Part shown: one piece after another, positions 1 to 64,000 of the stretch
How positions within the stretch are numbered: position 1 is the stretch's first letter
Layout: each line of letters starts with the position of its first letter
DNA from: a virus
Virus record (IMG/VR): IMGVR_UViG_3300045988_126619
Coordinates: 32,001 to 96,000 of that record
Direction: 5' to 3' (one strand)
DNA length: 64,000 nucleotides
Notes under the pieces: generated by a model
The model's input: the letters and a program-made list of their open reading frames with translations, nothing else
Told to the model about the DNA's origin: nothing
The model's database searches: none
Translations under genes and position numbers: made by a program

Positions 1-1006
1 GTTTTTCTAATTCTGCCTTTTCAGCTTTAACTGTTGCATATTCTGTGTTTAATGAATTATATTTTTCTTCAAAATTTTCTTCATTTTCCATAGTCTTCTT
101 TTTCTTTTTAGTTCCACAGGCAAATTCTTCTTCTGTAGATTCTTCTGCTGAATCGTCTTCTGCTTCTTCATCTTGTGTATCTTCTTGTTCTTCACCTGTT
201 GGTTCTGCAATTGGCTCTACTGGACTATTTGATTCTTCATCCTTGTTGTCTTCAACTGGTGCTTCTTTTGGTTCTTCAACAGGTTCATTTACTGGTGCAA
301 CATTTTCATCCTCTTGTGCAGATTTCTTAGCTTTTGACATTGGTTCAATTCCTCCTTCTGTTATATAATTATCTAGTGCTTTTAACATTTCTTCATATTC
401 TAATTTAAATTGTTCGTTTTTTGAATATTTAGAATCAACTTTAACTTTTCCACAATTAAAGGCAGGAATAACTCCATTTCCTAAAATACAAAGTGCTGAA
501 AAGTTAAAATCTCGCACTTCGATATATCCATCTCTATTTTCATAACTATCAATAGTTATTTCCATAGATTGAGAATTTTTATTAGCCATTAATCTATTAA
601 TTGCTTCTGGATTTCTTTCTTTCCAAAAATAACAGTCAACAGCTAATACATCACGGATTTCTCCATCTTCCATACAAACTTTTTCCCATCTTGAAGTTCC
701 TGCTATTACAGTACCATAAGGTATAGTCAAGACTTCTTCTTTAAGATTACCTTCTTCATCAAAGTAATAATCTATTGCATGGTCTTGGAAATCTCCATCA
801 ATGTAATATCCTATTACTGGTAAATAGTCTAATCCATATCGTGCCTTATCAACATATTCTTTCACAAACTTAGTTCTGTTCGCAATTTGTACACAATCTA
901 ATATATAGATAGTCCCTCTTACAAACGTCTTATTTACTGTTTGTCCAGTTTCTTGAGGTATAGAATAACGATAAGTATTAATATGCTTCTTTTCTTTCTT
1001 ATTCAA
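1..1006 (-). CDS. head scaffolding / prohead-associated protein (partial, 3' end runs off window)
   Basis: Minus-strand frame open from TTG at 1006 (AGGAGG 8 nt upstream) to the window edge. Absent from the ORF track because there is no stop in the window. Globular N-part, acidic linker, then coiled-coil EKYNSLNTEYATVKAEKAELEK. Lies just downstream of the portal gene. Confidence 0.45.
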   Translation of the reverse strand, partial: MNKKEKKHINTYRYSIPQETGQTVNKTFVRGTIYILDCVQIANRTKFVKEYVDKARYGLDYLPVIGYYIDGDFQDHAIDYYFDEEGNLKEEVLTIPYGTVIAGTSRWEKVCMEDGEIRDVLAVDCYFWKERNPEAINRLMANKNSQSMEITIDSYENRDGYIEVRDFNFSALCILGNGVIPAFNCGKVKVDSKYSKNEQFKLEYEEMLKALDNYITEGGIEPMSKAKKSAQEDENVAPVNEPVEEPKEAPVEDNKDEESNSPVEPIAEPTGEEQEDTQDEEAEDDSAEESTEEEFACGTKKKKKTMENEENFEEKYNSLNTEYATVKAEKAELEK

Positions 1007-1018
1007 TATCTCACCTCC

Positions 1019-1204
1019 TTAATAAAGCATTTTATTAGTATAAGCTATTTCATCTTTTGCAAAATTTAATTGTTTTCCTATTTGATTTTGAAATATAAAA
1101 ACCGTCTTACCATTAGGTAAAACGGATTCTTTCATTAGATTATATCCTTGTGCTATTAATTTATTTTTAATATCTTCTTTAAAGCACATTATAAAGTTAT
1201 CCAA
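1019..1204 (-). CDS. hypothetical small protein
   Basis: ORF track; tightly packed between the portal and scaffold-like genes on the same strand. Confidence 0.5.
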   Translation of the reverse strand: MDNFIMCFKEDIKNKLIAQGYNLMKESVLPNGKTVFIFQNQIGKQLNFAKDEIAYTNKMLY

Positions 1205-1216
1205 TCATATCACCTC

Positions 1217-2752
1217 TTATACTTTGGTAGCTTCACTACCTTCATTGTCTTCATTTGATTCACTTTCCTCGTTAGGTCTACCTCTTGTTTTCTTATCTTT
1301 ATTATCTGTACCAAAATCATCACCTGCTGTTGTGAAGCTTGATTGTAATGGTCTTAATTTATTTACCAAGTCTAATATATCATTTTCTAATAATAAAATA
1401 CCTAACACTTCACTCGGAGAATGTCCTTTCATGGCAAATAATTCTAGTCTACTTACAATACCATATTGTGCCATATTTAAAGCCATAGCTATTTCTTCAT
1501 CTTTATTAAATTCTGTGAGGAATGGTAATTTTACTTTAAAGATATTACTCTTATTTGTTCCACCTATACGTTTTGTCTTTCGTGTTAAAACATTAGCTAT
1601 TTGTTCAAAAATATTCTTTATTCTATTTTGGTCAACTAATGTTGAATACTTTAACCCCGAACCAGTTCTAATACCAGTTCCCATCATTGTATTTGATACT
1701 GTTGATGCGTTCCAAAATGATTTTTCTGCTTCCTCTAATGTTGTTAAATTTGTGTTACTATTTGTAAAAGATATTGGTGTGACCTTTATGGGTGATATGA
1801 AAGGTGTGATAAAATCTCCACAGACTTGTGTTAAAAAATCATAATATTCACTCACCATTTCTGGATTAACAGTAAATTTATTCATTTCTCCATCTTTTCC
1901 ATTAGTTTCCATCTCTAAGGCTAAGAATTGATAATTTGACATTTCATTCTTTGCTTTATTAATGCTCTTATAGTCTTGCATATCCATTATGTCAGAAAAT
2001 AAATTAGCATATGGTGGAAAATCAATATATGGTGTATTTAATTCTGGAAAATATCTTAAACATATTTGTTTATCGGGATTCAATCTTTGCCATCTATAAT
2101 TTCCTTTATCCTTTTTATATTTATTATAAAGTGTTTTAAATTCTTCGGGATAAGATTCTATTAATAATACATTATCTTGTCCTTTTCTTGAATCAAAATA
2201 TGTAAAATCAAATTCATATACCCAACAGCCATCTATACTACCATATACTCTACAGTACCTTGGGTCTAAATGTTTTATATTATAGCTATCTTCTGTTTCA
2301 ATTTCATAACCATAAAAAACACCATTCAATATAGTATTAGCTAGTGCTTTTCGGTATTCGATATCTACATTCATTTTTTCTATTTCATAACAAACTTTTT
2401 CCCAATCACTTTTTATTTTATTATTTCCACCACCTGTCTTTACTGGTAATACATATGGTGTTAAATAAGGCATATCATAAAAATATTTAACTAATGCTTG
2501 ATACTGTGGTACTGCAATATACATATTTAATGATAAGTCTAATAATTGTTTTTTATATCTTACAGGATTTTCTAAAAATTCTTTTATCATATCCTTATCT
2601 AAATCAATCATTCTTTTCTTTGTAGCATCTATAGAAAAATCACTTGCTAAACTTTTTAAAGCTACTGAATATCTGCTTTTTGCTTTATTTAAAGCTTTAT
2701 TCATTCTTTCTTCTGCTATTTCCTGTGGGGATTTTGCTCTTGTTGTTTTCAA
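1217..2752 (-). CDS. phage portal protein (SPP1 gp6-like)
   Basis: 511 aa, immediately downstream of the large terminase. Size, order and acidic C-terminal tail are typical of portal proteins. Confidence 0.8.
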   Translation of the reverse strand: MKTTRAKSPQEIAEERMNKALNKAKSRYSVALKSLASDFSIDATKKRMIDLDKDMIKEFLENPVRYKKQLLDLSLNMYIAVPQYQALVKYFYDMPYLTPYVLPVKTGGGNNKIKSDWEKVCYEIEKMNVDIEYRKALANTILNGVFYGYEIETEDSYNIKHLDPRYCRVYGSIDGCWVYEFDFTYFDSRKGQDNVLLIESYPEEFKTLYNKYKKDKGNYRWQRLNPDKQICLRYFPELNTPYIDFPPYANLFSDIMDMQDYKSINKAKNEMSNYQFLALEMETNGKDGEMNKFTVNPEMVSEYYDFLTQVCGDFITPFISPIKVTPISFTNSNTNLTTLEEAEKSFWNASTVSNTMMGTGIRTGSGLKYSTLVDQNRIKNIFEQIANVLTRKTKRIGGTNKSNIFKVKLPFLTEFNKDEEIAMALNMAQYGIVSRLELFAMKGHSPSEVLGILLLENDILDLVNKLRPLQSSFTTAGDDFGTDNKDKKTRGRPNEESESNEDNEGSEATKV

Positions 2753-2773
2753 AGATATCGCACCTCCAATCTT

Positions 2774-4544
2774 TTATCTTATTCTTTGTTTTGTAAATCT
2801 AAATAATTTTGAAGTATCAAAAGTCGTTTCCTTTTTAGGTCTTAACTCTTGCTCTAATATTTTCGCTATATATATTCCATATCCAATACTAGAATATCTA
2901 TCTTTTCTCTTTGACGATGGCTCGATAAGTTTTATTAAACCATTTGTTTGATTATCAACTTGTTCAAGATTTATCATTTCATTTATTAATAATGTAGTCT
3001 GAACATATGGTGAAAGATATTTCATTTGTTCTTCTTTTGGCATCTTATTAAATTCATCTATTTCACAGAATTTACCTCTACCATCATTTTCACTCATAAG
3101 TAATCTTAAACTACCTCTTTTTAATTCATCTCTAACAAATACGTGCATTTGGCTATTAAGTTTAGCATCTGCTTTTATTGAATAGATTACCTTTGGAGCA
3201 TCTTCAACAAAACATCTGCTTGCCATTTCTTCATCATTTATACAACTTACTGCATCGTATGAAATACCAGTTTCAGTATCATAAAGATTTGTAACTAACT
3301 GGTCAAAAACTCCAAGTCCTAAACCGTTACTATCAATTACGATATAATCACATTGGAACTCTTCAAAAAGTTTTCTTATTCTAATAGCCTGTGCTGTAGA
3401 ATGTCCACCTTCATAACTTTCCATGTAAACTATACGCTTCTCATATGATGTATGTGATTTATTTGGAATTAAACATATGATAGAATATACACTAGCATCG
3501 TTATTATTCTTTTTAGAACTCATACCAGATATATCGCATGATATAAGTCTTATTTCTCCTAAGAGTTTCTTTGGTTTCTTAAAGTTCTTTGATTTTAGAA
3601 CTTCATACATTTCATTAGGATATATTGCTTCATTTAATACCCTATTCTTTTCTAAGTCAACATATTTGAAGAAAGCTTTTTCGGATTCACCATAGAACAT
3701 AGCATCCATTTCCATCAGCCACGAAATTTCGTCAAAATCGTCTTCTGACATTTCTTCTTCAACTTGTCTTCTCATTAATAGTCCTTCTTTTATTGCCATT
3801 TGATAAGGTAAAGAACACACAAAGTATCCTTTTTGCCTTAGCATATTTTTAAAGAAGGCTTTACACTTATCCCAAGACCAATCATGTTTATAATAAGCTG
3901 AACTTAAATATAATTCCTTATTTGGTTCTTGTAAATGAGCATATTCTTTCTTTTGTAAATATCTTGGAGTTCTTGGAGCAGTCATAAATTTTTTTAAAAC
4001 AGTATCTACTATTGATTTTTGCACCATACGATACTCGTCTACAATAATTATGTTCGCTCTTTTGCTCCTCGCATTTTGCGTAGAAGCAACGCAACGCATC
4101 CAACTTCCATTTTTAAATGTTACCCTTGCATCATTTGAACCTGTTTTTAATTCATCTATTTCCCTATCCAACATAGGACTATCATTTCGGAGGTCTACTA
4201 TCTTTTCCAGTATCTCAATAGACTGTGACTTGACACCCGCTGATATAATAATCTTTGTACCGTGGATACAAAATACATCTCACGCAACAGAATATAGCAG
4301 TTAAAAACGTCTTACCTTGCCCCCTTGAGGCGATATAAATGAAGTGCTGACTTATATTCATAGCATATATCAACACTATTTGGAAAGGTTTTAACATTAT
4401 ACTTAAATGGTCTTTACAAAATAAATGTGGAAACAATCTATAAAAAGATGTCCACAATCCTATTCCTTGCATTAATTTTTCAGACTTTGTTAAATTGTCC
4501 ATTTTACTAGCTTTATTTTTAGTTTTGATTTCTACTTTTGCCAT
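2774..4544 (-). pseudogene. terL: terminase large subunit, reading frame broken near 4272 (needs +1 shift)
   Basis: ORF 4215..4544 carries Walker A ASRGQGKTF. The +1 frame is open from 4289 and continues ...GTKIIIISAGVKSQSIEILEKI... into ORF 2774..4174, which has Walker B IIIVDEY and the nuclease half. One extra nt sits in CCA-C-GGT. Confidence 0.8.
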
Positions 4545-4585
4545 AATTTATCTTTCCTTTTTTGTAAACGTTTTCAATAAAAAAA

Positions 4586-5551
4586 CTAAAAATCATCTAT
4601 TTCGATGTCTTCATCATCGTAATCTTCATCATCATATGTAGGTTTCATTACTGTATACTTATCCATTTCTTCTAAGTATTCATCTTCATATGGACACTTA
4701 ACACCCATCATCCTACATAGATTTCCTAAAAACCAAACTAGCATATAATGTACCCAATTAACTTTTTGCCACTCTTCAAGTGGTTCTGGAATAGGTTTTT
4801 CATTTTCATATTTCTTTATTAATGTTCCCATTGTTACTTGTTCACTAGCCATAGTTGCTGATTCTTGGCTAGGTTTCATATTAGCTGAACCAAACAAGTT
4901 TTGTAATGTTGCTAATTCTTTATCAACACTCTTACCTGCTCGTCTTAGCTTATCTACAGTTAATCTTTGTTCTGCAATTTCCATAAAGAATGTTTCTGTA
5001 GAATAACCATCGGGTTCACCATAAGTCCTAATCATCTTATGATATTCTTTATCTAAGAATCTATAATCTTCGGGTGAACGATTTTCTCCCCAAAATTCAA
5101 TAAGATTTTCGTCAACCCCATCTGTATTTTGAATAGTTATTCCCATTCTTTCTAATTCGTCAGATGAATCAAAATCATCTCCAACACCTTGTTTAGCACC
5201 TATAGAATTTAACTTAGTAAAATATATTTGCCAAGCAGGTGTTCCTACTGCTCTTTTAGAGTTTTGTAACTCACTTAATGTTGCATCAACACATGATTGA
5301 TTGAAACACACATTTAATGCTCTACACATATAATATAAAGCTGTCTTTATATCTGCATAGTAATTAAAATACTTATCATAAATCTTACCAACACATTCTT
5401 TACATACAGGCAATTTTTCATAAGCACTATATATATCGGCATTAGATTTATAATAATATCTCTCTGTCTTTTCAGTACCACAACATACACATTTTATTAA
5501 TTTAGATGTTAATGTAGTTTTTGTGGTCTTTTTCTTTGTAGTTGTTGCCAT
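4586..5551 (-). CDS. putative terminase small subunit / zinc-ribbon DNA-recognition protein
   Basis: Position directly upstream of terL; N-terminal basic tail and CVCCG..CKEC zinc-ribbon; acidic C terminus. Confidence 0.35.
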   Translation of the reverse strand: MATTTKKKTTKTTLTSKLIKCVCCGTEKTERYYYKSNADIYSAYEKLPVCKECVGKIYDKYFNYYADIKTALYYMCRALNVCFNQSCVDATLSELQNSKRAVGTPAWQIYFTKLNSIGAKQGVGDDFDSSDELERMGITIQNTDGVDENLIEFWGENRSPEDYRFLDKEYHKMIRTYGEPDGYSTETFFMEIAEQRLTVDKLRRAGKSVDKELATLQNLFGSANMKPSQESATMASEQVTMGTLIKKYENEKPIPEPLEEWQKVNWVHYMLVWFLGNLCRMMGVKCPYEDEYLEEMDKYTVMKPTYDDEDYDDEDIEIDDF

Positions 5552-5615
5552 AAAATAATCTCCCCTTTTTATATTTTATGACCTAAATAATTCAATAACT
5601 TTTGTTAGATTTACT

Positions 5616-5879
5616 TTATCTTACTATCGCTTTATTTTCCCATTTCTTATAAGCATCAAAATACATAACATTCTTATCTCCATTATAAGTACATTCATAA
5701 TACATACCATCAAATAGAGTAGTGCTTAATAACGCCTTATTATTTTGTAAAGCCTTACAACTCCATACTACAAACACATCGTCTTCTGTAATATTTTTAT
5801 TATCAGACTTATCCAAATGGTCATTAGTATAATTACATATTTCTTGCTTACACCAATTTAAAAATTCCTTTTCATTCAT
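5616..5879 (-). CDS. hypothetical protein
   Basis: ORF track, AGGAG-type RBS, same-strand block. Confidence 0.6.
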   Translation of the reverse strand: MNEKEFLNWCKQEICNYTNDHLDKSDNKNITEDDVFVVWSCKALQNNKALLSTTLFDGMYYECTYNGDKNVMYFDAYKKWENKAIVR

Positions 5880-5902
5880 ATAAATACTCCTTTTAAAACC
5901 AA

Positions 5903-6364
5903 CTAAATTGTTTCTTCTTCTTCAACAGTTTCATAATTATTAGATTTACTTCTTACTTCTTCTAAAGCTTTTTTAATAGCATCTCTGATAGTTAATTTAA
6001 AGCATAAAGTTTTTGCTTCGGCTACCTTTTCTTTTGTATCTAATACTGAACCTAATTCTTCATCTTTTATCATTTTAGTTGCTATTGAAAAATCAACTTT
6101 TAAATCTTTGTCAATTTTAACAACCTTATTGTTTAATTTAAGCTTAATTGTTTCTCCGCTGTCCTTATCTTCTATTACGTCACCTTTACTATCTACAGAA
6201 AATTTACCTTCAAAAGTTAAATCCTTATATTCTATAGAAGTAGGAAAATTGATTAACATAGCTTCTTCTTCATTAGGTAAAATATCTACATTTCCTAATT
6301 CTTTGCATTTAACAGTCATATAAAAGACATTATTTTTAATATCCTTTTCGTATGATAAAACCAT
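5903..6364 (-). CDS. hypothetical protein
   Basis: ORF track, RBS GGAGGAAT upstream. Confidence 0.6.
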   Translation of the reverse strand: MVLSYEKDIKNNVFYMTVKCKELGNVDILPNEEEAMLINFPTSIEYKDLTFEGKFSVDSKGDVIEDKDSGETIKLKLNNKVVKIDKDLKVDFSIATKMIKDEELGSVLDTKEKVAEAKTLCFKLTIRDAIKKALEEVRSKSNNYETVEEEETI

Positions 6365-6386
6365 TGTAATTCCTCCTATAATAATA

Positions 6387-6659
6387 TTATTGTTGTTGTA
6401 AATTAATTTCTTTGCATCCCATTACCAGTTTGTATAACTGGTCTTTATCCATAACACATTCAAATTCTACATCCTCGAATTGCGTATCAAAGATATATAA
6501 CTTTGCAGTATTATCTTTTAGTAATTCAATTGCACAAGCTTTTGTACCTTGCATCTTTAATACAATCTTTTTCGCTTCTCTATTATTTTCAGAAGTATAA
6601 AGACGAATCATTTCTCCTTCTTTAAGTTCTGAAATATTCAATAAATTTCCAGTAAACAT
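6387..6659 (-). CDS. hypothetical protein
   Basis: ORF track, RBS AAGGAGG upstream. Confidence 0.55.
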   Translation of the reverse strand: MFTGNLLNISELKEGEMIRLYTSENNREAKKIVLKMQGTKACAIELLKDNTAKLYIFDTQFEDVEFECVMDKDQLYKLVMGCKEINLQQQ

Positions 6660-6717
6660 TTACATAAAACCTCCTTAATATATTTATATACATAAATAGA
6701 ACAGAATTAATCCTGTC

Positions 6718-7515
6718 CTATTCATTCACAACACATAGGTTTAGTTTATCAATGATATAATCTACACCTTTTCTAGTTAAATATGTTTTGCTATTGGCAT
6801 ATTTACAATTGATAGCTTTTACTTCGAAAATACCTTGTTCTAAATATTTTCTATATGGAACGTTTTTATTTTCTCCATTCTTCTGTAAATAGCCATTTTC
6901 TCTAAGCATATTAAACATATCATTTTGACCAACTCCTACAATAGCACCAAATGTTCTTATATTCATTAATCCGTCCGAATTAATATACTCGTCCCATTTT
7001 GAACTTTTTTCACCTTCAATTAAAAGCTGTTCTTCTAATTGTTTATTTTGTTTTATTGCTGTAAAGTAAGCTATTGCTCTATCTTCTTCGCTCATATTAA
7101 GATATCCAGTTAATGCAGAATTGTTAGCATTAATTAATTTTTGTTCAAGTTCATTTATATATTCAATTGTCTTTGCTCTCACAATAGCTGATTCTGAATT
7201 TAACATTTGTAACATACCATCACGGTTTAAACTAAAACATGGCTGTTCTTTATTTTGTTTATTGATATATGACGACTCCAAAATATTTTGGTGTCCTTCT
7301 AAACCTAGTGTTTCCAATACTTCTAGTTCTTTTCTAATTTTAGTCATAAAACTATCATGTCTTAATTCAACATACTTGTCTTTCTTATTTAATCCTTTTT
7401 CTTTTAATATTTCAAATTCTTCTTCTCTAAATTGATTAATAATTTCAACCAATTCTACACTTGTAATTCTTAATTCTTTTGTTTGTTCTGTAATTTCCAA
7501 TAATTCCTTAGACAT
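6718..7515 (-). CDS. phage antirepressor (Rha-like N domain + KilAC C domain)
   Basis: N-terminal ITSVELVEIINQFREEE resembles Rha. C-terminal LMNIRTFGAIVGVGQNDMFNMLRENGYLQ...YRKYLEQGIFEVK resembles KilAC. Confidence 0.7.
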   Translation of the reverse strand: MSKELLEITEQTKELRITSVELVEIINQFREEEFEILKEKGLNKKDKYVELRHDSFMTKIRKELEVLETLGLEGHQNILESSYINKQNKEQPCFSLNRDGMLQMLNSESAIVRAKTIEYINELEQKLINANNSALTGYLNMSEEDRAIAYFTAIKQNKQLEEQLLIEGEKSSKWDEYINSDGLMNIRTFGAIVGVGQNDMFNMLRENGYLQKNGENKNVPYRKYLEQGIFEVKAINCKYANSKTYLTRKGVDYIIDKLNLCVVNE

Positions 7516-7702
7516 TTCTTTTCCTCTTTTCTATATAAATTTTTTGTGGGATTTATATAGATTCATATAAATCCTTATGACAGGAGCAAAACCCCACATA
7601 TTCTACTCTCTGTCAATGTCTAAGAATAGAACAGTTTTACTGCTCTCATAAAGATTTATATTGTTTATTTTGTGTTTGTATTGAATACTCTATTGTAAAT
7701 TA

Positions 7703-7731
7703 ATTATAACATATCATTTATTTTATGTCAA
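7703..7731 (-). promoter_or_regulatory. sigmaA-type promoter carrying the conserved motif
   Basis: TTGACA-17-TATAAT on the minus strand; the spacer holds AAAATAAATGATA. A second motif variant sits at 7659-7674. Confidence 0.6.
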
Positions 7732-7783
7732 CTATTTTTTTATATGATGTAGGGAAGAAATTCCTCCCTACATATTTGTATCT

Positions 7784-8125
7784 CTAAATTGTTCCACTTA
7801 CTTGTTGTTGTATTGCTCCAAGTTTTGCAACTTCTACGTTATTTTTAGAAGTAGATTCATTAATACATATAGCGTGAGCCATATCTTCTTCCATTCCTGC
7901 ACTAATTAAAGCTAAATACATTCCTGCATATCTTGAACCAATTTTAGCACCTTCTGCTAATTCCTTAACATCATAAGCTAATCCTCTTAAATTAGTTGTA
8001 TCCATACATGGAATTTCAGCTAATTTCTTAACTATTTCAACTAATTCTTCTTGTGAGTAATCTTCTAAATCTCTAGGCATTTCTTTTACTTTTTCTTCTA
8101 CTTGTTTATTATTTTCTCTTTCCAT
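7784..8125 (-). CDS. hypothetical protein
   Basis: ORF track; followed by hairpin GTAGGGAAGAAATTCCTCCCTAC at 7750-7772. Confidence 0.6.
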   Translation of the reverse strand: MERENNKQVEEKVKEMPRDLEDYSQEELVEIVKKLAEIPCMDTTNLRGLAYDVKELAEGAKIGSRYAGMYLALISAGMEEDMAHAICINESTSKNNVEVAKLGAIQQQVSGTI

Positions 8126-8137
8126 ATACAGTCACCT

Positions 8138-8713
8138 CTAACACATTATTTTATCTATTACTCCTAATTCTAACGCAGTTTCTGCATCAAAGAAGAAGTT
8201 TTCTTTTCTATCATATATTTCGTTGATACGTTCACGTGGAATTTTTGTAAGCTTTGCATAATAATCAGCGGATTTCTCCCAAAGTTTCTTTTGAAATTCA
8301 ACTTCTCTTTCAAATTCCTTTAGTTCTCCACCTTGTCCAAATGATGTTTGATGTAATAGATATTGACTTAATCCATATCCAATACGTTCATCACAATGAA
8401 TTATTATGTCAAATGCCATTGAATAAGCAATAGATTCAACTACACCAATAACCTTTATTTTATGTTTTTGTAATCTCTTAATATTACCTATAATAGCATT
8501 ACCATGAATAACACTTCCACCATATGAGTTAATTAATAATGTAACTGTTTTTATTTTTTTATCTTTCATTCCTAAACTATCGTAAGATTTATTATTCTCA
8601 ATAATTTTGTTAGCATAATAAGAAACTGCTACTGCCATTTCCTCATTTACTACACCATTTAAATATATTCTGCCTTGATTTGCGGAAGCGTGTTCCATCT
8701 CCATTATATTCAT
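8138..8713 (-). CDS. ClpP-family serine protease
   Basis: INSYGGSV, SIAYSMAFD (Ser) and LLHQTS (His) match the ClpP signatures INSPGGSV / HQP. Confidence 0.75.
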   Translation of the reverse strand: MNIMEMEHASANQGRIYLNGVVNEEMAVAVSYYANKIIENNKSYDSLGMKDKKIKTVTLLINSYGGSVIHGNAIIGNIKRLQKHKIKVIGVVESIAYSMAFDIIIHCDERIGYGLSQYLLHQTSFGQGGELKEFEREVEFQKKLWEKSADYYAKLTKIPRERINEIYDRKENFFFDAETALELGVIDKIMC

Positions 8714-8751
8714 ATTCTTCTACCCATTACCTATAAGGTATCTTTCTTTTT

Positions 8752-9957
8752 TTAATTTAAAACCATTGTATAAGTTTCTGTTATTCCCACATTTTCTTCA
8801 ATCTTAAATAATTTACACATAGCTTTTGAACCAACCATTAACTTATCAGCATAAGGGTCAGAACCTACAAAGCTAGGACATACAACTATTTCAGTATTTC
8901 CATTTAATTCTCCAACACTTAAAGATTGCCCACCATGAAAATGTCCCATAAAGCATAAATCATAAAATCTCTTATGTCTAACAGAAAAATCTTTGATTAC
9001 TTCTTTTATGTTCTTTATTTGATGTCCATGTAGTGTTATAATATTTTGACCACATAAACTGAAAGAATCATAGTCATAAAGAGATAATTTAACTTCTATT
9101 CTCTTATTTTCTGATACTAAATCAGATATATAATTTCCTATAATGTATTCCATATCTTCACTTGGCATTTCATTTGCTTTTGTTCCTAAATATCTGCATT
9201 GAGAGTGATTTGAGTTCATAGTATGTCTATATGTTATATAAACACATTTAGATAATTCATTTAAGAATGTAGCTATTAATCTGCTCACTTCAACTACTGC
9301 ATGAACTACTGGAACATCATTCAATTTAACGTCAGATATTCTTAACATTCCTTGTATAGAATCTCCTAATCCTATAACAGTAATGTGTGAAATTTTATTC
9401 TTTTTCACTATTTGTTTTGTCTTTTCTAATAGTATTTCAAATCTAAGTTTAACTTCATCTCTTGAATAACAATTGTTGTCTGATTCAAAATCAGCATTAT
9501 AATGAATGTCTGATAGTGCTAATAGATATTCTCCATTATTATCATTATGGATTTGAATTTTATCAAACTTTGGAAGTGGTAATGTTTCTATAGCATCCCT
9601 AACATTCTCATAAAACAATTCATATCTTGCATCTTTTGTATTATTTCTATTATATTCTACTTTCGTAGCTTGCATTTTCTTTCTAGCAATATCTAATTCT
9701 TTTATTTTTTCATCTAATTTCTTTAATTCTATTTCGTTACCATTTGTTGCAAACTCTTTTTCCCTGCAATAATATCCTTGATTAAAATTAGTAGCAGGAC
9801 ATCTAACGCTAGATTCTGATAATTGTGTTCCTGTGTTTTCTTTTATAATGTCATAAACCTGCAAATTATTTAAATTTAAATTTTCTTTTAATCTATAACA
9901 TCTAGCTGAATATTCAACAAATGATTCATCTTCTTTCTTAGTTAATCTCTTATCCAT
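8752..9957 (-). CDS. calcineurin-like metallophosphoesterase with N-terminal extension
   Basis: LALSDIHY, GLGDSIQG, TLHGHQ and GHFHGG motifs. Confidence 0.7.
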   Translation of the reverse strand: MDKRLTKKEDESFVEYSARCYRLKENLNLNNLQVYDIIKENTGTQLSESSVRCPATNFNQGYYCREKEFATNGNEIELKKLDEKIKELDIARKKMQATKVEYNRNNTKDARYELFYENVRDAIETLPLPKFDKIQIHNDNNGEYLLALSDIHYNADFESDNNCYSRDEVKLRFEILLEKTKQIVKKNKISHITVIGLGDSIQGMLRISDVKLNDVPVVHAVVEVSRLIATFLNELSKCVYITYRHTMNSNHSQCRYLGTKANEMPSEDMEYIIGNYISDLVSENKRIEVKLSLYDYDSFSLCGQNIITLHGHQIKNIKEVIKDFSVRHKRFYDLCFMGHFHGGQSLSVGELNGNTEIVVCPSFVGSDPYADKLMVGSKAMCKLFKIEENVGITETYTMVLN

Positions 9958-9980
9958 ATTTTTCTCCCCTATTGTTTATC

Positions 9981-10286
9981 TTATTTATAATATGATAAAT
10001 CTATTCTCATTAATCTCTCATTTAAAAATTCTTCATCTACTGCAAACCATTCATGATTATCTAAAATTCTTCTACTATTCAACATTGTATGAAGATGTTT
10101 CTCCAATAATTTATAATTTGAACATTGAATTTTAGTTAAAATCACTAATTCATCATTTATTCCATTAAATTTAAAGGAACGTTGTATTTGCTTAAATCTA
10201 TTGTCTATATTCTTTGAGCATCCAACTTTAATAACCATTTTGTCTTTAGTTGATTTTGTTTTATTTATAATAATATAAACGCCCAT
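9981..10286 (-). CDS. T5orf172 / GIY-YIG-like small nuclease-domain protein
   Basis: MGVYIIIN..IKVGCSKNIDNRFKQIQ pattern. Confidence 0.55.
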   Translation of the reverse strand: MGVYIIINKTKSTKDKMVIKVGCSKNIDNRFKQIQRSFKFNGINDELVILTKIQCSNYKLLEKHLHTMLNSRRILDNHEWFAVDEEFLNERLMRIDLSYYK

Positions 10287-10622
10287 TTTTACTTTCTATT
10301 ATATAAACAAATATTGTATCTATTACAATTTTATATTCAAATGTCCATTAAACAACTTTCTCACCTTTTAATTAATTCACCATTTAAAACCAAATTGATA
10401 AATTGTAATAAATAATTATAACTTGTACTCTAAAAAATAATATATTATTTGTAAGCTGTAACCTGTTATTTTGTCTGCATTACTTTTTCCTAAAAATTTA
10501 TTTTTTTAACTTGTTAGAATTTTACTTTACCTAATATAGTATATGTAAACAAGCTAGGAGCATTTATAAAAACACTCCTATCAAGCTACAGTAACAGAAT
10601 ACAATATTTGTTATAAACTATT

Positions 10623-11129
10623 TTATATTTCTACAAAAGTAGTTGCGTTAACCTGTTGAATAAGTGTTTCTAAATCTGATATTTCATCAACTAAAGATTG
10701 TTTTTCAGCTTTAATAACATCTATATCATAGTTTAGGTCAACTACTCTATAATATGAACTACTTCCATTTCCATCAAATTTCCTGCTCAATGAAGGTGCT
10801 TTACTAGACAAAGTTTCAAATAGTTCCAATTCTTTTCTCAAACTAGAAACCGTATTGATAGCTTCAATAATAGTCATATCTTCTTTGACTTTAACAGTTG
10901 CGTTCATTTTAGCTAATATATTTTTATATTTTGTCAATGTATTTAATTCTGATTTATATTTTGATAAAACCTCTTCAAAGTCTTTCACATCTACTAAAAC
11001 TTGTTCAGTTCCATCTAATTCTCTATCTTTTGTTATTGTACAATTGTTCATTACATCATAACGTAATGCACTCATGTCTTTTGATTTTTGATTAATAATC
11101 AATAATAAATTTGATAATGTTACTCTCAT
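10623..11129 (-). CDS. coiled-coil hypothetical protein
   Basis: Track ORF trimmed to ATG 11129, preceded by AAAGGGGAA. The upstream part of the track ORF overlaps a separate small gene. Confidence 0.55.
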   Translation of the reverse strand: MRVTLSNLLLIINQKSKDMSALRYDVMNNCTITKDRELDGTEQVLVDVKDFEEVLSKYKSELNTLTKYKNILAKMNATVKVKEDMTIIEAINTVSSLRKELELFETLSSKAPSLSRKFDGNGSSSYYRVVDLNYDIDVIKAEKQSLVDEISDLETLIQQVNATTFVEI

Positions 11130-11157
11130 ACTTATCATTCCCCTTTTCATCTTTTTA

Positions 11158-11313
11158 TTAAATCTCTTTCGGTTTTGTCTGACACCCACAAACTGGACAA
11201 TAAAACATATATTTATTACCAATTTTGTCATAGTCTTTATTTTTCATATATTCATCTACATTTATTAAAGTTTTACAGTTTTCACATTTTATACCATGGT
11301 ATTTCTTCTTCAC
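11158..11313 (-). CDS. small zinc-ribbon protein (51 aa)
   Basis: GTG start with AAGGAG 8 nt upstream. Sequence KKKYHGIKCENCK...YCPVCGCQTKPKEI carries two CxxC pairs. Too short for the ORF track. Confidence 0.45.
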   Translation of the reverse strand: MKKKYHGIKCENCKTLINVDEYMKNKDYDKIGNKYMFYCPVCGCQTKPKEI

Positions 11314-11469
11314 TTTAATCAACTCCTTACATATATTACATTATGGGAGGGGTACGAATACCCCAAACCATATAAATATGAAAGAGAGAAAAATAATATG
11401 AAAAATATGAATATCAATTAAGAACAAACAGACACGGATACTGTTTGCTCTATTATGGATACTCAAAAA

Positions 11470-11544
11470 TGGCAGGTGGACTAGGAATCGAACCTAGACA
11501 AACAATTTTGGAGATTGTCATTCTAGCCATTAAATTACCCACCC
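11470..11544 (-). tRNA. tRNA-Trp (anticodon CCA), CCA encoded
   Basis: Cloverleaf by eye: acceptor GGGTGGG/TCCACCT, anticodon arm ACAAT-CTCCAAA-ATTGT, T arm CTAGG-TTCGATT-CCTAG. Confidence 0.85.
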
Positions 11545-11564
11545 ACATAAAAGAAAGACGAAGA

Positions 11565-11801
11565 TTATTCCTCGTCTTCACTTTCTTCTTCTACTTTAGC
11601 TAAATCACTTTCACTAACTGGTGTGTCTGCCTCTGTTATTACAACCTTCACATAGGCATTATCTACCCCTGCCATATCACATAATTTAGATAACTTCACA
11701 GGCACAGCAAACTCTTCTGATTCTAATGTCATTTTTTCAGTATCTAAGAATCCACTCGCTACTATCCCTGCCCCTTTAATTGTGATTGCACTTTTTGCCA
11801 T
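11565..11801 (-). CDS. hypothetical protein, acidic C terminus
   Basis: ORF track. Motif variant ATAAAATAAACAATA (11819-11833) and GGGGA RBS lie upstream. Confidence 0.6.
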   Translation of the reverse strand: MAKSAITIKGAGIVASGFLDTEKMTLESEEFAVPVKLSKLCDMAGVDNAYVKVVITEADTPVSESDLAKVEEESEDEE

Positions 11802-11842
11802 ATTTAATTGTCCCCTTTTATTGTTTATTTTATTTACAAAAA

Positions 11843-13297
11843 TTATAATTCTATTGTGAAATCTAATTCTGAAACAAAAACCTTTGTAGTTCTATTATTT
11901 TCAGATAACATATCTTCTAATTTTGCTTTTAATTCTTCTTTTGCTTCATCTTCACCGTGCATCAAAACTACTTTATTACAATTGCATTGTTTAATATAGT
12001 TTATCAAATCTGTTTGGCTTGCATGAGAACTAAAAGTATTAAATCTTCTAATATTACAATGTTTGATTAATATATCTTTTTTATCAAATTCAACCTTATC
12101 AAGTGTTTCATCTAATATTTGCCCACCTATACAATTAGGAGAACAATAACCACAAAATAATATACTAGAATTAGTTTGTCCTAATAATCTATGAGCATGA
12201 AGTGTACTTCTTCCTCCACTAATCATCCCGCTACTAGATAGTATTACTGCTTGCTGTTTTTTACTCATGAAAGCGATACTAGCATCATAACTATCTATAA
12301 ATTTAAAACATTCCCAATTAATTACTTGTTTCCAATATTCTAATTCTTCACCTTCTAAAATAGAGAATAATGCTTTATTTATTTTACATCCCAAATTTGT
12401 ATCAATAACAATTGGTATTTCTCTATTCCAACTATCTTTAAATGTATCATATAGATAACACATTATATTTTGAAGTCTGTGTTGAGCGAATACTGGAATT
12501 AATACAGAACCATTTCTGTCTAACGTTTGAATGATTTCTTTTTTAAATTCTTCACGTTCTCTTATACAGTCCTGTTTAGTGAAGTTTCTATCACCTTTAC
12601 CATAAGTAGATTCTAAAAATACAACATCTGCTTTAGCTACATTAATAGTAGGTTTAACAAAATAATTAAATTGGAAATTATCAGTATTACCTAAATCTCC
12701 CGAAAACAATATCTTTTTAACAGTATTTGTTCCATATTTTTTAATATATAAAACCAACTGTGTTGCTCCCATCATATGGCTATTATCTACATATTGAAAA
12801 GAAACATATTCGTCAACTTTAATTATTTCATTCATAGAAACTTCTTCTATTTTATCTAATACTTTCCACATATCTTGAGTTGTATATAGTGGTTTACATT
12901 TCTTTCCTGTTTGTTTTAAATATTTACAATCATCTTCATGTATTTTTGTTCCATCTTTCAACATTACTGGTGCTATAGTTTTATTTGCATTATTCATAAA
13001 TATTTTTCCTGCAAATTCTTTTACATTTAAATAAGGTAATCCTCCAACATGGTCTTGGTGATTATGTGTTACAAAAACATATTCAGCATATTTAATTGGT
13101 ATGTTTTCAAACATCTTTTTATTGTCCATATATTCATCCCATTTAGAACCACCTTGACAAGTTCCTAAATCTACTAATAAATGTTTTCTACCTTCTTGTG
13201 TCATGTAAGACACCATTGTACATGAACCTGTTACTTGGTGACTTTGTGAGCCACACGTAATACATATGATTTTATTATCTTTCCTCTTTTTACCCAT
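11843..13297 (-). CDS. MBL-fold beta-CASP nuclease (RNase J / CPSF / Artemis-like)
   Basis: HNHQDHVGG (HxHxDH) in the N-terminal third. 484 aa, matching the beta-CASP architecture. Confidence 0.75.
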   Translation of the reverse strand: MGKKRKDNKIICITCGSQSHQVTGSCTMVSYMTQEGRKHLLVDLGTCQGGSKWDEYMDNKKMFENIPIKYAEYVFVTHNHQDHVGGLPYLNVKEFAGKIFMNNANKTIAPVMLKDGTKIHEDDCKYLKQTGKKCKPLYTTQDMWKVLDKIEEVSMNEIIKVDEYVSFQYVDNSHMMGATQLVLYIKKYGTNTVKKILFSGDLGNTDNFQFNYFVKPTINVAKADVVFLESTYGKGDRNFTKQDCIREREEFKKEIIQTLDRNGSVLIPVFAQHRLQNIMCYLYDTFKDSWNREIPIVIDTNLGCKINKALFSILEGEELEYWKQVINWECFKFIDSYDASIAFMSKKQQAVILSSSGMISGGRSTLHAHRLLGQTNSSILFCGYCSPNCIGGQILDETLDKVEFDKKDILIKHCNIRRFNTFSSHASQTDLINYIKQCNCNKVVLMHGEDEAKEELKAKLEDMLSENNRTTKVFVSELDFTIEL

Positions 13298-13380
13298 AAC
13301 AAAAATTCCTCCACACTCTCCTTAATAGTAAATAGGAATCTTTGTTTTAGATAAAAGTTTCTCTATTTATCTATTAATAA

Positions 13381-13408
13381 ATAAAAAGGGTAGTCTTATC
13401 AACTACCC
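13381..13408 (-). terminator. rho-independent terminator
   Basis: GGGTAGT-7-ACTACCC followed by a T-run on the minus strand, just after the HU-like gene. Confidence 0.6.
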
Positions 13409-13424
13409 TAATTTAAACAATAAA

Positions 13425-13730
13425 CTATCTGTTTACTGCTGATGTTTTCTTTATCTTTACAACTTCCTTTGCAGGTGCTGTATGTGCAGGATATGTTACT
13501 CCATTTAATGTTCTTTCTGGAACTTCCTTTTCATCTTGCATTACTTTTTCTACTCTGATATAAGAACCTAATTTAATTCCTTCGTCTACTCCTAGTCTAT
13601 CTATTACTGCATCTACAACTACATCAAAATTAGCAACAAAATCTTCTGCTGATTTCTTTGTTTTTAGTTCTAATGCTTCCTTTACTACGTCTACTAATAC
13701 TTCTTTCTTTAATAACTCTACCTTTGCCAT
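13425..13730 (-). CDS. HU/IHF-family DNA-binding protein
   Basis: About 100 aa. The helix-helix-beta-arm layout is colinear with bacterial HU, with a KK..A...V..F start and an arm with P. Confidence 0.7.
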   Translation of the reverse strand: MAKVELLKKEVLVDVVKEALELKTKKSAEDFVANFDVVVDAVIDRLGVDEGIKLGSYIRVEKVMQDEKEVPERTLNGVTYPAHTAPAKEVVKIKKTSAVNR

Positions 13731-13783
13731 AATTCTTTTTCTCCTTTTCGTTTCTTAGATTTTTTATTATTGTTTATTTTATT

Positions 13784-13826
13784 TCGGTGTCACAGGAATT
13801 GAACCCATGTACGTGCCTACACACCG
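13784..13826 (-). ncRNA. tRNA-like minihelix (acceptor stem + T arm only)
   Basis: CGGTGTG-11 nt-ATGGG-TTCAATT-CCTGT-GACACCG-A. No D or anticodon arm. Confidence 0.4.
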
Positions 13827-13881
13827 ATGTTTCCTTTATTTATAAAAAAACAAAGGAATAAATACATGAACTTTAACACGT

Positions 13882-13954
13882 TGGAAATTATAGGACTTGA
13901 ACCTACATCTCTCCGACTACTACGGAGTGCTTTCACCAGTTAAACTAAACTTCC
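13882..13954 (-). tRNA. tRNA with anticodon GUA (Tyr-like) and atypical loop
   Basis: Full cloverleaf: GGAAGTT/AATTTCC, D arm GTTT..AAGC, anticodon arm CTCCG-TAGTAGT-CGGAG, T arm GTAGG-TTCAAGT-CCTAT. A at position 33, short variable arm. Confidence 0.65.
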
Positions 13955-14040
13955 ATATAAATCCTATTTCTTTTTCGTCTGTGTGAAATAGGTAAATGTC
14001 ACCAGTATACTATAATATATTATCAAGGAGGTGTTTATTA

Positions 14041-14092
14041 GGGAAATCAAGGAATCGAACCTCTTTTAATGTTTAACCATAAACAATTTCCC
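14041..14092 (-). ncRNA. D-arm-less tRNA-like element (pseudo-tRNA?)
   Basis: GGGAAAT / TGTTT-ATGGTTA-AAACA / TTAAA / AGAGG-TTCGATT-CCTTG / ATTTCCC. 52 nt. Confidence 0.4.
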
Positions 14093-14128
14093 ATGTTAAA
14101 AGATAAGAAATTAATCTTACCTTAATAT

Positions 14129-14203
14129 TGGCGAGGATAGGTGGAAGTCGAACCACCGTTCACAGGTTAACAGCCTGTTGTTCTACCATTGGACTATATC
14201 CTC
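14129..14203 (-). tRNA. tRNA-Asn (GUU), CCA encoded
   Basis: GAGGATA/TATCCTC acceptor, ACAGG-CTGTTAA-CCTGT, GGTGG-TTCGACT-TCCACC. Confidence 0.9.
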
Positions 14204-15111
14204 ATATTATTATCTTTGAAGGCTTTTAGATTCTATCCTTCTTCTTGACTTTCAGAAGACTTACTGTCTATCTCCCTTATCCACTAACTCATGCTAGTAT
14301 CAAGAAATGCCTGCTATTTTATATACCGTTAGCTTTTACGGTCTACTAATATACTACTCTACAGTTCGCATTATACTTGCCTTGCGAGCAATTAAGGATT
14401 GGCTAAATCCAAATACGCTGTTCCTTATAAAGTAATTAAGTCCTTGCGAGAACTCCATTACACTTTGTTACATCTCTGCCAAAGTATTAAGACACTTTCG
14501 TATATTAGGAAGAAGAATTTTCGCTTTAGTTATTTGTATTTCAAATAAAATATGATATCCTCAATCATCACTTAAATCTGCTATATTCTTCTTAACTTTT
14601 CCAAACAGAAGTCACATCTTCTTAGTTGTTTCCTTGCCTTTTGAGCAAAGCTATACAACAGCGACTTCGATGCTTTCACTCAATTTATAAGTTACTAACG
14701 GTTCTATAAGATACTTTAGGATACTCCCTATTTTTCTTATACAACTGGTTATCGCACTTGTGTAAATTTCACTCGTACTATTTAACCTTACACTTTAGAT
14801 TTTCCATTTCACTAGTTTAGCGTGAACTATCCAATTGCTAGTTGGAAGATTTCATTCTTTGGTTATTCCATTACTCTCTTGTCATTCCTAGCTTATAGGA
14901 CTTTACCATATTGCTGACTATATTTTCACTTAACCAATATGATAAACATTTAAATCTTGTGTATTGCTTGAATTGACCATAAATGGCGAATGGTTGTTAG
15001 CCACCCTTTACATATATTACTATATGCTATCTGTGTCAAGCCACAATACGCACCTATATTAGTGTACCAGTTACTTTTATTTTAAAGAGTTAAAGTAACA
15101 AACTTTCTTCT
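14204..15111 (-). ncRNA. candidate very large structured ncRNA (GOLLD/ROOL-like context)
   Basis: 908 nt with no ORF of 60 aa or more on either strand. Abutted by tRNA-Glu and tRNA-Asn on the same strand. Less AT-rich than its surroundings. Local hairpins and GNRA-type loops are present. Confidence 0.5.
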
Positions 15112-15186
15112 TGGTACTCCATAGCAGAATTGAACTGCTGTCTTCACCGTGAAAGGGTGATGGCTTAACCACTTGCCTAATGGAGC
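15112..15186 (-). tRNA. tRNA-Glu (UUC), CCA encoded
   Basis: GCTCCAT/ATGGAGT, TCACC-CTTTCAC-GGTGA, GCAG-TTCAATT-CTGC. Confidence 0.9.
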
Positions 15187-15202
15187 ATATTAAAAGATTT
15201 TA

Positions 15203-15276
15203 TGGAGCAGTAATCGAGAATCGAACTCGAAACTTCGGGTCGGAAGCACGACATTTTACCATTAAACTATTACTGC
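15203..15276 (-). tRNA. tRNA-Gly (UCC), CCA encoded
   Basis: GCAGTAA/TTACTGC, anticodon loop CTTCCGA, TCGAG-TTCGATT-CTCGA. Confidence 0.85.
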
Positions 15277-15320
15277 TCGTTTTATCTTTCGTTATTATTT
15301 TTCTGTTTCTCTTTCGTTCT

Positions 15321-15413
15321 TGGCGGAGAATGTAGGATTCGAACCTACGATACCCTATTTAAGAGTATGACAGATTAGCAATCTGCTGTCTTAAACCACT
15401 CGACCAATTCTCC
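15321..15413 (-). tRNA. tRNA-Ser (GCU), class II long variable arm, CCA encoded
   Basis: GGAGAAT/ATTCTCC, GCAGA-TTGCTAA-TCTGT, long variable arm, GTAGG-TTCGAAT-CCTAC. Confidence 0.9.
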
Positions 15414-15615
15414 ATATTAATTACTCATAAAATAACTTCTCCTAAAAAGAGTGACATATTTCAGCCACTCTAAAAAGGAGAGTATTAATTATGAAAGAGA
15501 GGTATAAAAATTGAAAAGTTTGACCTCGAAAGGTCAATGGTATAAAAACTTTTTTAAAGTTATTATCTTTTGTTATTTGATAATTTCACCATTGGTTTAT
15601 TATCACTTTTTCTGT

Positions 15616-15630
15616 TATTGTTTATTTTAT
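15616..15630 (-). promoter_or_regulatory. conserved motif variant upstream of the tRNA cluster
   Basis: ATAAAATAAACAATA on the minus strand, about 200 nt upstream of tRNA-Ser. The leader contains a UUCG-capped hairpin TTGACCT-TTCG-AGGTCAA (15518-15535). Confidence 0.5.
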
Positions 15631-15730
15631 GTTTGAAAAGAGAACCTATAAACTACTATCTGTTTCTCGTTCTCTTTTCACAATACAACTTTCAAAATGC
15701 CTATAAACCGCACCATTGAGCCATTCTTTG

Positions 15731-15783
15731 AAAAAATAAAAAAGTAGCACACCCTTCAACCCTAGTGTTCATGCGGGTTTGCT
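15731..15783 (-). terminator. rho-independent terminator after the GIY-YIG gene
   Basis: AGCAAACCC...GGGTGTGCT stem followed by a long T-run on the minus strand. Confidence 0.55.
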
Positions 15784-15803
15784 GGGATTTCAAAATCAAA
15801 CAA

Positions 15804-16244
15804 TTATTTTTCATTTAGCACGTATATATTCTTTTCTTTCAATAATAACAATACGGTTTCTAAATCTTCTTTTCTTATTTTTATTCTAATATATTCTTTA
15901 TGATTATTAAAATTGTATTCATATAATTCTTGATTATATATATTTTTTTTATATATATTAATGTAAACCCTTTCTTTAATATTTAATTCTTCTTTGCTAA
16001 ATGCGTAATCTACATTTTTATATACTTCAAAATTTTTAAACCCATATTGTTCTATATCATTGATTAATTCATCATTACTTCTTTTTTCTCTTCTTCTAGT
16101 ATTATAAAATTTTTCAATGTCACTAAATCCTTTACCTCTATACCTTCCATTAAATCCATTCTTATTAGAAGTTTTTCCTATATATACCTTATTGTTTATT
16201 TTATTTACAACTTTGTATATTACTCCATATATTTTATTTTTCAT
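15804..16244 (-). CDS. GIY-YIG homing-endonuclease-like protein
   Basis: IYGVIYKVVNKINNKVYIGKT...GRYRG. Start moved to ATG 16244 (GGAGAAGGGA RBS). Overlaps the RNAP gene end by 11 nt. Confidence 0.7.
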   Translation of the reverse strand: MKNKIYGVIYKVVNKINNKVYIGKTSNKNGFNGRYRGKGFSDIEKFYNTRRREKRSNDELINDIEQYGFKNFEVYKNVDYAFSKEELNIKERVYINIYKKNIYNQELYEYNFNNHKEYIRIKIRKEDLETVLLLLKEKNIYVLNEK

Positions 16245-19122
16245 TCCCTTCTCCTTTCCTTCTAGTTCTATTATCAATTGTTTTTTCTATATTGACTTTT
16301 TTTGAACATTCATTACAATATTTTTGTCTAGGACTATTACTTTTAAACCTTTCTCCACATTCATTACATATCCTGTATCCTTTTTCTAATGACTTATAAT
16401 CAATGTTATCATTTATATTATTTATTATAGTATCACCAAATACATTAAATATAAATGTAAGATTATTTTCATGATTTAAAAAAGCATCCTTTACAATATA
16501 GTCAACCATGTCATTATAATCTATTCCTTTTTCTTTAGCATATATAATGAAAGATTCTTTTGCATCTATATATACATCTGTTTTTATATCACTTTTTGTT
16601 GTTGCATTTTCCTCTGCTTTCGCTCTTGTTCTTATCTTATCTTTAGTTTGACTTTCTATTTCTTCATATTTAGTTAATACAAAAGCTAAGTCTTTTACAT
16701 TTTTATTATGCAACAATGTTTCTAATTTAAATGTTCCAAATCCTTTCTTATAACTAAATCTTTTATATTTAACATGGTCTATACTTTTACATATTCTATC
16801 TATAACACCATTTCCTATTTCTCTACATTCATTATCTTTTTTATCTTTAGCAAATTTAAAGAAATGTGGATAATCATTATTATTCATTAACTGCTTAATA
16901 TCTTGTGGCAATCTTGGAAGTTCTAATTTTTTAGCAGAATCAATAATCCAGTTATTATATGCACATAATTTCTTTATTTCATCTTCTTTATCTTCATATC
17001 TATGTTGAGAAGTTATATTAGTAAGAGTATTAGAAACTTTACCTATATTAGATTTCTTATATACGAACTCTAATGATTTGAATATATTATTAATAGTTAA
17101 TTGTTTAGCTTCACCACCACCCATTTCATAGTACAATGGTCTAATATCTTTCATTTGTTCTTCTGCTAAATCTAACAACCATTTTTGCTTTGCATTATCC
17201 TTTACTACTAAAGCTTCATCACCATCCCAATCGCACATAAGAACTAAACTCATAAAATCTTTTGCAGAAACATATATAGCCTTAGTATTAAAGTAATTTG
17301 ATTTAGTATTACTAGCCTTATTCTTAGCCATAAACCATTCTCTACTTAAATGTGGACTTCTTAATAATGCCAATCTTTCACTATCTTTATATTCTTCAAA
17401 ATAAACTTCATTTGCTTCTAAATAATAATCTGAACCATCCCCAAATAATAAACTTGAAAAATGTATTAAATCTGGAATTATAAAAACTCTTTTTGCATTT
17501 AAATCTATTCTTCCACTTTTTGCATCTTTTCTATAGCTTGCTAAAACATCACGAACTTGATTTTTTACATATTTACTTGTAAGCATTTCTGGATATAACA
17601 TTAATGCAGTTTGGAAATTATTTTTTCTTTTATTTGATTTTGTAGCAGATAATAATTTTAATTGAGAATCCCTATCTACATGAACATCTTCTATTAATTT
17701 CTTAGTGTCGGCAGTTAAATATTCTATTTGTTCATCTGTCATATCTGTAAGAGTTTGCAACATCTGATAGTTAATATTCATATCCTTTAATCTTGGTTCA
17801 TCTTGCATACATATATTAAATGTGCAATTATATTTCTTAAAGTTTTCCTTATATTCATCCCAATCTTTATAATATTTCCATAACTTGAATTGAGATTTTG
17901 TGAATATTATTTGTATATCATCTTCTACAACATCATATTCTTTTCCATATATATCTTTTACTTTTGTAGATAAATTATTTTCTTTTATATATCTTAAATA
18001 GTTGAATGGACATACTAAACCTTTAAACCAAGGTAATCTTATTTGTGTGTTCTTTTTAAATATTTTAGTAAGACAAATTCCTGCTCCATCCATGAAATCT
18101 ATAGATATATCCATAACTTGTCTAGTTATTTCCCAATCAGTCTTATATACTGTTTTAGTTCTAACACCATTTTCATCATATACACATTTCTTTTCATCTA
18201 AAATTTTATCATCTCTGCTAATATAATCAACTTCACCTCTTATTAATGAAGAATAATCATCAACTACTATACATTTATCAATATCAAAATCTTCATATAT
18301 TTCAGATGCAGAATTGTTAAGACTTAAATAAGCACAGAACTTGTTTGCGTTCATACCTCCCATTTCATTTATTTTATCTATAGTAAGACCACACATTAAA
18401 TGTTTTTCTGTAGTTTCCCATAAATCTTCTTTAATCATCATGAATTTCTTTTGTCTAGTTTGTCCTGCTCCTGCTGTAAAGAATTTATATCTATATTCAT
18501 TACTAGATATTAATTCTCCTGTTTCTTCATCTATTTTTTCATCAACTATAGTAATACCATTTTTAATTACTTGTTCTGTAATTATCATATCAGTATTTCC
18601 TACTTCCATTACTATAAAATCTAATGTTGGTTTATTTTCATCAGCTAATTCTAATCCCAATTCTTGTTTTCTAGCTTTTATAGTTCTTATTGTAGCGTTA
18701 TCAAAAAATGTTATTTCATTCTTTATTCTAAAATCTTTAGTATATACAGTTCTGAATTTATTTTTCTTAATCTCTTCCTTTATTTTATGTGTCACGTCTG
18801 CATATTCTTCTTTTACTTCGCTATATACTAAAGTTTCTTCTGTAATAATAGTTTCTTTTTTACCATTAATCCATTTAATAGTATCAATTTCAATAGTAGT
18901 AGGAACTTCTTCTAATTTTTTCATATATTCTTTACGTTCTTCTGTAGAAATTTCTTCTCCTAAATCCTCATTTACAATTTCTTTATGTTTCTTTTTTAAT
19001 AAATAAGTTCTGTGATTTAATTGATATTGTAAATTATATAATTCTTTTTCATATTCAGTTTTTGTTAATCCTAATCCAATAGAATATAATTTTGTTTGTT
19101 TATTCATAGCCATATTTTTCAT
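16234..19122 (-). CDS. candidate single-subunit two-barrel RNA polymerase (YonO-like)
   Basis: LLRSPHLSREW followed about 45 aa later by MCDWDGDEALVV (17218-17232). This mirrors beta-prime NRAPTLHR...NADFDGDQMAVH. 962 aa with a C-terminal CNECG..CNEC zinc ribbon. Confidence 0.6.
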   Translation of the reverse strand: MKNMAMNKQTKLYSIGLGLTKTEYEKELYNLQYQLNHRTYLLKKKHKEIVNEDLGEEISTEERKEYMKKLEEVPTTIEIDTIKWINGKKETIITEETLVYSEVKEEYADVTHKIKEEIKKNKFRTVYTKDFRIKNEITFFDNATIRTIKARKQELGLELADENKPTLDFIVMEVGNTDMIITEQVIKNGITIVDEKIDEETGELISSNEYRYKFFTAGAGQTRQKKFMMIKEDLWETTEKHLMCGLTIDKINEMGGMNANKFCAYLSLNNSASEIYEDFDIDKCIVVDDYSSLIRGEVDYISRDDKILDEKKCVYDENGVRTKTVYKTDWEITRQVMDISIDFMDGAGICLTKIFKKNTQIRLPWFKGLVCPFNYLRYIKENNLSTKVKDIYGKEYDVVEDDIQIIFTKSQFKLWKYYKDWDEYKENFKKYNCTFNICMQDEPRLKDMNINYQMLQTLTDMTDEQIEYLTADTKKLIEDVHVDRDSQLKLLSATKSNKRKNNFQTALMLYPEMLTSKYVKNQVRDVLASYRKDAKSGRIDLNAKRVFIIPDLIHFSSLLFGDGSDYYLEANEVYFEEYKDSERLALLRSPHLSREWFMAKNKASNTKSNYFNTKAIYVSAKDFMSLVLMCDWDGDEALVVKDNAKQKWLLDLAEEQMKDIRPLYYEMGGGEAKQLTINNIFKSLEFVYKKSNIGKVSNTLTNITSQHRYEDKEDEIKKLCAYNNWIIDSAKKLELPRLPQDIKQLMNNNDYPHFFKFAKDKKDNECREIGNGVIDRICKSIDHVKYKRFSYKKGFGTFKLETLLHNKNVKDLAFVLTKYEEIESQTKDKIRTRAKAEENATTKSDIKTDVYIDAKESFIIYAKEKGIDYNDMVDYIVKDAFLNHENNLTFIFNVFGDTIINNINDNIDYKSLEKGYRICNECGERFKSNSPRQKYCNECSKKVNIEKTIDNRTRRKGEGNEK

Positions 19123-19132
19123 ACCTCTCTCT

Positions 19133-19147
19133 TATCATTTATTTTAT
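19133..19147 (-). promoter_or_regulatory. conserved motif directly upstream of the RNAP gene RBS
   Basis: CATAAAATAAATGATAAGAGAGAGGTATG. The motif overlaps the stop codon of the upstream gene, and no TATAAT follows. Confidence 0.5.
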
Positions 19148-19704
19148 GTTAACATATTTTTATAATAATCAATTTGTAATAATTGTCCCCTTAATTCATT
19201 ATAAAACTTATGCAATTTTGAATTATGGTATTTAAACCATTCTTCTTTATTATCTTCTACCATAAATCTTCTCATATCTGTAGCAGATATCTTTAATTTA
19301 CTTCTTGACACAATTATTTCCGTAATATCTTTTATATCCTCTCCATCAAACCATTTGGAACGACATTCCTCATTTCCATATATCATCAATTCGGGATATT
19401 TATATATATACTGTTTTGTTTTATCAAGTAAATATCTACCCCAATCAGTACATATATCATTTTCGTGTGATATATCAGCTATAGGTTTAACTATAACATT
19501 ATCACTTGGATAAATTTCTTTTATCATTCTAATTCTTGTAGCAACGTCAAATGGATTTCTTTCTGTTCCATCTTCTTGAGAAGAACCAACTAATATTAAT
19601 ATTCTATCAGCCATATTTAAAGCTGTATTAATCAGATTTTCATGACCTTGATGAATGATTTGAAATCTTCCACATAACATTGCTATATCATAATATCTAT
19701 TCAT
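19144..19704 (-). CDS. nicotinamide-nucleotide adenylyltransferase (NadM/NadR-type)
   Basis: GRFQIIHQGHENLI and ISATDMRR signatures. Confidence 0.8.
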   Translation of the reverse strand: MNRYYDIAMLCGRFQIIHQGHENLINTALNMADRILILVGSSQEDGTERNPFDVATRIRMIKEIYPSDNVIVKPIADISHENDICTDWGRYLLDKTKQYIYKYPELMIYGNEECRSKWFDGEDIKDITEIIVSRSKLKISATDMRRFMVEDNKEEWFKYHNSKLHKFYNELRGQLLQIDYYKNMLT

Positions 19705-19867
19705 ACGTTCCTCCTACTAATCTAAACATATTTCACCTAAGTTATATTGAATCGACTATTGCTGTAACTGTTCCAATTCTTTAAAATAATCCATTTCTAA
19801 AACCTCTTTTCGCATATTATTTTATTTTTTAAATTAAAATAGTTGTAAGAACCTGTCCCACAACTAT

Positions 19868-19896
19868 ATATTATCATTTATTTTATGCTTTGTCAA
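19868..19896 (-). promoter_or_regulatory. sigmaA-type promoter with motif in spacer
   Basis: TTGACA-17-TAATAT, spacer AAGCATAAAATAAATGA. Followed by leader hairpin 19843-19871. Confidence 0.6.
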
Positions 19897-19898
19897 CA

Positions 19899-20732
19899 TT
19901 ATTTTTTATAATATGCTTCAATTATTTCTTTAGGGATAAGTTCCATAGTTTCTATATAATTGATAACTTCATCAAATTTAACTATTGGAATATCATCAAA
20001 ACTTACAACATTAAAATGATTAAATACTTTGTCCTTATTTAATCTATGCTCTATACTTGTTCCGTAAATTCTTCTACCATAAAATTCACTTTCTCTTGCA
20101 ATCAACTTTTTACCATATACTTGTGTTGTTTTATTCCTTGAACCAATCATATTTTTAATATCTTCTACTGCCTTATGTGATTCTTCAACTTTTCTATTTG
20201 ATTCTTCTACAATAGTTTGTGCCTTTGATATTTCTGTACTTAAAGTAGTAACTACAGTTTGTGTAATCACAGGAACTATTGAGTTCATTACATTTACAGC
20301 TATATTTTGCATTTGCTCTGTATTAATACCTGCTACACCTTGTTCCGATACTTTTTCATCTAACTTAGCTAACCAATCTTTATATTCTGTAGCCTTTTGA
20401 TTGTGACATTCCATAGCTAATCTACTTGTCAAATATCTTGAACAGTATATTGAAGTTCTATCATCTGTGTTTTCTATTTCATCTAAAATATATGTAATTT
20501 CATTGATTAAATCCTCGTTTTCCTTTTGGTGCACATCGGTGCACTCTAATATTTTAGTTAATTTTTCAGAAACTCCTTTTGTCTTCCATCTTATTTTTAA
20601 ATTCCCATTAGTACCAATAGTGGTTAATCCTAATACTCTAGCAGAATTTGCTAAATTAATCATTTTAATTCCTTTGTCTGTTGTAATACTAATTTCTTGT
20701 CCTTCAAATAATTCTAATTGTTTTCCTACCAT
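19899..20732 (-). CDS. Bro-N/antirepressor-like DNA-binding protein
   Basis: N-terminal LELFEGQEISITTDKGIKMINLANSARVLGL resembles a Bro-N/Ant N domain. Weak call. Confidence 0.4.
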   Translation of the reverse strand: MVGKQLELFEGQEISITTDKGIKMINLANSARVLGLTTIGTNGNLKIRWKTKGVSEKLTKILECTDVHQKENEDLINEITYILDEIENTDDRTSIYCSRYLTSRLAMECHNQKATEYKDWLAKLDEKVSEQGVAGINTEQMQNIAVNVMNSIVPVITQTVVTTLSTEISKAQTIVEESNRKVEESHKAVEDIKNMIGSRNKTTQVYGKKLIARESEFYGRRIYGTSIEHRLNKDKVFNHFNVVSFDDIPIVKFDEVINYIETMELIPKEIIEAYYKK

Positions 20733-20744
20733 ATTTTATCTCTG

Positions 20745-20950
20745 CTACTCGAAATATGGACAAATATACCCATATTGAGATTTTTTACTGTTTCTTCGTA
20801 TCTCATTTTGTTCTATAGAACTACTTTGATTTGATATAATACTCCACAGTCGTAAATTCCCGACTAGCCATCGGTACATATCTATAATCACTTATTTTAT
20901 GCTATATTATAGATTTTTGCATCTCTCAAATTAAGACTTGCATTATAATC
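20745..20950 (-). ncRNA. candidate TnpB omega (re)RNA
   Basis: GC-richer structured stretch spanning the tnpB 3' end and downstream. It has CCGA-TGGCTAG-TCGG and GTCG-GGAATTTA-CGAC hairpins and the palindrome GTTCTATAGAAC. Boundaries are approximate. Confidence 0.4.
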
Positions 20951-22102
20951 TCTATCCTCAACGTACCCACATTCACATTTGTATATCCTATCACTAAGTT
21001 TTAAATCTTTCTTTATAGAACCACATTCATGACATAGTTTACTTGAAGGATAAAATCTATCAACAATTCTTAATTCAATTCCTAAAGCATTACATTTATT
21101 TGTTAACTTAGTTCTAAATTCATAAAACTTTTGTTGTGCTACTGCTTTAGATAAATGCTTATTCTTCATCATTCCTTTTACATTTAAATCTTCTATTGTA
21201 ACATAAGATGGTTTGTTTCTTATCACATCAGCTACAACTTTATTTATGTAATCAGTTCTTATATTTGTAAGTCTTTGGTGAAGTATTTGTACCTTAACTA
21301 TTTGTTTATGTATATTTTGTCTAGTAGCAACTCCTTTCTCTTTTTTATTTCTTATTTTTAAACTTTCATATTTCCTTGAGAGCTTTTTTTGTTCTCTTAA
21401 TAATTTCTTTTCTAATCTTTTAACTCTTTGAGTTTTATTTATATTTTTGTAATTTATTTTATTACTACAAATAGCAAAATCTTTAAGACCTAAATCAATA
21501 CCTACACCACAAGTATATTGCTTATTATCTATTGTTGGATTAACGTCAATAACTACTGACACATAATATCTATTAGCTTTTTTAGATACAGTTCCGCTAA
21601 CAACTTTTGCACTAACTGGAATATACCCATATTCTTTTAACCTTACATTCTTTAAAGTAGGTATCATTATTCTATGTCTGTCTACTTTCCAATCGCCTTT
21701 ATTATTTTTAGGAAAGTATATTTTAACATCAGATTTATTTTTCTTTTTAAATCTAGGAAATTTAGATTGACCTTTGAAGAATCTTTTGTATGCAGTTTCA
21801 GCATTTTGAATAGCTTTCTTTCTAGCTTTAGAACCACAATTATTTATCCATGTATATTCTTCTAAAACTTTAACTTCATTATTTATATATTTGTCAAAAT
21901 CATTAGCTGACATAAACGCTTGTTTTTTATCAATACAACCATCTTTGAATTGGTTATATAATTCATTATTTTTAGCCAAATATTCATTATACAACCATCT
22001 ACAAACTCCGATACTTTGATTAATCTTTTGTATCTGTTTTTGTGTTGGTTTTATTTCTACTTTGTAAGCTTTTAATCGCTTATCATTTATTCTGTGTTTC
22101 AT
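20897..22102 (-). CDS. tnpB: TnpB RNA-guided endonuclease (IS605 OrfB family)
   Basis: RuvC triad context GIDLGLKDF, IEDLNVKGM, DRDYNASLNL. Zinc finger CHECGS...CECG. Start set to ATG 22102 (AGAGGTG RBS). Confidence 0.85.
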   Translation of the reverse strand: MKHRINDKRLKAYKVEIKPTQKQIQKINQSIGVCRWLYNEYLAKNNELYNQFKDGCIDKKQAFMSANDFDKYINNEVKVLEEYTWINNCGSKARKKAIQNAETAYKRFFKGQSKFPRFKKKNKSDVKIYFPKNNKGDWKVDRHRIMIPTLKNVRLKEYGYIPVSAKVVSGTVSKKANRYYVSVVIDVNPTIDNKQYTCGVGIDLGLKDFAICSNKINYKNINKTQRVKRLEKKLLREQKKLSRKYESLKIRNKKEKGVATRQNIHKQIVKVQILHQRLTNIRTDYINKVVADVIRNKPSYVTIEDLNVKGMMKNKHLSKAVAQQKFYEFRTKLTNKCNALGIELRIVDRFYPSSKLCHECGSIKKDLKLSDRIYKCECGYVEDRDYNASLNLRDAKIYNIA

Positions 22103-22263
22103 ATTAATATCACCTCTTGAGTATATATTAACACATTCAAACACATTTGTCAACATTTTTATTAACTATTTTATCTCTCCTTTATAATTAATTTTATGTG
22201 GCTAGATATAATTTCTAACCACATTTATATCTTATCATTTATTTTATGTTCTATATACATTAT

Positions 22264-24072
22264 TTACATAAAATACTCCACTTCAAAATAATCATCTGTG
22301 AAAGTATTTCCTGTTCCTATTTCACATAATTCAAATGTTTCTTCTGCTCTTGTTACACCAACATAAAATGCACAAGCTTCTTCTACTATGTCTGCGTTCT
22401 TGCTAGGGAGTGTTCCATCCTCCACAGATACAAGAATAACCTTACGCCATTGTAATCCCTTAGAAGCGTGAATAGTGCGTAAACATATTTCATCTTTAGA
22501 TAATTTCTTTTTCTTTTTGCTTTGTTCAATATCTGAATATACGAATCTCAAAAATGAATCTAATGTGTTTGACTTAATGAATTTCTTAAAACTTTCCATT
22601 CCTGCTAAATGTTCATCAATACTTTCTTGTTCATCATATTTATCTTCAATAAAGGATACTATTTTGAATAATCTTTGTATCTTATTCACTAATGAATATA
22701 AATCTGTCCCATTATTGTGTAGAACTATTAAGTCTTTTATATTTTGAACAAATGTTCCTAGATTTCTTTTTACACTATAGTTACTACTTTGAAAAGTATT
22801 ACACGCTTGAAATAATGAAATATCATTTCTACTAGCATAATCAATTAATTCTCTAACTATGTTTTTTGCTATATATTTAAAAGGTTCTACTCTAATTTCC
22901 ATTAATTCTTCAATAGCGGAATCATCATTAGTATTTTGAATAAGTCTTAATATAGCTAAGAATATTCTTGATTCAGTTCTATTAAAGAATGAATTTGTCC
23001 CACTAATAGAGTAAGCAATATTTCTATTTTTTAATTCATTTTCAATTTCAAATGAACATTTATTTTTTCTATAAAGAATAGCAATTTGATTAGGTTCTAT
23101 CCCTTCTTCTAACCATTGTTGAACCTTATTTGCAACATAAACAGCTTGATAATCTACATCTATGAATGAATTTCTATTTATTGTACCATTTTCTTGATTA
23201 AAAGCTTCTGCATCTGCATATAAATCATCACAACCAAAATAATATCTTGAGAACACATTTGATTGTTCTACTATATTTTTACAAGAACGATAATTAATTT
23301 TTAATTTAACCACTTTAGCTTCTGGATATAACTTAACAAAATCCCTCATTATTGTTGGTAAACTTCCTCTAAATCCATAAAGAGATTGTTTAGTATCTCC
23401 TACCACACAAACATTACGAGAAGGGCATATAAGTTGCATAATTTTAACTTGTAAAGCGTTAGAATCTTGAAATTCATCTACCATTAAATATTTAACAGAA
23501 TATTTTCCTTCAATATCTTGAACTAATATTTGCATAGCTAATACTAACCAATCTTCAAAGTCATAACACTTATTTTCTTCCATTAAATCTTCATAAGCTT
23601 TGAAATATGCTCTTAAATTGTATTCATCATATTCACTTTCTTTTTCTGCAAAGCTATCAGAACTTGAATTATAACAATGATTTTTTTGATACCCAATCCA
23701 TGATAAAATATCCTTAACTAATATTTTATCGTCTAATCTTAAAGATTTAAACTTATTTTGAATAATATAGTTAGCAGGTGGTCTTTTATCTATATTTACC
23801 CCTTCTTGTATTAATATATTTCTACAAACACTATGGAACGTACCAACTCTAACATTATCATATCCTTTATCGCTTAATTTATTTTTTAAATCATTAGCTG
23901 ATTCATTAGTGAATGTAGTTAATAAAATATCTTCTTGATTTATACCTTGAGAAATCATATTTTCTATTCTACCTATAAGTAATGTTGATTTACCAGAACC
24001 CGCAGGTGCTGATACTATAACTGCTCCATCTATTTGATTAATTGCTTCTAATTGTTCTTTATTGAATCCCAT
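22264..24072 (-). CDS. UvrD/PcrA/Rep-family SF1 helicase
   Basis: APAGSGKST, TFHSVC, VDEFQDSN, VGDTKQSLYGFRG, NYRS, IHASKGLQW, YVGVTRAEE. Confidence 0.85.
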   Translation of the reverse strand: MGFNKEQLEAINQIDGAVIVSAPAGSGKSTLLIGRIENMISQGINQEDILLTTFTNESANDLKNKLSDKGYDNVRVGTFHSVCRNILIQEGVNIDKRPPANYIIQNKFKSLRLDDKILVKDILSWIGYQKNHCYNSSSDSFAEKESEYDEYNLRAYFKAYEDLMEENKCYDFEDWLVLAMQILVQDIEGKYSVKYLMVDEFQDSNALQVKIMQLICPSRNVCVVGDTKQSLYGFRGSLPTIMRDFVKLYPEAKVVKLKINYRSCKNIVEQSNVFSRYYFGCDDLYADAEAFNQENGTINRNSFIDVDYQAVYVANKVQQWLEEGIEPNQIAILYRKNKCSFEIENELKNRNIAYSISGTNSFFNRTESRIFLAILRLIQNTNDDSAIEELMEIRVEPFKYIAKNIVRELIDYASRNDISLFQACNTFQSSNYSVKRNLGTFVQNIKDLIVLHNNGTDLYSLVNKIQRLFKIVSFIEDKYDEQESIDEHLAGMESFKKFIKSNTLDSFLRFVYSDIEQSKKKKKLSKDEICLRTIHASKGLQWRKVILVSVEDGTLPSKNADIVEEACAFYVGVTRAEETFELCEIGTGNTFTDDYFEVEYFM

Positions 24073-24142
24073 TTTTAATACACTCTCTTTCTTGCTATCA
24101 TTTATTTTATGTGGTTAAGATATAATTCCTAACCACATATAT

Positions 24143-24171
24143 ATATTATCATTTATTTTATTCCTTGTCAA
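24143..24171 (-). promoter_or_regulatory. sigmaA-type promoter with motif in spacer
   Basis: TTGACA-17-TAATAT. The leader hairpin at 24109-24138 is followed by a second motif copy (24096-24110) before the helicase RBS. Confidence 0.6.
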
Positions 24172-24173
24172 CC

Positions 24174-24587
24174 TTATTCATTAGATTTTTTATACCATTT
24201 ACCTTCTTTTAATATTTTCTTACATATTGATGATGTATAACAGGCACTTAATTCTTCTAGGATTTCATCTAGTAAAAAGAAATCATCAAAATTTTCTGCA
24301 TCTATAATTCCATTACATTCAACTCTATATAAATCTCTATCATCATCAATAGCATCTGTAAAGTTTCCAACATATTCTCCAATATCTGAATATAATTCAA
24401 ATGTTGTATTAATTACAAAGCTGTTATAATCCCTTAATACTTCATAACTTTCATTATCATCACTAATTATTTCTAATGTATGATTACCACTTTCAATTCC
24501 TATTCTACAACGATAAGTATATCCTTTTGGTGTTGTAGCAATTAATTCTGTTCCTACTTCTTGATTTAAAGTTTCTATTATATTCAT
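24174..24587 (-). CDS. hypothetical protein
   Basis: ORF track, GGAGGAAT RBS. Confidence 0.6.
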   Translation of the reverse strand: MNIIETLNQEVGTELIATTPKGYTYRCRIGIESGNHTLEIISDDNESYEVLRDYNSFVINTTFELYSDIGEYVGNFTDAIDDDRDLYRVECNGIIDAENFDDFFLLDEILEELSACYTSSICKKILKEGKWYKKSNE

Positions 24588-24600
24588 AATTTAATTCCTC

Positions 24601-25218
24601 CTAACATTGTACAAACCATTTTGCTTGTAATATTTCATTTCCATCTATAATCTGATTATCTACATCTTTAAGTTCAAAGTTTTTATCTCCATCATAAATA
24701 GATGTAACGGTATCCCATATAGATTTAATTTTATTGCCTTTAACAAATTCTGCAACAGCTTCCATAAAGCTAACTTCTTTCCAACTATCTATTTTAACAA
24801 ATTTTGCATTAACATTAGTATCTGCTAAAGTCAAAGGACAACCATAATCACCATACCACGCAAGGAATTTATTTGAATAACCATCTACACATTCAACTAT
24901 TTCAACTATTTCATCTTCCACACTACCATCTTCATTTATAATTTTGAACCTAGTACCCACTTCCATGTTTCCTGCTTCAATAATGTTAAATTCTTCTTCA
25001 AGTTCAACTAAACCATCTAACATTTCATCTGTCCAAAAACAAACGTTTTCTTCAACACTATATCCATTAAAATTATATCCTTCACCTTCTTTGTGTACCC
25101 TTGAAATAGTTACCTCTGACCAATATTGCATATGTTTAGCAAACAAAATACCACCATATTCTCTATTAACTTCTAATCCTTTTTTTACCTTAACTTTATC
25201 TCCTACTTTATACTTCAT
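24601..25218 (-). CDS. hypothetical protein
   Basis: ORF track, AAGGAGAG RBS. Confidence 0.6.
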   Translation of the reverse strand: MKYKVGDKVKVKKGLEVNREYGGILFAKHMQYWSEVTISRVHKEGEGYNFNGYSVEENVCFWTDEMLDGLVELEEEFNIIEAGNMEVGTRFKIINEDGSVEDEIVEIVECVDGYSNKFLAWYGDYGCPLTLADTNVNAKFVKIDSWKEVSFMEAVAEFVKGNKIKSIWDTVTSIYDGDKNFELKDVDNQIIDGNEILQAKWFVQC

Positions 25219-25238
25219 ATTAATCTCTCCTTTTTTAT

Positions 25239-25325
25239 TTATTTATCATGATTAAATAACCATACAGCATAAAATAATACTGCTGTAGTACATATTGAAA
25301 TTACTTTTATTATGTTTTCATCCAT
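25239..25325 (-). CDS. small hydrophobic peptide (28 aa)
   Basis: ATG with AGAGGTG RBS directly after the motif at 25340-25354. Sequence MDENIIKVISICTTAVLFYAVWLFNHDK. Confidence 0.35.
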   Translation of the reverse strand: MDENIIKVISICTTAVLFYAVWLFNHDK

Positions 25326-25350
25326 TTAAACACCTCTTTTATCATTTATT

Positions 25351-25911
25351 TTATTTGTTGTCAATAATATTGAGTAATGTGATAATATCTTCAATGTCAT
25401 TCCAATTAGTACATCTAACTCCATCCCAATTTTTATTCCATTCATAATATCCAAAACAAATAGCATAATTTGCCACAGCACCACTTAAACATTCTATTTT
25501 ATCGTCTATTATAATATCACATGGAATAGCTTGTTTTTCTTCAAATCTATCCACAAACATTAACTTACAATTAGGAAAATATTTTGAAATAAATTCACTA
25601 GTTACTGGTTTTCTACTTTCTTCATGTTTACTACAGAATATAATTTCATGTTCTCCTGTTTTTGCTAATCTATTAATAGATTCTAATGCTCCATAAGTGA
25701 AATGTAAATATTTTTCATCATAGAACTTTTCATAATCGAAATACTGAAATAATTCACCTAATTCAGCTTTGTCTTTAACAATTGGATTTAAGTTCCAATC
25801 ATGATTTCTTGTATATACCAATTTATTGTTTGGATTATGGTCGTTATAAATTTTTACTAACATTTGTATACTTTCTATTATTGTTGAATCAATATCTATT
25901 ACTATCTTCAT
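25351..25911 (-). CDS. HAD-superfamily 5'(3')-deoxyribonucleotidase-like hydrolase
   Basis: N-terminal IDIDSTI (DxDxT). Size and layout resemble NT5C-type nucleotidases. Confidence 0.6.
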   Translation of the reverse strand: MKIVIDIDSTIIESIQMLVKIYNDHNPNNKLVYTRNHDWNLNPIVKDKAELGELFQYFDYEKFYDEKYLHFTYGALESINRLAKTGEHEIIFCSKHEESRKPVTSEFISKYFPNCKLMFVDRFEEKQAIPCDIIIDDKIECLSGAVANYAICFGYYEWNKNWDGVRCTNWNDIEDIITLLNIIDNK

Positions 25912-25945
25912 TTGTATCTCTCCTTCATATTTAACTTACAAATTT

Positions 25946-25974
25946 ATTATATCATTTATTTTATGTCTTTGCAA
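25946..25974 (-). promoter_or_regulatory. sigmaA-type promoter with motif in spacer
   Basis: TTGCAA-17-TATAAT, spacer AGACATAAAATAAATGA. Confidence 0.6.
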
Positions 25975-25994
25975 CATTTTATTTAATTAAATTT

Positions 25995-26549
25995 TCATTT
26001 TTGTGAATTGTATATTTTATCAACTACTAATCTGCTTATGATAGCTTCTAATATAACATCAGAGGTATTCTCATTTACATCAACATCAAAGTATGGTATC
26101 TCTAATTTATCAAGCCAATATCTAACTTTTGTATCATATTCAGTAGCTTCTTTTTTATCATGAAGTCTTCCAGTAGTCTTATATTCTACAGTTCTATTCA
26201 AGTATATGTTTAAATTATTAAATTGATTGAATTTAGTCAATACATATTGTCTAAAGTTTTCATCATCTTCTTCATCATAAACAATATCTAATAATATTGG
26301 TCTGTCAGTTATAATAACATCAACTTTGCCATTTATTCTAAATATTTTAAATAATTGTTTTCCAAAGATATAAGGTTGACATTTAAATATTTCTGAACGC
26401 CCTTCATAAACCATATCTTTAACATATTCTAATACTAATTCACAATCTAAACCTTTTTCTTTTAATAATGCAAATGTTTTGCAAGCTAGAGTTGATTTGC
26501 CAACTCCTGCTCCACCTAATAAATTAACAATCAAAGTTTTTTTCATCAT
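25995..26549 (-). CDS. P-loop NTPase / nucleotide-kinase-like protein
   Basis: GGAGVGKSTLA Walker A. Start set to the ATG overlapping the upstream stop (TAATG). Confidence 0.6.
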   Translation of the reverse strand: MMKKTLIVNLLGGAGVGKSTLACKTFALLKEKGLDCELVLEYVKDMVYEGRSEIFKCQPYIFGKQLFKIFRINGKVDVIITDRPILLDIVYDEEDDENFRQYVLTKFNQFNNLNIYLNRTVEYKTTGRLHDKKEATEYDTKVRYWLDKLEIPYFDVDVNENTSDVILEAIISRLVVDKIYNSQK

Positions 26550-26782
26550 TAATCCTCCCACGCTTTAGCATTGTTTATTTTATTATAAACATAATCAATT
26601 GTATATAATGGCATTGTTTCATATTCCTCTAATAAATCATTTAAACAGTGCATCCTGTCTTCTATAACTTTTATCAATACTTCTGAGTTGGTATTCATCA
26701 AATGAGATTCTAATTTAATCTTTTCATCAATAATTTTGTTCCTTTGTTCGTTTAGTTGCATAAAGGTTAATCCTTCTTTCAT
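26549..26782 (-). CDS. hypothetical protein
   Basis: Track ORF trimmed to ATG 26782 with AGGAGGAAT RBS. Confidence 0.5.
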   Translation of the reverse strand: MKEGLTFMQLNEQRNKIIDEKIKLESHLMNTNSEVLIKVIEDRMHCLNDLLEEYETMPLYTIDYVYNKINNAKAWED

Positions 26783-26793
26783 TTTAATTCCTC

Positions 26794-27105
26794 CTACCCT
26801 ACATATATACATATAAACTTTTTAAATTTTACTTTTTCTAATTCTTCTTTAGCTTTATTTTCAACAAATTCATAGTCATACTCATAATAATGTTCCCATA
26901 ATTCATCAATTAAACATTCTAAATAATCATCTTTATTCATCCAATGTTCACCATTCCATATTGCTAAATCATTGATAGAAACATTATAAACTTCTCCTTC
27001 TATACAACTATAATCATCAAAATCAATTGAATCATTAACGAATACTTTTATTTCTGCTGTTGGATTATCTTTAATTAATTGTTTTAATTCTTCTGAATAA
27101 TTCAT
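26794..27105 (-). CDS. hypothetical acidic protein
   Basis: Track ORF trimmed to ATG 27105. Motif at 27121-27135 plus GGGAG RBS lie upstream. Confidence 0.55.
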   Translation of the reverse strand: MNYSEELKQLIKDNPTAEIKVFVNDSIDFDDYSCIEGEVYNVSINDLAIWNGEHWMNKDDYLECLIDELWEHYYEYDYEFVENKAKEELEKVKFKKFICIYVG

Positions 27106-27310
27106 ATAAATCATCTCCCTTATCATTTATTTTATGTATTAATTATAACATAATAATTTATATAATACAAGTACAAAAATTTGTTTTTTTGAATAAAGTT
27201 TAAATATTATCTTTTTATTATTCTAACTCTACCAATAAAATATTATCTTTGTACTTGTAAAGTAATATATGAACGAATGTGAATATGTTACTTATTATAC
27301 TTAGAGTTTA

Positions 27311-27401
27311 TGCAACCTACCCTTCCCCTCCACTCTTGGAGGGAATACTCAACAATCCAGTAGATTGTTTCGTTGCAATAAAAAGCAAGCAATTTTATTG
27401 C
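27311..27401. ncRNA. GC-rich three-stem element plus overlapping hairpin (function unknown)
   Basis: P1 TGCAAC/GTTGCA encloses CCCTCCA-CTCT-TGGAGGG and AACAATC-CAGTA-GATTGTT. The next hairpin, GCAATAAAA-9-TTTTATTGC, shares bases with the P1 3' strand. Confidence 0.3.
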
Positions 27402-27501
27402 TAATTATACATAAATTATTATTTTTATATTTTGTACATTTATAAAAGTAATAATATATATAATATATATATTATAGGAATTACAAATGTACAAAAATAT
27501 T

Positions 27502-28605
27502 TTATTGTAGTATTAAAGACATAATATCTTTTGTTATATTATCATGTTTTATATCTATTACATCACCAGTTATCCTTAACATAGTTTCTATAAAATCGTC
27601 ATTATTTCTATAATCATATTTAACATTATCTCCTTTTCTATTTTCAATATTTTTATTAACATTTTCTATTTCCAAATCATTTATTCTAGTTTTATAATGT
27701 TCTATGTCACAATCATCAATCCCAATACTATAAAGGTATTGTTTTATTTGATTTATGTCGTAATTTATTTTTATTGCTCTAAATGAGAATTTAAAGTTTT
27801 CAAAATCTACTTGTTGTCTTATAAATTCATTTGTTAACTTAGAATATTCTCCCCATTTGCCTTTTTTTATTACTTCGTTTTCTCCATTTTCTCCACATTC
27901 TAACTTTATTAATGCTTTTCTTTGACATTTTCGTATTATATCTAATTCATAATCAGTACATAATCTTGGTCTAGTGCTTATTATATTATATTCATAATCT
28001 TCGTCTATATCTCCAAATTCATTAAATATTTTATTATTTGATACACCTTTTAATTTATTATAAACTATCATTTTTGAATCCTTGTCACAATCTATTATTC
28101 TTAATTTATCTAGTTTGTCCAAAGCTTTTAATAAATGAGATTTTATAGTTTTATTGGTAGAATTAAAATGGTCATGAATATATTTTATGTTGGTATTAGT
28201 GTAACAAGCGTATCTACCTCTATTTTTATTACAAGTATTATAATTTACATTTATTAGTCCTGTTTTTTGCATTAAATACATTATACTATATACTGCTATT
28301 CCATCTTTTACAAAATCTATATTTTTATTTCTATCATCAGCCATTATGTGTAATAGTATTATTATCTCTAAATCCTGTATATTTTCTAATCTATCAAACC
28401 TTTCTTTTCTTTTATCCTTTATTTCTTTTTGAACTTCAAATACTTCATCTATTATATATTTTCTTCCTTCTGTATGGTATTTACATAATGATTCTAATTG
28501 TTTAATTTGAGCAATTTTACTGTTTCCTGTTTTAATTTCCCAATTTAAAAAATTACAAACCTCCTTCCAATTCTTAAACACTTGTCCTTTTTTTAATTTC
28601 TTCAT
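27502..28605 (-). CDS. hypothetical protein; N-terminal domain shared with the GIY-YIG protein at 38140
   Basis: FKNWKEVCNFLNWEIKTGNSK..L..LC aligns with FKNWTKLCELFSWKITRGTYK..L..IC. Confidence 0.6.
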   Translation of the reverse strand: MKKLKKGQVFKNWKEVCNFLNWEIKTGNSKIAQIKQLESLCKYHTEGRKYIIDEVFEVQKEIKDKRKERFDRLENIQDLEIIILLHIMADDRNKNIDFVKDGIAVYSIMYLMQKTGLINVNYNTCNKNRGRYACYTNTNIKYIHDHFNSTNKTIKSHLLKALDKLDKLRIIDCDKDSKMIVYNKLKGVSNNKIFNEFGDIDEDYEYNIISTRPRLCTDYELDIIRKCQRKALIKLECGENGENEVIKKGKWGEYSKLTNEFIRQQVDFENFKFSFRAIKINYDINQIKQYLYSIGIDDCDIEHYKTRINDLEIENVNKNIENRKGDNVKYDYRNNDDFIETMLRITGDVIDIKHDNITKDIMSLILQ

Positions 28606-28624
28606 ATATTTTTCTCCTTATAAT

Positions 28625-28807
28625 TTATTTTATGTTTATATGCCAATTATGGCAGTTTTCTTTTCCCACACATCTAAAACAACAACTGCTTCCATCTTCA
28701 CAGCCATAAATTCTTCTTTCCTGTGGTATTTCATCAACTTCTTTTAACCATTCTTCTAATGGTGTCATAAAATCTTCATCATATTTTTTATTTGACATAG
28801 TTATCAC
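28625..28807 (-). CDS. small Cys-rich protein
   Basis: CEDGSSCCFRCVGKENCHNWH. The motif overlaps its stop codon. Confidence 0.5.
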   Translation of the reverse strand: MITMSNKKYDEDFMTPLEEWLKEVDEIPQERRIYGCEDGSSCCFRCVGKENCHNWHINIK

Positions 28808-28833
28808 TCCTTTATCATTTATTTTATGTTTAT

Positions 28834-28861
28834 ATTATAGCACAAATAACTAGTGCTGTAA
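28834..28861 (-). promoter_or_regulatory. sigmaA-type promoter upstream of a motif copy
   Basis: TTACAG-16-TATAAT, then 6 nt, then CATAAAATAAATGATAAAGGAG. Confidence 0.45.
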
Positions 28862-28871
28862 AGAGGTCTGA

Positions 28872-29621
28872 CTATAATAAATCAGATTCTAATTGTGATA
28901 AATTATAGCCACCAAATGTATTAGAAGTAATGTATTCGTTACTAGTTTCTACCAATTTCTCTGTAATAATTTTGTTCACGTATTGAACAGCACCTAAAAT
29001 ATTGATGTTTTGATGTGAATAATTGATTTTTGACATAACCATAGATTGAATAGCAAACTCATGAACACCTCTAAGGGCAAATAATTCACGTGCAATTTGT
29101 TTTAATTCAGATTTAGACATAGTAGTATTACCTTTGATAGTTTTAAATGACTTTGCATAAGATTTAATTATGTCAACCACATTAGTATCAGTATTAGTAT
29201 TTAAATTAGTATTTCTAATTTCTTCTTTGTCAGAAACCGAATTAGCTTCAACATCACTATTTTCAACAGTTTGTGGATAATTATTTTCATCCACTTTTTC
29301 ATTCATTTTTTCATCCACAGTTGGGTTAAAAAAATATTTATTAAGTCTACCAACTTTTTTAATTATTAGTATTCCTAAATCTACTAATTCATTACAAAGA
29401 TTTATAAAATGAGTTCTGCCCATTTGTATGCCCCTGCCTTTCCAAGCAGAATATCTAGCATATAGTCTGTCTAGGCTCATTCTAATAGAATTATCATCGT
29501 TAAGATTTTGTAGAGCATAAGCTAACACAGAAAGGCATTTAGCACGTTTATTGTCATTGAATACGTTATAGTTAATAATATCTAATTGTTTTTTTGGTAT
29601 TTGTATTTTGTAATTGTTCAT
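28872..29621 (-). CDS. replisome organiser / DnaD-domain replication protein
   Basis: N-terminal winged-helix-like region and C-terminal DnaD-like region (LKQIARELFALRG...AVQYVNKII). Long leader, with DnaA boxes upstream. Confidence 0.5.
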   Translation of the reverse strand: MNNYKIQIPKKQLDIINYNVFNDNKRAKCLSVLAYALQNLNDDNSIRMSLDRLYARYSAWKGRGIQMGRTHFINLCNELVDLGILIIKKVGRLNKYFFNPTVDEKMNEKVDENNYPQTVENSDVEANSVSDKEEIRNTNLNTNTDTNVVDIIKSYAKSFKTIKGNTTMSKSELKQIARELFALRGVHEFAIQSMVMSKINYSHQNINILGAVQYVNKIITEKLVETSNEYITSNTFGGYNLSQLESDLL

Positions 29622-29689
29622 AATAAAAATCTCCCCTATTCTTTAAAAATATAGCGGAGAAAAATCTTCTATATATATGTTTTTTTTGC

Positions 29690-29717
29690 TTGACTTATAG
29701 TGTATATGTGATATAAT
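29690..29717 (+). promoter_or_regulatory. plus-strand promoter inside the replication-gene leader
   Basis: TTGACT-16-TATAAT with TGn extended -10. Confidence 0.5.
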
Positions 29718-29723
29718 AAGTAC

Positions 29724-29828
29724 ATAAACAAGAAAAAATATATTAAAAATCTCTTCTGTTTTAGAAGAATTTTTCTCTGTGACCTATACGTTTATTTGAT
29801 TGGTAGTCTGCAAAACGTATAGGTTTTT
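29724..29828 (+). ncRNA. candidate about 105-nt countertranscript (antisense to the replication-gene leader)
   Basis: Runs from the promoter above to terminator CCTATACGTTT-19-AAACGTATAGG plus TTTTT (29783-29828). No ORF. Confidence 0.4.
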
Positions 29829-29854
29829 GCTATATTCAATTAATTTATATATTT

Positions 29855-29883
29855 ATTATACAAAAATGTGGATAACTTTGCAA
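29855..29883 (-). promoter_or_regulatory. promoter of the replisome-organiser gene
   Basis: TTGCAA-17-TATAAT on the minus strand. The spacer contains a DnaA box. Confidence 0.5.
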
Positions 29884-29910
29884 GAAAAATTTTAGTTATC
29901 CACATTTTTT
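29867..29910. terminator. bidirectional hairpin terminator made of two inverted perfect DnaA boxes
   Basis: TGTGGATAACT-16-AGTTATCCACA with T-runs on both strands. TTATCCACA sits at 29896-29904 and its complement at 29867-29875. Confidence 0.6.
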
Positions 29911-29911
29911 A

Positions 29912-30595
29912 TTATTTTCTATGAAATAGCCTGTTGAAAAAGCTATTTTTTTGTTTAGTTTCTTCAAATTCTTTTTTATGTTCAGCTAACATACTTCTCA
30001 TATCTGAAACGATTTTGGCTGAATCTCTTTCCTGTTTATCTATTTTATCTTGCGTTACTGCAATATTCTCTGATATATCTTGCAATTGTGAATATAATTC
30101 AGTTTTGAAATTATTAATAGATTCTTCTACATTCTCTTGAACCACTATAGATGTCTTTTCATCTATCTGTCTTAACAATTCTCCTGCAAACTCTTGCTGT
30201 TGAGCAATCATTAAATGAATTAGGTTCTGCATCATTTTTTGATTAGATTGAGTAAGAATTGTTGTTATATACTCCATGTCAAAAGTATCTTTTCCAATCA
30301 ATTCTTTGTCATTATTTGCAAATCCATTTCTTTTTATAAGTTCTTTTATTTGAGAGATAGAGAAATTCCGTTCTCTTCTCAATTTTTTTATTACTTCAAA
30401 TTGTTCTACACTTGTTTCTGTATATTGCCACCTGCCATTTACCTTTTTGATGTACAGAAATTCTTGAAAATCTTCTGCCCATGTTCTAATTGTATGAGGT
30501 GGTTCACCTATTCTTTTGCCAATTTGGACTGCATTAACTATACATTCTTCATCTTTTGGAACAGCTTTAAATTCCACATCATTATAATTATCCAT
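29912..30595 (-). CDS. MerR-family HTH + coiled-coil protein (TubY-like modulator candidate)
   Basis: MerR-type HTH VQIGKRIGEPPHTIRTWAE, then a long coiled coil and a basic amphipathic tail. Divergent from tubR. Confidence 0.55.
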   Translation of the reverse strand: MDNYNDVEFKAVPKDEECIVNAVQIGKRIGEPPHTIRTWAEDFQEFLYIKKVNGRWQYTETSVEQFEVIKKLRRERNFSISQIKELIKRNGFANNDKELIGKDTFDMEYITTILTQSNQKMMQNLIHLMIAQQQEFAGELLRQIDEKTSIVVQENVEESINNFKTELYSQLQDISENIAVTQDKIDKQERDSAKIVSDMRSMLAEHKKEFEETKQKNSFFNRLFHRK

Positions 30596-30706
30596 AATAA
30601 CACCTTCCTTTTACCTTAGTTTAGTATATAATATTAAATATGTAAAGTTAATTTAGTTTAATTTATTGCATACTTTACTTTACTTTACTCATAAATATAT
30701 CACATA

Positions 30707-30783
30707 TTTATCATAGCTTTATCATATCTTTATCGTAATTTTATCAAGCTTTTATCATAACTTTATCACATTTATGTCAAATA
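30707..30783 (+). repeat. partition centromere (tubC/tubS-like)
   Basis: Six in-phase 11-bp repeats TTTATCA starting at 30707, 30718, 30729, 30740, 30751 and 30762, plus a degenerate seventh. (TACTT)x4 lies at 30671-30690. Confidence 0.65.
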
Positions 30784-30808
30784 TTGAACATTTTATTATA
30801 AATAACTG

Positions 30809-30837
30809 TTTACTTTTGAGTAAATAAGTATTATAAT
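30809..30837 (+). promoter_or_regulatory. tubRZ promoter
   Basis: TTTACT-17-TATAAT. Confidence 0.55.
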
Positions 30838-30870
30838 TTGATATAGAGATGAAAGAAAGGAGATAAATAA

Positions 30871-31164
30871 ATGATTGATACCGATAAAGATGTGATAAAA
30901 ACATTGAATAGTAATGATTATTTTATATTAAGCAAGATATACTATCCAGAAAAAAAGTTAGGTAACTGCGAAGGAAGGGGCATAACCAAAGATTTAATAG
31001 CTGAAAGAAGCAAATTAAGCATTAGCACAATTAACAGGTCTATACCTAAATTATTAAAAGCAGGACTTATAAAAGAAGCTGTAAAGCAAATAAATAAGAA
31101 GGCTTATTATATTAGTGCAAAAGGTCAACAAAGATTAAAAGAATTAAGAGAAAGAGAGTGGTAA
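30871..31164 (+). CDS. tubR: TubR-like winged-helix centromere-binding protein
   Basis: 97 aa with HTH AERSKLSISTINRSIPKLLKAGLI. Sits immediately upstream of tubZ and downstream of the repeats. Confidence 0.7.
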   Translation: MIDTDKDVIKTLNSNDYFILSKIYYPEKKLGNCEGRGITKDLIAERSKLSISTINRSIPKLLKAGLIKEAVKQINKKAYYISAKGQQRLKELREREW

Positions 31165-31167
31165 TAA

Positions 31168-32256
31168 ATGGATAAGTCAAGCATATTAGTGACAGGATTA
31201 GGACAATGTGGCGGAAGATTAGCAGACACAATGAAGGAGTTTAATGGGAGATATACTACTAATTATATAAATAGTTCATTAGGTGATATAAAAGGTCTTA
31301 AACACGCTGATTTGGACAATAATGTACTAATATATAGTGGAACAGATGGAAGTGGTAGAATAAGAGAAAATGGAAAGAAATTTTTTGAAACAGATGCAAT
31401 AAGAGTAGCTGATTTTATAGGAAAATTCAGACAGTTCAAACATACTGTAGTATGTACTAGTTTAGATGGAGGTACTGGTTCGGGTACTTTAATACATTAT
31501 GTAAAATTATTAAAAAGATTAATGCCTACAATGACAATAACAGTAGTTGGTGTTTTACCAAAATTAGCATCAGAACCATTAAATTTAGATAACGCTAAGA
31601 AATGCCTTAAAGAATATGAAAAGTATATAAAAGATTTAGTAAACGGACTAATATTAATAAATAATGAAAAATGTGATATGAACTATGAACAAATTAATTT
31701 AGAAGCTGTTTCTATGATAGATGCGTTTTTTGGAATGGTAGGGCATCATGAAGATGGCAGTATAGATAATGGAAATCTAAATAATGTAATAACAGCAGGA
31801 GGATATATCAGTTTATTTAAACTACCAAATGTTGAGGATGTATCAGTAAGAGATGCCATGAAACAAGCTAAAGAGAAAAGTATATTTGCATTACCAGAAA
31901 ATTTTAGATGTTTATTTGGTGCTGTAAATGTAGTAGAAGGAATGTATAATAAAGATTCAATATGTGAAAAAATAAAAGCTAAAAAGACTACTTATTCAAC
32001 ATATAATAAGAAGGGATTAAATCTAGTAGCATTAAGTGGCTGTAGTATGCCTAATGATGATATAGATGATTTAATAGACGAATTAAAGACAAGACAAGAA
32101 GATGATGATGATTACGAAATAGAAGGTTTCAATATTTCAGATGATGAAGAAGATACAGTTGATACAAAACCTAAAAAACAAGAAAAAACAAATGTATTCA
32201 TGGAAGAAGAAGATATTGATGCCATTTTAAGTGATGCAGATTTCTTTAAATTTTAG
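31168..32256 (+). CDS. tubZ: TubZ tubulin/FtsZ-like GTPase
   Basis: GLGQCGGRLAD and tubulin signature DGGTGSG. Acidic C-terminal tail. Confidence 0.9.
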   Translation: MDKSSILVTGLGQCGGRLADTMKEFNGRYTTNYINSSLGDIKGLKHADLDNNVLIYSGTDGSGRIRENGKKFFETDAIRVADFIGKFRQFKHTVVCTSLDGGTGSGTLIHYVKLLKRLMPTMTITVVGVLPKLASEPLNLDNAKKCLKEYEKYIKDLVNGLILINNEKCDMNYEQINLEAVSMIDAFFGMVGHHEDGSIDNGNLNNVITAGGYISLFKLPNVEDVSVRDAMKQAKEKSIFALPENFRCLFGAVNVVEGMYNKDSICEKIKAKKTTYSTYNKKGLNLVALSGCSMPNDDIDDLIDELKTRQEDDDDYEIEGFNISDDEEDTVDTKPKKQEKTNVFMEEEDIDAILSDADFFKF

Positions 32257-32305
32257 ATGATAAATTGTCAGCAAAAAATATTTTTAAATTTTTTAATATT
32301 TTTTG

Positions 32306-32337
32306 TTGACAAGATATTTAAACTATGTTATTATAAT
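32306..32337 (+). promoter_or_regulatory. sigmaA-type promoter, then leader hairpin and motif
   Basis: TTGACA-17-TATTAT(AAT). Hairpin at 32339-32357 and motif at 32371-32385 abut the RBS. Confidence 0.5.
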
Positions 32338-32403
32338 ATTGTCGATAGGACATCGGCAAACAATAAAGAAATAAAATAAATGATAAGAATGGAGAGATGT
32401 AAA

Positions 32404-33072
32404 ATGAAAAGTATTAAAAGAATGAAGATGTTAGATGATATAAGGGGAGCAATTTCAAATTATTTTGAGTTTAGAATTGATAATTTATCAGAAAGTGAAA
32501 ACAAATTAAAATCAACTTATGTTAAAAGCTTAGATAAATTAGAAAACTCTAATGGAAACTTTTTTGAAACAATATCTGAATTAACATCAATATTATGTGA
32601 GGTATGTTTAGAATTTAAACCAAAAAATTTAGAAGATGTAGATAAGTTGTTACCATACCAAAAAAGTATTTTAAGAGTAACAGGAGCATTAGTGGAAGCT
32701 AGTTTCAGCTTAGATAAAGATATTAAAGGTTATAGTAAAAGTAGAAAAAATAAAAATGATAGAGAAGATAGAATGTTAAATGAATTAGAAAGTGTTATTG
32801 AAAATTATATAATGAGTGTTCTTGCCACAGAAAGTGTTAAAAAATTAAGTGACATCTATAAATCAAAGATAAATAAAATCAGAGGAAACGATGACTTGGC
32901 TGTTGTGTTAGCTGTTTTTGCTGAAATAGCTAAGTTAATGCAATCAATAGTTGATGAATTTGTTGTAGGAAAAACAACACGTAATGAATTAACTAAAGAA
33001 GAACAACAGTTTTTATCAATGAAAAATGCTATAGTAAGAACATTAAATGATATGAATAAAATGTTTAAATAA
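32404..33072 (+). CDS. helical hypothetical protein, paralog of 33557..34237
   Basis: Start moved to ATG 32404 (GGAGAG RBS). LCEVCLEFKP..EDVDKLLPYQKSIL aligns with LCTVCLKFDH..EDIDKLNEYQKNII. Confidence 0.6.
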   Translation: MKSIKRMKMLDDIRGAISNYFEFRIDNLSESENKLKSTYVKSLDKLENSNGNFFETISELTSILCEVCLEFKPKNLEDVDKLLPYQKSILRVTGALVEASFSLDKDIKGYSKSRKNKNDREDRMLNELESVIENYIMSVLATESVKKLSDIYKSKINKIRGNDDLAVVLAVFAEIAKLMQSIVDEFVVGKTTRNELTKEEQQFLSMKNAIVRTLNDMNKMFK

Positions 33073-33109
33073 TATAAAATAAACAATAAATAGAAATGGA
33101 GGGTTCAAT

Positions 33110-33490
33110 ATGGATTTTAAAAAATGTGAAGAACAAGTAATAACTTTAATAAAAGAATTGAGAAGAGAAATAGTGGATGATTGTGAAAATGTTTGGGATT
33201 TATGTGATGAATGTAGATGGAATAAAGAAACACAAAATGGTATTAGCATTTGTGATAATAATACAGAACTATATCCGATTGAAGCTGTATGCAAAGATGA
33301 TTGTGACACAATAGAACAGATTATGTGTGCATTATACAAAGAAATGAGTAAAGATTGTGATGTAAATAAAGATGATTGTAGTAAGTGTCAATGGAATAGA
33401 GTTTCAAAAAACGGACAAACATTATGTGACTTACACAGCAAGATTATGGCATATATTATTATAGAAAAAAATGAAAGAACGCAGAAATGA
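33110..33490 (+). CDS. Cys-rich protein with two DDC-x-C..W-x7-G-x3-CD repeats
   Basis: CDECRWNKETQNGISICDNN and CSKCQWNRVSKNGQTLCDLH. Confidence 0.6.
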   Translation: MDFKKCEEQVITLIKELRREIVDDCENVWDLCDECRWNKETQNGISICDNNTELYPIEAVCKDDCDTIEQIMCALYKEMSKDCDVNKDDCSKCQWNRVSKNGQTLCDLHSKIMAYIIIEKNERTQK

Positions 33491-33556
33491 TGAATAAATT
33501 CAAAAGTAATTGTAATTAATGTAAATAGGATGAATTTAAATAAATAATAAATAGAA

Positions 33557-34237
33557 ATGGAGAGATTTAATATGATGATGGAAATGATGCAAAAAATATT
33601 TTTAGAAGAAACTGGAAATGTTATAGGAGGATATTTAAACAATGCTGACAAACCTTTAAGTGGTTCAGATAAGAAATTACAAGATAGTTATGAAGAATTT
33701 GTGCATGAAGCAACAAATCCAACTGGAAATACTATGACAAAATTAAAAAACTTAGCATTAGCTTTATGCACAGTATGTTTAAAATTTGACCATGAAACAG
33801 AGGAAGATATTGATAAATTAAATGAATATCAAAAGAATATAATTTTATTTACAGGAAAAGTTGTAGAAACACTTACTATTGTAGAAGAAATAACAGGTAA
33901 TGATATGGATGGCGAATTGCCTAATGAAGAATCACAAAAATCAGAAGATATAATTGATATGATAGGGAATATTATAAAAAAATATTTAGATTCTAAAGAT
34001 AATTTTAACAAAGATGAAATGATATTAGCTAATTCATATGAAAAAATTATTGATACTCTAAAGAAAAAAGATATTTCTGATGAAAACTTTAGAAAAACTT
34101 TAGCATTACTTGAAAATTTAATGTTGAAGGTAATCAATAATATTTTTGATATACCATCTGACCTAACAGAAGAAGAACAAGATATGATACGTATGAGAAA
34201 TGCTATTGTAGAATCATTACTATTGTATAATAAATAG
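33557..34237 (+). CDS. helical hypothetical protein, paralog of 32404..33072
   Basis: See paralog alignment at 32404; GGAGAG RBS. Confidence 0.6.
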   Translation: MERFNMMMEMMQKIFLEETGNVIGGYLNNADKPLSGSDKKLQDSYEEFVHEATNPTGNTMTKLKNLALALCTVCLKFDHETEEDIDKLNEYQKNIILFTGKVVETLTIVEEITGNDMDGELPNEESQKSEDIIDMIGNIIKKYLDSKDNFNKDEMILANSYEKIIDTLKKKDISDENFRKTLALLENLMLKVINNIFDIPSDLTEEEQDMIRMRNAIVESLLLYNK

Positions 34238-34253
34238 AATAAGAATTAAAAGA

Positions 34254-34280
34254 AATGGGGTTCGTCACTCCATTTTTTTT
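34254..34280 (+). terminator. rho-independent terminator
   Basis: AATGGGG-7-CTCCATT followed by TTTTTT. Confidence 0.6.
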
Positions 34281-34371
34281 GCATAAAATAAACAATAATA
34301 TATAAATTAGAATTATGAGAAAAATATAGAATTATTTTAAATAATTTAAAGAAATTTTTAATTATTTATAG

Positions 34372-34400
34372 TTTACAATACATAAAATAAATGATATAAT
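34372..34400 (+). promoter_or_regulatory. sigmaA-type promoter with motif in spacer
   Basis: TTTACA-17-TATAAT, followed by a 10-bp leader hairpin at 34401-34430. Confidence 0.6.
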
Positions 34401-34456
34401 TAACTCATAGGTTGGATAATCTATGAGTTAAATTTTTATAAAGAGAGGTATAAATT

Positions 34457-35245
34457 ATGAACAGAAAGAAAATACACAACATTTTAACAAAACTCTATAA
34501 AACTCAATGGAAAACAGTATTTAATGAACTGGATAAACAATATACAGATAAGGTTATTGAAATTGCTAGTGATTATGAAATACGTAGACAAAAAGCATTT
34601 ACTCCAATATTGATAAATGGTTACAATTTAAATGATAAGTTAAATAAATATAAAAATACGATTGATGCAGAAACATTTTATGAATATGTTGATGAAAATA
34701 ATAGTTATATTAGAGAATATAACGTGCTTACAAAAAAAATGCACTCCGAATTATTAAATCAATGTGAAAAGATTAAAGATTTTTACGAAGAAATTCAAGA
34801 CATAGTTATTCCTTTTGCAAAGAAATTATCAGATGTAGATGAAATATTTGCTAGATTAGGTCATTTAAAAGGTAAATGGTTTAATATGTTAATAACATTT
34901 GATTGCAATAAAATAGGAGAAAGTCCAACAATATTTAATGAAAATGTTAATATACTTAATAAAAAAAGAAGTAAAATAATTGAAGATTTAGAAATTAAAA
35001 TGCAAAAAATGGAAAACCAAACCGAAGATAAACCCAATAAAGGACAAGAATATAAGAAAATATTTGACCATAAAGAAATGAATAGACTGGCAGAAATAAG
35101 TGGATATATATTTAATAGAACCACAGGAAGTCATAAAGTATATATTCATTCAAAAACGAATAAATTAGTAGTTATTCCCCAACACAAACTTGAATACGGT
35201 CTTATGTGTGGAATTCAAAAACAAATAAAGCAAAATTCTTTATAA
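34457..35245 (+). CDS. protein with C-terminal HicA-like (YcfA) domain
   Basis: C-terminal GYIFNRTTGSHKVYIHSKTNKLVVIPQHKLEYGLMCGIQKQI matches the HicA GSH..PxH..G...I.KQ pattern. The 190-aa N-terminal part is unknown. Confidence 0.55.
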   Translation: MNRKKIHNILTKLYKTQWKTVFNELDKQYTDKVIEIASDYEIRRQKAFTPILINGYNLNDKLNKYKNTIDAETFYEYVDENNSYIREYNVLTKKMHSELLNQCEKIKDFYEEIQDIVIPFAKKLSDVDEIFARLGHLKGKWFNMLITFDCNKIGESPTIFNENVNILNKKRSKIIEDLEIKMQKMENQTEDKPNKGQEYKKIFDHKEMNRLAEISGYIFNRTTGSHKVYIHSKTNKLVVIPQHKLEYGLMCGIQKQIKQNSL

Positions 35246-35251
35246 ATTATG

Positions 35252-35280
35252 TTGACATTACATAAAATAAATGATATAAT
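35252..35280 (+). promoter_or_regulatory. sigmaA-type promoter with motif in spacer
   Basis: TTGACA-17-TATAAT, spacer TTACATAAAATAAATGA. Confidence 0.65.
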
Positions 35281-35298
35281 TAAAAATGTAGATAGGAG

Positions 35299-35505
35299 AT
35301 GATGATTGTGAAAAATAAAAACAAATATGTGAGCATTAAAGAACTGTTAGATGAAGTAGAGGATGCTATGATACAAGAATGTGAATGTGTAGACGATTGT
35401 CACGATTGTAAGTATGGAAAAATTATTACAGGTAATAAATCTATATGTGATTTACATACAGATTTATATGCAGAATTGGTTACGGGGGCGATATGGAATG
35501 ATTAG
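35299..35505 (+). CDS. small Cys-rich protein (single copy of the 33110 repeat)
   Basis: VDDCHDCKYGKIITGNKSICDLHTDLY. The true start may be GTG 35308. Confidence 0.55.
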   Translation: MMIVKNKNKYVSIKELLDEVEDAMIQECECVDDCHDCKYGKIITGNKSICDLHTDLYAELVTGAIWND

Positions 35506-35884
35506 TAAAAATCAATATGATGATGGGATAAGATGTAAAGGAATGTGTGATTTTGGCGACAGCAATATGGAACAAGTATTTATTGGCGGAGGATGTGCTG
35601 AAAGAGGATTTTGTTATCAATACAAAATGCAAAACAAATCAGAAAATAACATATTGTGGAAAAAAATTACATTCAAGGAACGAGAATATATGTGCAAAGT
35701 AGATTTATACAATCTAAAATTATTTGTATATAACATGAATGGTAATGAACTATATTCAAATCCATTATATACAAATAATTTGGTAAAAGAATGTAAAGAT
35801 GCAGTATTACAAGCAAATGCTATAGTTGTAGAATCTCAAGTATATGAAGATTTTATGAGATGGGATGGAAATATGGATAAATAA
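35498..35884 (+). CDS. hypothetical Cys-containing protein
   Basis: Track ORF trimmed to ATG 35498, which overlaps the upstream stop. Confidence 0.5.
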   Translation: MISKNQYDDGIRCKGMCDFGDSNMEQVFIGGGCAERGFCYQYKMQNKSENNILWKKITFKEREYMCKVDLYNLKLFVYNMNGNELYSNPLYTNNLVKECKDAVLQANAIVVESQVYEDFMRWDGNMDK

Positions 35885-35904
35885 TAAAGGGAGGGAGTAA
35901 TAAT

Positions 35905-36228
35905 ATGTGGACAGAATTTAAACAGGATAGTTGTTTATATAGAGTTCGTATAGAACATCATAAACCTACATGGATGCAAATATTATTCGATAGAGAAGTA
36001 TATAAAGAATATTGTATACACATACAAAAGGTAGATTCAAAAAGCACTTCTGTTATAAAATATAGATTTAGCGAGTATGAATTGTGTTTTTATTGTAACG
36101 ATATGGTCAACCAAACATTAAAAGACCTAATGAAAAATAGTGACGAAAAATATGAGAAATATTTAATAGCGACAGCTAAAGAATTGATACAAAATCAAAT
36201 ACAATCAAAGAGAATTACAGAGGTTTAG
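35905..36228 (+). CDS. hypothetical protein, paralog of 36242..36607
   Basis: MWTEFKQDSCLYRVRIEHHK aligns with MWVEFDYYGNHYRIRVEHKK. Both end in EV. Confidence 0.6.
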   Translation: MWTEFKQDSCLYRVRIEHHKPTWMQILFDREVYKEYCIHIQKVDSKSTSVIKYRFSEYELCFYCNDMVNQTLKDLMKNSDEKYEKYLIATAKELIQNQIQSKRITEV

Positions 36229-36241
36229 GAGGATTAATAAT

Positions 36242-36607
36242 ATGTGGGTGGAATTTGATTATTATGGAAATCACTATAGAATAAGAGTGGAACATAAAAA
36301 AGGTTGGAAAACATGGATTGGAAAGGTAATAAGTGATTTTTCTTATACGGAATATAAACCATATGCAATAAGAATTGAACAAAGAATCGATAAATACAAT
36401 ACGTATTCATATAGAAAAACATATAAGAAAATATACAAAAAAAATATGACAATCTATGATAATGTTTTTGTTACTGAAAATAATCATTTAATTTGTGTAA
36501 GAAATTTAAAACAACAAGATGATAAAATGTTTACTTCAATATTAATTCAAACAGGCATCACTACATTAGAAAAGATGAATAGAGATAGTAGAATAGCAGA
36601 GGTTTAA
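36242..36607 (+). CDS. hypothetical protein, paralog of 35905..36228
   Basis: As above; GGAGGA RBS. Confidence 0.6.
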   Translation: MWVEFDYYGNHYRIRVEHKKGWKTWIGKVISDFSYTEYKPYAIRIEQRIDKYNTYSYRKTYKKIYKKNMTIYDNVFVTENNHLICVRNLKQQDDKMFTSILIQTGITTLEKMNRDSRIAEV

Positions 36608-36651
36608 TTCTTTGCTATTTACACAAAATAAACAATAAGCGAGGTATAAAT

Positions 36652-36777
36652 ATGAAAAGAAATATTTTTTTTGAATATATTCAACAAAGAATTGAAATTG
36701 GTTATATCACACGTTTGTTTATTATTGGAATGATGATTATTTATATAATCAGCGAAGTATTATATCAAATTACTTAA
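36652..36777 (+). CDS. small membrane protein (41 aa)
   Basis: ATG after motif variant 36622-36637 and GAGG RBS. Contains hydrophobic LFIIGMMIIYII. Confidence 0.45.
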   Translation: MKRNIFFEYIQQRIEIGYITRLFIIGMMIIYIISEVLYQIT

Positions 36778-36793
36778 TATATGGAGGGATAGT

Positions 36794-37081
36794 ATGAAAA
36801 GAATATTGTTAGGAACATTGACATTAATTTTTACATCTAGTTTATTATTAGGATGTAGTGAAACAATAAACTCTGGTTATACTTCATCAGATAAAGATGG
36901 AGTATTAATATCAATAGAAAATAATATAATGTGTGGGGCAAATCAAGATATTAAAGTGGTAACTTTTGGAGAAGAAAAATTAGAAAATTATTCAATAGAA
37001 AAGAATGATGATGGTACTAAAGATGTAATATTGCATTTATCAACTAATACAAATAAATACAGAAAAGAGGAGAATAAATAA
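36794..37081 (+). CDS. lipoprotein
   Basis: Signal peptide with lipobox LLLGC. Confidence 0.65.
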   Translation: MKRILLGTLTLIFTSSLLLGCSETINSGYTSSDKDGVLISIENNIMCGANQDIKVVTFGEEKLENYSIEKNDDGTKDVILHLSTNTNKYRKEENK

Positions 37082-37938
37082 TGATATTAAATTGTAAAGA
37101 AATAAGAGAAAAGGCTATTGATAAAATAAAACAAGAAGGGAATATAGAAAACTGTAAAGCAGTATTTGTTCAAGTTGGAGAAGACCAATCTTCTAATGTA
37201 TATGTTAGAAATAAAATAAAACTTTGTGAGGAAGTTGGAATTAATGTAGAGCATATGCAATTTGCAAGTAATGTTGAAGAAAATGAACTAATTAACTTTA
37301 TAAAAATAATGAATATGGATGAATATATACATGGGATAATGGTACAATTACCTTTACCAAAGCATATAAGTGAAGAAACAATCATTAATACAATAGACCC
37401 TAAAAAAGATATAGATGGTTTTACGCACAGCAATAAAGGTAAATTAATGGTAGGGGATAGTTCAGCTATGATTCCTTGTACACCTTTAGGAATTATGGAT
37501 ATATTAGATTACACAGCAACAGATGTTGAAGGTAAGAATGTGGTAATAGTTGGAAGAAGTAACATTGTGGGAAAACCTATCGCTCAATTATTGATAAATA
37601 AAGGTGCTACAGTTACTGTATGTAATAGTAAAACAAATAAACATTATTTGGGAGAACTTATATCAAGAGCAGATATATTTATAAGTGCAATTGGACAACC
37701 AAATTATTTTAACAAAGAGTTCTTTGATTCAGTTGATATTCCTACTACAAGATTAAAAAACATAGTAGCAATTGATGTGGGAATAAATAGAGATTCAGAT
37801 AATAAATTGTGTGGAGATATTTCAAGAGAATTATATGATGATTTTAACATAATCACACCTGTACCAAATGGAGTGGGAGTAATGACCGTATTAAACGTAA
37901 TAAAAAATATTATTAAATGCTATAAAAATCAAATTTAA
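37081..37938 (+). CDS. folD: bifunctional methylenetetrahydrofolate dehydrogenase/cyclohydrolase
   Basis: VGRSNIVGKPIAQLL and TPVPNGVGVMTV signatures; 285 aa. Confidence 0.85.
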   Translation: MILNCKEIREKAIDKIKQEGNIENCKAVFVQVGEDQSSNVYVRNKIKLCEEVGINVEHMQFASNVEENELINFIKIMNMDEYIHGIMVQLPLPKHISEETIINTIDPKKDIDGFTHSNKGKLMVGDSSAMIPCTPLGIMDILDYTATDVEGKNVVIVGRSNIVGKPIAQLLINKGATVTVCNSKTNKHYLGELISRADIFISAIGQPNYFNKEFFDSVDIPTTRLKNIVAIDVGINRDSDNKLCGDISRELYDDFNIITPVPNGVGVMTVLNVIKNIIKCYKNQI

Positions 37939-37952
37939 ATAATTAAAATTGC

Positions 37953-37981
37953 TTGACATAAAATAAATGATATAGTATAAT
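37953..37981 (+). promoter_or_regulatory. sigmaA-type promoter with motif in spacer
   Basis: TTGACA-17-TATAAT, spacer TAAAATAAATGATATAG. Confidence 0.65.
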
Positions 37982-38139
37982 GAATTCATAGGAAGGAGCT
38001 GATACATTGTTAACTGATAGAGAAATACAAGAAATAAGAGAATTACTTGCTCGGTAATGAATTGACTGATGAAGAAAGATGGGAATTAGAGGAAATTCTG
38101 ATTAGACATTACAGACACGTATAAAAAGGGGGAATTTTA

Positions 38140-38853
38140 TTGGCAGAAGATAAAATTAAATACTTAGAAGAACTTAGAGATAAATTAGAAAAGTCTAATA
38201 TAAGAGAATTTAAAAATTGGACTAAGCTATGTGAACTATTTTCGTGGAAAATTACTAGAGGAACATATAAACTTGCTAGAGAAAAAGAATTATCAATAAT
38301 TTGTCAATGGGAAAAGATTGGGAATAAAATAAAAATAAAAAAAATAAATAACAATATACAAAAGTCAGATATAAAAGATGGAAGGAGCGATATGATATTT
38401 GGTGGATATAATAATGTTAAAATTGGTAAAAATGAATACGATAATATAGGTATATATATTATTATTGATAAAGACAATAACTGTTATATTGGTTCTACCA
38501 TACAAGGTTTTAAACAAAGGTTTTACGACCATTATAGAAAAAAACACAAATCCATGCAACATACGTATGATTTATTACATGATAATTATGCAGAATTTAG
38601 AATATTGCACGATATGACAGATATTGAAGATGTAGAACTTATTCGTATGGTAGAAGATGAATATATCCAATATTACAAATCTCTACCACAATATAATGTT
38701 ATAAATAGAGCAGAAAAAGCTTATTATAAAGGTTATTGTAAAAAACAAAAATATAAAAGTTTAAAAATAAAAGAAGAAGATTATATGTTAGCTATTAAAA
38801 TATTGCAAGATAATAATATTGAAATAAAAGGAGAGTTATTAGATTATGAGTAA
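38140..38853 (+). CDS. GIY-YIG endonuclease with N-terminal domain shared with 27502..28605
   Basis: IGIYIIIDKDNNCYIGSTIQGFKQRFYDHYRK. TTG start after GGGGG RBS. Confidence 0.65.
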   Translation: MAEDKIKYLEELRDKLEKSNIREFKNWTKLCELFSWKITRGTYKLAREKELSIICQWEKIGNKIKIKKINNNIQKSDIKDGRSDMIFGGYNNVKIGKNEYDNIGIYIIIDKDNNCYIGSTIQGFKQRFYDHYRKKHKSMQHTYDLLHDNYAEFRILHDMTDIEDVELIRMVEDEYIQYYKSLPQYNVINRAEKAYYKGYCKKQKYKSLKIKEEDYMLAIKILQDNNIEIKGELLDYE

Positions 38854-39025
38854 ATATTTTGCAGTCAAAGATGTGAAAATAGCAGAAATAATGTCTAGTT
38901 TATTAAATAAAAATTATTATAAATTTTATGATGAAAAATTAGGTCAAGATATTTATACTTTTGAAAGAACTGAAAACATAAATAAAGTTTATGGTCATGC
39001 TATGAGAATATTAGCAAACCTATAA
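38846..39025 (+). CDS. hypothetical protein (59 aa)
   Basis: ATG overlaps the upstream gene end and fills the gap to the helicase gene. Just below the track cutoff. Confidence 0.5.
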   Translation: MSKYFAVKDVKIAEIMSSLLNKNYYKFYDEKLGQDIYTFERTENINKVYGHAMRILANL

Positions 39026-39043
39026 TTGGGAAGGATTACGATT

Positions 39044-40516
39044 ATGATTAAGAAAAAATATATACAAGAAATAATAGGTGATGATTATAGAAGTTGGGAA
39101 AAAGGTGAAACAATATTAATTAAAGCAGGCACAGGAGCAGGAAAATCTAGTTTTGTAAAAAATATATTAAATATGTTTTGTTACTGTAGAAATGAAAAAA
39201 TATTATTTCTTAGCAATAGAACCAATTTAAAAAAACAAAATGAAAATGATATAGATAAATTAATTGATATAGGATATAACAGCATAATAATAAAAAATTA
39301 CCAAGAAGTAGAAGAAAATTCTGAATGTGGAAAATATGATTTAAGTAAATATGATGTTATTGTTATGGATGAAGCACATTATTTCTTTACTGATTCAGCA
39401 TTTAATAATAGAACAGATGTTTTCTTTAGACAAATATTAAAGAATGATAATGTAATCAAAATTTTTATGACAGCAACTCCAACTATTTTACAATTCTATT
39501 TCAAGCAAAATAATTTGAAGTTTGATTATGAATATGAATTAGATACAGATTATTCATATTTAGAAAATGTTATAGCCTATAATAATAAAGATTCTGCTTT
39601 ATCAATAATTAATGAAATACCTCAAGATGAACAAATAATTTATTTTGGTTCTGTAAAAAGAGCATTAGAGATATCACAAACTTTTGGTGGAGCATTTATA
39701 TGTAGTAGGTATAATAAAGATTATTACAATAAATACGTTATCGGAACAGAAAATGAAGAAGAATTAAATAGGATTATTACAAGTCAAAAATTCAATAATC
39801 ATATATTATGCACAACTATAGCACTAGATAATGGGATAAATTTATCATCAAAATCTAATATAAAACATATAATTATAGAAGTTTCAGATTTGGATACTTT
39901 TATACAATGTTTAGGAAGAAGAAGGGTTGTTGATGGTGAAAAAATTAATTTATACTTCTATGATTTTTCTAACAATCAAGAAATAGCAGGTTATAGAACT
40001 AAATTATTAAAACCATTGGCAGAAGCCGACTTTCTTATTGATAAAGGCGAACTAGAATATGTAAAAGCATATAATAAACAACACAAAACAGGAATAGTAG
40101 ATTTTACAATTGGAGAAGATGGTTATACTCACCCACAATTAAATGAATGTATGTATTATAAATATTATGTTAATAAAATAATATATGATTCTATATTAGA
40201 TAAAAATACATCAACTAGTTATAAAAGTATGGTTTCTGTAGCATTAGGTGTTGAAATTATAGATAAAGAAATGACAGAAATAAAATCATCAACAGAGATA
40301 TATTTAGATGGATTAATAGGAAAACCACTTTATAAAGAAGACCAAAAAGAGTTAATAGAAAGATTAAATATTAGAGATGATAGGCACAGATTGCAAAAAA
40401 AGATATCTACATTAAATGGATATTTAATAGATAACTATAATATGATGTTGATTAGTAAAAGAATAAGAGAAGAAGGTGATAGAACCACAATTTGGTTAAT
40501 AAATAATATAGAATAA
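39044..40516 (+). CDS. SF2 DEAD/DEAH-box helicase
   Basis: GTGAGKSS, VMDEAHYF, MTATP, QCLGRRR. Start moved to ATG 39044. Confidence 0.75.
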   Translation: MIKKKYIQEIIGDDYRSWEKGETILIKAGTGAGKSSFVKNILNMFCYCRNEKILFLSNRTNLKKQNENDIDKLIDIGYNSIIIKNYQEVEENSECGKYDLSKYDVIVMDEAHYFFTDSAFNNRTDVFFRQILKNDNVIKIFMTATPTILQFYFKQNNLKFDYEYELDTDYSYLENVIAYNNKDSALSIINEIPQDEQIIYFGSVKRALEISQTFGGAFICSRYNKDYYNKYVIGTENEEELNRIITSQKFNNHILCTTIALDNGINLSSKSNIKHIIIEVSDLDTFIQCLGRRRVVDGEKINLYFYDFSNNQEIAGYRTKLLKPLAEADFLIDKGELEYVKAYNKQHKTGIVDFTIGEDGYTHPQLNECMYYKYYVNKIIYDSILDKNTSTSYKSMVSVALGVEIIDKEMTEIKSSTEIYLDGLIGKPLYKEDQKELIERLNIRDDRHRLQKKISTLNGYLIDNYNMMLISKRIREEGDRTTIWLINNIE

Positions 40517-40611
40517 ATAATACTGACCATTTTTTTGGAGTAAGCTAAATATAGCTTTATCCAACTTTTTGGTCACAACATAAAATATGGTATTACAAAG
40601 GAGGAAAATAT

Positions 40612-40821
40612 ATGTTAATTGATTTAGAAAAACAAGATTTAATAAACTTAGTAAAAGGTATTGCTCCATCTTTTACCGCTATGAATGAACCTTATATTAA
40701 AGGTATGGGGTACTACGATGATTATAGGGGTTCTTGGAAATGGTATAATACCTCCCTAGAACAATTAGATGAAAATGACTTACTTCTTATTTATTACCTA
40801 TGTAAAAATAGTTGGAACTAG
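40612..40821 (+). CDS. hypothetical protein
   Basis: ORF track, AAGGAGG RBS. Confidence 0.6.
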   Translation: MLIDLEKQDLINLVKGIAPSFTAMNEPYIKGMGYYDDYRGSWKWYNTSLEQLDENDLLLIYYLCKNSWN

Positions 40822-40871
40822 ATTTGAAAATTATATGAATATAAAATAAAATAAACAATAGGAGTGATTAA

Positions 40872-41186
40872 ATGATTTTAAGAGATAAGGGTAAAAGTTT
40901 TTTTGATGAAAAATTAATTGTTGGAGCATCTGTTTATGAAGATTATTACGGAAACAACGATATTCGTAAAGGAATAAATATATTTACAAGAGATAAACAT
41001 TACAGATTTGAGTATGATGATATCAAACTGGCTCAAGAAGATATATTTGATATTCAACAATTATATGTAGAAAGAAATAAACCTAACCAAATGTTTGTTG
41101 ATAGTAGAGTTAATATAAGTACACAGATACAAGATGAACAAGGTGATTTGAGAAATTTTGCTGATAGAGTTAATGAATTAATATAA
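40872..41186 (+). CDS. hypothetical protein
   Basis: ORF track. Motif variant 40846-40860 abuts the GGAGTG RBS. Confidence 0.6.
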   Translation: MILRDKGKSFFDEKLIVGASVYEDYYGNNDIRKGINIFTRDKHYRFEYDDIKLAQEDIFDIQQLYVERNKPNQMFVDSRVNISTQIQDEQGDLRNFADRVNELI

Positions 41187-41224
41187 GCAAACCATATTAT
41201 ACAACAACATAGAACAGGGTAAAA

Positions 41225-41255
41225 GGGAAGATTGCTAACGCATCTTCTCCTTTTT
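41225..41255 (+). terminator. rho-independent terminator ending the plus-strand block
   Basis: GGGAAGAT-9-ATCTTCTCC followed by TTTTT. Confidence 0.55.
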
Positions 41256-41317
41256 AACTCATAAAACAAGTTTTATTCGTTATAGTTTGTTTTTTATTAT
41301 CTATACCTACAACTATA

Positions 41318-41512
41318 TACCCCCCCCATATATGAAGTATATCCGCCCATATAAGCTTCTTATACCCCTCCCCTTATAACTTTACTATTTATATTTGCAG
41401 GGTGCTTAGAACAGCTAATAGGGTTATTATTTTGTTATATGTTTACGACTGCAATATACCCCCTCCCTACCTATATATAATTATTGGCATTAATACGTTA
41501 AGTACCCGCCCT
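41318..41512. repeat. cluster of C-tract boxes (TATA-CCC[CG]CCC-TA)
   Basis: C8 at 41320-41327, CCGCCC at 41343-41348, CCCCTCCCC at 41365-41373, CCCCCTCCC at 41459-41467, CCCGCCC at 41505-41511. One more at 41776-41780. Confidence 0.6.
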
Positions 41513-41514
41513 AC

Positions 41515-41543
41515 TTGACAACAATTAAAAATAGTATTATAAT
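41515..41543 (+). promoter_or_regulatory. consensus sigmaA promoter in the non-coding region
   Basis: TTGACA-17-TATAAT bracketed by inverted CCCTACTT / AAGTAGGG. The only downstream candidate is a 29-codon ORF at 41636-41725. Confidence 0.45.
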
Positions 41544-42165
41544 AGTAATAAAGAAGTAGGGTAGAATAATAGATATTTACTCTATGAAATGGCAATAAGT
41601 TCTTTGAAAAGTAAATAAAAAGGGTGTTTTTGAAAATGGATATATCCGATGATTTACATATGTTTATGAGTGATGTTATGAGAAAAGTGTTACTCGTCAA
41701 AAAATACAAAATGTGTGTAGATTAAGGAGAGGATGGCTTTGTTCACGAATTGAACACAGTAAACGTTTACAAGTACCCCCTAGTATACGTTTTCATACGA
41801 TATATAACAGAGTATAAGTATACATTATACGTTGTTACCTATGTACTAGGCTTTACCAGTAATAAGGGAAAATATTTTCATAAATTGAACACTCATTAAT
41901 GTTATGTATATATTTGTTACGTACCTATACACACACACACACACCAACATAACAAAATGTTAATATCAAGTACAGTATTAGTAAACATAAAGTTTAATAT
42001 TAATGAACTATTACCACCATAAAGTTTTGTATTACTATACTTTGTGTTCACTATTACTATACTTGATTTATATATAAGATAAGATTTGAACGTTTGTTAT
42101 TTGTATAGTTGTTCAAGTTTCAATAGTTCAAATCTTATTTTCTCTTATATTTGATATCATGTTAT

Positions 42166-42650
42166 ATGGTATTATATACTACATTAACAAGTTTGACATA
42201 CAATGATAGAGTTGTTCTAGCAAAAGAGTTATCGAATACCACTTTAAGAGGTTTGACAAGTTATACATTATGTGTTCTAAGTTATATAGTAATGAATACT
42301 ACATAATAAGATTTGACAAACGCTATAACATTTGTTCTAAGATAAGAGTTATTGAATACCATATAAGAAGGCTTGACAAACTATGTTTGATTTGTTCTAA
42401 ATTTTTGGATACTATTTTGAGTGATTTGTCAAGAGTTAATTTATAAGAGGTATTTAATACTGCATTATAAGGTTTGACATAATAATAATTTTATATCTAG
42501 TTTTTTAGAACGACTGATTTTGTTTTGTCAAGTATAATTTTATATATGGTATTGGATACTGTTTAATAAGGTTTGACACATGATGATTTATATGCTCTAA
42601 GAATTTAGATACTATTTTTATAGTTTTGTCAATGGTTAATTTTAGGAGAT
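42166..42650. repeat. array of bipartite TTGACA-N16-TTCTAA elements (direct and face-to-face)
   Basis: Forward TTGACA at 42193, 42253, 42313 and 42373 (exact 60-bp period), then 42474 and 42573. Reverse units lie at 42405-32, 42505-31 and 42605-32. One more reverse unit is at 43029-43055. Confidence 0.75.
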
Positions 42651-43411
42651 ATAGTGTATTTAATATGTATACATATGTATGTGTATGAAGTACACCAATC
42701 TATACACGTACAATATAACGACAATTTAGATTTGAACGTGAATTTAAGAACGAAAATAACCTTGTAATTAATCATTTATTTTGTGTTTGAATTTACATTT
42801 TTGTGAGAATTGAAGATAGCTGAAACGTAGTCATATCAATGGTTTGCAGGCTTACAAATATTCCTAATTAATGATAATATATATCATTTACATAAGAATA
42901 TAGTATAGTAAAGGTTTACAACGCATTTATTACGTTATTTTACGACTGTTTTATAACTGGTATTTTAAGAGATATTAAGAACACGAACGTTTAACGTATT
43001 GTGGTGTGAAACATTCAGATAACATATATTAGAACAAGTATTTTGATTTTGTCAAGTTTTTAGCGGAATAGAGTAGTATTGTACAATATATGAACAAGTA
43101 TAGTATTAGTAAACAAAAGTTTATAAATAGTAAACAATTATCAGAATATTATGAGCGTGTATAATAACGATAATGGAACGATAGAACGGTTTTATTTTTC
43201 AAGGTATTAGTTTACCTGCGATTTTTGGGCGTGAATCTAAACGTTTACATGGGCATTAGAATTGATTGACCAGTCAACATATTGAGTAGTTTTGTAAACG
43301 TTTACAGAGTATGAGTGTTCAACAAGTGAACTATTGTTCTGAATAGTGTATAATTAAATAATATGCGAACCTTATCAAGTGCAAAAAAATAACTAGCGTA
43401 TAGAACGTTAG

Positions 43412-43621
43412 TTATTGATATATAGATAAAGCTATTAATATTAATATACATAGAGTTGAAAACATTTGTAAGTTGCGTATAATACGTTGAATACTGTTTA
43501 ATGGTTTGAAATCAAGTGACACGTTATAAGAAGTTTTGTTATTATTAGTTATCTTTTTGCTGAATGTTAATGTAGTATTGAATACCATGTTAAAAGTTCT
43601 ATTATAAGTTGTTGTTATCAT
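43412..43621 (-). CDS. hypothetical protein with C-terminal TM segment
   Basis: ORF track. AGAGGTG RBS and motif variant 43636-43650 lie directly upstream. Confidence 0.5.
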   Translation of the reverse strand: MITTTYNRTFNMVFNTTLTFSKKITNNNKTSYNVSLDFKPLNSIQRIIRNLQMFSTLCILILIALSIYQ

Positions 43622-43651
43622 ATCTTTACACCTCTTATTATTTATTTTATG

Positions 43652-43768
43652 CTATATAAATTTATAAGTATAAACTTGTTCCTTAATATCTTTAATACCT
43701 AGAATGAATGATAGTTGTTTTTTGTCTACCACCTTTTGAGTTCCATCTTTAAAAAATATCTTACACAT
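43652..43768 (-). CDS. small protein (38 aa)
   Basis: ATG after AAAGGTGGTAATAA RBS and motif variant 43798-43812. Sequence MCKIFFKDGTQKVVDKKQLSFILGIKDIKEQVYTYKFI. Confidence 0.4.
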   Translation of the reverse strand: MCKIFFKDGTQKVVDKKQLSFILGIKDIKEQVYTYKFI

Positions 43769-43818
43769 AATTTTATTACCACCTTTACATTTTTTGTTAT
43801 CATTTATCTTATGTACTC

Positions 43819-43847
43819 ATTATATAATAAATTTTGGATATAGTCAA
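43819..43847 (-). promoter_or_regulatory. sigmaA-type promoter (divergent pair, leftward)
   Basis: TTGACT-17-TATAAT, then 6 nt, then CATAAGATAAATGATAA. Confidence 0.55.
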
Positions 43848-43935
43848 CATTTTAAGTAATATTTTTATTAATTATTTTATGTTATATATTATATATAATG
43901 TAGAGAAAATTTTAATAATATTTTTACTTAAAATG

Positions 43936-43964
43936 TTGACATAAGATAAACAATAATATATAAT
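43936..43964 (+). promoter_or_regulatory. sigmaA-type promoter (divergent pair, rightward)
   Basis: TTGACA-17-TATAAT, spacer TAAGATAAACAATAATA. Confidence 0.6.
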
Positions 43965-44009
43965 AGTAGTTGTAAAGGACAATAGAATAAATTTAAAGAG
44001 GTGCTGTAA

Positions 44010-44336
44010 ATGAAACTTAATATTAAAAAATTAGATGGTTCAAAAGAACAAATTAAATGTGATAATTTTTCAATATTAACATATGAAAAAGATAAAAATA
44101 TTAAAGAATTATATAGTGGAAGTGAAATAGAAAGAATAACAGTAATGTCGGGTATTGTAGATAAAAACATGAGATTGCATGACTGTAAAATAAAATATTT
44201 AGCGTTAATATCACTATTAGACAAAAGCGATAAAGCTCAACCTTGGATGAAAATAGATTTAAACAATTCAAGTGTTGGTGACATTCAACAAAGAACAAGA
44301 GAAATAGAAGAATATATAATAGAATCTTTATGTTAA
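44010..44336 (+). CDS. hypothetical protein
   Basis: ORF track, AGAGGTG RBS. Confidence 0.6.
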   Translation: MKLNIKKLDGSKEQIKCDNFSILTYEKDKNIKELYSGSEIERITVMSGIVDKNMRLHDCKIKYLALISLLDKSDKAQPWMKIDLNNSSVGDIQQRTREIEEYIIESLC

Positions 44337-44407
44337 GCTTAAAAAGTGCTGACGAGTCTTTGAAAATTAAGACGAAACTAGGGGCAACCCTAGTCCACTT
44401 TAAAAGT
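44337..44407 (+). ncRNA. type I hammerhead ribozyme
   Basis: Stem I AAAGTG/CACTTT; core CTGACGA; stem II GTCTT-8-AAGAC; GAA; stem III ACTAGGG-GCAA-CCCTAGT; cleavage triplet GTC ending at C44395. Confidence 0.8.
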
Positions 44408-44437
44408 GAATTTTAATTAAATAAGGAGCGTTTAAAG

Positions 44438-44869
44438 ATGATTAAAATATTAAGAGTTGTTCAATTAAAACATATTAAAAAGGTTAAAATATTAGATGGA
44501 GATAATAAAATTACTATAGATTTTAGTAAGAATATTACGAAAATTAATAACAATCCTTTTGACACTTTTTCTAAAACTGTTATAAATGGAATACCAAACA
44601 AATATATTCACTTAGAAAAATTGTTTAACAATGAAGATAGAGAAAATATGTTAAACATTGTTTATGATATGATAGTAAAGGGTTGTTATAGCATAAGCAA
44701 TGATTATATCTATATAGATTATAATGGTAATGAATATAGAATTAATACACGTAATAAAGATAGTTTTATAATAGGAAGAATAGGAGATAATGAACTTGTT
44801 ACACGCTTTTATTATGAAGTAAATAATATAAAATCTAATACAGTATATGAAGTATTGTCTAATTGTTAA
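44438..44869 (+). CDS. hypothetical protein
   Basis: ORF track, AAGGAGCG RBS. Confidence 0.6.
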   Translation: MIKILRVVQLKHIKKVKILDGDNKITIDFSKNITKINNNPFDTFSKTVINGIPNKYIHLEKLFNNEDRENMLNIVYDMIVKGCYSISNDYIYIDYNGNEYRINTRNKDSFIIGRIGDNELVTRFYYEVNNIKSNTVYEVLSNC

Positions 44870-44890
44870 TAATGTTTTTATTAAAAGTTG

Positions 44891-44919
44891 TTGACATTTA
44901 TAAAATTATCTATTATAAT
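44891..44919 (+). promoter_or_regulatory. sigmaA-type promoter; motif lies downstream in the leader
   Basis: TTGACA-17-TATAAT. The motif at 44937-44951 abuts the AAGGAGCG RBS. Confidence 0.6.
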
Positions 44920-44965
44920 ATAGGCATAGTAAACGAACAAAATAAATGATAAGGAGCGATAAGAT

Positions 44966-45445
44966 ATGAAAAAATTTAACAAAGGTGATATAGTATTATG
45001 TAAGAATGTTATAGGAGCAAACTACATTTTATGTAAAGTAATTGATGGAAATTATTCAGATAGGGCAATAGAGGTGCAAGTATTAAAAAATAACGCTTAT
45101 ACAGTAGTTAGCTTGATTTACTGCAAAAAGGTTACACAAAACACTATCAAAAAAGAAATACAAAGGGAATTAATAGCAAATGGAGTGACTAAAGAAGATT
45201 TAGATAACAATGTTTTTGAAGATTTTATTTCATTAGAGTTATTATGTGCTATAAAAGCATTTGCGTTAAACTTTGTTAAGTTGACAATATCTGATTTAAA
45301 GGCTATTAAGTATTGTGACGAATACGACAACGCAGAGGACTTTAAGCAAACAATTATATTTTCATTTTTTGATTACTTATTGGATAATGATAATATAACA
45401 ATAACTCAATTTAAAAATACAATTGTAAAGAATTTAACAGTATAA
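44966..45445 (+). CDS. hypothetical protein
   Basis: ORF track. Confidence 0.6.
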   Translation: MKKFNKGDIVLCKNVIGANYILCKVIDGNYSDRAIEVQVLKNNAYTVVSLIYCKKVTQNTIKKEIQRELIANGVTKEDLDNNVFEDFISLELLCAIKAFALNFVKLTISDLKAIKYCDEYDNAEDFKQTIIFSFFDYLLDNDNITITQFKNTIVKNLTV

Positions 45446-45460
45446 GGAGCGTGTAAAGAT

Positions 45461-45661
45461 ATGATTAAGTGTGTAAAGGAAATTAAGCCAAATGACGTAT
45501 TGGATTTAGGTGGTAACATTTTTAACAATACAAGGTCGGTTTGTACATTAGTAAGTTATGGAATATGTGGCGACACATACGAACTCAATTTAAAGTCGGA
45601 ACAAACTGGAGAATATTTTACTCAAGAATTTAAAAATACTGATAATATTGTGGTGTGGTAA
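45461..45661 (+). CDS. hypothetical protein
   Basis: ORF track, AAGGAGCG RBS. Confidence 0.55.
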   Translation: MIKCVKEIKPNDVLDLGGNIFNNTRSVCTLVSYGICGDTYELNLKSEQTGEYFTQEFKNTDNIVVW

Positions 45662-45674
45662 AGGAGCGTTAACA

Positions 45675-45860
45675 ATGAATAGAATTAATGATTTGATAGA
45701 AAAACAGTTTTTAACTTATGACGAACTTGCAGAACTAACACTCTCTAGTTATGTTGAAAGTGTTATTGACAATGGGAATAGTGGTTTACATTATGGATAT
45801 AAATGGTTTTCGGTTATAGTGAATGATTTTGACTTTGACATATACGTTAAATATGATTAA
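45675..45860 (+). CDS. hypothetical protein
   Basis: Track ORF trimmed to ATG 45675 after AAGGAGCG. Confidence 0.55.
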   Translation: MNRINDLIEKQFLTYDELAELTLSSYVESVIDNGNSGLHYGYKWFSVIVNDFDFDIYVKYD

Positions 45861-45874
45861 GGAGTGTAGGCAAT

Positions 45875-46141
45875 ATGTGGAAAAAGATATTTGATATTAA
45901 TAATCAATTAAAACAAGTTACAAACGATATTAAGGCAAGCGACAAGCAAATACACGCTATAGAGGTTAATAAGCAAGGATTATTATATATTAATAGTGTA
46001 ATAGGTGTGGCTAATGACGTGGCAACTGGAAATTATTGTTTGATAGGTGTAGTTGATAGTGGTTTGAGTTCAAATGATGAACGACTAAAGTTATACTTAC
46101 AAAATATAATAAATGAATACAATGAATTAAGAAGTGTATAA
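45875..46141 (+). CDS. hypothetical protein
   Basis: ORF track, AAGGAGTG RBS. Confidence 0.55.
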   Translation: MWKKIFDINNQLKQVTNDIKASDKQIHAIEVNKQGLLYINSVIGVANDVATGNYCLIGVVDSGLSSNDERLKLYLQNIINEYNELRSV

Positions 46142-46167
46142 GAGGTATTATTACCTCTTATTTTATT
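46141..46167 (+). terminator. rho-independent terminator
   Basis: AGAGGTA-TTAT-TACCTCT followed by a T-rich tail. Confidence 0.6.
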
Positions 46168-46441
46168 ATATCAATGTAAACGTTTAATTTTAGTGTCATA
46201 TGTACAGAATGATAAATAATACATTATTAATACTGCAACGACTGTATGAAGCTGACAAGGGCAAAATATTTGATATTACGTTGTATTATATTGTTGTTAG
46301 AATACTATATAATACATTTATTAGCTAATATAAGCGTTTTTGTGAGTTCTAATGAATAATTTATCATCTAATATGTTAAACCACTAATGTAAACGATATT
46401 ATGAATAAATAAAAAAATAATAAAAAGTTATTAAAAAGTTG

Positions 46442-46470
46442 TTGACATAAAATAAATTATAATATATAAT
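46442..46470 (+). promoter_or_regulatory. cassette promoter
   Basis: TTGACA-17-TATAAT with the motif in the spacer. Upstream box AAAAGTTATTAAAAAGTTG. Confidence 0.6.
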
Positions 46471-46538
46471 AATACTTGTAAGGAACAACAGAAACGGAAC
46501 GCCTTGAAAATATCAAGCAAACAGTAACAAAATTGTTC

Positions 46539-46567
46539 TTGACAAAGCACAAAATAAATGATATGAT
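46539..46567 (+). promoter_or_regulatory. second tandem promoter
   Basis: TTGACA-17-TATGAT, spacer AAGCACAAAATAAATGA. Confidence 0.55.
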
Positions 46568-46758
46568 AATATCAAGGAAAACAGTTCTTTGAAAAATAAA
46601 TATATAGATATTAGATTTACTTTGAAAAAGTTTATAACTTTAAAGAGTGCATTACAAGAGTGAATTGCTTATCTTAATTATTTATTTAATTTAATATATA
46701 GTAATGTTGTATATTAAATTAAGTAAATAAAATATTAAATATAAGAGGTTGAAGTAGT

Positions 46759-47097
46759 ATGGAAAAAATGTATTATATCAAATCTAAAAATTATGAACTT
46801 GCTGAAAGACAACAAGACAAATTACGTTATTTGTATGAAGAGTTAAATTATAATTACATTGTTGAAAACAATCCACAAGAATTAACCAAGGAAGAGTACG
46901 AAAAACAATTATCTGACATTTTCAAGGCTCAAGAACAATTAGACAATGCTATGAATAATGTACATTTTGAAGGGTTTAAAGCTAAAGCATATTGGAAATA
47001 TGTAGAGGTTATTAATTACTGGGCAAATGTTAAAGCTACAGAAATGCAAATAGTTTGCGACAAGCTAAGAAGTCAAGGGTTTACGGCTTGTATATAA
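46759..47097 (+). CDS. hypothetical protein
   Basis: ORF track; long about 190-nt leader. Confidence 0.55.
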   Translation: MEKMYYIKSKNYELAERQQDKLRYLYEELNYNYIVENNPQELTKEEYEKQLSDIFKAQEQLDNAMNNVHFEGFKAKAYWKYVEVINYWANVKATEMQIVCDKLRSQGFTACI

Positions 47098-47131
47098 ATT
47101 AGTAAAAATATTATGAAAAGGTGGTAATATT

Positions 47132-47620
47132 ATGAAAACAAAATTAGTAGTAAATGGATTAACTTTAAATATCGAACTAAAAACAAAGGTTTGCAGAGAT
47201 TATTCAGATTTCCAAGAAAAGGAAATGATTTGTTTGTCAATAAGTGGAAGCAAAAAAGGATATGGAAGAGGTCAATGTTTGGGCTATATTAAACAAAGAA
47301 TTTTAATGGGTTCATTTAATCCAAGACTTAAAAAGGCTCAAACTAATGAAGTATTAAATATTATAAACATATGGGAAAAGTATCATTTGAACGATATGAA
47401 AGCGGGAACTATAAACCAAGAAAAGTTCATCAAAGAAAACTATAAAGGTGCTTATGATTATAACAAAGTTTGTGAATTATTAAAAGAAAACAATCTTTTA
47501 GAAGATGTTTACATGAATTGTCAAAATTACAAATATGGTACATCTTGGTTATGTGAAGAAATACCAACAAGCGTTATAGATAGCTTAATGAACTCTATAG
47601 AGAATTTACAAAACATGTAA
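47132..47620 (+). CDS. hypothetical protein, paralog of 49667..50350
   Basis: VLNIINIWEKYHLNDM aligns with VLNIISIWEEYHLKSI. Both start MKT. AAAGGTGGTAATA RBS. Confidence 0.6.
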   Translation: MKTKLVVNGLTLNIELKTKVCRDYSDFQEKEMICLSISGSKKGYGRGQCLGYIKQRILMGSFNPRLKKAQTNEVLNIINIWEKYHLNDMKAGTINQEKFIKENYKGAYDYNKVCELLKENNLLEDVYMNCQNYKYGTSWLCEEIPTSVIDSLMNSIENLQNM

Positions 47621-47666
47621 TAATAAGTTGTCAGTATTTTTTTAGTAAAAACTTTATTAAAAAGTA

Positions 47667-47695
47667 TTGACAACACACAAAATAAATGATAATAT
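47667..47695 (+). promoter_or_regulatory. cassette promoter
   Basis: AAAACTTTATTAAAAAGTA-TTGACA-17-TAATAT with the motif in the spacer. Confidence 0.6.
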
Positions 47696-47743
47696 ATTAG
47701 TATAGTAAATAAAGAAAATAAATATAAAAGGTGGTAATAAATT

Positions 47744-48130
47744 ATGATGAAAATATCTAAAATAACAATGTATTTATGTAAATCTGAAAGAAGAAATAGC
47801 AAATGTATATCTAAAAGCTTGGATATAGTTAAGACTAGTACGCCAACAAAGCTAAAATCACAATTCAATAAAGAGGATATAATAGACTTTATAGACAAGG
47901 TCGTTTGTTGTAGAGAAGATTATCCAGTAATTAGATTTACAGTATTTGACGGAAATTTCTGTTTATCTAATTGGAATACGAGAAAAATACACGGAAATAT
48001 TGAAGAGGTAATAAACTGTATTTATAAATATATGCAGTATTTGAATGGTAAAGAGTTCGATTTTACCTTGGAAGAACTTCATAGCGATAAGCGTGTAAGA
48101 TATCATATAAATAAATATTATCATGGTTAA
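47744..48130 (+). CDS. hypothetical protein
   Basis: ORF track, AAAGGTGGTAATAA RBS. Confidence 0.6.
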   Translation: MMKISKITMYLCKSERRNSKCISKSLDIVKTSTPTKLKSQFNKEDIIDFIDKVVCCREDYPVIRFTVFDGNFCLSNWNTRKIHGNIEEVINCIYKYMQYLNGKEFDFTLEELHSDKRVRYHINKYYHG

Positions 48131-48174
48131 TTAATAAGTGGTCAACATTTTTAGTAAAAACTTTATTAAAAGTG

Positions 48175-48203
48175 TTGACACAACATAAAATAAATGATAT
48201 AAT
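48175..48203 (+). promoter_or_regulatory. cassette promoter
   Basis: AAAACTTTATTAAAAGTG-TTGACA-17-TATAAT with the motif in the spacer. Confidence 0.65.
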
Positions 48204-48252
48204 AAGTACATAAACTAAATCAAATAAATAATATGAAAAGGTGGTAATAAGT

Positions 48253-48852
48253 ATGATAAATGAAAAGGTAGTAGCATTATTAAATGAAGTATTTGCAGGT
48301 GAAAGCATTGATAGTATTGAATTTTGGGATGATAACACAATAGTGGTTGATGGACAAACATTTCTTGTGTTAGATGATAGCGAAGCTGATGAATATTACA
48401 ATGATTATCAAAAGGAATTAATTGATGAAGTAGGTCTTGAAGGTTTTAGCGGTAGTTTCCAAGATTGGATAATTGACAATTGTATTGACGAACAACATTT
48501 CTTTGACATTATGAATGAAAGTAATGAATGTTACTTGGATGATATCGAAGTAGAATGTTCAAATACTGGAGAATATGACAATAGACTAGAAGAAGAAATA
48601 GCCGAAAATGGTTGTGCAGATAGGGAGGAATACTTAAATTTCCTTAATAGTAATTATGATAACGCCATAGAATGGTATAGATTTAATTTTGGCAATGAAC
48701 AATTCAAAGACTACATTAAAGATAATGACTATGTTATTGATTGGGATTCAGTAATTGAAGAGTGCAAAAGCGTTGACGGTAGAGGAACATTATCAAGCTA
48801 TGACGGTGAAGAAATAGAGTTGGAAAATGGATTTTTTGCATATAGATGTTAA
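48253..48852 (+). CDS. strongly acidic hypothetical protein
   Basis: Start moved to ATG 48253 after AAAGGTGGTAATAA. Very D/E-rich. Confidence 0.6.
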   Translation: MINEKVVALLNEVFAGESIDSIEFWDDNTIVVDGQTFLVLDDSEADEYYNDYQKELIDEVGLEGFSGSFQDWIIDNCIDEQHFFDIMNESNECYLDDIEVECSNTGEYDNRLEEEIAENGCADREEYLNFLNSNYDNAIEWYRFNFGNEQFKDYIKDNDYVIDWDSVIEECKSVDGRGTLSSYDGEEIELENGFFAYRC

Positions 48853-48949
48853 TTGAATATAGTTAAGAGGAATATAAACAAATATTCCTCTTATAGTGTA
48901 GTCAATTAAGGCAAACACAAAATAAATAATTAAAGGTGGTAATAAGATT

Positions 48950-49540
48950 ATGTTAAGTTTAAAGTATCAAATCTTAAAAGAAGGTATCAAGTTAATAAGC
49001 GATGAAATGGTGGAAAATTTAGGAAAACAAGAAAATTTAAAATTATATGATATTGCATTTAATGCAAATGACAATGATTATGAATCATATTTTTATGATT
49101 TTTGTGTTGACAATTACGAACAATTCAAAGAGGTAGAAGAGTCGTTCTATACTAAAAGAGAATATATAGGGCGTACAAGTTCTTTTTATATAGTTTCTAA
49201 TGGTGGTTTTATAGGTAGTTGCTACAATGGGAAGGATTATTCAAATCTAAGCAATTTAGATAAAAAAATAATGGTTATAGATGAATATTTAACAAGTCGA
49301 ATATCTGGAATGATTAACATATATGACGATATGAGCGTATTTGATGCTGACATAAGATATATAAGTGAATATGATGAAGACAGTCAAATAATAGAGGAAA
49401 TAATTGAAGATATGAAACAATACTTATTATCTAACTTGGAAGAAATCAACAACACTTATAAATATATTGCAAACTTTAAAGAGAACCAAGTTAAATATTG
49501 GGATGAATATATAGAATGTTTGAAATCAGAAGAGTTTTAA
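48950..49540 (+). CDS. acidic hypothetical protein
   Basis: ORF track. Motif variant 48917-48931 abuts the AAAGGTGG RBS. Confidence 0.6.
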   Translation: MLSLKYQILKEGIKLISDEMVENLGKQENLKLYDIAFNANDNDYESYFYDFCVDNYEQFKEVEESFYTKREYIGRTSSFYIVSNGGFIGSCYNGKDYSNLSNLDKKIMVIDEYLTSRISGMINIYDDMSVFDADIRYISEYDEDSQIIEEIIEDMKQYLLSNLEEINNTYKYIANFKENQVKYWDEYIECLKSEEF

Positions 49541-49566
49541 AAATTAATAAAAACTTTATTAAAAGT

Positions 49567-49595
49567 GTTGACATAAAATAAATTATACTGTATAA
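49567..49595 (+). promoter_or_regulatory. cassette promoter
   Basis: AAAACTTTATTAAAAGTG-TTGACA-17-TATAAT. A second motif copy at 49635-49649 precedes the RBS. Confidence 0.65.
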
Positions 49596-49666
49596 TGTAA
49601 GTATAGTAAATGATTAAAGCAAATCAAATAAAAAATAAAATAAATGATATGGAAAGAGGTAATAAT

Positions 49667-50350
49667 ATGAAAACTGTATTAAACTTAAAAACTATAACTT
49701 TAGAGGTGGAAATTAGAAACTGGAACGTAGAAAATGAATTGTCAATATGTGCGGAGTATAATGGTTCATGTGGTCAATGTTTAGATAGCATTAAAAGAGA
49801 TATTGACAAACTTAATTTTACAGACGTTGAAAAAGCAGAAGTTTTAAATATCATTAGCATATGGGAGGAATATCACTTAAAATCTATTCCAAGTGATACA
49901 ATGGTAAACTTACAAAACTCTATTGATAAACTACAAGGAATTATTGAAGAATATGCACAAAAGGATATAGACGATATTAAGGAGGAAATTAAAGAATATT
50001 TAAAAGACAATATTGAAGAAACTATAACAATTGTAGGTGAGATAAATAGCTGGAATGGTTGTTTAGAAGATTATGCTTTAAATGTAAATGATGAATATTT
50101 CTTTGAATCATACTTTGAAGGTAATCCATATGGAGTTGTTGAAGCACTTCACAACAATGATTATTATAGTATTAATGATGATTATGTTACATTTGATATG
50201 TATGGACATTTAGTATCATATAGTGAGTATGAATACCATGAATTACTAGAAGATAACATAGAGGAAATTACAGACGAACTTATTGACAATTTATCTCATG
50301 TATGTTTATCTGATGATTTACAAGAAATAGTTAACAAAATGTATGAATAA
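49667..50350 (+). CDS. hypothetical protein, paralog of 47132..47620 with acidic C-terminal extension
   Basis: Start moved to ATG 49667 (AGAGG RBS). Confidence 0.6.
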   Translation: MKTVLNLKTITLEVEIRNWNVENELSICAEYNGSCGQCLDSIKRDIDKLNFTDVEKAEVLNIISIWEEYHLKSIPSDTMVNLQNSIDKLQGIIEEYAQKDIDDIKEEIKEYLKDNIEETITIVGEINSWNGCLEDYALNVNDEYFFESYFEGNPYGVVEALHNNDYYSINDDYVTFDMYGHLVSYSEYEYHELLEDNIEEITDELIDNLSHVCLSDDLQEIVNKMYE

Positions 50351-50441
50351 TTGAATATAAATAATAGATATCTAAAAGGTATCTATTAATATGTATTCAA
50401 TATACATAAATAAAATATATTATAAAGGTGGTAATAAGATT

Positions 50442-50723
50442 ATGGATTATAAAAACATTTTTAAAGCAATTAAGAAACAACTTAAAGACACACACAATTA
50501 TGATTGTATTTCAATAGATAGCAGAAAGAAGACTATATTTTTAGACAATCTAAAAGGATATAACAGTATGACTAATTTCTTCAAAGGTCTTGATTATAGT
50601 CCAACAAATCATATTGTAATAAATGATATAGACTTTATTATAGTAGGTTTTGCTTACTGTGACGGAGTATTTTCAAAGGTTTTTATCAAAGAATATAACC
50701 AGTTTTTAAAAGATGGTAGATAA
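50442..50723 (+). CDS. hypothetical protein
   Basis: Start moved to ATG 50442 after AAAGGTGGTAATAAG. Confidence 0.55.
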   Translation: MDYKNIFKAIKKQLKDTHNYDCISIDSRKKTIFLDNLKGYNSMTNFFKGLDYSPTNHIVINDIDFIIVGFAYCDGVFSKVFIKEYNQFLKDGR

Positions 50724-50748
50724 TATATGAAAAGGTGGTAATATAAAA

Positions 50749-50889
50749 ATGTATAAGTTAAGAATTGAAGAGTTAAGAAGTAAGCAAGTATTAAATAAGG
50801 CTGAATACAGAGAATTAAAACGTCTAAAGGATATAACAGTCGTTGTTATTATAATCACGCTATATGGGGCAATTATCGCTATTCTGTAA
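50749..50889 (+). CDS. small tail-anchored membrane protein (46 aa)
   Basis: ATG after AAAGGTGGTAATA. C-terminal VVVIIITLYGAIIAIL. Below the track cutoff. Confidence 0.5.
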   Translation: MYKLRIEELRSKQVLNKAEYRELKRLKDITVVVIIITLYGAIIAIL

Positions 50890-50969
50890 AGTTTATATAT
50901 ATTCAGCATACTAATTAATAGTATGTTGAAATATGTATAAAACATTAATAAAAACTTTATTAAAAAGTG

Positions 50970-50998
50970 TTGACGTAAAATAAAATAAATGATATTAT
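50970..50998 (+). promoter_or_regulatory. cassette promoter
   Basis: AAAACTTTATTAAAAAGTG-TTGACG-17-TATTAT with the motif in the spacer. Confidence 0.6.
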
Positions 50999-51046
50999 AT
51001 ATACATAAGGTAACACAAAATAAATTAACGAAAAGGTGGTAATAGT

Positions 51047-51931
51047 ATGATAAAAGAATTAAAGGGCATTAAAATTTTAGAGGTTGTTGGAAGTGAACAA
51101 AATATAATTGAAGAAATCAATTTTGTTGATACAACTAATACTAAAGTTATTAGAGTTGAATTTATTGAAGATATGATAACAACTGTTGTAATTAAAGATG
51201 GAAGAACAAAACATTATAATAGACTATTAAAGAAGTATGAAAGAGTTGTTGATTATGTTTCTAAGCATTTAGCAGATATGAGAAACAAAGTCGCAGAAAT
51301 AGTTAACAAAGATTCAGAGGAAATTGAAGCAGGAGCAACATTTAGTAGCTTTTTACACAATAGAATATCAACTATGAAAAAAGATAATATTAAGATTCAT
51401 AAATATTGTTATTCTGATGATATTGTAGTAATGATTGACGATAAATTTACTTATGAATGTAGATTTGAACAAGATAGTGAATTTTATAGTAACTTAAATA
51501 AAATATTCAAGAAAACAGTTTGTATTACAATTGATGATGAAAATAATATTGTGGAAATTAAAATTGATTATGAAAATATCGAATTAAAACACGATGAAAG
51601 TGGACTTTATACACCCAATAAAAAATATGAAAATATTGTTAATGGAATTGTAAGAAGAAAAAACAAACTTTTAAATCAAGCAAGTGAAATAATTAAAATA
51701 GATAAAGTATGCGAACACAATTACGATAAAGACTATGCAATGTTATATATGAACGATATTGTTAAAAATGTTAATGTAGGGATAGAAAATGGTATATTAA
51801 TCAGTTATTCAAAAGGGCAATATAAAATATCTATTGGATTATCTGACTATTGTGAATTGAACGTAAATCTAAATCCTAATAGTAAACTATATCAGATGAT
51901 AAAAGACAAATACAAAGGATTATTTGAATAG
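51047..51931 (+). CDS. hypothetical protein
   Basis: ORF track, AAAGGTGGTAATAG RBS. Confidence 0.6.
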   Translation: MIKELKGIKILEVVGSEQNIIEEINFVDTTNTKVIRVEFIEDMITTVVIKDGRTKHYNRLLKKYERVVDYVSKHLADMRNKVAEIVNKDSEEIEAGATFSSFLHNRISTMKKDNIKIHKYCYSDDIVVMIDDKFTYECRFEQDSEFYSNLNKIFKKTVCITIDDENNIVEIKIDYENIELKHDESGLYTPNKKYENIVNGIVRRKNKLLNQASEIIKIDKVCEHNYDKDYAMLYMNDIVKNVNVGIENGILISYSKGQYKISIGLSDYCELNVNLNPNSKLYQMIKDKYKGLFE

Positions 51932-51945
51932 TGGAGGTGAGTAAA

Positions 51946-52338
51946 ATGAAGAAAATTGACAACGAAAATGATTTACAAAGATATTTATATAAAGATGGAT
52001 TAACAAAAGCTTATGGCTTAAATGATATATACGTGTCAAAAAGTGGTGCGGTTGTTAGCATTAAATTATTTAATAAAGGATATAGAATAAAGGATGTCAA
52101 TGTTAGTAAAGGCACAAAAGGACTATTAAAATTCAATTATTGCGAAAATGGAAAAGTCACAAGTATATTATTACACAAAATAATTTACGATACCTTTAGT
52201 ACAGATAAAAGTAGTCACGGAGAAATATGCTTTATAGATGGCGATAGTAATAATTGTAGTTTTAACAACTTAATAACTGTTAGTGAGTTGTTAGACTACT
52301 ACAAACAACACAATAATGTTAATAAATTAGTGGGATAA
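51946..52338 (+). CDS. hypothetical protein
   Basis: Start moved to ATG 51946 (GGAGGTGA RBS). Confidence 0.55.
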   Translation: MKKIDNENDLQRYLYKDGLTKAYGLNDIYVSKSGAVVSIKLFNKGYRIKDVNVSKGTKGLLKFNYCENGKVTSILLHKIIYDTFSTDKSSHGEICFIDGDSNNCSFNNLITVSELLDYYKQHNNVNKLVG

Positions 52339-52354
52339 ATAGGAGGACTGAAAA

Positions 52355-52534
52355 ATGTTAAATATATTAAATAATGTTACTTTAATTCTAGGATACTCAT
52401 GTTATGTTGTAATTGCTTATATAGCGTTTGTATTAGCTTGTATAAGAATTGAAAAGGCAATTAAAAGGAAGAGAAAAACAAAAGCGTTAAAGGAGCGTAA
52501 AAAAAGATTTATGGAGGTTTTAAAATCAGCATAA
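52355..52534 (+). CDS. small membrane protein (59 aa) with basic tail
   Basis: AGGAGG RBS. TM segment LILGYSCYVVIAYIAFVLAC, then a K/R-rich tail. Confidence 0.5.
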   Translation: MLNILNNVTLILGYSCYVVIAYIAFVLACIRIEKAIKRKRKTKALKERKKRFMEVLKSA

Positions 52535-52563
52535 AATAATCAATAAAGTTTTTACTAAAAGTA

Positions 52564-52592
52564 TTGACAATAAATAAAATAAATGATAATAT
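52564..52592 (+). promoter_or_regulatory. cassette promoter
   Basis: AAAGTTTTTACTAAAAGTA-TTGACA-17-TAATAT with the motif in the spacer. Confidence 0.6.
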
Positions 52593-52637
52593 ATAATCAA
52601 GGAAAACAAATAAATTAAAAAAGGTGGTAATAAGATT

Positions 52638-52982
52638 ATGTTAATGAATAAAATGAAAGAATTATATTTAAAAAATAAGTTTAAAAATGTTACACTTGAA
52701 AATTTTGATGATTTTGAAGATGAAATTTTTTACTACTTAAACATAGAAGATATCGAACAAAAATATATAAATCAAGCCAAAAAATTCGATGGTGAAAACT
52801 ATATGTTAAGTTGTTTTAGATATCTTATAGTTTACGATACAGAAAAACAAAAGTATACTGCGGGTATTTTAGAATACATTACGGAAAATGATGGAATACA
52901 AGAAATGGATTATTTAAAAGAAATGGAAATACGTATTCTAGGGGGAATAATAGAAAAAGAAAGAAAGAGTAAAGGGTGGTAA
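52638..52982 (+). CDS. hypothetical protein
   Basis: ORF track, AAAGGTGGTAATAAG RBS. Confidence 0.6.
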   Translation: MLMNKMKELYLKNKFKNVTLENFDDFEDEIFYYLNIEDIEQKYINQAKKFDGENYMLSCFRYLIVYDTEKQKYTAGILEYITENDGIQEMDYLKEMEIRILGGIIEKERKSKGW

Positions 52983-52986
52983 TAAT

Positions 52987-53205
52987 ATGAAAAATGTTTA
53001 TGGTGTAAAATTAACAAAAAAGGATATTGAAAATACAATATCAATAGCAATGGATTTACAAATGTATGGATATAATTTTGAATACTTTCATTCAGAATAT
53101 ACAGATAAGTTAAGTGAAGAAAACGCACTAAAATTATGGGATAAAGCAAAAGCGTTAAATAAAACAGTTACTAGGAAATCAATTGCAGAAATATATTTTT
53201 CTTAA
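52987..53205 (+). CDS. hypothetical protein
   Basis: ORF track, AAGGGTGGTAATA RBS. Confidence 0.55.
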   Translation: MKNVYGVKLTKKDIENTISIAMDLQMYGYNFEYFHSEYTDKLSEENALKLWDKAKALNKTVTRKSIAEIYFS

Positions 53206-53254
53206 AATAAAAAAAAGATTATTAAATTATTAAATTAAAAGGTGGTAATATAAA

Positions 53255-53632
53255 ATGAAAAACATGAAAAACTTATTTATAAAGGCTCATAGATTAACAA
53301 AGGAAATTAAATCAGAGTTCAAAGGGGTTGACTATAAAGCACAATTTGGAATATGTATAAAGTTTTTTAGAACAAAATCAAATGGTATGAGTGCATTTGT
53401 CGGAGCAATTGGACAACTATTTCAAAATGTAAAAATGAATGTTGAAAAAGTTATAACTTTTGCAAATGGTTCATACGGATATACTTTAAAAGATGAACAA
53501 GGGAACTTGTATAAGTGGTTAAGCAAGTTTGAAATAAAAGGGGTAGACGTATTCTTTAAAAGGTTCATTATTAAAAGGCACGTAACACAAAATGGAATAT
53601 GTTATAATTCTATTGGAAGGTGTTTAATTTAA
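53255..53632 (+). CDS. hypothetical protein
   Basis: ORF track, AAAGGTGGTAATA RBS. Confidence 0.6.
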   Translation: MKNMKNLFIKAHRLTKEIKSEFKGVDYKAQFGICIKFFRTKSNGMSAFVGAIGQLFQNVKMNVEKVITFANGSYGYTLKDEQGNLYKWLSKFEIKGVDVFFKRFIIKRHVTQNGICYNSIGRCLI

Positions 53633-53681
53633 AGGTGTTATTGACACAAAATACACTATAAATAAAAAGGAGATAACAAAA

Positions 53682-54113
53682 ATGTTGACAAATTTTAAGA
53701 TAATTGAAGAAAAGTTAATTGATAATATGGAACTTATAAAAAATAGTTCGGATATTAATAATATAGGAATTATTGAAGAAAAAACCATGATTAAATGTTA
53801 TAATAATAATACATTAATTTCTTGGTGTGTAATTTCTAAAACAACTGAAAAATTAATGAAAGACTTTTTTAAATATGATGTTAATTATTTAGAAGAAGAA
53901 GAAAAAGAACAATATACAAAAGATTTTATGAATTGTATTTATATAGATTTAATTAAAAGTGAAGTACCAAAACAAGGTGGAGCAACCGCAATAATTAGTT
54001 ATTTAAAAAATAAGTATAATAAAATATGGTTATATTCAACGTTTGAAGCTATGGATTTTTATGATAAAATGAATTTTAACAATTATGATGGTGAATATAT
54101 TTACTATATTTAA
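53682..54113 (+). CDS. possible GNAT-family acetyltransferase
   Basis: C-terminal ...QGGATAIISYLKNKY..IWLYSTFEAMDFYDKMNF resembles the acetyl-CoA-binding and FY.K.GF end of GNATs. Weak call. Confidence 0.35.
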   Translation: MLTNFKIIEEKLIDNMELIKNSSDINNIGIIEEKTMIKCYNNNTLISWCVISKTTEKLMKDFFKYDVNYLEEEEKEQYTKDFMNCIYIDLIKSEVPKQGGATAIISYLKNKYNKIWLYSTFEAMDFYDKMNFNNYDGEYIYYI

Positions 54114-54128
54114 AAGGAGTGTAAAAAC

Positions 54129-54344
54129 ATGGAATTAATAGTCGAAGCAAAAGATTTAAAATCAGATGATATATTATTAGATAGGGGAAATTTACAAGTG
54201 CAAACCGTAAAAACTAATTTTGCAGATAATAGAATAAGATATGACGATATTACAACAATTACTTTTAATGATGATTTTCCTAGTAACTTATATACAAGTC
54301 CAGACACAATGTTTAGAATTTTTAGAAGAGATATGGAGGAATAA
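54129..54344 (+). CDS. hypothetical protein
   Basis: ORF track, AAGGAGTG RBS. Confidence 0.5.
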   Translation: MELIVEAKDLKSDDILLDRGNLQVQTVKTNFADNRIRYDDITTITFNDDFPSNLYTSPDTMFRIFRRDMEE

Positions 54345-54346
54345 AA

Positions 54347-55054
54347 ATGCAAACAAATTTTATAAATAATTATGATATTAAAAACTTTGAGTTAATGAAT
54401 ATGAATAAAATTGACACGGTTTATGATGGCAAAAGAATAAAAGTTTATGCAGTTGAATTAAAAGCAACAACAAAAGATAAAATAAAATTTATAGATATAA
54501 TGAAGAATGGAATTGCAACATATTTTATTAATCTATTTACATTATGGGTAGATGAAAAGAATAGTTTACCTAAACAAAAAGGGCGTATGAATACTATTAA
54601 TACAAATAGTAAAATAGCTTGGATTAAAAGAAATGATACACAACAACAAATAGGAACGTCATACGGTGTAGGCATGATAAGAGATAATAAATCTTATATT
54701 AGAATGTTAAATGATAATATGATTTTTGATGATAAAGACAAAGAACTATTTGTAAACTTTTATTTTCATCAATTACTTATAGAACTTGAAATAGCTGAAA
54801 GGAAATATTTTAAAGAAACAGATGTCAGAATGATTAAATTAAGACAACTAACAGAATATATAAATAAATACGGTCAACTGAATAACAATATTAAAGTTAA
54901 TGACATTCTTTGGAACGGTGACGACAATATTGAAGAAAACGACATTGACTATTTGATAGAAAAATACAAAGAAATAGAAAAGGTATTTACTAAAGTATCA
55001 AATGAAGTCCTTGAAAAATATCCACAATGGAAATATGAAGATGAAGAAAAATAA
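54347..55054 (+). CDS. hypothetical protein
   Basis: ORF track, GGAGGAAT RBS. Confidence 0.6.
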   Translation: MQTNFINNYDIKNFELMNMNKIDTVYDGKRIKVYAVELKATTKDKIKFIDIMKNGIATYFINLFTLWVDEKNSLPKQKGRMNTINTNSKIAWIKRNDTQQQIGTSYGVGMIRDNKSYIRMLNDNMIFDDKDKELFVNFYFHQLLIELEIAERKYFKETDVRMIKLRQLTEYINKYGQLNNNIKVNDILWNGDDNIEENDIDYLIEKYKEIEKVFTKVSNEVLEKYPQWKYEDEEK

Positions 55055-55214
55055 AAAAGCAGGAATACATTATACTATCTCTTTTATATTGCGGTTATTA
55101 GCTTCATATAGAGGTTTTATAAATGTTCGTGATAAATTATTTAACTAAAAATAAAAGGCTTGTATAAAGCTAATAAGAGTATTAGAAATAAAATAAATGA
55201 TATTGTAAAATATG

Positions 55215-55243
55215 TTGACAAATATTTATAAGTCATATATAAT
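55215..55243 (+). promoter_or_regulatory. sigmaA-type promoter
   Basis: TTGACA-17-TATAAT. The leader AATACTTGTAAGGAAC repeats the 46471 leader. Motif copies lie at 55188-55202 and 55273-55287. Confidence 0.55.
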
Positions 55244-55296
55244 AATACTTGTAAGGAACGAACTTACAATAAATAAAATAAATACTAAAAAAGGTG

Positions 55297-55325
55297 TTGA
55301 CAATACACAAGATAAATGATACAAT
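55297..55325 (+). promoter_or_regulatory. sigmaA-type promoter before the recombinase gene
   Basis: TTGACA-17-TACAAT, spacer has motif variant ACAAGATAAATGA. Confidence 0.55.
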
Positions 55326-55360
55326 AATAGTGTAGTAAAGAGGAAGCGAGGTAATAAAGT

Positions 55361-56335
55361 ATGAAAAAATACCTATACGAACAATATTTCAACGAACTAA
55401 ATGAAGATTTAAAAGTTGGTAAGGTTAGGGAAAACACTTACAAATCAAAGAAAAGTGATTTGAACACGCTTTACAATTATATGGCAGAACTTGGCTATAC
55501 AACAGAAAAAGATTTTTTTGAAAATGTTAGGCAATCAGATATAGACCAGTTTGCAGAACAATTAAAAACACAATATAAACCTTCCACATATAACAGAAAA
55601 ATAGCAACATTTAAAAAGTTTTTTAACTATCTAATTGACAATTCTTATATAGTTAATGTAAACTATTTTAACAATATTAAACAAATATCTAATGATATAG
55701 TGGAGGAAAAGACAAAAGAAAAAGATATTATTTCTATTGATAAAGTAAAAATGTTGTTAAATGCAACAGAAGAAAAAGACCAAGAAAAACAAAGTACATT
55801 TGAGTTTAATGCAAAAAGAAATAAAGCAATAATTACTATTTTAACTTGTTATGGTAGTAGAATTGAAGAAATTTTATCAACAAAGTTTTCAGACATAAAG
55901 GAAACAGAGAATAAAATTCAATATATAGATATTCCAAAAACTAGAGTTAAAAATCGCTTGCATAAAAGAATATTTATTGCAAATGCTATAAAAGAAAGCT
56001 TGGAGGAATATTTAAAAATCAGAAATGAAGTTCTACCATACAATGAAGATGATTATATATTCAGTAGTGTAAATGGTAAAAAATTGACTAGCAATAACAT
56101 AAATGAAGCATTAAGCAACTTATGTAAAAAAGCAAATATAAATAAACATATCACGTGTCATTGTTTTAGACATATTTGCACGTTAGCATTACAAGAAAAA
56201 TCAATACCAGAATACGACATTGATTATATTATAGGTTGGAAAAAGGGGGATTCTATGCAACAGAGATATTCAAAACATATGCCAATAGAAAAGATTAATA
56301 AAATTATATCCGCCACGGATTTACTGCAAAAATAG
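55361..56335 (+). CDS. tyrosine recombinase / phage integrase family
   Basis: YGSRIEEIL (R), HCFRHICT (HxxR), IGWKKG, QRYSKH (Y). N-terminal SAM-like core-binding domain. Confidence 0.8.
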   Translation: MKKYLYEQYFNELNEDLKVGKVRENTYKSKKSDLNTLYNYMAELGYTTEKDFFENVRQSDIDQFAEQLKTQYKPSTYNRKIATFKKFFNYLIDNSYIVNVNYFNNIKQISNDIVEEKTKEKDIISIDKVKMLLNATEEKDQEKQSTFEFNAKRNKAIITILTCYGSRIEEILSTKFSDIKETENKIQYIDIPKTRVKNRLHKRIFIANAIKESLEEYLKIRNEVLPYNEDDYIFSSVNGKKLTSNNINEALSNLCKKANINKHITCHCFRHICTLALQEKSIPEYDIDYIIGWKKGDSMQQRYSKHMPIEKINKIISATDLLQK

Positions 56336-56364
56336 AATATGTCATACGGAGGAAGAATGTTTTT

Positions 56365-56607
56365 ATGGGGTTAATGGAAAAAGAAGATGTAAGATTATTA
56401 TTAGCGAAAACGGAAATTGAGGAAAAAATCGTTTCACTAACAAATTTAAAAGAGAATACTATCAAGTTATTTGTACAAATAGACATTGGGAAAGTTTATG
56501 ATATAATAAATGATGGTAAAAATTTTGAGTTAATATTTATAAGTGGAAATAAAACAAAAATTACATTTTTAGATAAACATAATAATAAAATGTTATTAGA
56601 AATGTAG
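56365..56607 (+). CDS. hypothetical protein
   Basis: ORF track, GGAGGAAG RBS. Confidence 0.5.
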   Translation: MGLMEKEDVRLLLAKTEIEEKIVSLTNLKENTIKLFVQIDIGKVYDIINDGKNFELIFISGNKTKITFLDKHNNKMLLEM

Positions 56608-56612
56608 ATATA

Positions 56613-56640
56613 TTGACAATTGGGATATATCCACTATAAT
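56613..56640 (+). promoter_or_regulatory. sigmaA-type promoter; motif downstream in the leader
   Basis: TTGACA-16-TATAAT. The motif at 56653-56667 abuts AAGGAG. Confidence 0.55.
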
Positions 56641-56689
56641 TATTAACAAATACGAAAATAAATGATAAAAAAAAGGAGATGTATTCCAA

Positions 56690-57991
56690 TTGGAAAAATT
56701 AAGAATGTTAATAAATGAAATCATAGTAGAATATAGAAAGGACATGAAATTTATTCAAGAAGTAAGAAGAAGTTTCGCACAAAAAGGACTAGACACAAAT
56801 ATTCCTGCTATGTTATTCAAAAATCAAATGGAGGTCGAAGACCTTGAAGTAAATGAATTAATATGTTTGACAGAATTTTTATATACAGAACTTAATCAAG
56901 AAAGATTTAGTTTAAAAAAATATTTTTCAGATATGGAAATCAGCAATTATAAAGTTTATCAACAACCCAATAAAGAAACACAAACAAATAATATTGTTCA
57001 TATCGAAGAGGTAAGAATGATTACTGATATCGAGTACGTTGTTCCAATGACTGCAAAACAATTAACAGAATTAAGACAAAATAGACAATATGCTTACTTT
57101 AAAGATATTCAAAGATGTACTAAAAAGGAAAAATTACCTAATGGGGACATCATAGAAAAAATTAATGTTAATAAACAAGGAATTGAAAGCTTAAAATCAA
57201 GATTTAAAGACAAAGAACGATATATTGTGCCAACCGAAATAAGTTTTACTATTTTAGACATTGAAAATAAAAATCCACAATATCAATTTATACCACAATA
57301 TAAAAATACTGGAGATTTAAATATAAAGATTAATTTTGATATAGATAGTGACGAATATACACCACTAATAATAAACGATGGCTACCATAGATTAACTGCA
57401 ATAACTGATGCTTATTTAGAAGATAACAGTATTGCAGATAAACAACTAGTAGTCGGTATTCATGTTTTAACAGAAGTTCAAGCAAAAGATTTGACTGCCG
57501 ATACTTTCAAACAAAATGCAACAGATAAACAATGGATTGATAGTTTGAAATTCACAAAAGAAAATCAAATAATAGATATGTTAATACAAAAATCAGTATT
57601 TTTAAGTGAAAACAATATTGTAAATAGTAAAAGAGATTTTGTGAGAGATACAAAAGCAATTACTTATAGAGTTTTATTAAAACAAGGTATAAAATTATTA
57701 AATTTAACATTTAATAATGATATAACTATGACAAGAAATGTAACTAAAATTGCTAAAAACTTAGATATATTACTCAATTATTTAAAAGATGAATATAGAG
57801 AACTATTTCATAGAGATTGTTTATTATTTGAAAAAGCATTTATTATGTTTCTTGCAATAGCGAGTGATTTAAATAATGACATTATATCTATTGGTCAATT
57901 AGGGGATAAAATTGTAAATTTAAATTTTGAAGAGTTAAAACAAAAATCAGAGCAAGAATTGTACGAAATAGTGCAAAACATTAATTTTTAA
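56690..57991 (+). CDS. ParB/Srx-fold DGQHR-like (DndB-like) domain protein
   Basis: LIINDGYHRLTAI resembles the DGQHR / ParB-nuclease motif. 433 aa with a TTG start. Confidence 0.4.
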   Translation: MEKLRMLINEIIVEYRKDMKFIQEVRRSFAQKGLDTNIPAMLFKNQMEVEDLEVNELICLTEFLYTELNQERFSLKKYFSDMEISNYKVYQQPNKETQTNNIVHIEEVRMITDIEYVVPMTAKQLTELRQNRQYAYFKDIQRCTKKEKLPNGDIIEKINVNKQGIESLKSRFKDKERYIVPTEISFTILDIENKNPQYQFIPQYKNTGDLNIKINFDIDSDEYTPLIINDGYHRLTAITDAYLEDNSIADKQLVVGIHVLTEVQAKDLTADTFKQNATDKQWIDSLKFTKENQIIDMLIQKSVFLSENNIVNSKRDFVRDTKAITYRVLLKQGIKLLNLTFNNDITMTRNVTKIAKNLDILLNYLKDEYRELFHRDCLLFEKAFIMFLAIASDLNNDIISIGQLGDKIVNLNFEELKQKSEQELYEIVQNINF

Positions 57992-58005
57992 TAAAAAGGA
58001 AGTGT

Positions 58006-58983
58006 ATGAAAATGGAAAAATTTAAACAATATATAGAAGAAACAACAAACGAAGGGCAATTAAATAAGTATCAAAAAAATAAATTACAATGGCTTTATGA
58101 TAGTAAATATTCATATAATTCAAAATTGAATTTTTGGAAATTATTTAAAAGAAATGTTGATTTTGTAGAGTTGGAAAAGAATAAAGATGTTTATGATTTT
58201 GATAGACAAGAAATAATTGATTTAATTAAAAACACACCTACGACAAAAGTTTCAACAAAGTTAACAATATTTAGTATGATAAGTAGGTATATTGATTGGG
58301 CGGTTCAAAGAGGATTTAATTACATGGGTAATCCTTGCGATACTATCAATGTACACAAGATTTTAGATATTGATACAGAGGTAACAAAGGAACAATATAA
58401 ATCTCTACATGACTTTTATGATTGGTTAGGACAATTAAAAAGAGCAACACCAGTTGATAAAATGATTTTATTAATGTTGAGATATGGTATAGATGTCAAA
58501 AATATTGGAGAAATAAAAATGCAAGATATGGATATAGAAAAGAATATTTTACATTGTAAAAATGGTGATATAGAAGTATCCTTACCTATTGATGAAGAAT
58601 TTATTCAGATGGCAATAAAATCTAATGAATGTATAGAATCAGATGATGTAAGTTATATTGTTTCAGACTATATTGCAAAAGTACAAACAAATATGCAAGT
58701 TCCGACTTTAGATAAAACAGTAATTTATAACAGGATTAATGTTATTTTTAAAAGAGCAGAAGAAAAAAGAATATCTATTCCTTTATTAAATTTAAGTAGA
58801 AGATATGACATCTTATATAACAAATATCTTCTTAACGGAGAAGTTACAATTGATGATGTAAAGGAAACATTAAAGATATTTAATGGTAAATTTACACCAA
58901 ATCAAGCGTTAACATTAAAAAGGAATTTTGAATTGGCGATGGGTGGAGAAATTAAAGTCAATACATTTAGAACAAGAAAATAA
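58006..58983 (+). CDS. integrase-like protein with apparently degenerate catalytic domain
   Basis: N-terminal core-binding-like region (ISRYIDWAVQRGF..GNPC) and LLMLRYGIDVKNIGEIK box I-like R. No clear HxxR..Y by eye. Confidence 0.35.
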   Translation: MKMEKFKQYIEETTNEGQLNKYQKNKLQWLYDSKYSYNSKLNFWKLFKRNVDFVELEKNKDVYDFDRQEIIDLIKNTPTTKVSTKLTIFSMISRYIDWAVQRGFNYMGNPCDTINVHKILDIDTEVTKEQYKSLHDFYDWLGQLKRATPVDKMILLMLRYGIDVKNIGEIKMQDMDIEKNILHCKNGDIEVSLPIDEEFIQMAIKSNECIESDDVSYIVSDYIAKVQTNMQVPTLDKTVIYNRINVIFKRAEEKRISIPLLNLSRRYDILYNKYLLNGEVTIDDVKETLKIFNGKFTPNQALTLKRNFELAMGGEIKVNTFRTRK

Positions 58984-59074
58984 AAAAGGTGTAGGCGTAC
59001 GAATAACGAATTAAAGTTATTTTGGGGATACTCATTTAGTTCTCCCCTTTGTAGCTTTTTTAGAGGTTGAAGTT

Positions 59075-59281
59075 ATGGATAAGGATGTATTACGGGTGGT
59101 TGACTTGGTTTTGAAATCAGACAATAGCATTATATTAATATGGAATTACTTATTACCTAGACTAGAGGACGTTGAAATTTTAAAAATGCTTACAAAAAGA
59201 AGTGGGAAAGAAATAAGAATAGTTCCATTAGTGGAAATTGTGAGGAATATTAATAATAAAAATGTGACAATTATCCAATAA
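59075..59281 (+). CDS. hypothetical protein
   Basis: ORF track, weak RBS AGAGG. Confidence 0.4.
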   Translation: MDKDVLRVVDLVLKSDNSIILIWNYLLPRLEDVEILKMLTKRSGKEIRIVPLVEIVRNINNKNVTIIQ

Positions 59282-59287
59282 AAAGTA

Positions 59288-59316
59288 TTTACACAAGATA
59301 ACTGATAGTGTATAAT
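59288..59316 (+). promoter_or_regulatory. sigmaA-type promoter
   Basis: TTTACA-17-TATAAT, spacer CAAGATAACTGATAGTG (degenerate motif). Confidence 0.5.
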
Positions 59317-59360
59317 ATAAGTATAATAAATTATTTGAACATAAAGTGAGGTAATAAATT

Positions 59361-59966
59361 ATGCAAAAGAAAACATTAAAAATCTTAGTAGCAACATTAG
59401 GGATTGTTGTAGTATTAGGAGGAGTAATTGGAACAGATATTTATTTTACTGGTAAGACAGTTGGCAATATGAAAGAAAATACACCAATTGAAAGTCTTAA
59501 CTTGAATCAAAAAACTATAGCAAATATATTGGGTTATGAATTAAAAACAGAACAACAGTTACAAGATGAATATTTAATTTTAACAGAAGAACAAAAAATA
59601 TTGTTAGAATTAAAAGATATCATTGATAATTCAGACGATAGTCTTAAATGGGAAGAAAATCTGGATAGATTAATGGAAATAGAAGAGAATACTATATTAA
59701 AAAATCGTAGAATTAAAAATGGATTAAGTTTGGCAATTCAAATATTTGAACAAAAAATCAAATTAGGTGATGCAGAATATAAGTTGCTAACTGGTGATTT
59801 TGATTTTTTAATGTATGATATGGCAAATAATATCTTATCTGATAAAGTACAGACAAACATAAAAGAGTTTATGAATATATTTACACAATTACATGGGGAT
59901 GAAATGAAAAAAGCTCAAGAAAATATAAAGACATTTCAAGAAAAGAAATCAGAACAATCTATATAA
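59361..59966 (+). CDS. membrane-anchored hypothetical protein
   Basis: N-terminal TM LKILVATLGIVVVLGGVIG. Confidence 0.6.
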   Translation: MQKKTLKILVATLGIVVVLGGVIGTDIYFTGKTVGNMKENTPIESLNLNQKTIANILGYELKTEQQLQDEYLILTEEQKILLELKDIIDNSDDSLKWEENLDRLMEIEENTILKNRRIKNGLSLAIQIFEQKIKLGDAEYKLLTGDFDFLMYDMANNILSDKVQTNIKEFMNIFTQLHGDEMKKAQENIKTFQEKKSEQSI

Positions 59967-59984
59967 TAAAGAGAGGTAATAAAC

Positions 59985-60335
59985 ATGAGTATAATATCAA
60001 AAATAGAAAGAGCAATAAAGACAGTTAATCAAGGACAATCAGTAATGTATATGGAAACTGAAATCTCACCACGAGATTTTGGCAAAAAAGAGCCACAAAA
60101 TAAACAACAACCACAATCTTTTGAAGATGTATTAAATAGCGTTAGACAACTGAATTTAAATACCAAAACTTATAAATCAGTAAGTAAATTGCCAAAAACA
60201 AAAGGTTCAAATGCTAATATTACTTACAACAATGCTAGAGAATTAAATAGAATATTAAGTCAATGTAAAGATAAGTATGAAACTTGTAATGTATTTGACC
60301 ACATGGGAGTAGTTTCACTAGTAAACAGAAAATAA
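59985..60335 (+). CDS. hypothetical protein
   Basis: ORF track, AGAGAGG RBS. Confidence 0.55.
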   Translation: MSIISKIERAIKTVNQGQSVMYMETEISPRDFGKKEPQNKQQPQSFEDVLNSVRQLNLNTKTYKSVSKLPKTKGSNANITYNNARELNRILSQCKDKYETCNVFDHMGVVSLVNRK

Positions 60336-60360
60336 ATAAAATAAATTATAGGTGATTAAA

Positions 60361-61707
60361 ATGAAACTCAGAGATTATCAGCAAGAATGTGTAGATAAAA
60401 TGATTAATATGGATAAAAACATAAAAGGTATTGCGTGTATCCCAACAGGTGGAGGAAAGACAATTTTAATGTCAGAAATCGCAAGAAACACAAATGGTAG
60501 AATATTAATAGTAGTGATGAATACAGAGTTAAGAGAACAAACAATTGATAAATTAAAAATGGTTTGTGGAAGTTCTGTAGATGTTGGGAGTGTTCAAGGT
60601 AGCTTAAAAGAGTATGATAATAAAATAATAGTAGCAACTAGACAAACATTAACTAGTAAGAGTTTTAATGCTTTTAGATTATTAGATAAAGGTAATTTTG
60701 ATTTAATAATGTTTGATGAATGTCACGTGGCTATAGAGCAACAACAATTAATATGCTTAATGTTAGCAACAGAAAACACAAAAGTAATAGGATTTACTGC
60801 AACGCCTTATAATTTAGACATGAAATATCTCTATGATGAAATCATTTATAAAAGAGAATTAATAGATATGATTAATGAAGGTTATTTAGTTAAACCAGTT
60901 TGTATGCAAGTAAAATCAGATACAAATTTAGATGATATAAAAATCAGATTTGGGGACTTTAATAAAAGGCAATTAGGGGAAAAAGTCAATAATGAAGTAA
61001 GAAATAAATTGATTCTACAATCATATGTTGATATGTGTCAAGATAGAAATAAAACACTTATATTTACAACAAATGTAAAGCATAGTCAAGCAATTGCAGA
61101 ATGTTTTGTGCAAAATGGAATATCAGCAAAATCAATTGATGGAAGTTGTTCAAAAACTGAACGAAAGCAAATATTTAATGATTTTGAAACTGGAAAAATA
61201 AAAGTATTAGTAAATGTGGATATATGTACAATAGGGTTAGATATCCCAAGTATAGACTGTGTCATATTTGCTAGACCAACAAAAAGTAAAGGTTTGTATA
61301 TACAAATGCTAGGGCGTGGGTTAAGACTATCGCCACAAACAGGAAAAACTGATTGTTTAGTAATTGATATAGTTGATGTAACAACAAAACACAATTTAAT
61401 TAATGGAAAAACTGTATTTGATGTAGATGTTGAAGAAAAACAAAATAAAAAGAAGAAAGTGACAAAAAAAGAAATACTTGAAGCAATAGAAGAAGAATAC
61501 GAGGAACAAAAACAACAAGAATATATAGAGGATATACAACTAGACATTAATATCTCACCAAGCTATGAAGATACTAATATTTTAGTTGAAATGTCAGAAA
61601 AATTAAATCCTTTTGTAAAATCAGCTAAAAAGAAAGTTGAATCCTTAAAGAAAAATTATACCAAAATGAAACAATTAACTAAAAAGATATTTAATATATT
61701 TAAATAA
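60361..61707 (+). CDS. SF2 DEAD/DEAH helicase (type III restriction res-subunit-like fold)
   Basis: LRDYQ, PTGGGKT, MFDECHV, FTATP, QMLGRGLR. Start moved to ATG 60361. The motif at 60336-60350 abuts the RBS. Confidence 0.75.
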   Translation: MKLRDYQQECVDKMINMDKNIKGIACIPTGGGKTILMSEIARNTNGRILIVVMNTELREQTIDKLKMVCGSSVDVGSVQGSLKEYDNKIIVATRQTLTSKSFNAFRLLDKGNFDLIMFDECHVAIEQQQLICLMLATENTKVIGFTATPYNLDMKYLYDEIIYKRELIDMINEGYLVKPVCMQVKSDTNLDDIKIRFGDFNKRQLGEKVNNEVRNKLILQSYVDMCQDRNKTLIFTTNVKHSQAIAECFVQNGISAKSIDGSCSKTERKQIFNDFETGKIKVLVNVDICTIGLDIPSIDCVIFARPTKSKGLYIQMLGRGLRLSPQTGKTDCLVIDIVDVTTKHNLINGKTVFDVDVEEKQNKKKKVTKKEILEAIEEEYEEQKQQEYIEDIQLDINISPSYEDTNILVEMSEKLNPFVKSAKKKVESLKKNYTKMKQLTKKIFNIFK

Positions 61708-61721
61708 GAGAGGTGTTTAAT

Positions 61722-62000
61722 ATGAGAAAAACTATTATAGGGATGTTATTAATATATACACTTGGATTAATGGGTTGTGGAACTCCTAATAACGTTATAA
61801 AAGGAACTATAATTGATGTTGAATGTAGTATGAATAAAAATTATCTTATCATAGAAACAAATAGTGGTAATTCGATTAAGTTAAGAGCCAGTTTGGAAAA
61901 AACTATTATGTATCAAAAGGGGACAAAAATTCAATTCACTTATGATAGATATGATGGATATATAAAATACTTATATTTAGATGAAGGGCAGAACAGTTAA
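61722..62000 (+). CDS. lipoprotein
   Basis: Lipobox LGLMGC. Start moved to ATG 61722. Confidence 0.6.
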   Translation: MRKTIIGMLLIYTLGLMGCGTPNNVIKGTIIDVECSMNKNYLIIETNSGNSIKLRASLEKTIMYQKGTKIQFTYDRYDGYIKYLYLDEGQNS

Positions 62001-62139
62001 ATAAAACTTGTAAAAGAATTAATAGAAGAAGGTGATAAAAATGATATGGGGCAAGTTATTCCTCCAAAAACCAATATGTTAACTTATTATTAAAAACGAT
62101 TTACACAAAAAATAAATAACAAAAAGAGAGGGATTAAAT

Positions 62140-62592
62140 ATGAAAAATACTTATTGGAATAAACATGGAAAATATCAAAAAGAATATAATAAATTATATG
62201 AAAAATTCGTGCCAACTATGGGATATACAGATAATAAATATATAAATTTATTAATAGCTACTGGAAAAAGATATTCTGATTTATATAATAATGGATTGGG
62301 AAATGAAGATACTCTATATGACTATTGCATAAAAAAAATAGAATCAGTATTAACAGAATTAAAATGTAGTGATGAAATCAAATGTTGCTTCACGAAAAAC
62401 AGATTCAGTATAGAGATATATGAAGAACCAGTTTATATATGGGATGAAGACAATAATCGTGAAACCGATGAAATAGATTATTATGAAGATAAAGAAGAAG
62501 AAATTATTGAAAGTTTAACACAACAAGAATATAAACATTTTGAATTATTTGTTGATTCAGTTATAGAATTATGTATTGAAAAATTACAATAA
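62140..62592 (+). CDS. hypothetical protein
   Basis: ORF track, AGAGAGGG RBS. Confidence 0.6.
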   Translation: MKNTYWNKHGKYQKEYNKLYEKFVPTMGYTDNKYINLLIATGKRYSDLYNNGLGNEDTLYDYCIKKIESVLTELKCSDEIKCCFTKNRFSIEIYEEPVYIWDEDNNRETDEIDYYEDKEEEIIESLTQQEYKHFELFVDSVIELCIEKLQ

Positions 62593-62693
62593 TAAAACAT
62601 TACAAAAAAGCTTTGAATCAAGAACCGAGGACATTGATTAAAATTGATGTTCTTTTTTTAATTTAAAAATAATATGAAATTTAGTATAAAATA

Positions 62694-62722
62694 TTGACCG
62701 AAATTTATACCTATGATATAAT
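62694..62722 (+). promoter_or_regulatory. sigmaA-type promoter lacking the conserved motif
   Basis: TTGACC-17-TATAAT with TGn. Confidence 0.5.
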
Positions 62723-62751
62723 GTATATATAGTAAATAAGAGGTGATAATT

Positions 62752-63435
62752 ATGGAAAATAAATTGATAGAAAGAATACAAAAATTATTAGCACTTACAG
62801 AAAGTAGTAATGAAAATGAATCAAAATTAGCAATGTTAAAAGTTCAAGAATTATTGGTAAAAAATAAATTGTCATTAAAAGATGTTGAAAGCTATAAGAA
62901 AGTAAATATTAGTATTAAAGAACATATAAGTGATATTTCTTTTAGACAAGGAAAATGGAAAGCACAACTAGGACAATTAATTGCTGAAAATTTTGGATGT
63001 TATCAATATTTCAGAGGTGTTAGAAGTAAATATATAGTTTTTTTTGGGAAAGAAGAAGATGTTATTGTTTGTAATATAGTTTTAGAATATGCTATTGATT
63101 GTATTCAAAGTGCAGTTAAAAAATTGAGATATCAATATTCAAGAAGAGGACTTAGTACAAAAGGGTTAGAAAATGATTATGCGTTAGGATTTATAGTTGG
63201 GTTAAAAAAATCTTTTGACAAACAAAAGGAACAAAATAAAGGTTGGGGTCTTGTATTAGCAAAGGATGTTCAAGTTGTAGAAGCTTATGAAAATATCGAA
63301 TTTTCTAGTGGAATCAATACAAGTGCTAAATTTACTGGACATGAAGAAGCCTTACGAAAAGGAAAACAAGATGGAGAAGAATTTAGCATAAGTGATAAAA
63401 TAGCAAGAAAAGAAGAAGAAACGCCATTAATATAA
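62752..63435 (+). CDS. DUF2786-like protein
   Basis: N-terminal LIERIQKLLALTESSNENESKLAMLKVQELLVKNKLS is the typical DUF2786 helix. Start moved to ATG 62752. Confidence 0.6.
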   Translation: MENKLIERIQKLLALTESSNENESKLAMLKVQELLVKNKLSLKDVESYKKVNISIKEHISDISFRQGKWKAQLGQLIAENFGCYQYFRGVRSKYIVFFGKEEDVIVCNIVLEYAIDCIQSAVKKLRYQYSRRGLSTKGLENDYALGFIVGLKKSFDKQKEQNKGWGLVLAKDVQVVEAYENIEFSSGINTSAKFTGHEEALRKGKQDGEEFSISDKIARKEEETPLI

Positions 63436-63463
63436 TAAACGTAGTTTAAGGAGTTGATAGATA

Positions 63464-63850
63464 ATGAAAAATTTAAAAGATTTAATGATTAGCATTTCAG
63501 AGTTTAAAGTTCAAATGTCTGAAATTATCAAGAACAAAGTAACAAAAGTTATAGTTAAAAATAACGAGCCAGTTGCTGTTATTATGCCGTATGCTGAATA
63601 CATAGAAAGGGCAAAAGATTCGGAGAGAATAGAACAAATAGGGCAAGATATAACTTTACAAAATGGGGTTCAAATGATGGTGACTGTTTCAAAAGAAAAA
63701 GATGACTCACTATGTATCAAAACATATGTAAAGATGAAGACAACAGGGGATTACAAACTTCATTTTACACACCATATAGGGATGCCAACAATTGAATCGA
63801 CTATGACTACAAAAGAAATAATAGAGTTTTATGAAAGGAATGATAATTAG
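63464..63850 (+). CDS. Phd/YefM-like antitoxin-domain protein with C-terminal extension
   Basis: ISISEFKVQMSEIIKN..VIVKNNEPVAVIMPYAEYIE matches the Phd/YefM N-terminal pattern. Confidence 0.5.
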   Translation: MKNLKDLMISISEFKVQMSEIIKNKVTKVIVKNNEPVAVIMPYAEYIERAKDSERIEQIGQDITLQNGVQMMVTVSKEKDDSLCIKTYVKMKTTGDYKLHFTHHIGMPTIESTMTTKEIIEFYERNDN

Positions 63851-63851
63851 T

Positions 63852-64000
63852 ATGTTGACAAATGAACAAATATTTTTACTAAAAAAACATAATATAAATC
63901 CTTCTAATGTTTTAAAAAACGATAATTTTTTATATAAATACACATATGTTGATATGGGTGGGTTATTGATATTAGATTTAATTGATATTGACGAACAATA
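63852..64000 (+). CDS. hypothetical protein (partial, runs off window)
   Basis: ATG 2 nt after the upstream stop; open to the window end. Confidence 0.4.
   Translation, partial: MLTNEQIFLLKKHNINPSNVLKNDNFLYKYTYVDMGGLLILDLIDIDEQ

Follow-up and report, generated by a model that had tools for sequence, protein, structure and literature searches.

A promoter-shaped array of bipartite sites as a candidate regulatory protein-docking bank in a Clostridium butyricum phage- and plasmid-like element

The window analyzed here, a 64-kb stretch of a Clostridium butyricum phage- and plasmid-like element of roughly 155-160 kb that encodes TubZ and TubR, contains ten oriented two-part units of the form TTGACA-N16/17-TCTAA at positions 42193-43055, accompanied by two kinds of palindrome. 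Comparison of related elements supports the interpretation of these units as selected protein-recognition sites, and the array as a whole is most likely a regulatory protein-docking bank rather than a replication origin or a partition site. Little is understood of the large plasmid prophages of clostridia, among which are the carriers of botulinum toxin genes, and for the most part their programmes of immunity, copy control and transcription have yet to be mapped. The array provides a clean, lineage-specific cis-element under selection with an unusual grammar, in which the shape of a promoter is combined with the wrong -10 element and two dyads. The identity of its binder would give a handle on the silencing and switching of these elements, and could reveal either a new sigma or promoter specificity or the use of promoter-like DNA as a docking platform. 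The main array of different relatives holds 0, 4, 7, 8 or 9 units, a natural variation that makes it directly testable.

The element and its host

A type I-B CRISPR array of C. butyricum CBM588 targets the array region, and this spacer match assigns the element to C. butyricum as its probable host, relatives of the probiotic strain CBM588 included. The protospacers cluster in the array region, lie on one strand only and fall into two acquisition bursts (spacers 7-9 and 41-43). Apart from CRISPR spacers, megablast and blastn searches identified no close relatives of the element among GenBank phages or PLSDB plasmids; the long relatives, of 155-162 kb, were ERZ27258020 k141_586373 and ERZ28575887 scaffold_124. 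Protein-level analyses covered the 64-kb window of the ~155-kb element. An MrpR-type recombinase is encoded in the window beside TubR and TubZ, no terminase was detected within these 64 kb, and each of the small genes adjoining the array at 44-56 kb has its own strong, stereotyped promoter.

Organization of the non-coding module

The array resides in a non-coding module bracketed by direct repeats and carrying two imperfect palindromes at its left end (Table 1), the first of which yields fold z-scores of -6.2 and -7.3 on the two strands. The sequence-only reading that preceded this analysis had described 2.2 kb without credible genes, and this was borne out: the region is gene-free in the window, and gene callers predict nothing there in any of the relatives. 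Two ORFs found in the array, of 58 and 46 aa, are unconserved among relatives, on which grounds a coding repeat protein was rejected, and no Rfam family matched the array at E<=1. The same reading had placed the array at a switch in gene orientation. That placement did not hold, since the main switch in both orientation and GC skew is located at ~30.7 kb and the layout at 42 kb is only a local convergence, with plus-strand genes extending to 41186, small minus-strand ORFs at 43412-43768 and plus-strand genes again from 44010. One canonical and one near-canonical promoter point at the array from its two sides. No intrinsic terminators were predicted in 41.0-44.2 kb; the second hairpin may be the terminator of the 41515 transcript. 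Alone among the units, F6 is followed by a Shine-Dalgarno-like start, AGGAGA-N6-GTG, which opens a 37-aa ORF (42654-42767).

Within the module, forward TTGACA boxes start at 42193, 42253, 42313 and 42373, with an exact 60-bp period, and then at 42474 and 42573, while reverse TGTCAA boxes start at 42427, 42526 and 42627, with a solitary one at 43050. All hexamers reported previously were found at their coordinates. Their description as TTGACA followed after 16 nt by TTCTAA applies to F1-F4, but the distance is only 15 nt in R2 and R4, while the corresponding sequence of R1 is (T)ATCCAA and that of R3 (T)ATCTAA; the best common description of the units is TTGACA-N16/17-TCTAA. Exact matches to this pattern occur 8 times in 64 kb versus 0.27 expected, a number reached in 0 of 100 shuffles, and 7 of the 8 lie within 42253-43055, the sole other one (47498) being located inside a coding gene. 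Tandem Repeats Finder reported periods of 60 (3.5 copies) and 120 (1.8 copies) at 42161-42400, and the face-to-face part appeared in the repeat search as 99/200-bp repeats. The hexamer centers of a facing pair do fall at 0, +22, +32 and +54, as had been noted, but the proposal of a single helical face does not extend to successive units, which are out of helical phase at spacings of 60 bp (5.7 turns) and 99-100 bp (9.5 turns).

Two dyads are superimposed on the units. The conserved ATAC box that had been observed upstream of the forward units is present and forms the right half of a 13-bp palindrome, GGTATTnRATACY (dyad O), of which there are six in the array, at a fixed distance from TTGACA and centered ~53 bp upstream of the would-be start of each forward unit. 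Outside the module, the O-type palindrome at 43574 has as its counterpart in the relative L014 a perfect 13-1-13 (27-bp) palindrome, TTAACATGGTATTGAATACCATGTTAA. A further O, at 7677, is found where a Rha/KilAC antirepressor gene has its canonical promoter, at approximately +8 to +20; it could be due to chance, since it is among ~4 non-array matches with <=1 mismatch in 64 kb. The second dyad (C) arises where units face each other. The facing arrangement previously reported is confirmed, and it creates the palindrome TCTAA-N4-TTAGA, which covers both would-be -10/start regions exactly. The F4/R1 center is a perfect palindrome, TCTAAAATTTTAGA, in three relatives (L025, L002 and L033).

Table 1. 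Features of the array, its module and the adjoining DNA (window coordinates).
Feature	Position	Strand	Details
Promoter pointing at array, canonical	41515..41543	+	TTGACA-17-TATAAT; then 33-aa ORF 41624-41725
Accessory non-coding module holding the array	41954..43179		1226 bp; in 8 relatives, not in L014
Hairpin 1, module left end	41965..42067		Long imperfect palindrome; inverted repeat, 45-nt arms, 78% complementary
Left copy of bracketing direct repeat, roughly 55 bp	41967..42021	+	Repeat families D15, D11
Hairpin 2, imperfect palindrome	42076..42141		Then T-rich tract; inverted repeat and fold prediction
O palindrome upstream of F1	42168..42180		GGTATTATATACT
Unit F1	42193..42221	+	TTGACA-N17-TCTAGC, TG at -15/-14
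O palindrome upstream of F2	42228..42240		GTTATCGAATACC
Unit F2	42253..42281	+	TTGACA-N17-TCTAAG, with TG
O palindrome upstream of F3	42288..42300		AGTAATGAATACT
Unit F3	42313..42341	+	TTGACA-N17-TCTAAG, with TG
O palindrome upstream of F4	42348..42360		GTTATTGAATACC
Unit F4	42373..42401	+	TTGACA-N17-TCTAAA, with TG; opposite R1
Unit R1	42404..42432	-	TTGACA-N17-TCCAAA; relatives read TCTAAA
O palindrome between back-to-back R1 and F5	42449..42461		GGTATTTAATACT, 0 mismatches
Unit F5	42474..42501	+	TTGACA-N16-TCTAGT; opposite R2
Unit R2	42504..42531	-	TTGACA-N16-TCTAAA
O palindrome between R2 and F6	42548..42560		GGTATTGGATACT, 0 mismatches
Unit F6	42573..42601	+	TTGACA-N17-TCTAAG, with TG; opposite R3, center TCTAAGAATTTAGA
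Unit R3	42604..42632	-	TTGACA-N17-TCTAAA
Solitary unit R4	43028..43055	-	TTGACA-N16-TCTAAT, with TG
Right copy of bracketing direct repeat, roughly 55 bp	43095..43148	+	D15, D11, inverted repeat I13
O-type palindrome outside module	43574..43586		In 5' part of 69-aa minus-strand ORF
Promoter pointing at array, near-canonical	43819..43847	-	TTGACT-17-TATAAT; via 38-aa and 69-aa ORFs

Conservation and plasticity among relatives

Alignment among relatives, the check put forward by the sequence-only reading, located the array in eight related C. butyricum-type contigs, each with 1-5 direct units, 2-3 facing pairs and one solitary unit, but showed the whole module to be missing from a ninth, L014, a 4.1-kb metagenomic scaffold. 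In the latter, the 1226 bp are absent at the junction ...CAACATAAC/GATAGAACGG..., where microhomology is limited to AAC. Arrays differ by gains and losses of whole units (4+3, 5+3, 4+2 and 1+2 direct units and facing pairs, each plus the solitary unit), F5 and R2 having been lost as a single 123-bp block in L002, and the solitary R4 is kept in all array-carrying relatives. The module is more likely to be accessory than essential, given its absence from L014 and the range of unit numbers, 4 to 9 in addition to the solitary one.

Across the eight relatives, 47 distinct unit variants were obtained, in which TTGACA is kept in 100% and TCTAA in about 90%, with unrelated spacers. The comparative signal is shallow, array-carrying relatives being >=95% identical over most of the non-coding region, with the exception of the partly diverged L032. 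Orthologous units of the window and L032 present 2/66 differences in the boxes versus 34/99 in the spacers (Fisher p=5e-7). The earlier observation of conserved half-sites separated by unconserved spacers can hence be maintained: spacers are unrelated among paralogues and diverging among orthologues, the boxes are invariant, and this pattern supports the units being protein-recognition sites under selection. Apparent hypervariable spacers between the window and L002 proved to reflect instead the retention of another unit (L031 F4-like) after unequal recombination.

In every relative, the bipartite motif is confined to the module. Scans of IMG/VR, GTDB genomes and JGI metagenomes with a DNA pattern of two units returned only chance matches in coding or unrelated DNA, and the array is therefore confined to the present lineage in these collections. 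A helicase-based search for synteny was discarded, since the homologues (75%, 61% and 51% identity in L004, L005 and L001, respectively) belong to different elements that lack the array. Contigs of other samples break at 41914-41944.

Promoter-like geometry and the -10 position

The units have the geometry of sigma-70 promoters, with a perfect -35 TTGACA (10/10 window units and 47/47 variants), a 16/17-bp spacer and, in F1-F4, F6 and R4, a TG in register at -15/-14. The hexamer at the -10 position is TCTAAN, with C at '-11' in every unit and variant and T at -7 in R4 only. Reversion to TATAA was observed in 0 units, even though R4 is one C-to-A substitution away from a consensus promoter, and the invariant '-11' C combined with this lack of reversion implies base-specific recognition. 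Elsewhere in the window there are at least 13 canonical TTGACA-N16-18-TAnAAT promoters with the same -35 hexamer as the array units, and a promoter scanner requiring A2/T6 calls no array unit. The previous contention that the units are not productive sigmaA promoters is upheld by the fact that they never present A-11, while at least 13 canonical promoters exist elsewhere, and by the overlap of facing '-10' boxes. The sigma-70-type geometry, including the 16/17-bp spacer and the TG, had nonetheless been under-weighted, and RNA polymerase or a sigma-like factor stays in play as a binder.

Searches with Pfam, PHROGs and PDB sequences over the window and the array flanks yielded no sigma factor, XRE/CI-type repressor or Rep as a candidate binder; the flanking proteins, tried as binders, gave empty results in the same three collections. 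No sigma-factor domain was detected in window ORFs >=90 aa at E<1e-4, nor in singly scanned ORFs. A solitary CRISPR repeat or RNA anti-CRISPR was rejected because the best local alignment score to the C. butyricum I-B repeat (20) lies below the mean for other window segments (21.5). By eye, the units were judged not to match the Spo0A 0A-box, LexA, SinR (GTTCTYT), sigmaH/E/F/G/K, sigmaI (ACCCCC...CGAA) or MerR-type 19-bp-spacer sites, the tool scan of such candidates covering GAAC-N4-GTTC only.

Alternative explanations

A bipartite oriented site with a 16/17-bp spacer is the signature of sigma recognition, and it may be that the units are true promoters read by a sigma factor other than the housekeeping one. 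Such a factor, encoded by the phage beyond the window or an ECF/group-5-like sigma of the host, would take TTGACA for its -35 and (G)TTCTAA/TCTAA for its -10. Overlapping non-coding transcripts (e.g. antisense or dsRNA regulators) would then converge in the array, and the small ORF at 42654-42767 might also be driven from it, F6 standing at a suitable distance from the AGGAGA-N6-GTG start of this ORF. An invariant C within a -10-like box is typical of ECF-type -10 elements and counts in the same direction. Specialised sigma factors are indeed encoded on phages and plasmids of clostridia, e.g. botR on phage c-st (PMC4031146). We nevertheless regard this explanation as fairly unlikely: the window ORFs searched contain no sigma-factor domain, the motif precedes no gene in 64 kb and occurs in the gene-free module only, whereas a promoter class is normally dispersed, facing -10 boxes 2-4 bp apart make polymerases mutually exclusive, no terminators are predicted, and the match to TcdR/BotR promoters is out of register. 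A functionless array, made up of decaying tandem duplicates of one promoter region with similarity kept by unequal crossing-over, would account for the higher-order 120/200-bp periodicity and for the whole-unit gains and losses, but is very improbable, given that both boxes are invariant in paralogues and orthologues while the spacers are randomised, that recombinational homogenisation would keep the spacers too, that the '-11' C never mutates and that box-specific conservation is already present in the more distant L032.

Among the functions initially envisaged for the array (iterons of an origin, a second centromere or an immunity operator), the immunity operator is closest to the evidence, and the sequence data disfavor both a replication origin and a TubZRC centromere. 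Locating the origin by GC skew, as had been suggested, leads elsewhere: the cumulative skew minimum is at ~30 kb, perfect DnaA boxes at 29272, 29867 and 29896 (in a cluster spanning 29272-29904) adjoin the switch in skew and orientation, and together with the tubC-like repeats these features all fall within 29.3-30.8 kb. No DnaA box with <=1 mismatch is present in 41.2-44.0 kb, and a DnaA-dependent origin at the array was rejected on these grounds. The sites could still be iteron-like targets of a replication or copy-control protein, which would make the array an incA-type titration/handcuffing locus of this plasmid prophage or its lytic origin, considering that the sites are repeated in both orientations and in variable number on a plasmid-like element with TubR, TubZ and an MrpR-type recombinase, that large AT-rich palindromes flank the array, and that one relative does without the locus, P1 incA being dispensable as well. 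This we consider quite unlikely, because no Rep-like gene adjoins the array or occurs in the window by Pfam, PHROGs or PDB searches, because known iterons are contiguous 17-22-bp sequences, unlike two 5-6-bp boxes around an unconserved spacer that varies by 1 bp, and because spacings of 60 or 100 bp leave the units out of helical phase. The CRISPR protospacer cluster could have its source in a protein array that stalls forks, but one-strand protospacers in two bursts are equally explained by primed adaptation. The direct and inverted layout resembles some parC and parS clusters, and phage-plasmids such as N15 can have dispersed centromeres; a second partition site bound by TubR or another centromere-binding protein is nonetheless highly unlikely, as eight copies of the 11-bp repeat ACTTTATCATA at 30682-30771, just upstream of tubR and 11.5 kb from the array, likely constitute tubC, and their motif is different and absent from 42166-43055. 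In addition, no par gene adjoins the array, L014 lacks the module, and centromere repeats are normally phased and contiguous. Just as unlikely is a role in packaging, at a terminus or in injection (as a pac/cos accessory or injection-stop-type structure), with the array marking the edge of the early-gene block. The adjoining run of small genes with individual strong promoters recalls the terminal early regions of large phages, protospacers cluster at the array and one 155-kb scaffold ends within the non-coding region, but the window has no detectable terminase, contig ends are scattered (41320, 41630, 41729, 41914, 41944, 43291, 43349 and 43405) rather than at one point, contigs of 82 kb and 162 kb span the region unbroken, and priming explains the spacer cluster.

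A working model of the array

The reading that we tentatively prefer, as plausible but short of probable, is that the module is an accessory lattice of operator/promoter-type regulatory sites. Its anatomy, the selection on its boxes, the varying copy number, the confinement of the motif to the module, the lack of coding potential and the loss from one relative are observed, whereas the identity of the binder and the output of the lattice are what we infer. A two-domain, sigma-type reader would dock on the bipartite sites, this reader being either RNA polymerase holoenzyme, which would contact the -35 and the extended -10, or else a dedicated factor of equal geometry, and the dyads would be occupied by one or more dimeric phage regulators. 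The result would be a series of convergent promoter-like sites that are under tight control, exclude one another and are for the most part non-productive. Such a bank could serve as an immunity-type operator region or a factor sink, and also as a barrier between the converging transcription units (41515 rightwards and 43847 leftwards). Some considerations weigh against this lattice: RNA polymerase in a closed complex makes a poor roadblock, and ten sites per copy make a small sink. As to docking, RNA polymerase may be the wrong reader, the invariant C being better suited to a dedicated factor than to host sigmaA.

A further proposal, speculative and distinctly improbable, is that the units are evolved non-melting promoters, in which the duplex-read elements (-35, TG and T-12) would have been kept while at -11, where a base must flip out for the helix to open, there is an invariant C, the position being co-opted into the palindrome of a regulator. 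If so, the phage-plasmid would use the non-melting lattice as a place where host polymerase, or a sigma-like factor, is parked or exchanged, and this lattice could act as a factor sink, as a transcription/replication barrier or as a switch freed on regulator exit. To our knowledge, no non-melting-promoter element has been described as a defined genetic module.

Comparison with known systems

Like other TubZRC elements, the present one has TubR, TubZ and short direct repeats upstream of tubR, as expected of tubC, but these eight ACTTTATCATA repeats are unrelated to the array. Iteron arrays such as P1 incC/incA and F ori2/incC share with it many repeats in both orientations and variable number, and a control array of this type can be dispensable; the present array differs from them in its non-contiguous motif, in the varying length of the spacer within each site, and in having no adjacent rep gene and no DnaA boxes or DNA-unwinding element beside it. 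Face-to-face promoter switches are known from P2/186-type phages, where starts are 35-62 bp apart and drive real operons. The array resembles them as a set of convergent promoter-like elements with an operator at the overlap, in the control region of a temperate phage, but its -10 boxes almost touch, its three pairs are joined by 4-5 tandem units, and no genes follow.

Another point of reference is P1 C1, which also acts in a plasmid prophage on asymmetric oriented sites used singly and, in the bivalent operator arrangement, face to face as imperfect palindromes. The array likewise presents an asymmetric site as 4-5 tandem units, 2-3 facing pairs and one solitary unit. The C1 consensus, ATTGCTCTAATAAATTT, derived from 22 operators (PMC8546580), even shares with box C the core TTG(C/T)TCTAA(T), e.g. 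TTTGTTCTAATATAAG in L031 and L032. P1 operators are, however, contiguous 17-mers that are dispersed over the genome on real promoters, unlike the bipartite sites (TTGACA + TCTAA) of a single gene-free module with an extra palindrome O, and no C1 homologue or cognate repressor was recognised in the 64-kb window with Pfam or PHROGs. Since the host phylum differs, the resemblance in sequence is most likely coincidental.

The promoters of toxin and bacteriocin loci read by the group 5 sigma factors TcdR, BotR and UviA also reside on clostridial mobile elements. Their -35 TTTACA differs from the array TTGACA by one base, and in both cases AGGTTT occurs in the upstream context and GTT within the downstream box. 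The c-st ntnh and ha promoters, which carry TTTACA at -35 (PMC4031146), read TTTACA-N17-GTTATA on both strands, whereas the array has TCTAAN at N17 and GTTCTA at N14/15, so that its -10 is out of register and this class was rejected; the G of TTGACA is, moreover, invariant in the array, and the window contains no sigma-factor gene. With sigmaA (sigma-70 group 1) promoters the units share a perfect -35 TTGACA, the 16/17-bp spacer, TG at -15/-14 and T at -12, and they differ in having TCTAAN with an invariant C at -11 where the canonical promoters of the element have TAnAAT. Dense promoter-like sites in horizontally mobile DNA that give no product are also a trait of promoter islands, which bind RNA polymerase yet are transcriptionally poor (PMC3661553). 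The islands of E. coli are irregular, overlapping and degenerate and form open complexes, whereas the array described here is a regular lattice built on one conserved motif.

Architecture of the repeat array

Inspection of 41000-44200 with every TTGACA/TGTCAA as an anchor reproduced the unit coordinates of the sequence-only reading: six forward units, the first four with an exact 60-bp period, three facing reverse units and one solitary reverse unit, R4 (table). A common description, TTGACA, 16 or 17 unconserved bases, and TC(T/C)A(A/G), covers all 10. The 64 kb contain 8 exact matches to TTGACA-N16/17-TCTAA, where shuffled sequence predicts 0.27, and seven of them lie within 42253-43055; the one exact match outside the array, TTGACA-N16-TCTAA (47498-47524, minus strand), antisense within ORF 47132-47620 and kept in relatives, is probably a chance occurrence conserved through coding constraint. 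Tandem Repeats Finder returned periods of 60 and 120 bp, and a repeat search returned 99/200-bp repeats in the facing part. Successive units are out of helical phase, because 60 bp correspond to 5.7 turns and 99-100 bp to 9.5.

The ATAC box noted earlier forms the right half of a longer dyad of 13 bp, here called O (GGTATTnRATACY), which is placed 6 bp ahead of every forward TTGACA and is centered near -53 of each forward unit. A second dyad, C (TCTAA-N4-TTAGA), is formed by the TCTAA boxes of every facing pair and is the perfect 14-mer TCTAAAATTTTAGA in several relatives. The facing part is a regular, repeating lattice of O, TTGACA->, C, <-TGTCAA and O. O-type dyads also occur at 43574, as a perfect 27-bp palindrome in the related contig L014, and at 7677, where an antirepressor gene has its canonical promoter immediately upstream of the dyad; the latter hints at a repressor operator, a single match that is statistically not compelling.

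Coordinates of features in the window
Feature	Position	Strand	Remark
Stereotyped strong promoters	7731, 19896, 24171, 25364	-	family of at least 12
Six tRNA genes (Trp, Tyr, Asn, Glu, Gly, Ser)	11470-15413	-	
RAGATH-18 RNA	20785-20850	-	71 bits; immediately 3' of 419-aa ORF 20897-22156
Perfect DnaA boxes (3)	29272-29280, 29867-29875, 29896-29904		also listed: 29311, 30588
MerR-family gene, TubY-like	29912-30595		divergent from tubR/tubZ
Eight tandem 11-bp repeats ACTTTATCATA	30682-30771		immediately upstream of tubR
TubR	30871-31164		
TubZ	31168-32256		
Stereotyped strong promoters	35252, 37953, 43936, 46539, 47667, 48175, 52564, 55297	+	same family
Three C-rich boxes (ATATACCCCCYCCC)	41315-41330, 41360-41375, 41454-41469		upstream of 41515 promoter; surroundings 75% A+T
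Perfect promoter, rightward unit	41515	+	unit contains 33-aa ORF
12-bp palindrome GTAAACGTTTAC	41759-41770, 43294-43305		perfect; one mismatch at 42908, 43237; both sides of module
Dyad O	42168, 42228, 42288, 42348, 42449, 42548		
Forward TTGACA	42193, 42253, 42313, 42373, 42474, 42573	+	
Reverse TGTCAA	42427, 42526, 42627	-	
Solitary reverse unit (R4)	43050	-	
Protospacer	42175-42209	+	overlaps first forward unit
Protospacer	42632-42667	+	right edge of array
Protospacers	43144-43179, 43621-43655, 43803-43836, 46516-46551	+	
48-aa ORF	42629-42775	-	
37-aa ORF, SD-GTG	42654-42767	+	
GAACTATTGTTC, perfect GAAC-N4-GTTC dyad (LexA/Cheo-box-like)	43328-43339		just upstream of TATAAT
69-aa ORF	43412-43621	-	hydrophobic C-terminus; contains O-type palindrome
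38-aa ORF	43652-43768	-	
Near-perfect promoter, leftward unit	43847	-	unit contains 38-aa and 69-aa ORFs

Sigma-like geometry of the units

Each unit presents a perfect -35 hexamer and a 16- or 17-bp spacer, with TG at -15/-14 in six units. This bipartite, oriented site has the layout that a sigma-70-family factor recognizes; iteron-binding Rep or ParB/ParR/TubR proteins do not read pairs of short boxes that are separated by two helical turns and tolerate a shift of 1 bp in their spacing. Even so, the units are not ordinary sigmaA promoters: their -10 position holds TCTAAN, in which a C stands without exception, across units and variants, where the essential -11 A should be. In R4 (TCTAAT) one C-to-A change would give a consensus promoter; no such reversion is seen among the variants, which speaks for TCTAA being recognized positively and base-specifically, not for a -10 that is merely dead. 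The -10-like boxes of facing units are 2-4 bp apart, a spacing at which two polymerases could not occupy one pair simultaneously, and their shared dyad C coincides exactly with the two would-be start regions. The element also carries at least 13 canonical TTGACA-N16-18-TAnAAT promoters, 12 of them in a stereotyped family, TTGACA..AAATAAATGAT, with the pattern TTGACA-(n)-A(A/G)ATAAA(T/C)(G/A)AT-TAnAAT, often a conserved AAAACTTTATTAAAAGTG upstream and a small gene after each; the conserved spacer suggests a common operator. Since the canonical promoters form a stereotyped family of their own, the array units constitute a distinct class.

Conservation of the array and its accessory module

Nothing similar to the region was found in INPHARED or PLSDB, and the exact two-unit pattern returned chance matches only in IMG/VR, GTDB genomes and JGI metagenomes. 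Searching with the proteins of two flanking ORFs (104 aa and 69 aa) located the lineage in Logan and ENA assemblies, on contigs of up to 155-162 kb, one protein being labelled Clostridium butyricum by NCBI. The same array is present in the related contigs L002/L008, L003, L009, L025-L031, L033 and L032. Counted as direct units, facing pairs and solitary units, its composition is 4 + 3 + 1 in the window, L025, L026, L028 and L033, 5 + 3 + 1 in L031, 4 + 2 + 1 in L002, where one 123-bp unit pair is deleted, and 1 + 2 + 1 in L032, the most diverged. What looked like a hypervariable spacer when the window was compared with L002 proved instead to be the retention of a different unit, matching the fourth unit of L031. 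The 47 distinct unit variants all share TTGACA and keep TCTAA at ~90% conservation, and their spacers differ; in six orthologous unit pairs of the window and L032, differences amount to 2/66 in the boxes versus 34/99 in the spacers (Fisher p=5e-7). The motif is restricted to the module in every relative. The array is real, selected in its boxes, and lineage-specific.

It is also dispensable. In L014 both flanks are kept at high identity and 41954-43179 is wholly missing, the junction being marked only by an AAC microhomology. Immediately left of the boundary, a (CA)n / CACC-type microsatellite (41929-41944) differs in every relative compared at equivalent positions (L002, L009, L014, L031, L032), and several short-read contigs from other samples stop at the (CA)n tract. 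The absence in L014 and the contig breaks beside the boundary place the array in a discrete accessory module of 1226 bp. This module also holds two long imperfect palindromes and is bracketed by ~55-bp direct repeats containing GTATTAGTAAAC motifs related to GTAAACGTTTAC, which has the look of a further family of operator-like sites. The segment 42600-42840, just right of the array and with the 37-aa and 48-aa ORFs in it, is ~98% identical to L032 despite diverged neighboring DNA and could be a small gene or RNA. The dyad at 43328-43339 has the form GAACGGTTGTTC in L025 and L032; L031 has lost it by deletion. Relatives retain the C-rich boxes, L032 in the form of a C-rich counterpart; sigmaI-type promoters were ruled out for them, there being no CGAA -10 downstream.

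The earlier description of 2.2 kb without credible genes holds: the array stretch is gene-free and lies between two converging transcription units, with no intrinsic terminators predicted in it. In relatives the 69-aa ORF is 72-73 aa long through an in-frame insertion of 3-4 codons; between it and the 38-aa ORF, L014 and L034 have one more gene, of 187 aa.

CRISPR targeting of the region

The sole database match to the region is a type I-B CRISPR array on the C. butyricum CBM588 megaplasmid (NZ_CP132345.1, 384.6-388.9 kb), with 57 repeats of GATTAACAGTAACATTAGATGTATTTAAAT beside cas5b-cas3-cas4-cas1b-cas2. Six of its 56 spacers, in two consecutive runs (7-9 and 41-43), match the window at 93-100% identity, all on one strand and with a 5'-TCA PAM (TTA in one); two are closer to the L002/L009 variant than to the window. 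These matches establish C. butyricum as the host and show that this host treats the element as an invader. Five of the six protospacers cluster in 1.7 kb, inside the 2.2-kb non-coding region. Primed adaptation is the simplest explanation; less simply, the cluster may mark a genuine hot spot of acquisition, such as fork stalling at a protein-bound array would produce.

Genomic surroundings and candidate origin

Besides the tub genes, the window (25% G+C) encodes helicases, FolD, a Rha/KilAC antirepressor, a MrpR-type recombinase and tRNAs, whose clustering is typical of large phages; a block at 1-27 kb holds one IS605 OrfB/TnpB-like protein (Pfam HTH_OrfB_IS605, OrfB_IS605, Cas12f1-like_TNB). 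TubZ is only ~25% identical to TubZ of c-st and other clostridial plasmids, which marks the element itself as new. Gene orientation and GC skew switch globally at ~30.7 kb, not at 42 kb, where an orientation switch had been proposed. The perfect DnaA boxes, of which two form an inverted pair within the intergenic region 29622-29911, adjoin the cumulative GC-skew minimum and this switch; the region at 29.3-29.9 kb is the best candidate for a plasmid-type origin, and the ACTTTATCATA repeats are the probable tubC centromere.

Interpretation of the array

Our preference, held tentatively and at less than even odds, is for an accessory regulatory lattice of operator/promoter type. A sigma-type reader, either RNA polymerase or a dedicated factor, would dock on the bipartite sites, one or more dimeric regulators would occupy the dyads, and the output would be convergent sites kept silent or under tight gating, a sink for the factor, or a barrier that separates the converging units. 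What the sequences show is the anatomy, selection on the boxes and dispensability; binder and output are inferences. The array geometry and the invariant C would also suit promoters for an alternative sigma factor, a rather unlikely reading since the window has no sigma-factor gene and the motif stands in front of no gene. Likeness to TcdR/BotR promoters proved out of register, both actual c-st promoters being TTTACA-N17-GTTATA.

Less likely again are incA-like iterons or a lytic origin: variable unit number, mixed orientation and dispensability fit, but the array has neither a rep gene nor DnaA boxes, and its repeat is not contiguous; the DnaA boxes and skew switch at ~29.3-30.7 kb draw the origin proposed in the sequence-only reading away from the array. 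Its second centromere is highly improbable, as the tubR-proximal motif differs from that of the array and is itself the natural tubC candidate. A packaging or terminus role is just as hard to credit, with no terminase nearby and contig ends scattered, and neutral decay of duplicated promoters, contradicted by box-specific conservation, has a similarly slight chance. The view that proteins bind these sites and that they are not productive promoters finds partial support, in the selected boxes and the C in place of the -11 A, and an immunity or regulatory function is the most plausible. Such a lattice resembles known cis-regulatory repeat arrays; its unusual part is the promoter-mimicking grammar.

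Follow-up and report, generated by a model that had tools for sequence, protein, structure and literature searches.

The element at 44337-44407 of the window, i.e., of the entire 64,000-nt stretch of viral DNA analyzed here, is very probably a self-cleaving type I hammerhead ribozyme of a subtype found in phages of gut Clostridia and would serve intercistronic mRNA processing and insulation. Its identity as a real type I hammerhead is confirmed, as all defining sequence and structure features are present. The element lies between two small co-directional cistrons, termed ORF108 and ORF143 according to their lengths in amino acids, and its parts are listed together with the surrounding signals in Table 1.

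Table 1. Parts of the hammerhead ribozyme and of the two-gene transcription unit around it (window coordinates).
Feature	Position	Strand	Remark
Promoter, sigma-70/sigma-A type consensus, TTGACA-17-TATAAT, 12/12	43936-43964	+	conserved in L092
Predicted transcription start of the ORF108 - hammerhead - ORF143 transcript	near 43971	+	
RBS of ORF108, AAAGAGGTG	about 43996-44004	+	
ORF108, upstream cistron, 108 aa	44010-44336	+	stop TAA at 44334-44336
Complete type I hammerhead ribozyme, distal stem I extension included	44337-44407	+	71 bases
Stem I, entire 5' strand, GCUU-AA-AAAGUG = GCUUAAAAAGUG	44337-44348	+	
Stem I, distal GCUU	44337-44340	+	
Stem I, AA of the internal loop	44341-44342	+	
Stem I, proximal 5' strand, AAAGUG	44343-44348	+	fold; covariation in equivalent columns
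Catalytic core C3-A9, CUGACGA	44349-44355	+	
Stem II, GUCUU / AAGAC	44356-44360 / 44369-44373	+	subtype signature (with loop II)
Loop II, 8 nt, UGAAAAUU	44361-44368	+	
Catalytic core G12-A13-A14, GAA	44374-44376	+	
Stem III, A15.1-CUAGGG-GCAA-CCCUAG-U16.1	44377-44394	+	fold; covariation
A15.1	44377	+	
CUAGGG-GCAA-CCCUAG	44378-44393	+	
U16.1	44394	+	
Predicted scissile bond, C17 (44395) / C44396	44395-44396	+	hammerhead consensus
Stem I, 3' strand, CACUUU-AA-AAGU = CACUUUAAAAGU	44396-44407	+	
RBS of ORF143, AAGGAG	44423-44428	+	28 nt past the predicted cut
ORF143, downstream cistron, 143 aa	44438-44869	+	ATG at 44438

The type I hammerhead core strand C3-U4-G5-A6-N7-G8-A9 is present between stems I and II and the G12-A13-A14 strand between stems II and III. 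Stem III is closed by the A44377-U44394 pair and followed by C44395 as H17, a non-G nucleotide as required, while the pairs adjacent to the core are G44356-C44373 (10.1-11.1) and G44348-C44396 (1.1-2.1). With an open stem I and with loops closing stems II and III, the topology is that of type I. In folding of 44337-44411, the three-way junction was both the minimum free energy (MFE) structure and the centroid (-21 kcal/mol, z -3.94), and none of 200 shuffles was as good. The preliminary description had called the site a canonical type I hammerhead, which is borne out by all sequence and structure features, by the junction as the MFE fold and by a subtype covariance model (see below). Moreover, reading of the sequence at 44100-44640 reproduced every coordinate of that description base for base, including the ribosome binding site (RBS) placed at about 44424, where AAGGAG was found. 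The heptamer CTGANGA occurs ten times on the two strands of the window, and only the copy at 44349 has a stem II and then GAAA after it. Likewise, descriptor scans of the window for further type I/III and type II hammerheads gave no credible candidate, and a whole-window Rfam scan by E-value detected no other ribozyme, pistol and twister included. At the 5' edge of the element, two in-frame stop codons stand in tandem (TAA GCT TAA, 44334-44342). The second TAA (44340-44342) forms, together with the next A, the motif UAAA which precedes stem I in most members of the subtype; this hints at a motif kept for RNA structure, beyond its role as a stop codon.

An Rfam covariance check, which had been proposed along with the first description, gave a divided result. 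The Hammerhead_1 model (RF00163) aligned with the element from end to end, but its score of only 21.2 bits, with an E-value of 0.0071 when 251 nt were scanned, stayed below the gathering threshold of 34. Scans of the whole window, both at Rfam gathering thresholds and by E-value, did not report the element. RF00163 agrees with the element in topology and core consensus (CUGAcGAGUC ... GACGAAAC ... GUC), whereas its stems II and III are shorter than those in the window. The low score is due to insertions of 12 nt each in stems II and III compared to the 45-position model, with no consensus nucleotide missing. Hence, the missed cut-off is a limit of this short model and not an absent biological feature. 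At 20 other loci with the subtype, Rfam likewise returned no hammerhead at gathering threshold. As the subtype falls below the Hammerhead_1 threshold, it is probably undercounted in routine annotation.

Relatives of the element were searched in IMG/VR by a pattern which fixed the core and stem II alone (CTGACGAGTCTT-N4-16-AAGACGAAAC) and which matched 90 viral contigs (91 matches). Loop II was nearly uniform among the matches (UGAAAAUU, or UGAGAAUU, UGCAAAUU and few others); stems I and III were wholly different. The 30 nt of core and stem II are identical to those of the window in most of the 90 contigs as well as in 43 species genomes. Nearly all of the latter belong to gut Clostridia (Lachnospiraceae, Christensenellaceae, Oscillospiraceae, and others), and their copies most likely sit in prophages. 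An exact match to the 30-mer/31-mer was additionally found in one unannotated faecal phage record of GenBank, and a megablast of 43000-46000 against the INPHARED phages gave no match. By its sequence, the window element belongs to this subtype, i.e., to type I hammerheads of gut-Clostridia phages and prophages which are marked by GUCUU-UGAAAAUU-AAGAC.

The flanks of the fixed pattern allowed an assessment of the remaining structure. A complete stem I (at least 4 bp), stem III, the A15.1-U16.1 pair and a non-G H17 were present in 80 of the 91 matches, versus 0.34% with shuffled flanks, and H17 was C in 70, A in 8 and U in 3 of 81 parsed members. In alignments of 52 and 41 distinct sequences, 96% of the cells of stems I and III were paired compared to 25-43% with the partner column slid, the aligned sets having been selected for at least 4 bp, which 80 of the 91 unselected matches passed. 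Changes on both sides of a pair were counted in 174 cells versus 45 in shuffles and affected ten pairs, namely every stem I pair and four of the six stem III pairs. The corresponding covariation score was 0.56-0.64 versus about 0.10 in shuffles. Stem II is invariant across the subtype and thus gives no covariation information, and the invariance of C3-A9 in the 52 members of alignment A1 concerns a region fixed by the search pattern itself. N7 is U in the close relative L096 (CUGAUGA). A covariance model trained on 41 viral relatives, with the window left out, found a single match in the 128 kb scanned, at 44339-44405 with 77.1 bits and an E-value of about 8e-24 by rough calibration. Conservation of the core in related phages, on which the preliminary description had made its reading depend, is found in 90 viral contigs, together with stem II and with covarying stems I and III. 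Additionally, A-rich strands flank the 5-6 bp of stem I throughout the subtype, with an AAA consensus on both sides and one 5' column of at least 90% A. The AA/AA internal loop of the window element occupies these columns, by which docking of loop II on this internal loop, as suggested in the preliminary description, is made plausible.

The position between genes is a property of the whole subtype. In about two-thirds of 58-60 unique members, a co-directional stop codon lies at most 13 nt upstream of stem I, mostly at 0 ± 1 nt, and in about 47 of 58 members a start codon follows 10-62 nt past the cleavage site, mostly at 20-45 nt and often with a GGAGG-like RBS before it, all counts being derived from a naive ORF caller. 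The window, with 6 nt between stop codon and stem I and 42 nt between predicted cut and start codon, fits this arrangement. The same slot is used by other ribozymes. In contig L075 (IMGVR_UViG_3300042922_000923), ten consecutive intergenic spacers at 2900-8600 contain one self-cleaving ribozyme each, eight of them pistols and two hammerheads of the window subtype, and each of these extends from the stop codon of the preceding gene to about 30 nt short of the following start. Besides, a twister-P5 is found near the hammerhead of contig L033. Since unrelated ribozyme folds fill the same slot, cleavage itself appears to be the selected function.

The contig of which the window is part is 159 kb long, is assigned to Caudoviricetes and stems from a metagenome assembly at ENA. 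Pfam and PHROG scans of ten neighboring ORFs returned nothing for ORF108 or ORF143, a PDB profile search with ORF108 yielded noise only (E 0.087 or worse), and the AlphaFold (AF2) model of ORF108 was poor (pLDDT 44.8). Back-translated IMG/VR searches with ORF108 and ORF143 retrieved no relatives. Homologues of ORF108 (P0003-P0006) are 60-94% identical to it. A second perfect 12/12 promoter is located just after ORF143 (44891-44919, plus strand), and a divergent 11/12 promoter upstream of ORF108 (43847-43819, minus strand). The promoters around ORF108 and ORF143 look as if several small early genes stood here in a block, each with a promoter of its own.

Comparison of related contigs revealed that ORF108 and the ribozyme behave as a cassette. 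In contig L092, the promoter is the same and ORF143 is 91% identical, but ORF108 and the ribozyme are both absent, so that the promoter is directly followed by the RBS of ORF143. The indel between the two (L092 480-600 versus window 43925-44440) comprises the block of ORF108 and hammerhead at about 44001-44412, with edges accurate to ±10 nt; these boundaries were read directly from the sequences, as a global MAFFT alignment misplaced the right end. In L096, a 94%-identical ORF108 is accompanied by the same two minus-strand neighbor genes and by a hammerhead truncated at the end of the contig. L095 is a different small phage which encodes lysis genes; it contains a 64%-identical ORF108 homologue with a homologous hammerhead directly after it (70.7 bits), in which stem I (GAAGUG/CACUUC) and stem III (ACGGG-GCAA-CCCGU) show compensatory changes relative to the window, and its similarity to the window stops at the 3' edge of the ribozyme. 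Contigs L093 and L094, which are phi29-like and encode a Phage_connector, possess ORF108 homologues without a hammerhead, and the ribozyme is thus dispensable for ORF108. In these small phages, the homologue opens the series of genes behind a strong promoter and lies near the contig end, possibly the genome end, which suggests that ORF108 is an early gene moving between very different phage types. It may also serve host takeover or anti-defence. Judged from these comparisons, ORF108 and the hammerhead are one unit which is gained, lost and transferred together, although the ORF can occur without the ribozyme. Mosaic joints at the ribozyme were also found elsewhere in the subtype. L024 and L025 are 89% identical upstream and through the core, whereas stem III and the downstream gene differ; L001 and L044 have stem III and the downstream gene in common with L025, and their upstream genes are unrelated. 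L025 thus resembles a composite of L024, for the upstream part, and L001, for stem III and the downstream gene. The homology between L020 and L045 breaks at the hammerhead likewise.

Separation of the upstream mRNA from the downstream cistron by cleavage agrees with the subtype-wide order of stop codon, ribozyme and RBS, and the hammerhead most likely cuts the two-gene transcript apart. We infer activity in vivo, the docking contact and an effect on expression in the following manner. A bicistronic RNA would be started at the consensus promoter, and the three-way junction would fold once the ribozyme is transcribed, with a probable docking contact between loop II and the A-rich internal loop in stem I. 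Self-cleavage after C44395 would then generate a monocistronic ORF108 mRNA of about 425 nt, the 3' end of which would consist of the compact ribozyme fold and a 2',3'-cyclic phosphate on C17, as well as an ORF143 mRNA with a 5'-OH on C44396 and a fixed 42-nt leader including its own RBS. By this cut, the two cistrons would become independent of each other in stability and translation. Moreover, a context-independent 5' end of the downstream mRNA would enable the promoter-less block of ORF108 and ribozyme to stand between a promoter and the gene that originally came first after it.

The main rival of processing and insulation is an active ribozyme for down-tuning, in which the 5'-OH would expose the ORF143 mRNA to 5'-to-3' decay by RNase J1 and leave ORF108 in excess; we consider this possible, though doubtful. 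In Firmicutes, 5'-OH ends are substrates of RNase J1, and Collins et al. reportedly observed in 2007 that such ends are sensitive to this enzyme in the glmS mRNA of Bacillus. A host with RNase J is suggested by the near confinement of the subtype to Bacillota/Clostridia genomes and by the portal of the window phage (Caudoviricetes), which is closest to those of Firmicute phages (about 30% identical to Brevibacillus, Staphylococcus, Bacillus, and Lactococcus phage portals). In addition, glmS cleavage was described to reduce expression (PMC6765202). Nevertheless, the RBS lies just 28 nt from the new 5' end, where nearby ribosome binding may be protective, and the presence of a ribozyme in every spacer of L075 would be a strange means of silencing a whole operon. 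Furthermore, 5'-terminal hairpins, which would block 5'-end-dependent decay, are more frequent in the 3' products of subtype members than expected: 27 of the 58 begin with a hairpin of at least 4 bp versus 11.1 ± 2.7 in shuffles, the sequences being related and not independent. In the window, such a hairpin can be drawn at 44396-44408 (CACUU-UAA-AAGUG) from the 3' strand of stem I and a downstream AAGUG repeat, and, once cleavage has occurred, it would close off the 5' terminus of the downstream RNA. By itself, this hairpin is not significant (P about 0.1), and the fold of the window 3' cleavage product was no different from shuffles (z -0.49). The same hairpin replaces stem I in the MFE structure of the 146-nt context, by which folding into the active form is not guaranteed. 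This leads to the very unlikely alternative of a conditional switch, in which the hairpin, or ribosomes terminating 6 nt 5' of stem I, would block folding and tie cleavage to the translation rate or another signal. The abutment of stop codon and stem I throughout the subtype fits such a switch, as a ribosome that terminates there would probably sit on the 5' strand of stem I. Still, the two folds are near-isoenergetic by energies that exclude tertiary docking, the lack of significance of the hairpin and the inconspicuous 3' product speak against it, and the element features no ligand-binding or extra domain.

A role at the DNA level, i.e., a 30-nt block acting as a recombination linker at module boundaries with ribozyme activity being secondary or merely tolerated, is unlikely, too. 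It would account for the breaks of inter-contig homology exactly at the hammerhead (L024/L025, L001/L044, and L020/L045) and at the ribozyme edges in the comparisons of the window with L092 and L095. Yet stems I and III stay paired through many compensatory changes and the catalytic nucleotides are invariant, which indicates selection on RNA, and pistols without any sequence in common with the element take equivalent positions. Linker role and RNA role are, however, not mutually exclusive. It is extremely improbable that the site is a chance look-alike, an inactive relic or an intrinsic terminator of the minus strand. The Rfam score below threshold would be in line with a look-alike or relic, but the independent subtype model gives an E-value of about 1e-23, every core nucleotide is intact, and the copies in L095 and L096 are conserved, with the compensatory changes in L095. 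A terminator scan did call the stem III hairpin with its T-rich tail on the minus strand (44396-44375). This candidate was rejected, since the genes to the right of the site are all on the plus strand and no minus-strand transcription unit converges on it.

Processing and insulation by the hammerhead, combined with its place at mosaic joints, give rise to a broader and still tentative proposal, which we hold to be rather doubtful. Self-cleaving ribozymes might act as punctuation of plug-and-play phage genes: a promoter-less ORF and its 3' hammerhead would travel together, the displaced gene would be insulated via a short, hairpin-capped leader, the 30-nt core would offer a recombination joint between unrelated phages, and pistol or twister ribozymes would be interchangeable with it. 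The abutment of stop codon and stem I, the distance to the RBS, the mosaic breakpoints and the interchangeability with pistols are all testable and would be useful for the design of insulators in Gram-positive hosts. The locus itself represents a simple test case with a single ribozyme between two small cistrons under one consensus promoter, and the window and L092 form a natural pair of the same operon with and without the element.

Further features of potential interest were noted in other parts of the window. Upstream of the ORF108 promoter, about 2.8 kb (41190-44000) following the helicase region contain no ORF of at least 80 aa. Within this stretch, degenerate repeats of 60-120 nt at 42161-42642 carry the motifs TTGACA/TGTCAA in either orientation, while C-rich motifs ATATACCCCCC are found at 41315-41469 and a run of (CA)n near 41930. 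The stretch could represent an origin, an array of promoters or a terminal region. A gene for a FolD-like tetrahydrofolate dehydrogenase/cyclohydrolase (37081-37938, plus strand, PHROG E 5.8e-79) is followed by an ORF with a GIY-YIG domain (38140-38853, plus strand), possibly a homing endonuclease. A GOLLD RNA match covering the full model length (14220-14669, minus strand, E 4.5e-28) reached 110 bits versus a gathering threshold of 150 and is embedded among six minus-strand tRNA genes (11473-15413). Moreover, a RAGATH-18 RNA above gathering threshold (20785-20850, minus strand, 71.4 bits) is located directly downstream of a transposase-like ORF of 419 aa (20897-22156, phrog_506). TnpB of the IS607 type is paired with a guide RNA derived from RAGATH-18 (PMC11061315). 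The arrangement at 20785-22156 on the minus strand matches this pairing and would constitute an RNA-guided nuclease element inside a phage.

The occurrence of hammerheads in intergenic regions of phages and prophages, often flanking single genes of varying identity, has been on record since 2011 (Perreault et al., PMC3088659). They were proposed to cut long transcripts into gene-length mRNAs (PMC3088659; reviewed in PMC6765202), and it has yet to be proven which role is played by the genomic hammerheads, of which bacteria and phages contain thousands (PMC3088659, PMC6765202). The present analysis adds a populous subtype from gut-Clostridia phages which the Rfam threshold misses. The strict geometry of stop codon, ribozyme and RBS, the finding that ORF and ribozyme are gained and lost together, and the occurrence of the ribozyme at mosaic breakpoints are further modest additions.

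Compared with these earlier hammerheads, the window element is of the same class, occurs in the same setting between co-directional phage genes and is assigned the same function as proposed for them. Differences are found in the emphasis on type II forms and pseudoknot contacts there, whereas the window element is of type I with loop II and a stem I internal loop, and in the ribozyme clusters described in PMC3088659 as opposed to a single ribozyme in the window. The invariant GUCUU-UGAAAAUU-AAGAC stem-loop is a further feature which distinguishes the window element from those forms, and the part of the supplementary text of Perreault 2011 that was available contains no occurrence of the loop II motif. 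With the RAGATH-1 hammerhead (RF03152), the element has the hammerhead core and a similar stem III in common; its score is weak, though, with 20.9 bits far below the gathering threshold of 56.3, and the 5' hairpin of this family is absent in the window (0 of 13 nt aligned). Pistol and twister ribozymes (RF02679, RF02684; PMC4604425) occupy the same intercistronic slots, but with unrelated folds and catalytic cores. The glmS ribozyme is self-cleaving in Gram-positive mRNA, as is predicted for the window element, whereas its fold is different and its cofactor domain has no counterpart here. In Firmicutes, glmS undergoes metabolite-dependent self-cleavage in the mRNA leader, which leaves a 5'-OH end decisive for the fate of the mRNA and lowers expression via RNase J1. 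In insulators of the RiboJ type, a hammerhead is placed just 5' of the RBS and removes the upstream context, leaving a fixed short leader, to which a small hairpin is added in some designs. RiboJ was reportedly engineered as an insulator by Lou et al. in 2012 from a type III satellite-RNA hammerhead. By analogy, the natural element between ORF108 and ORF143 may work like such an insulator.
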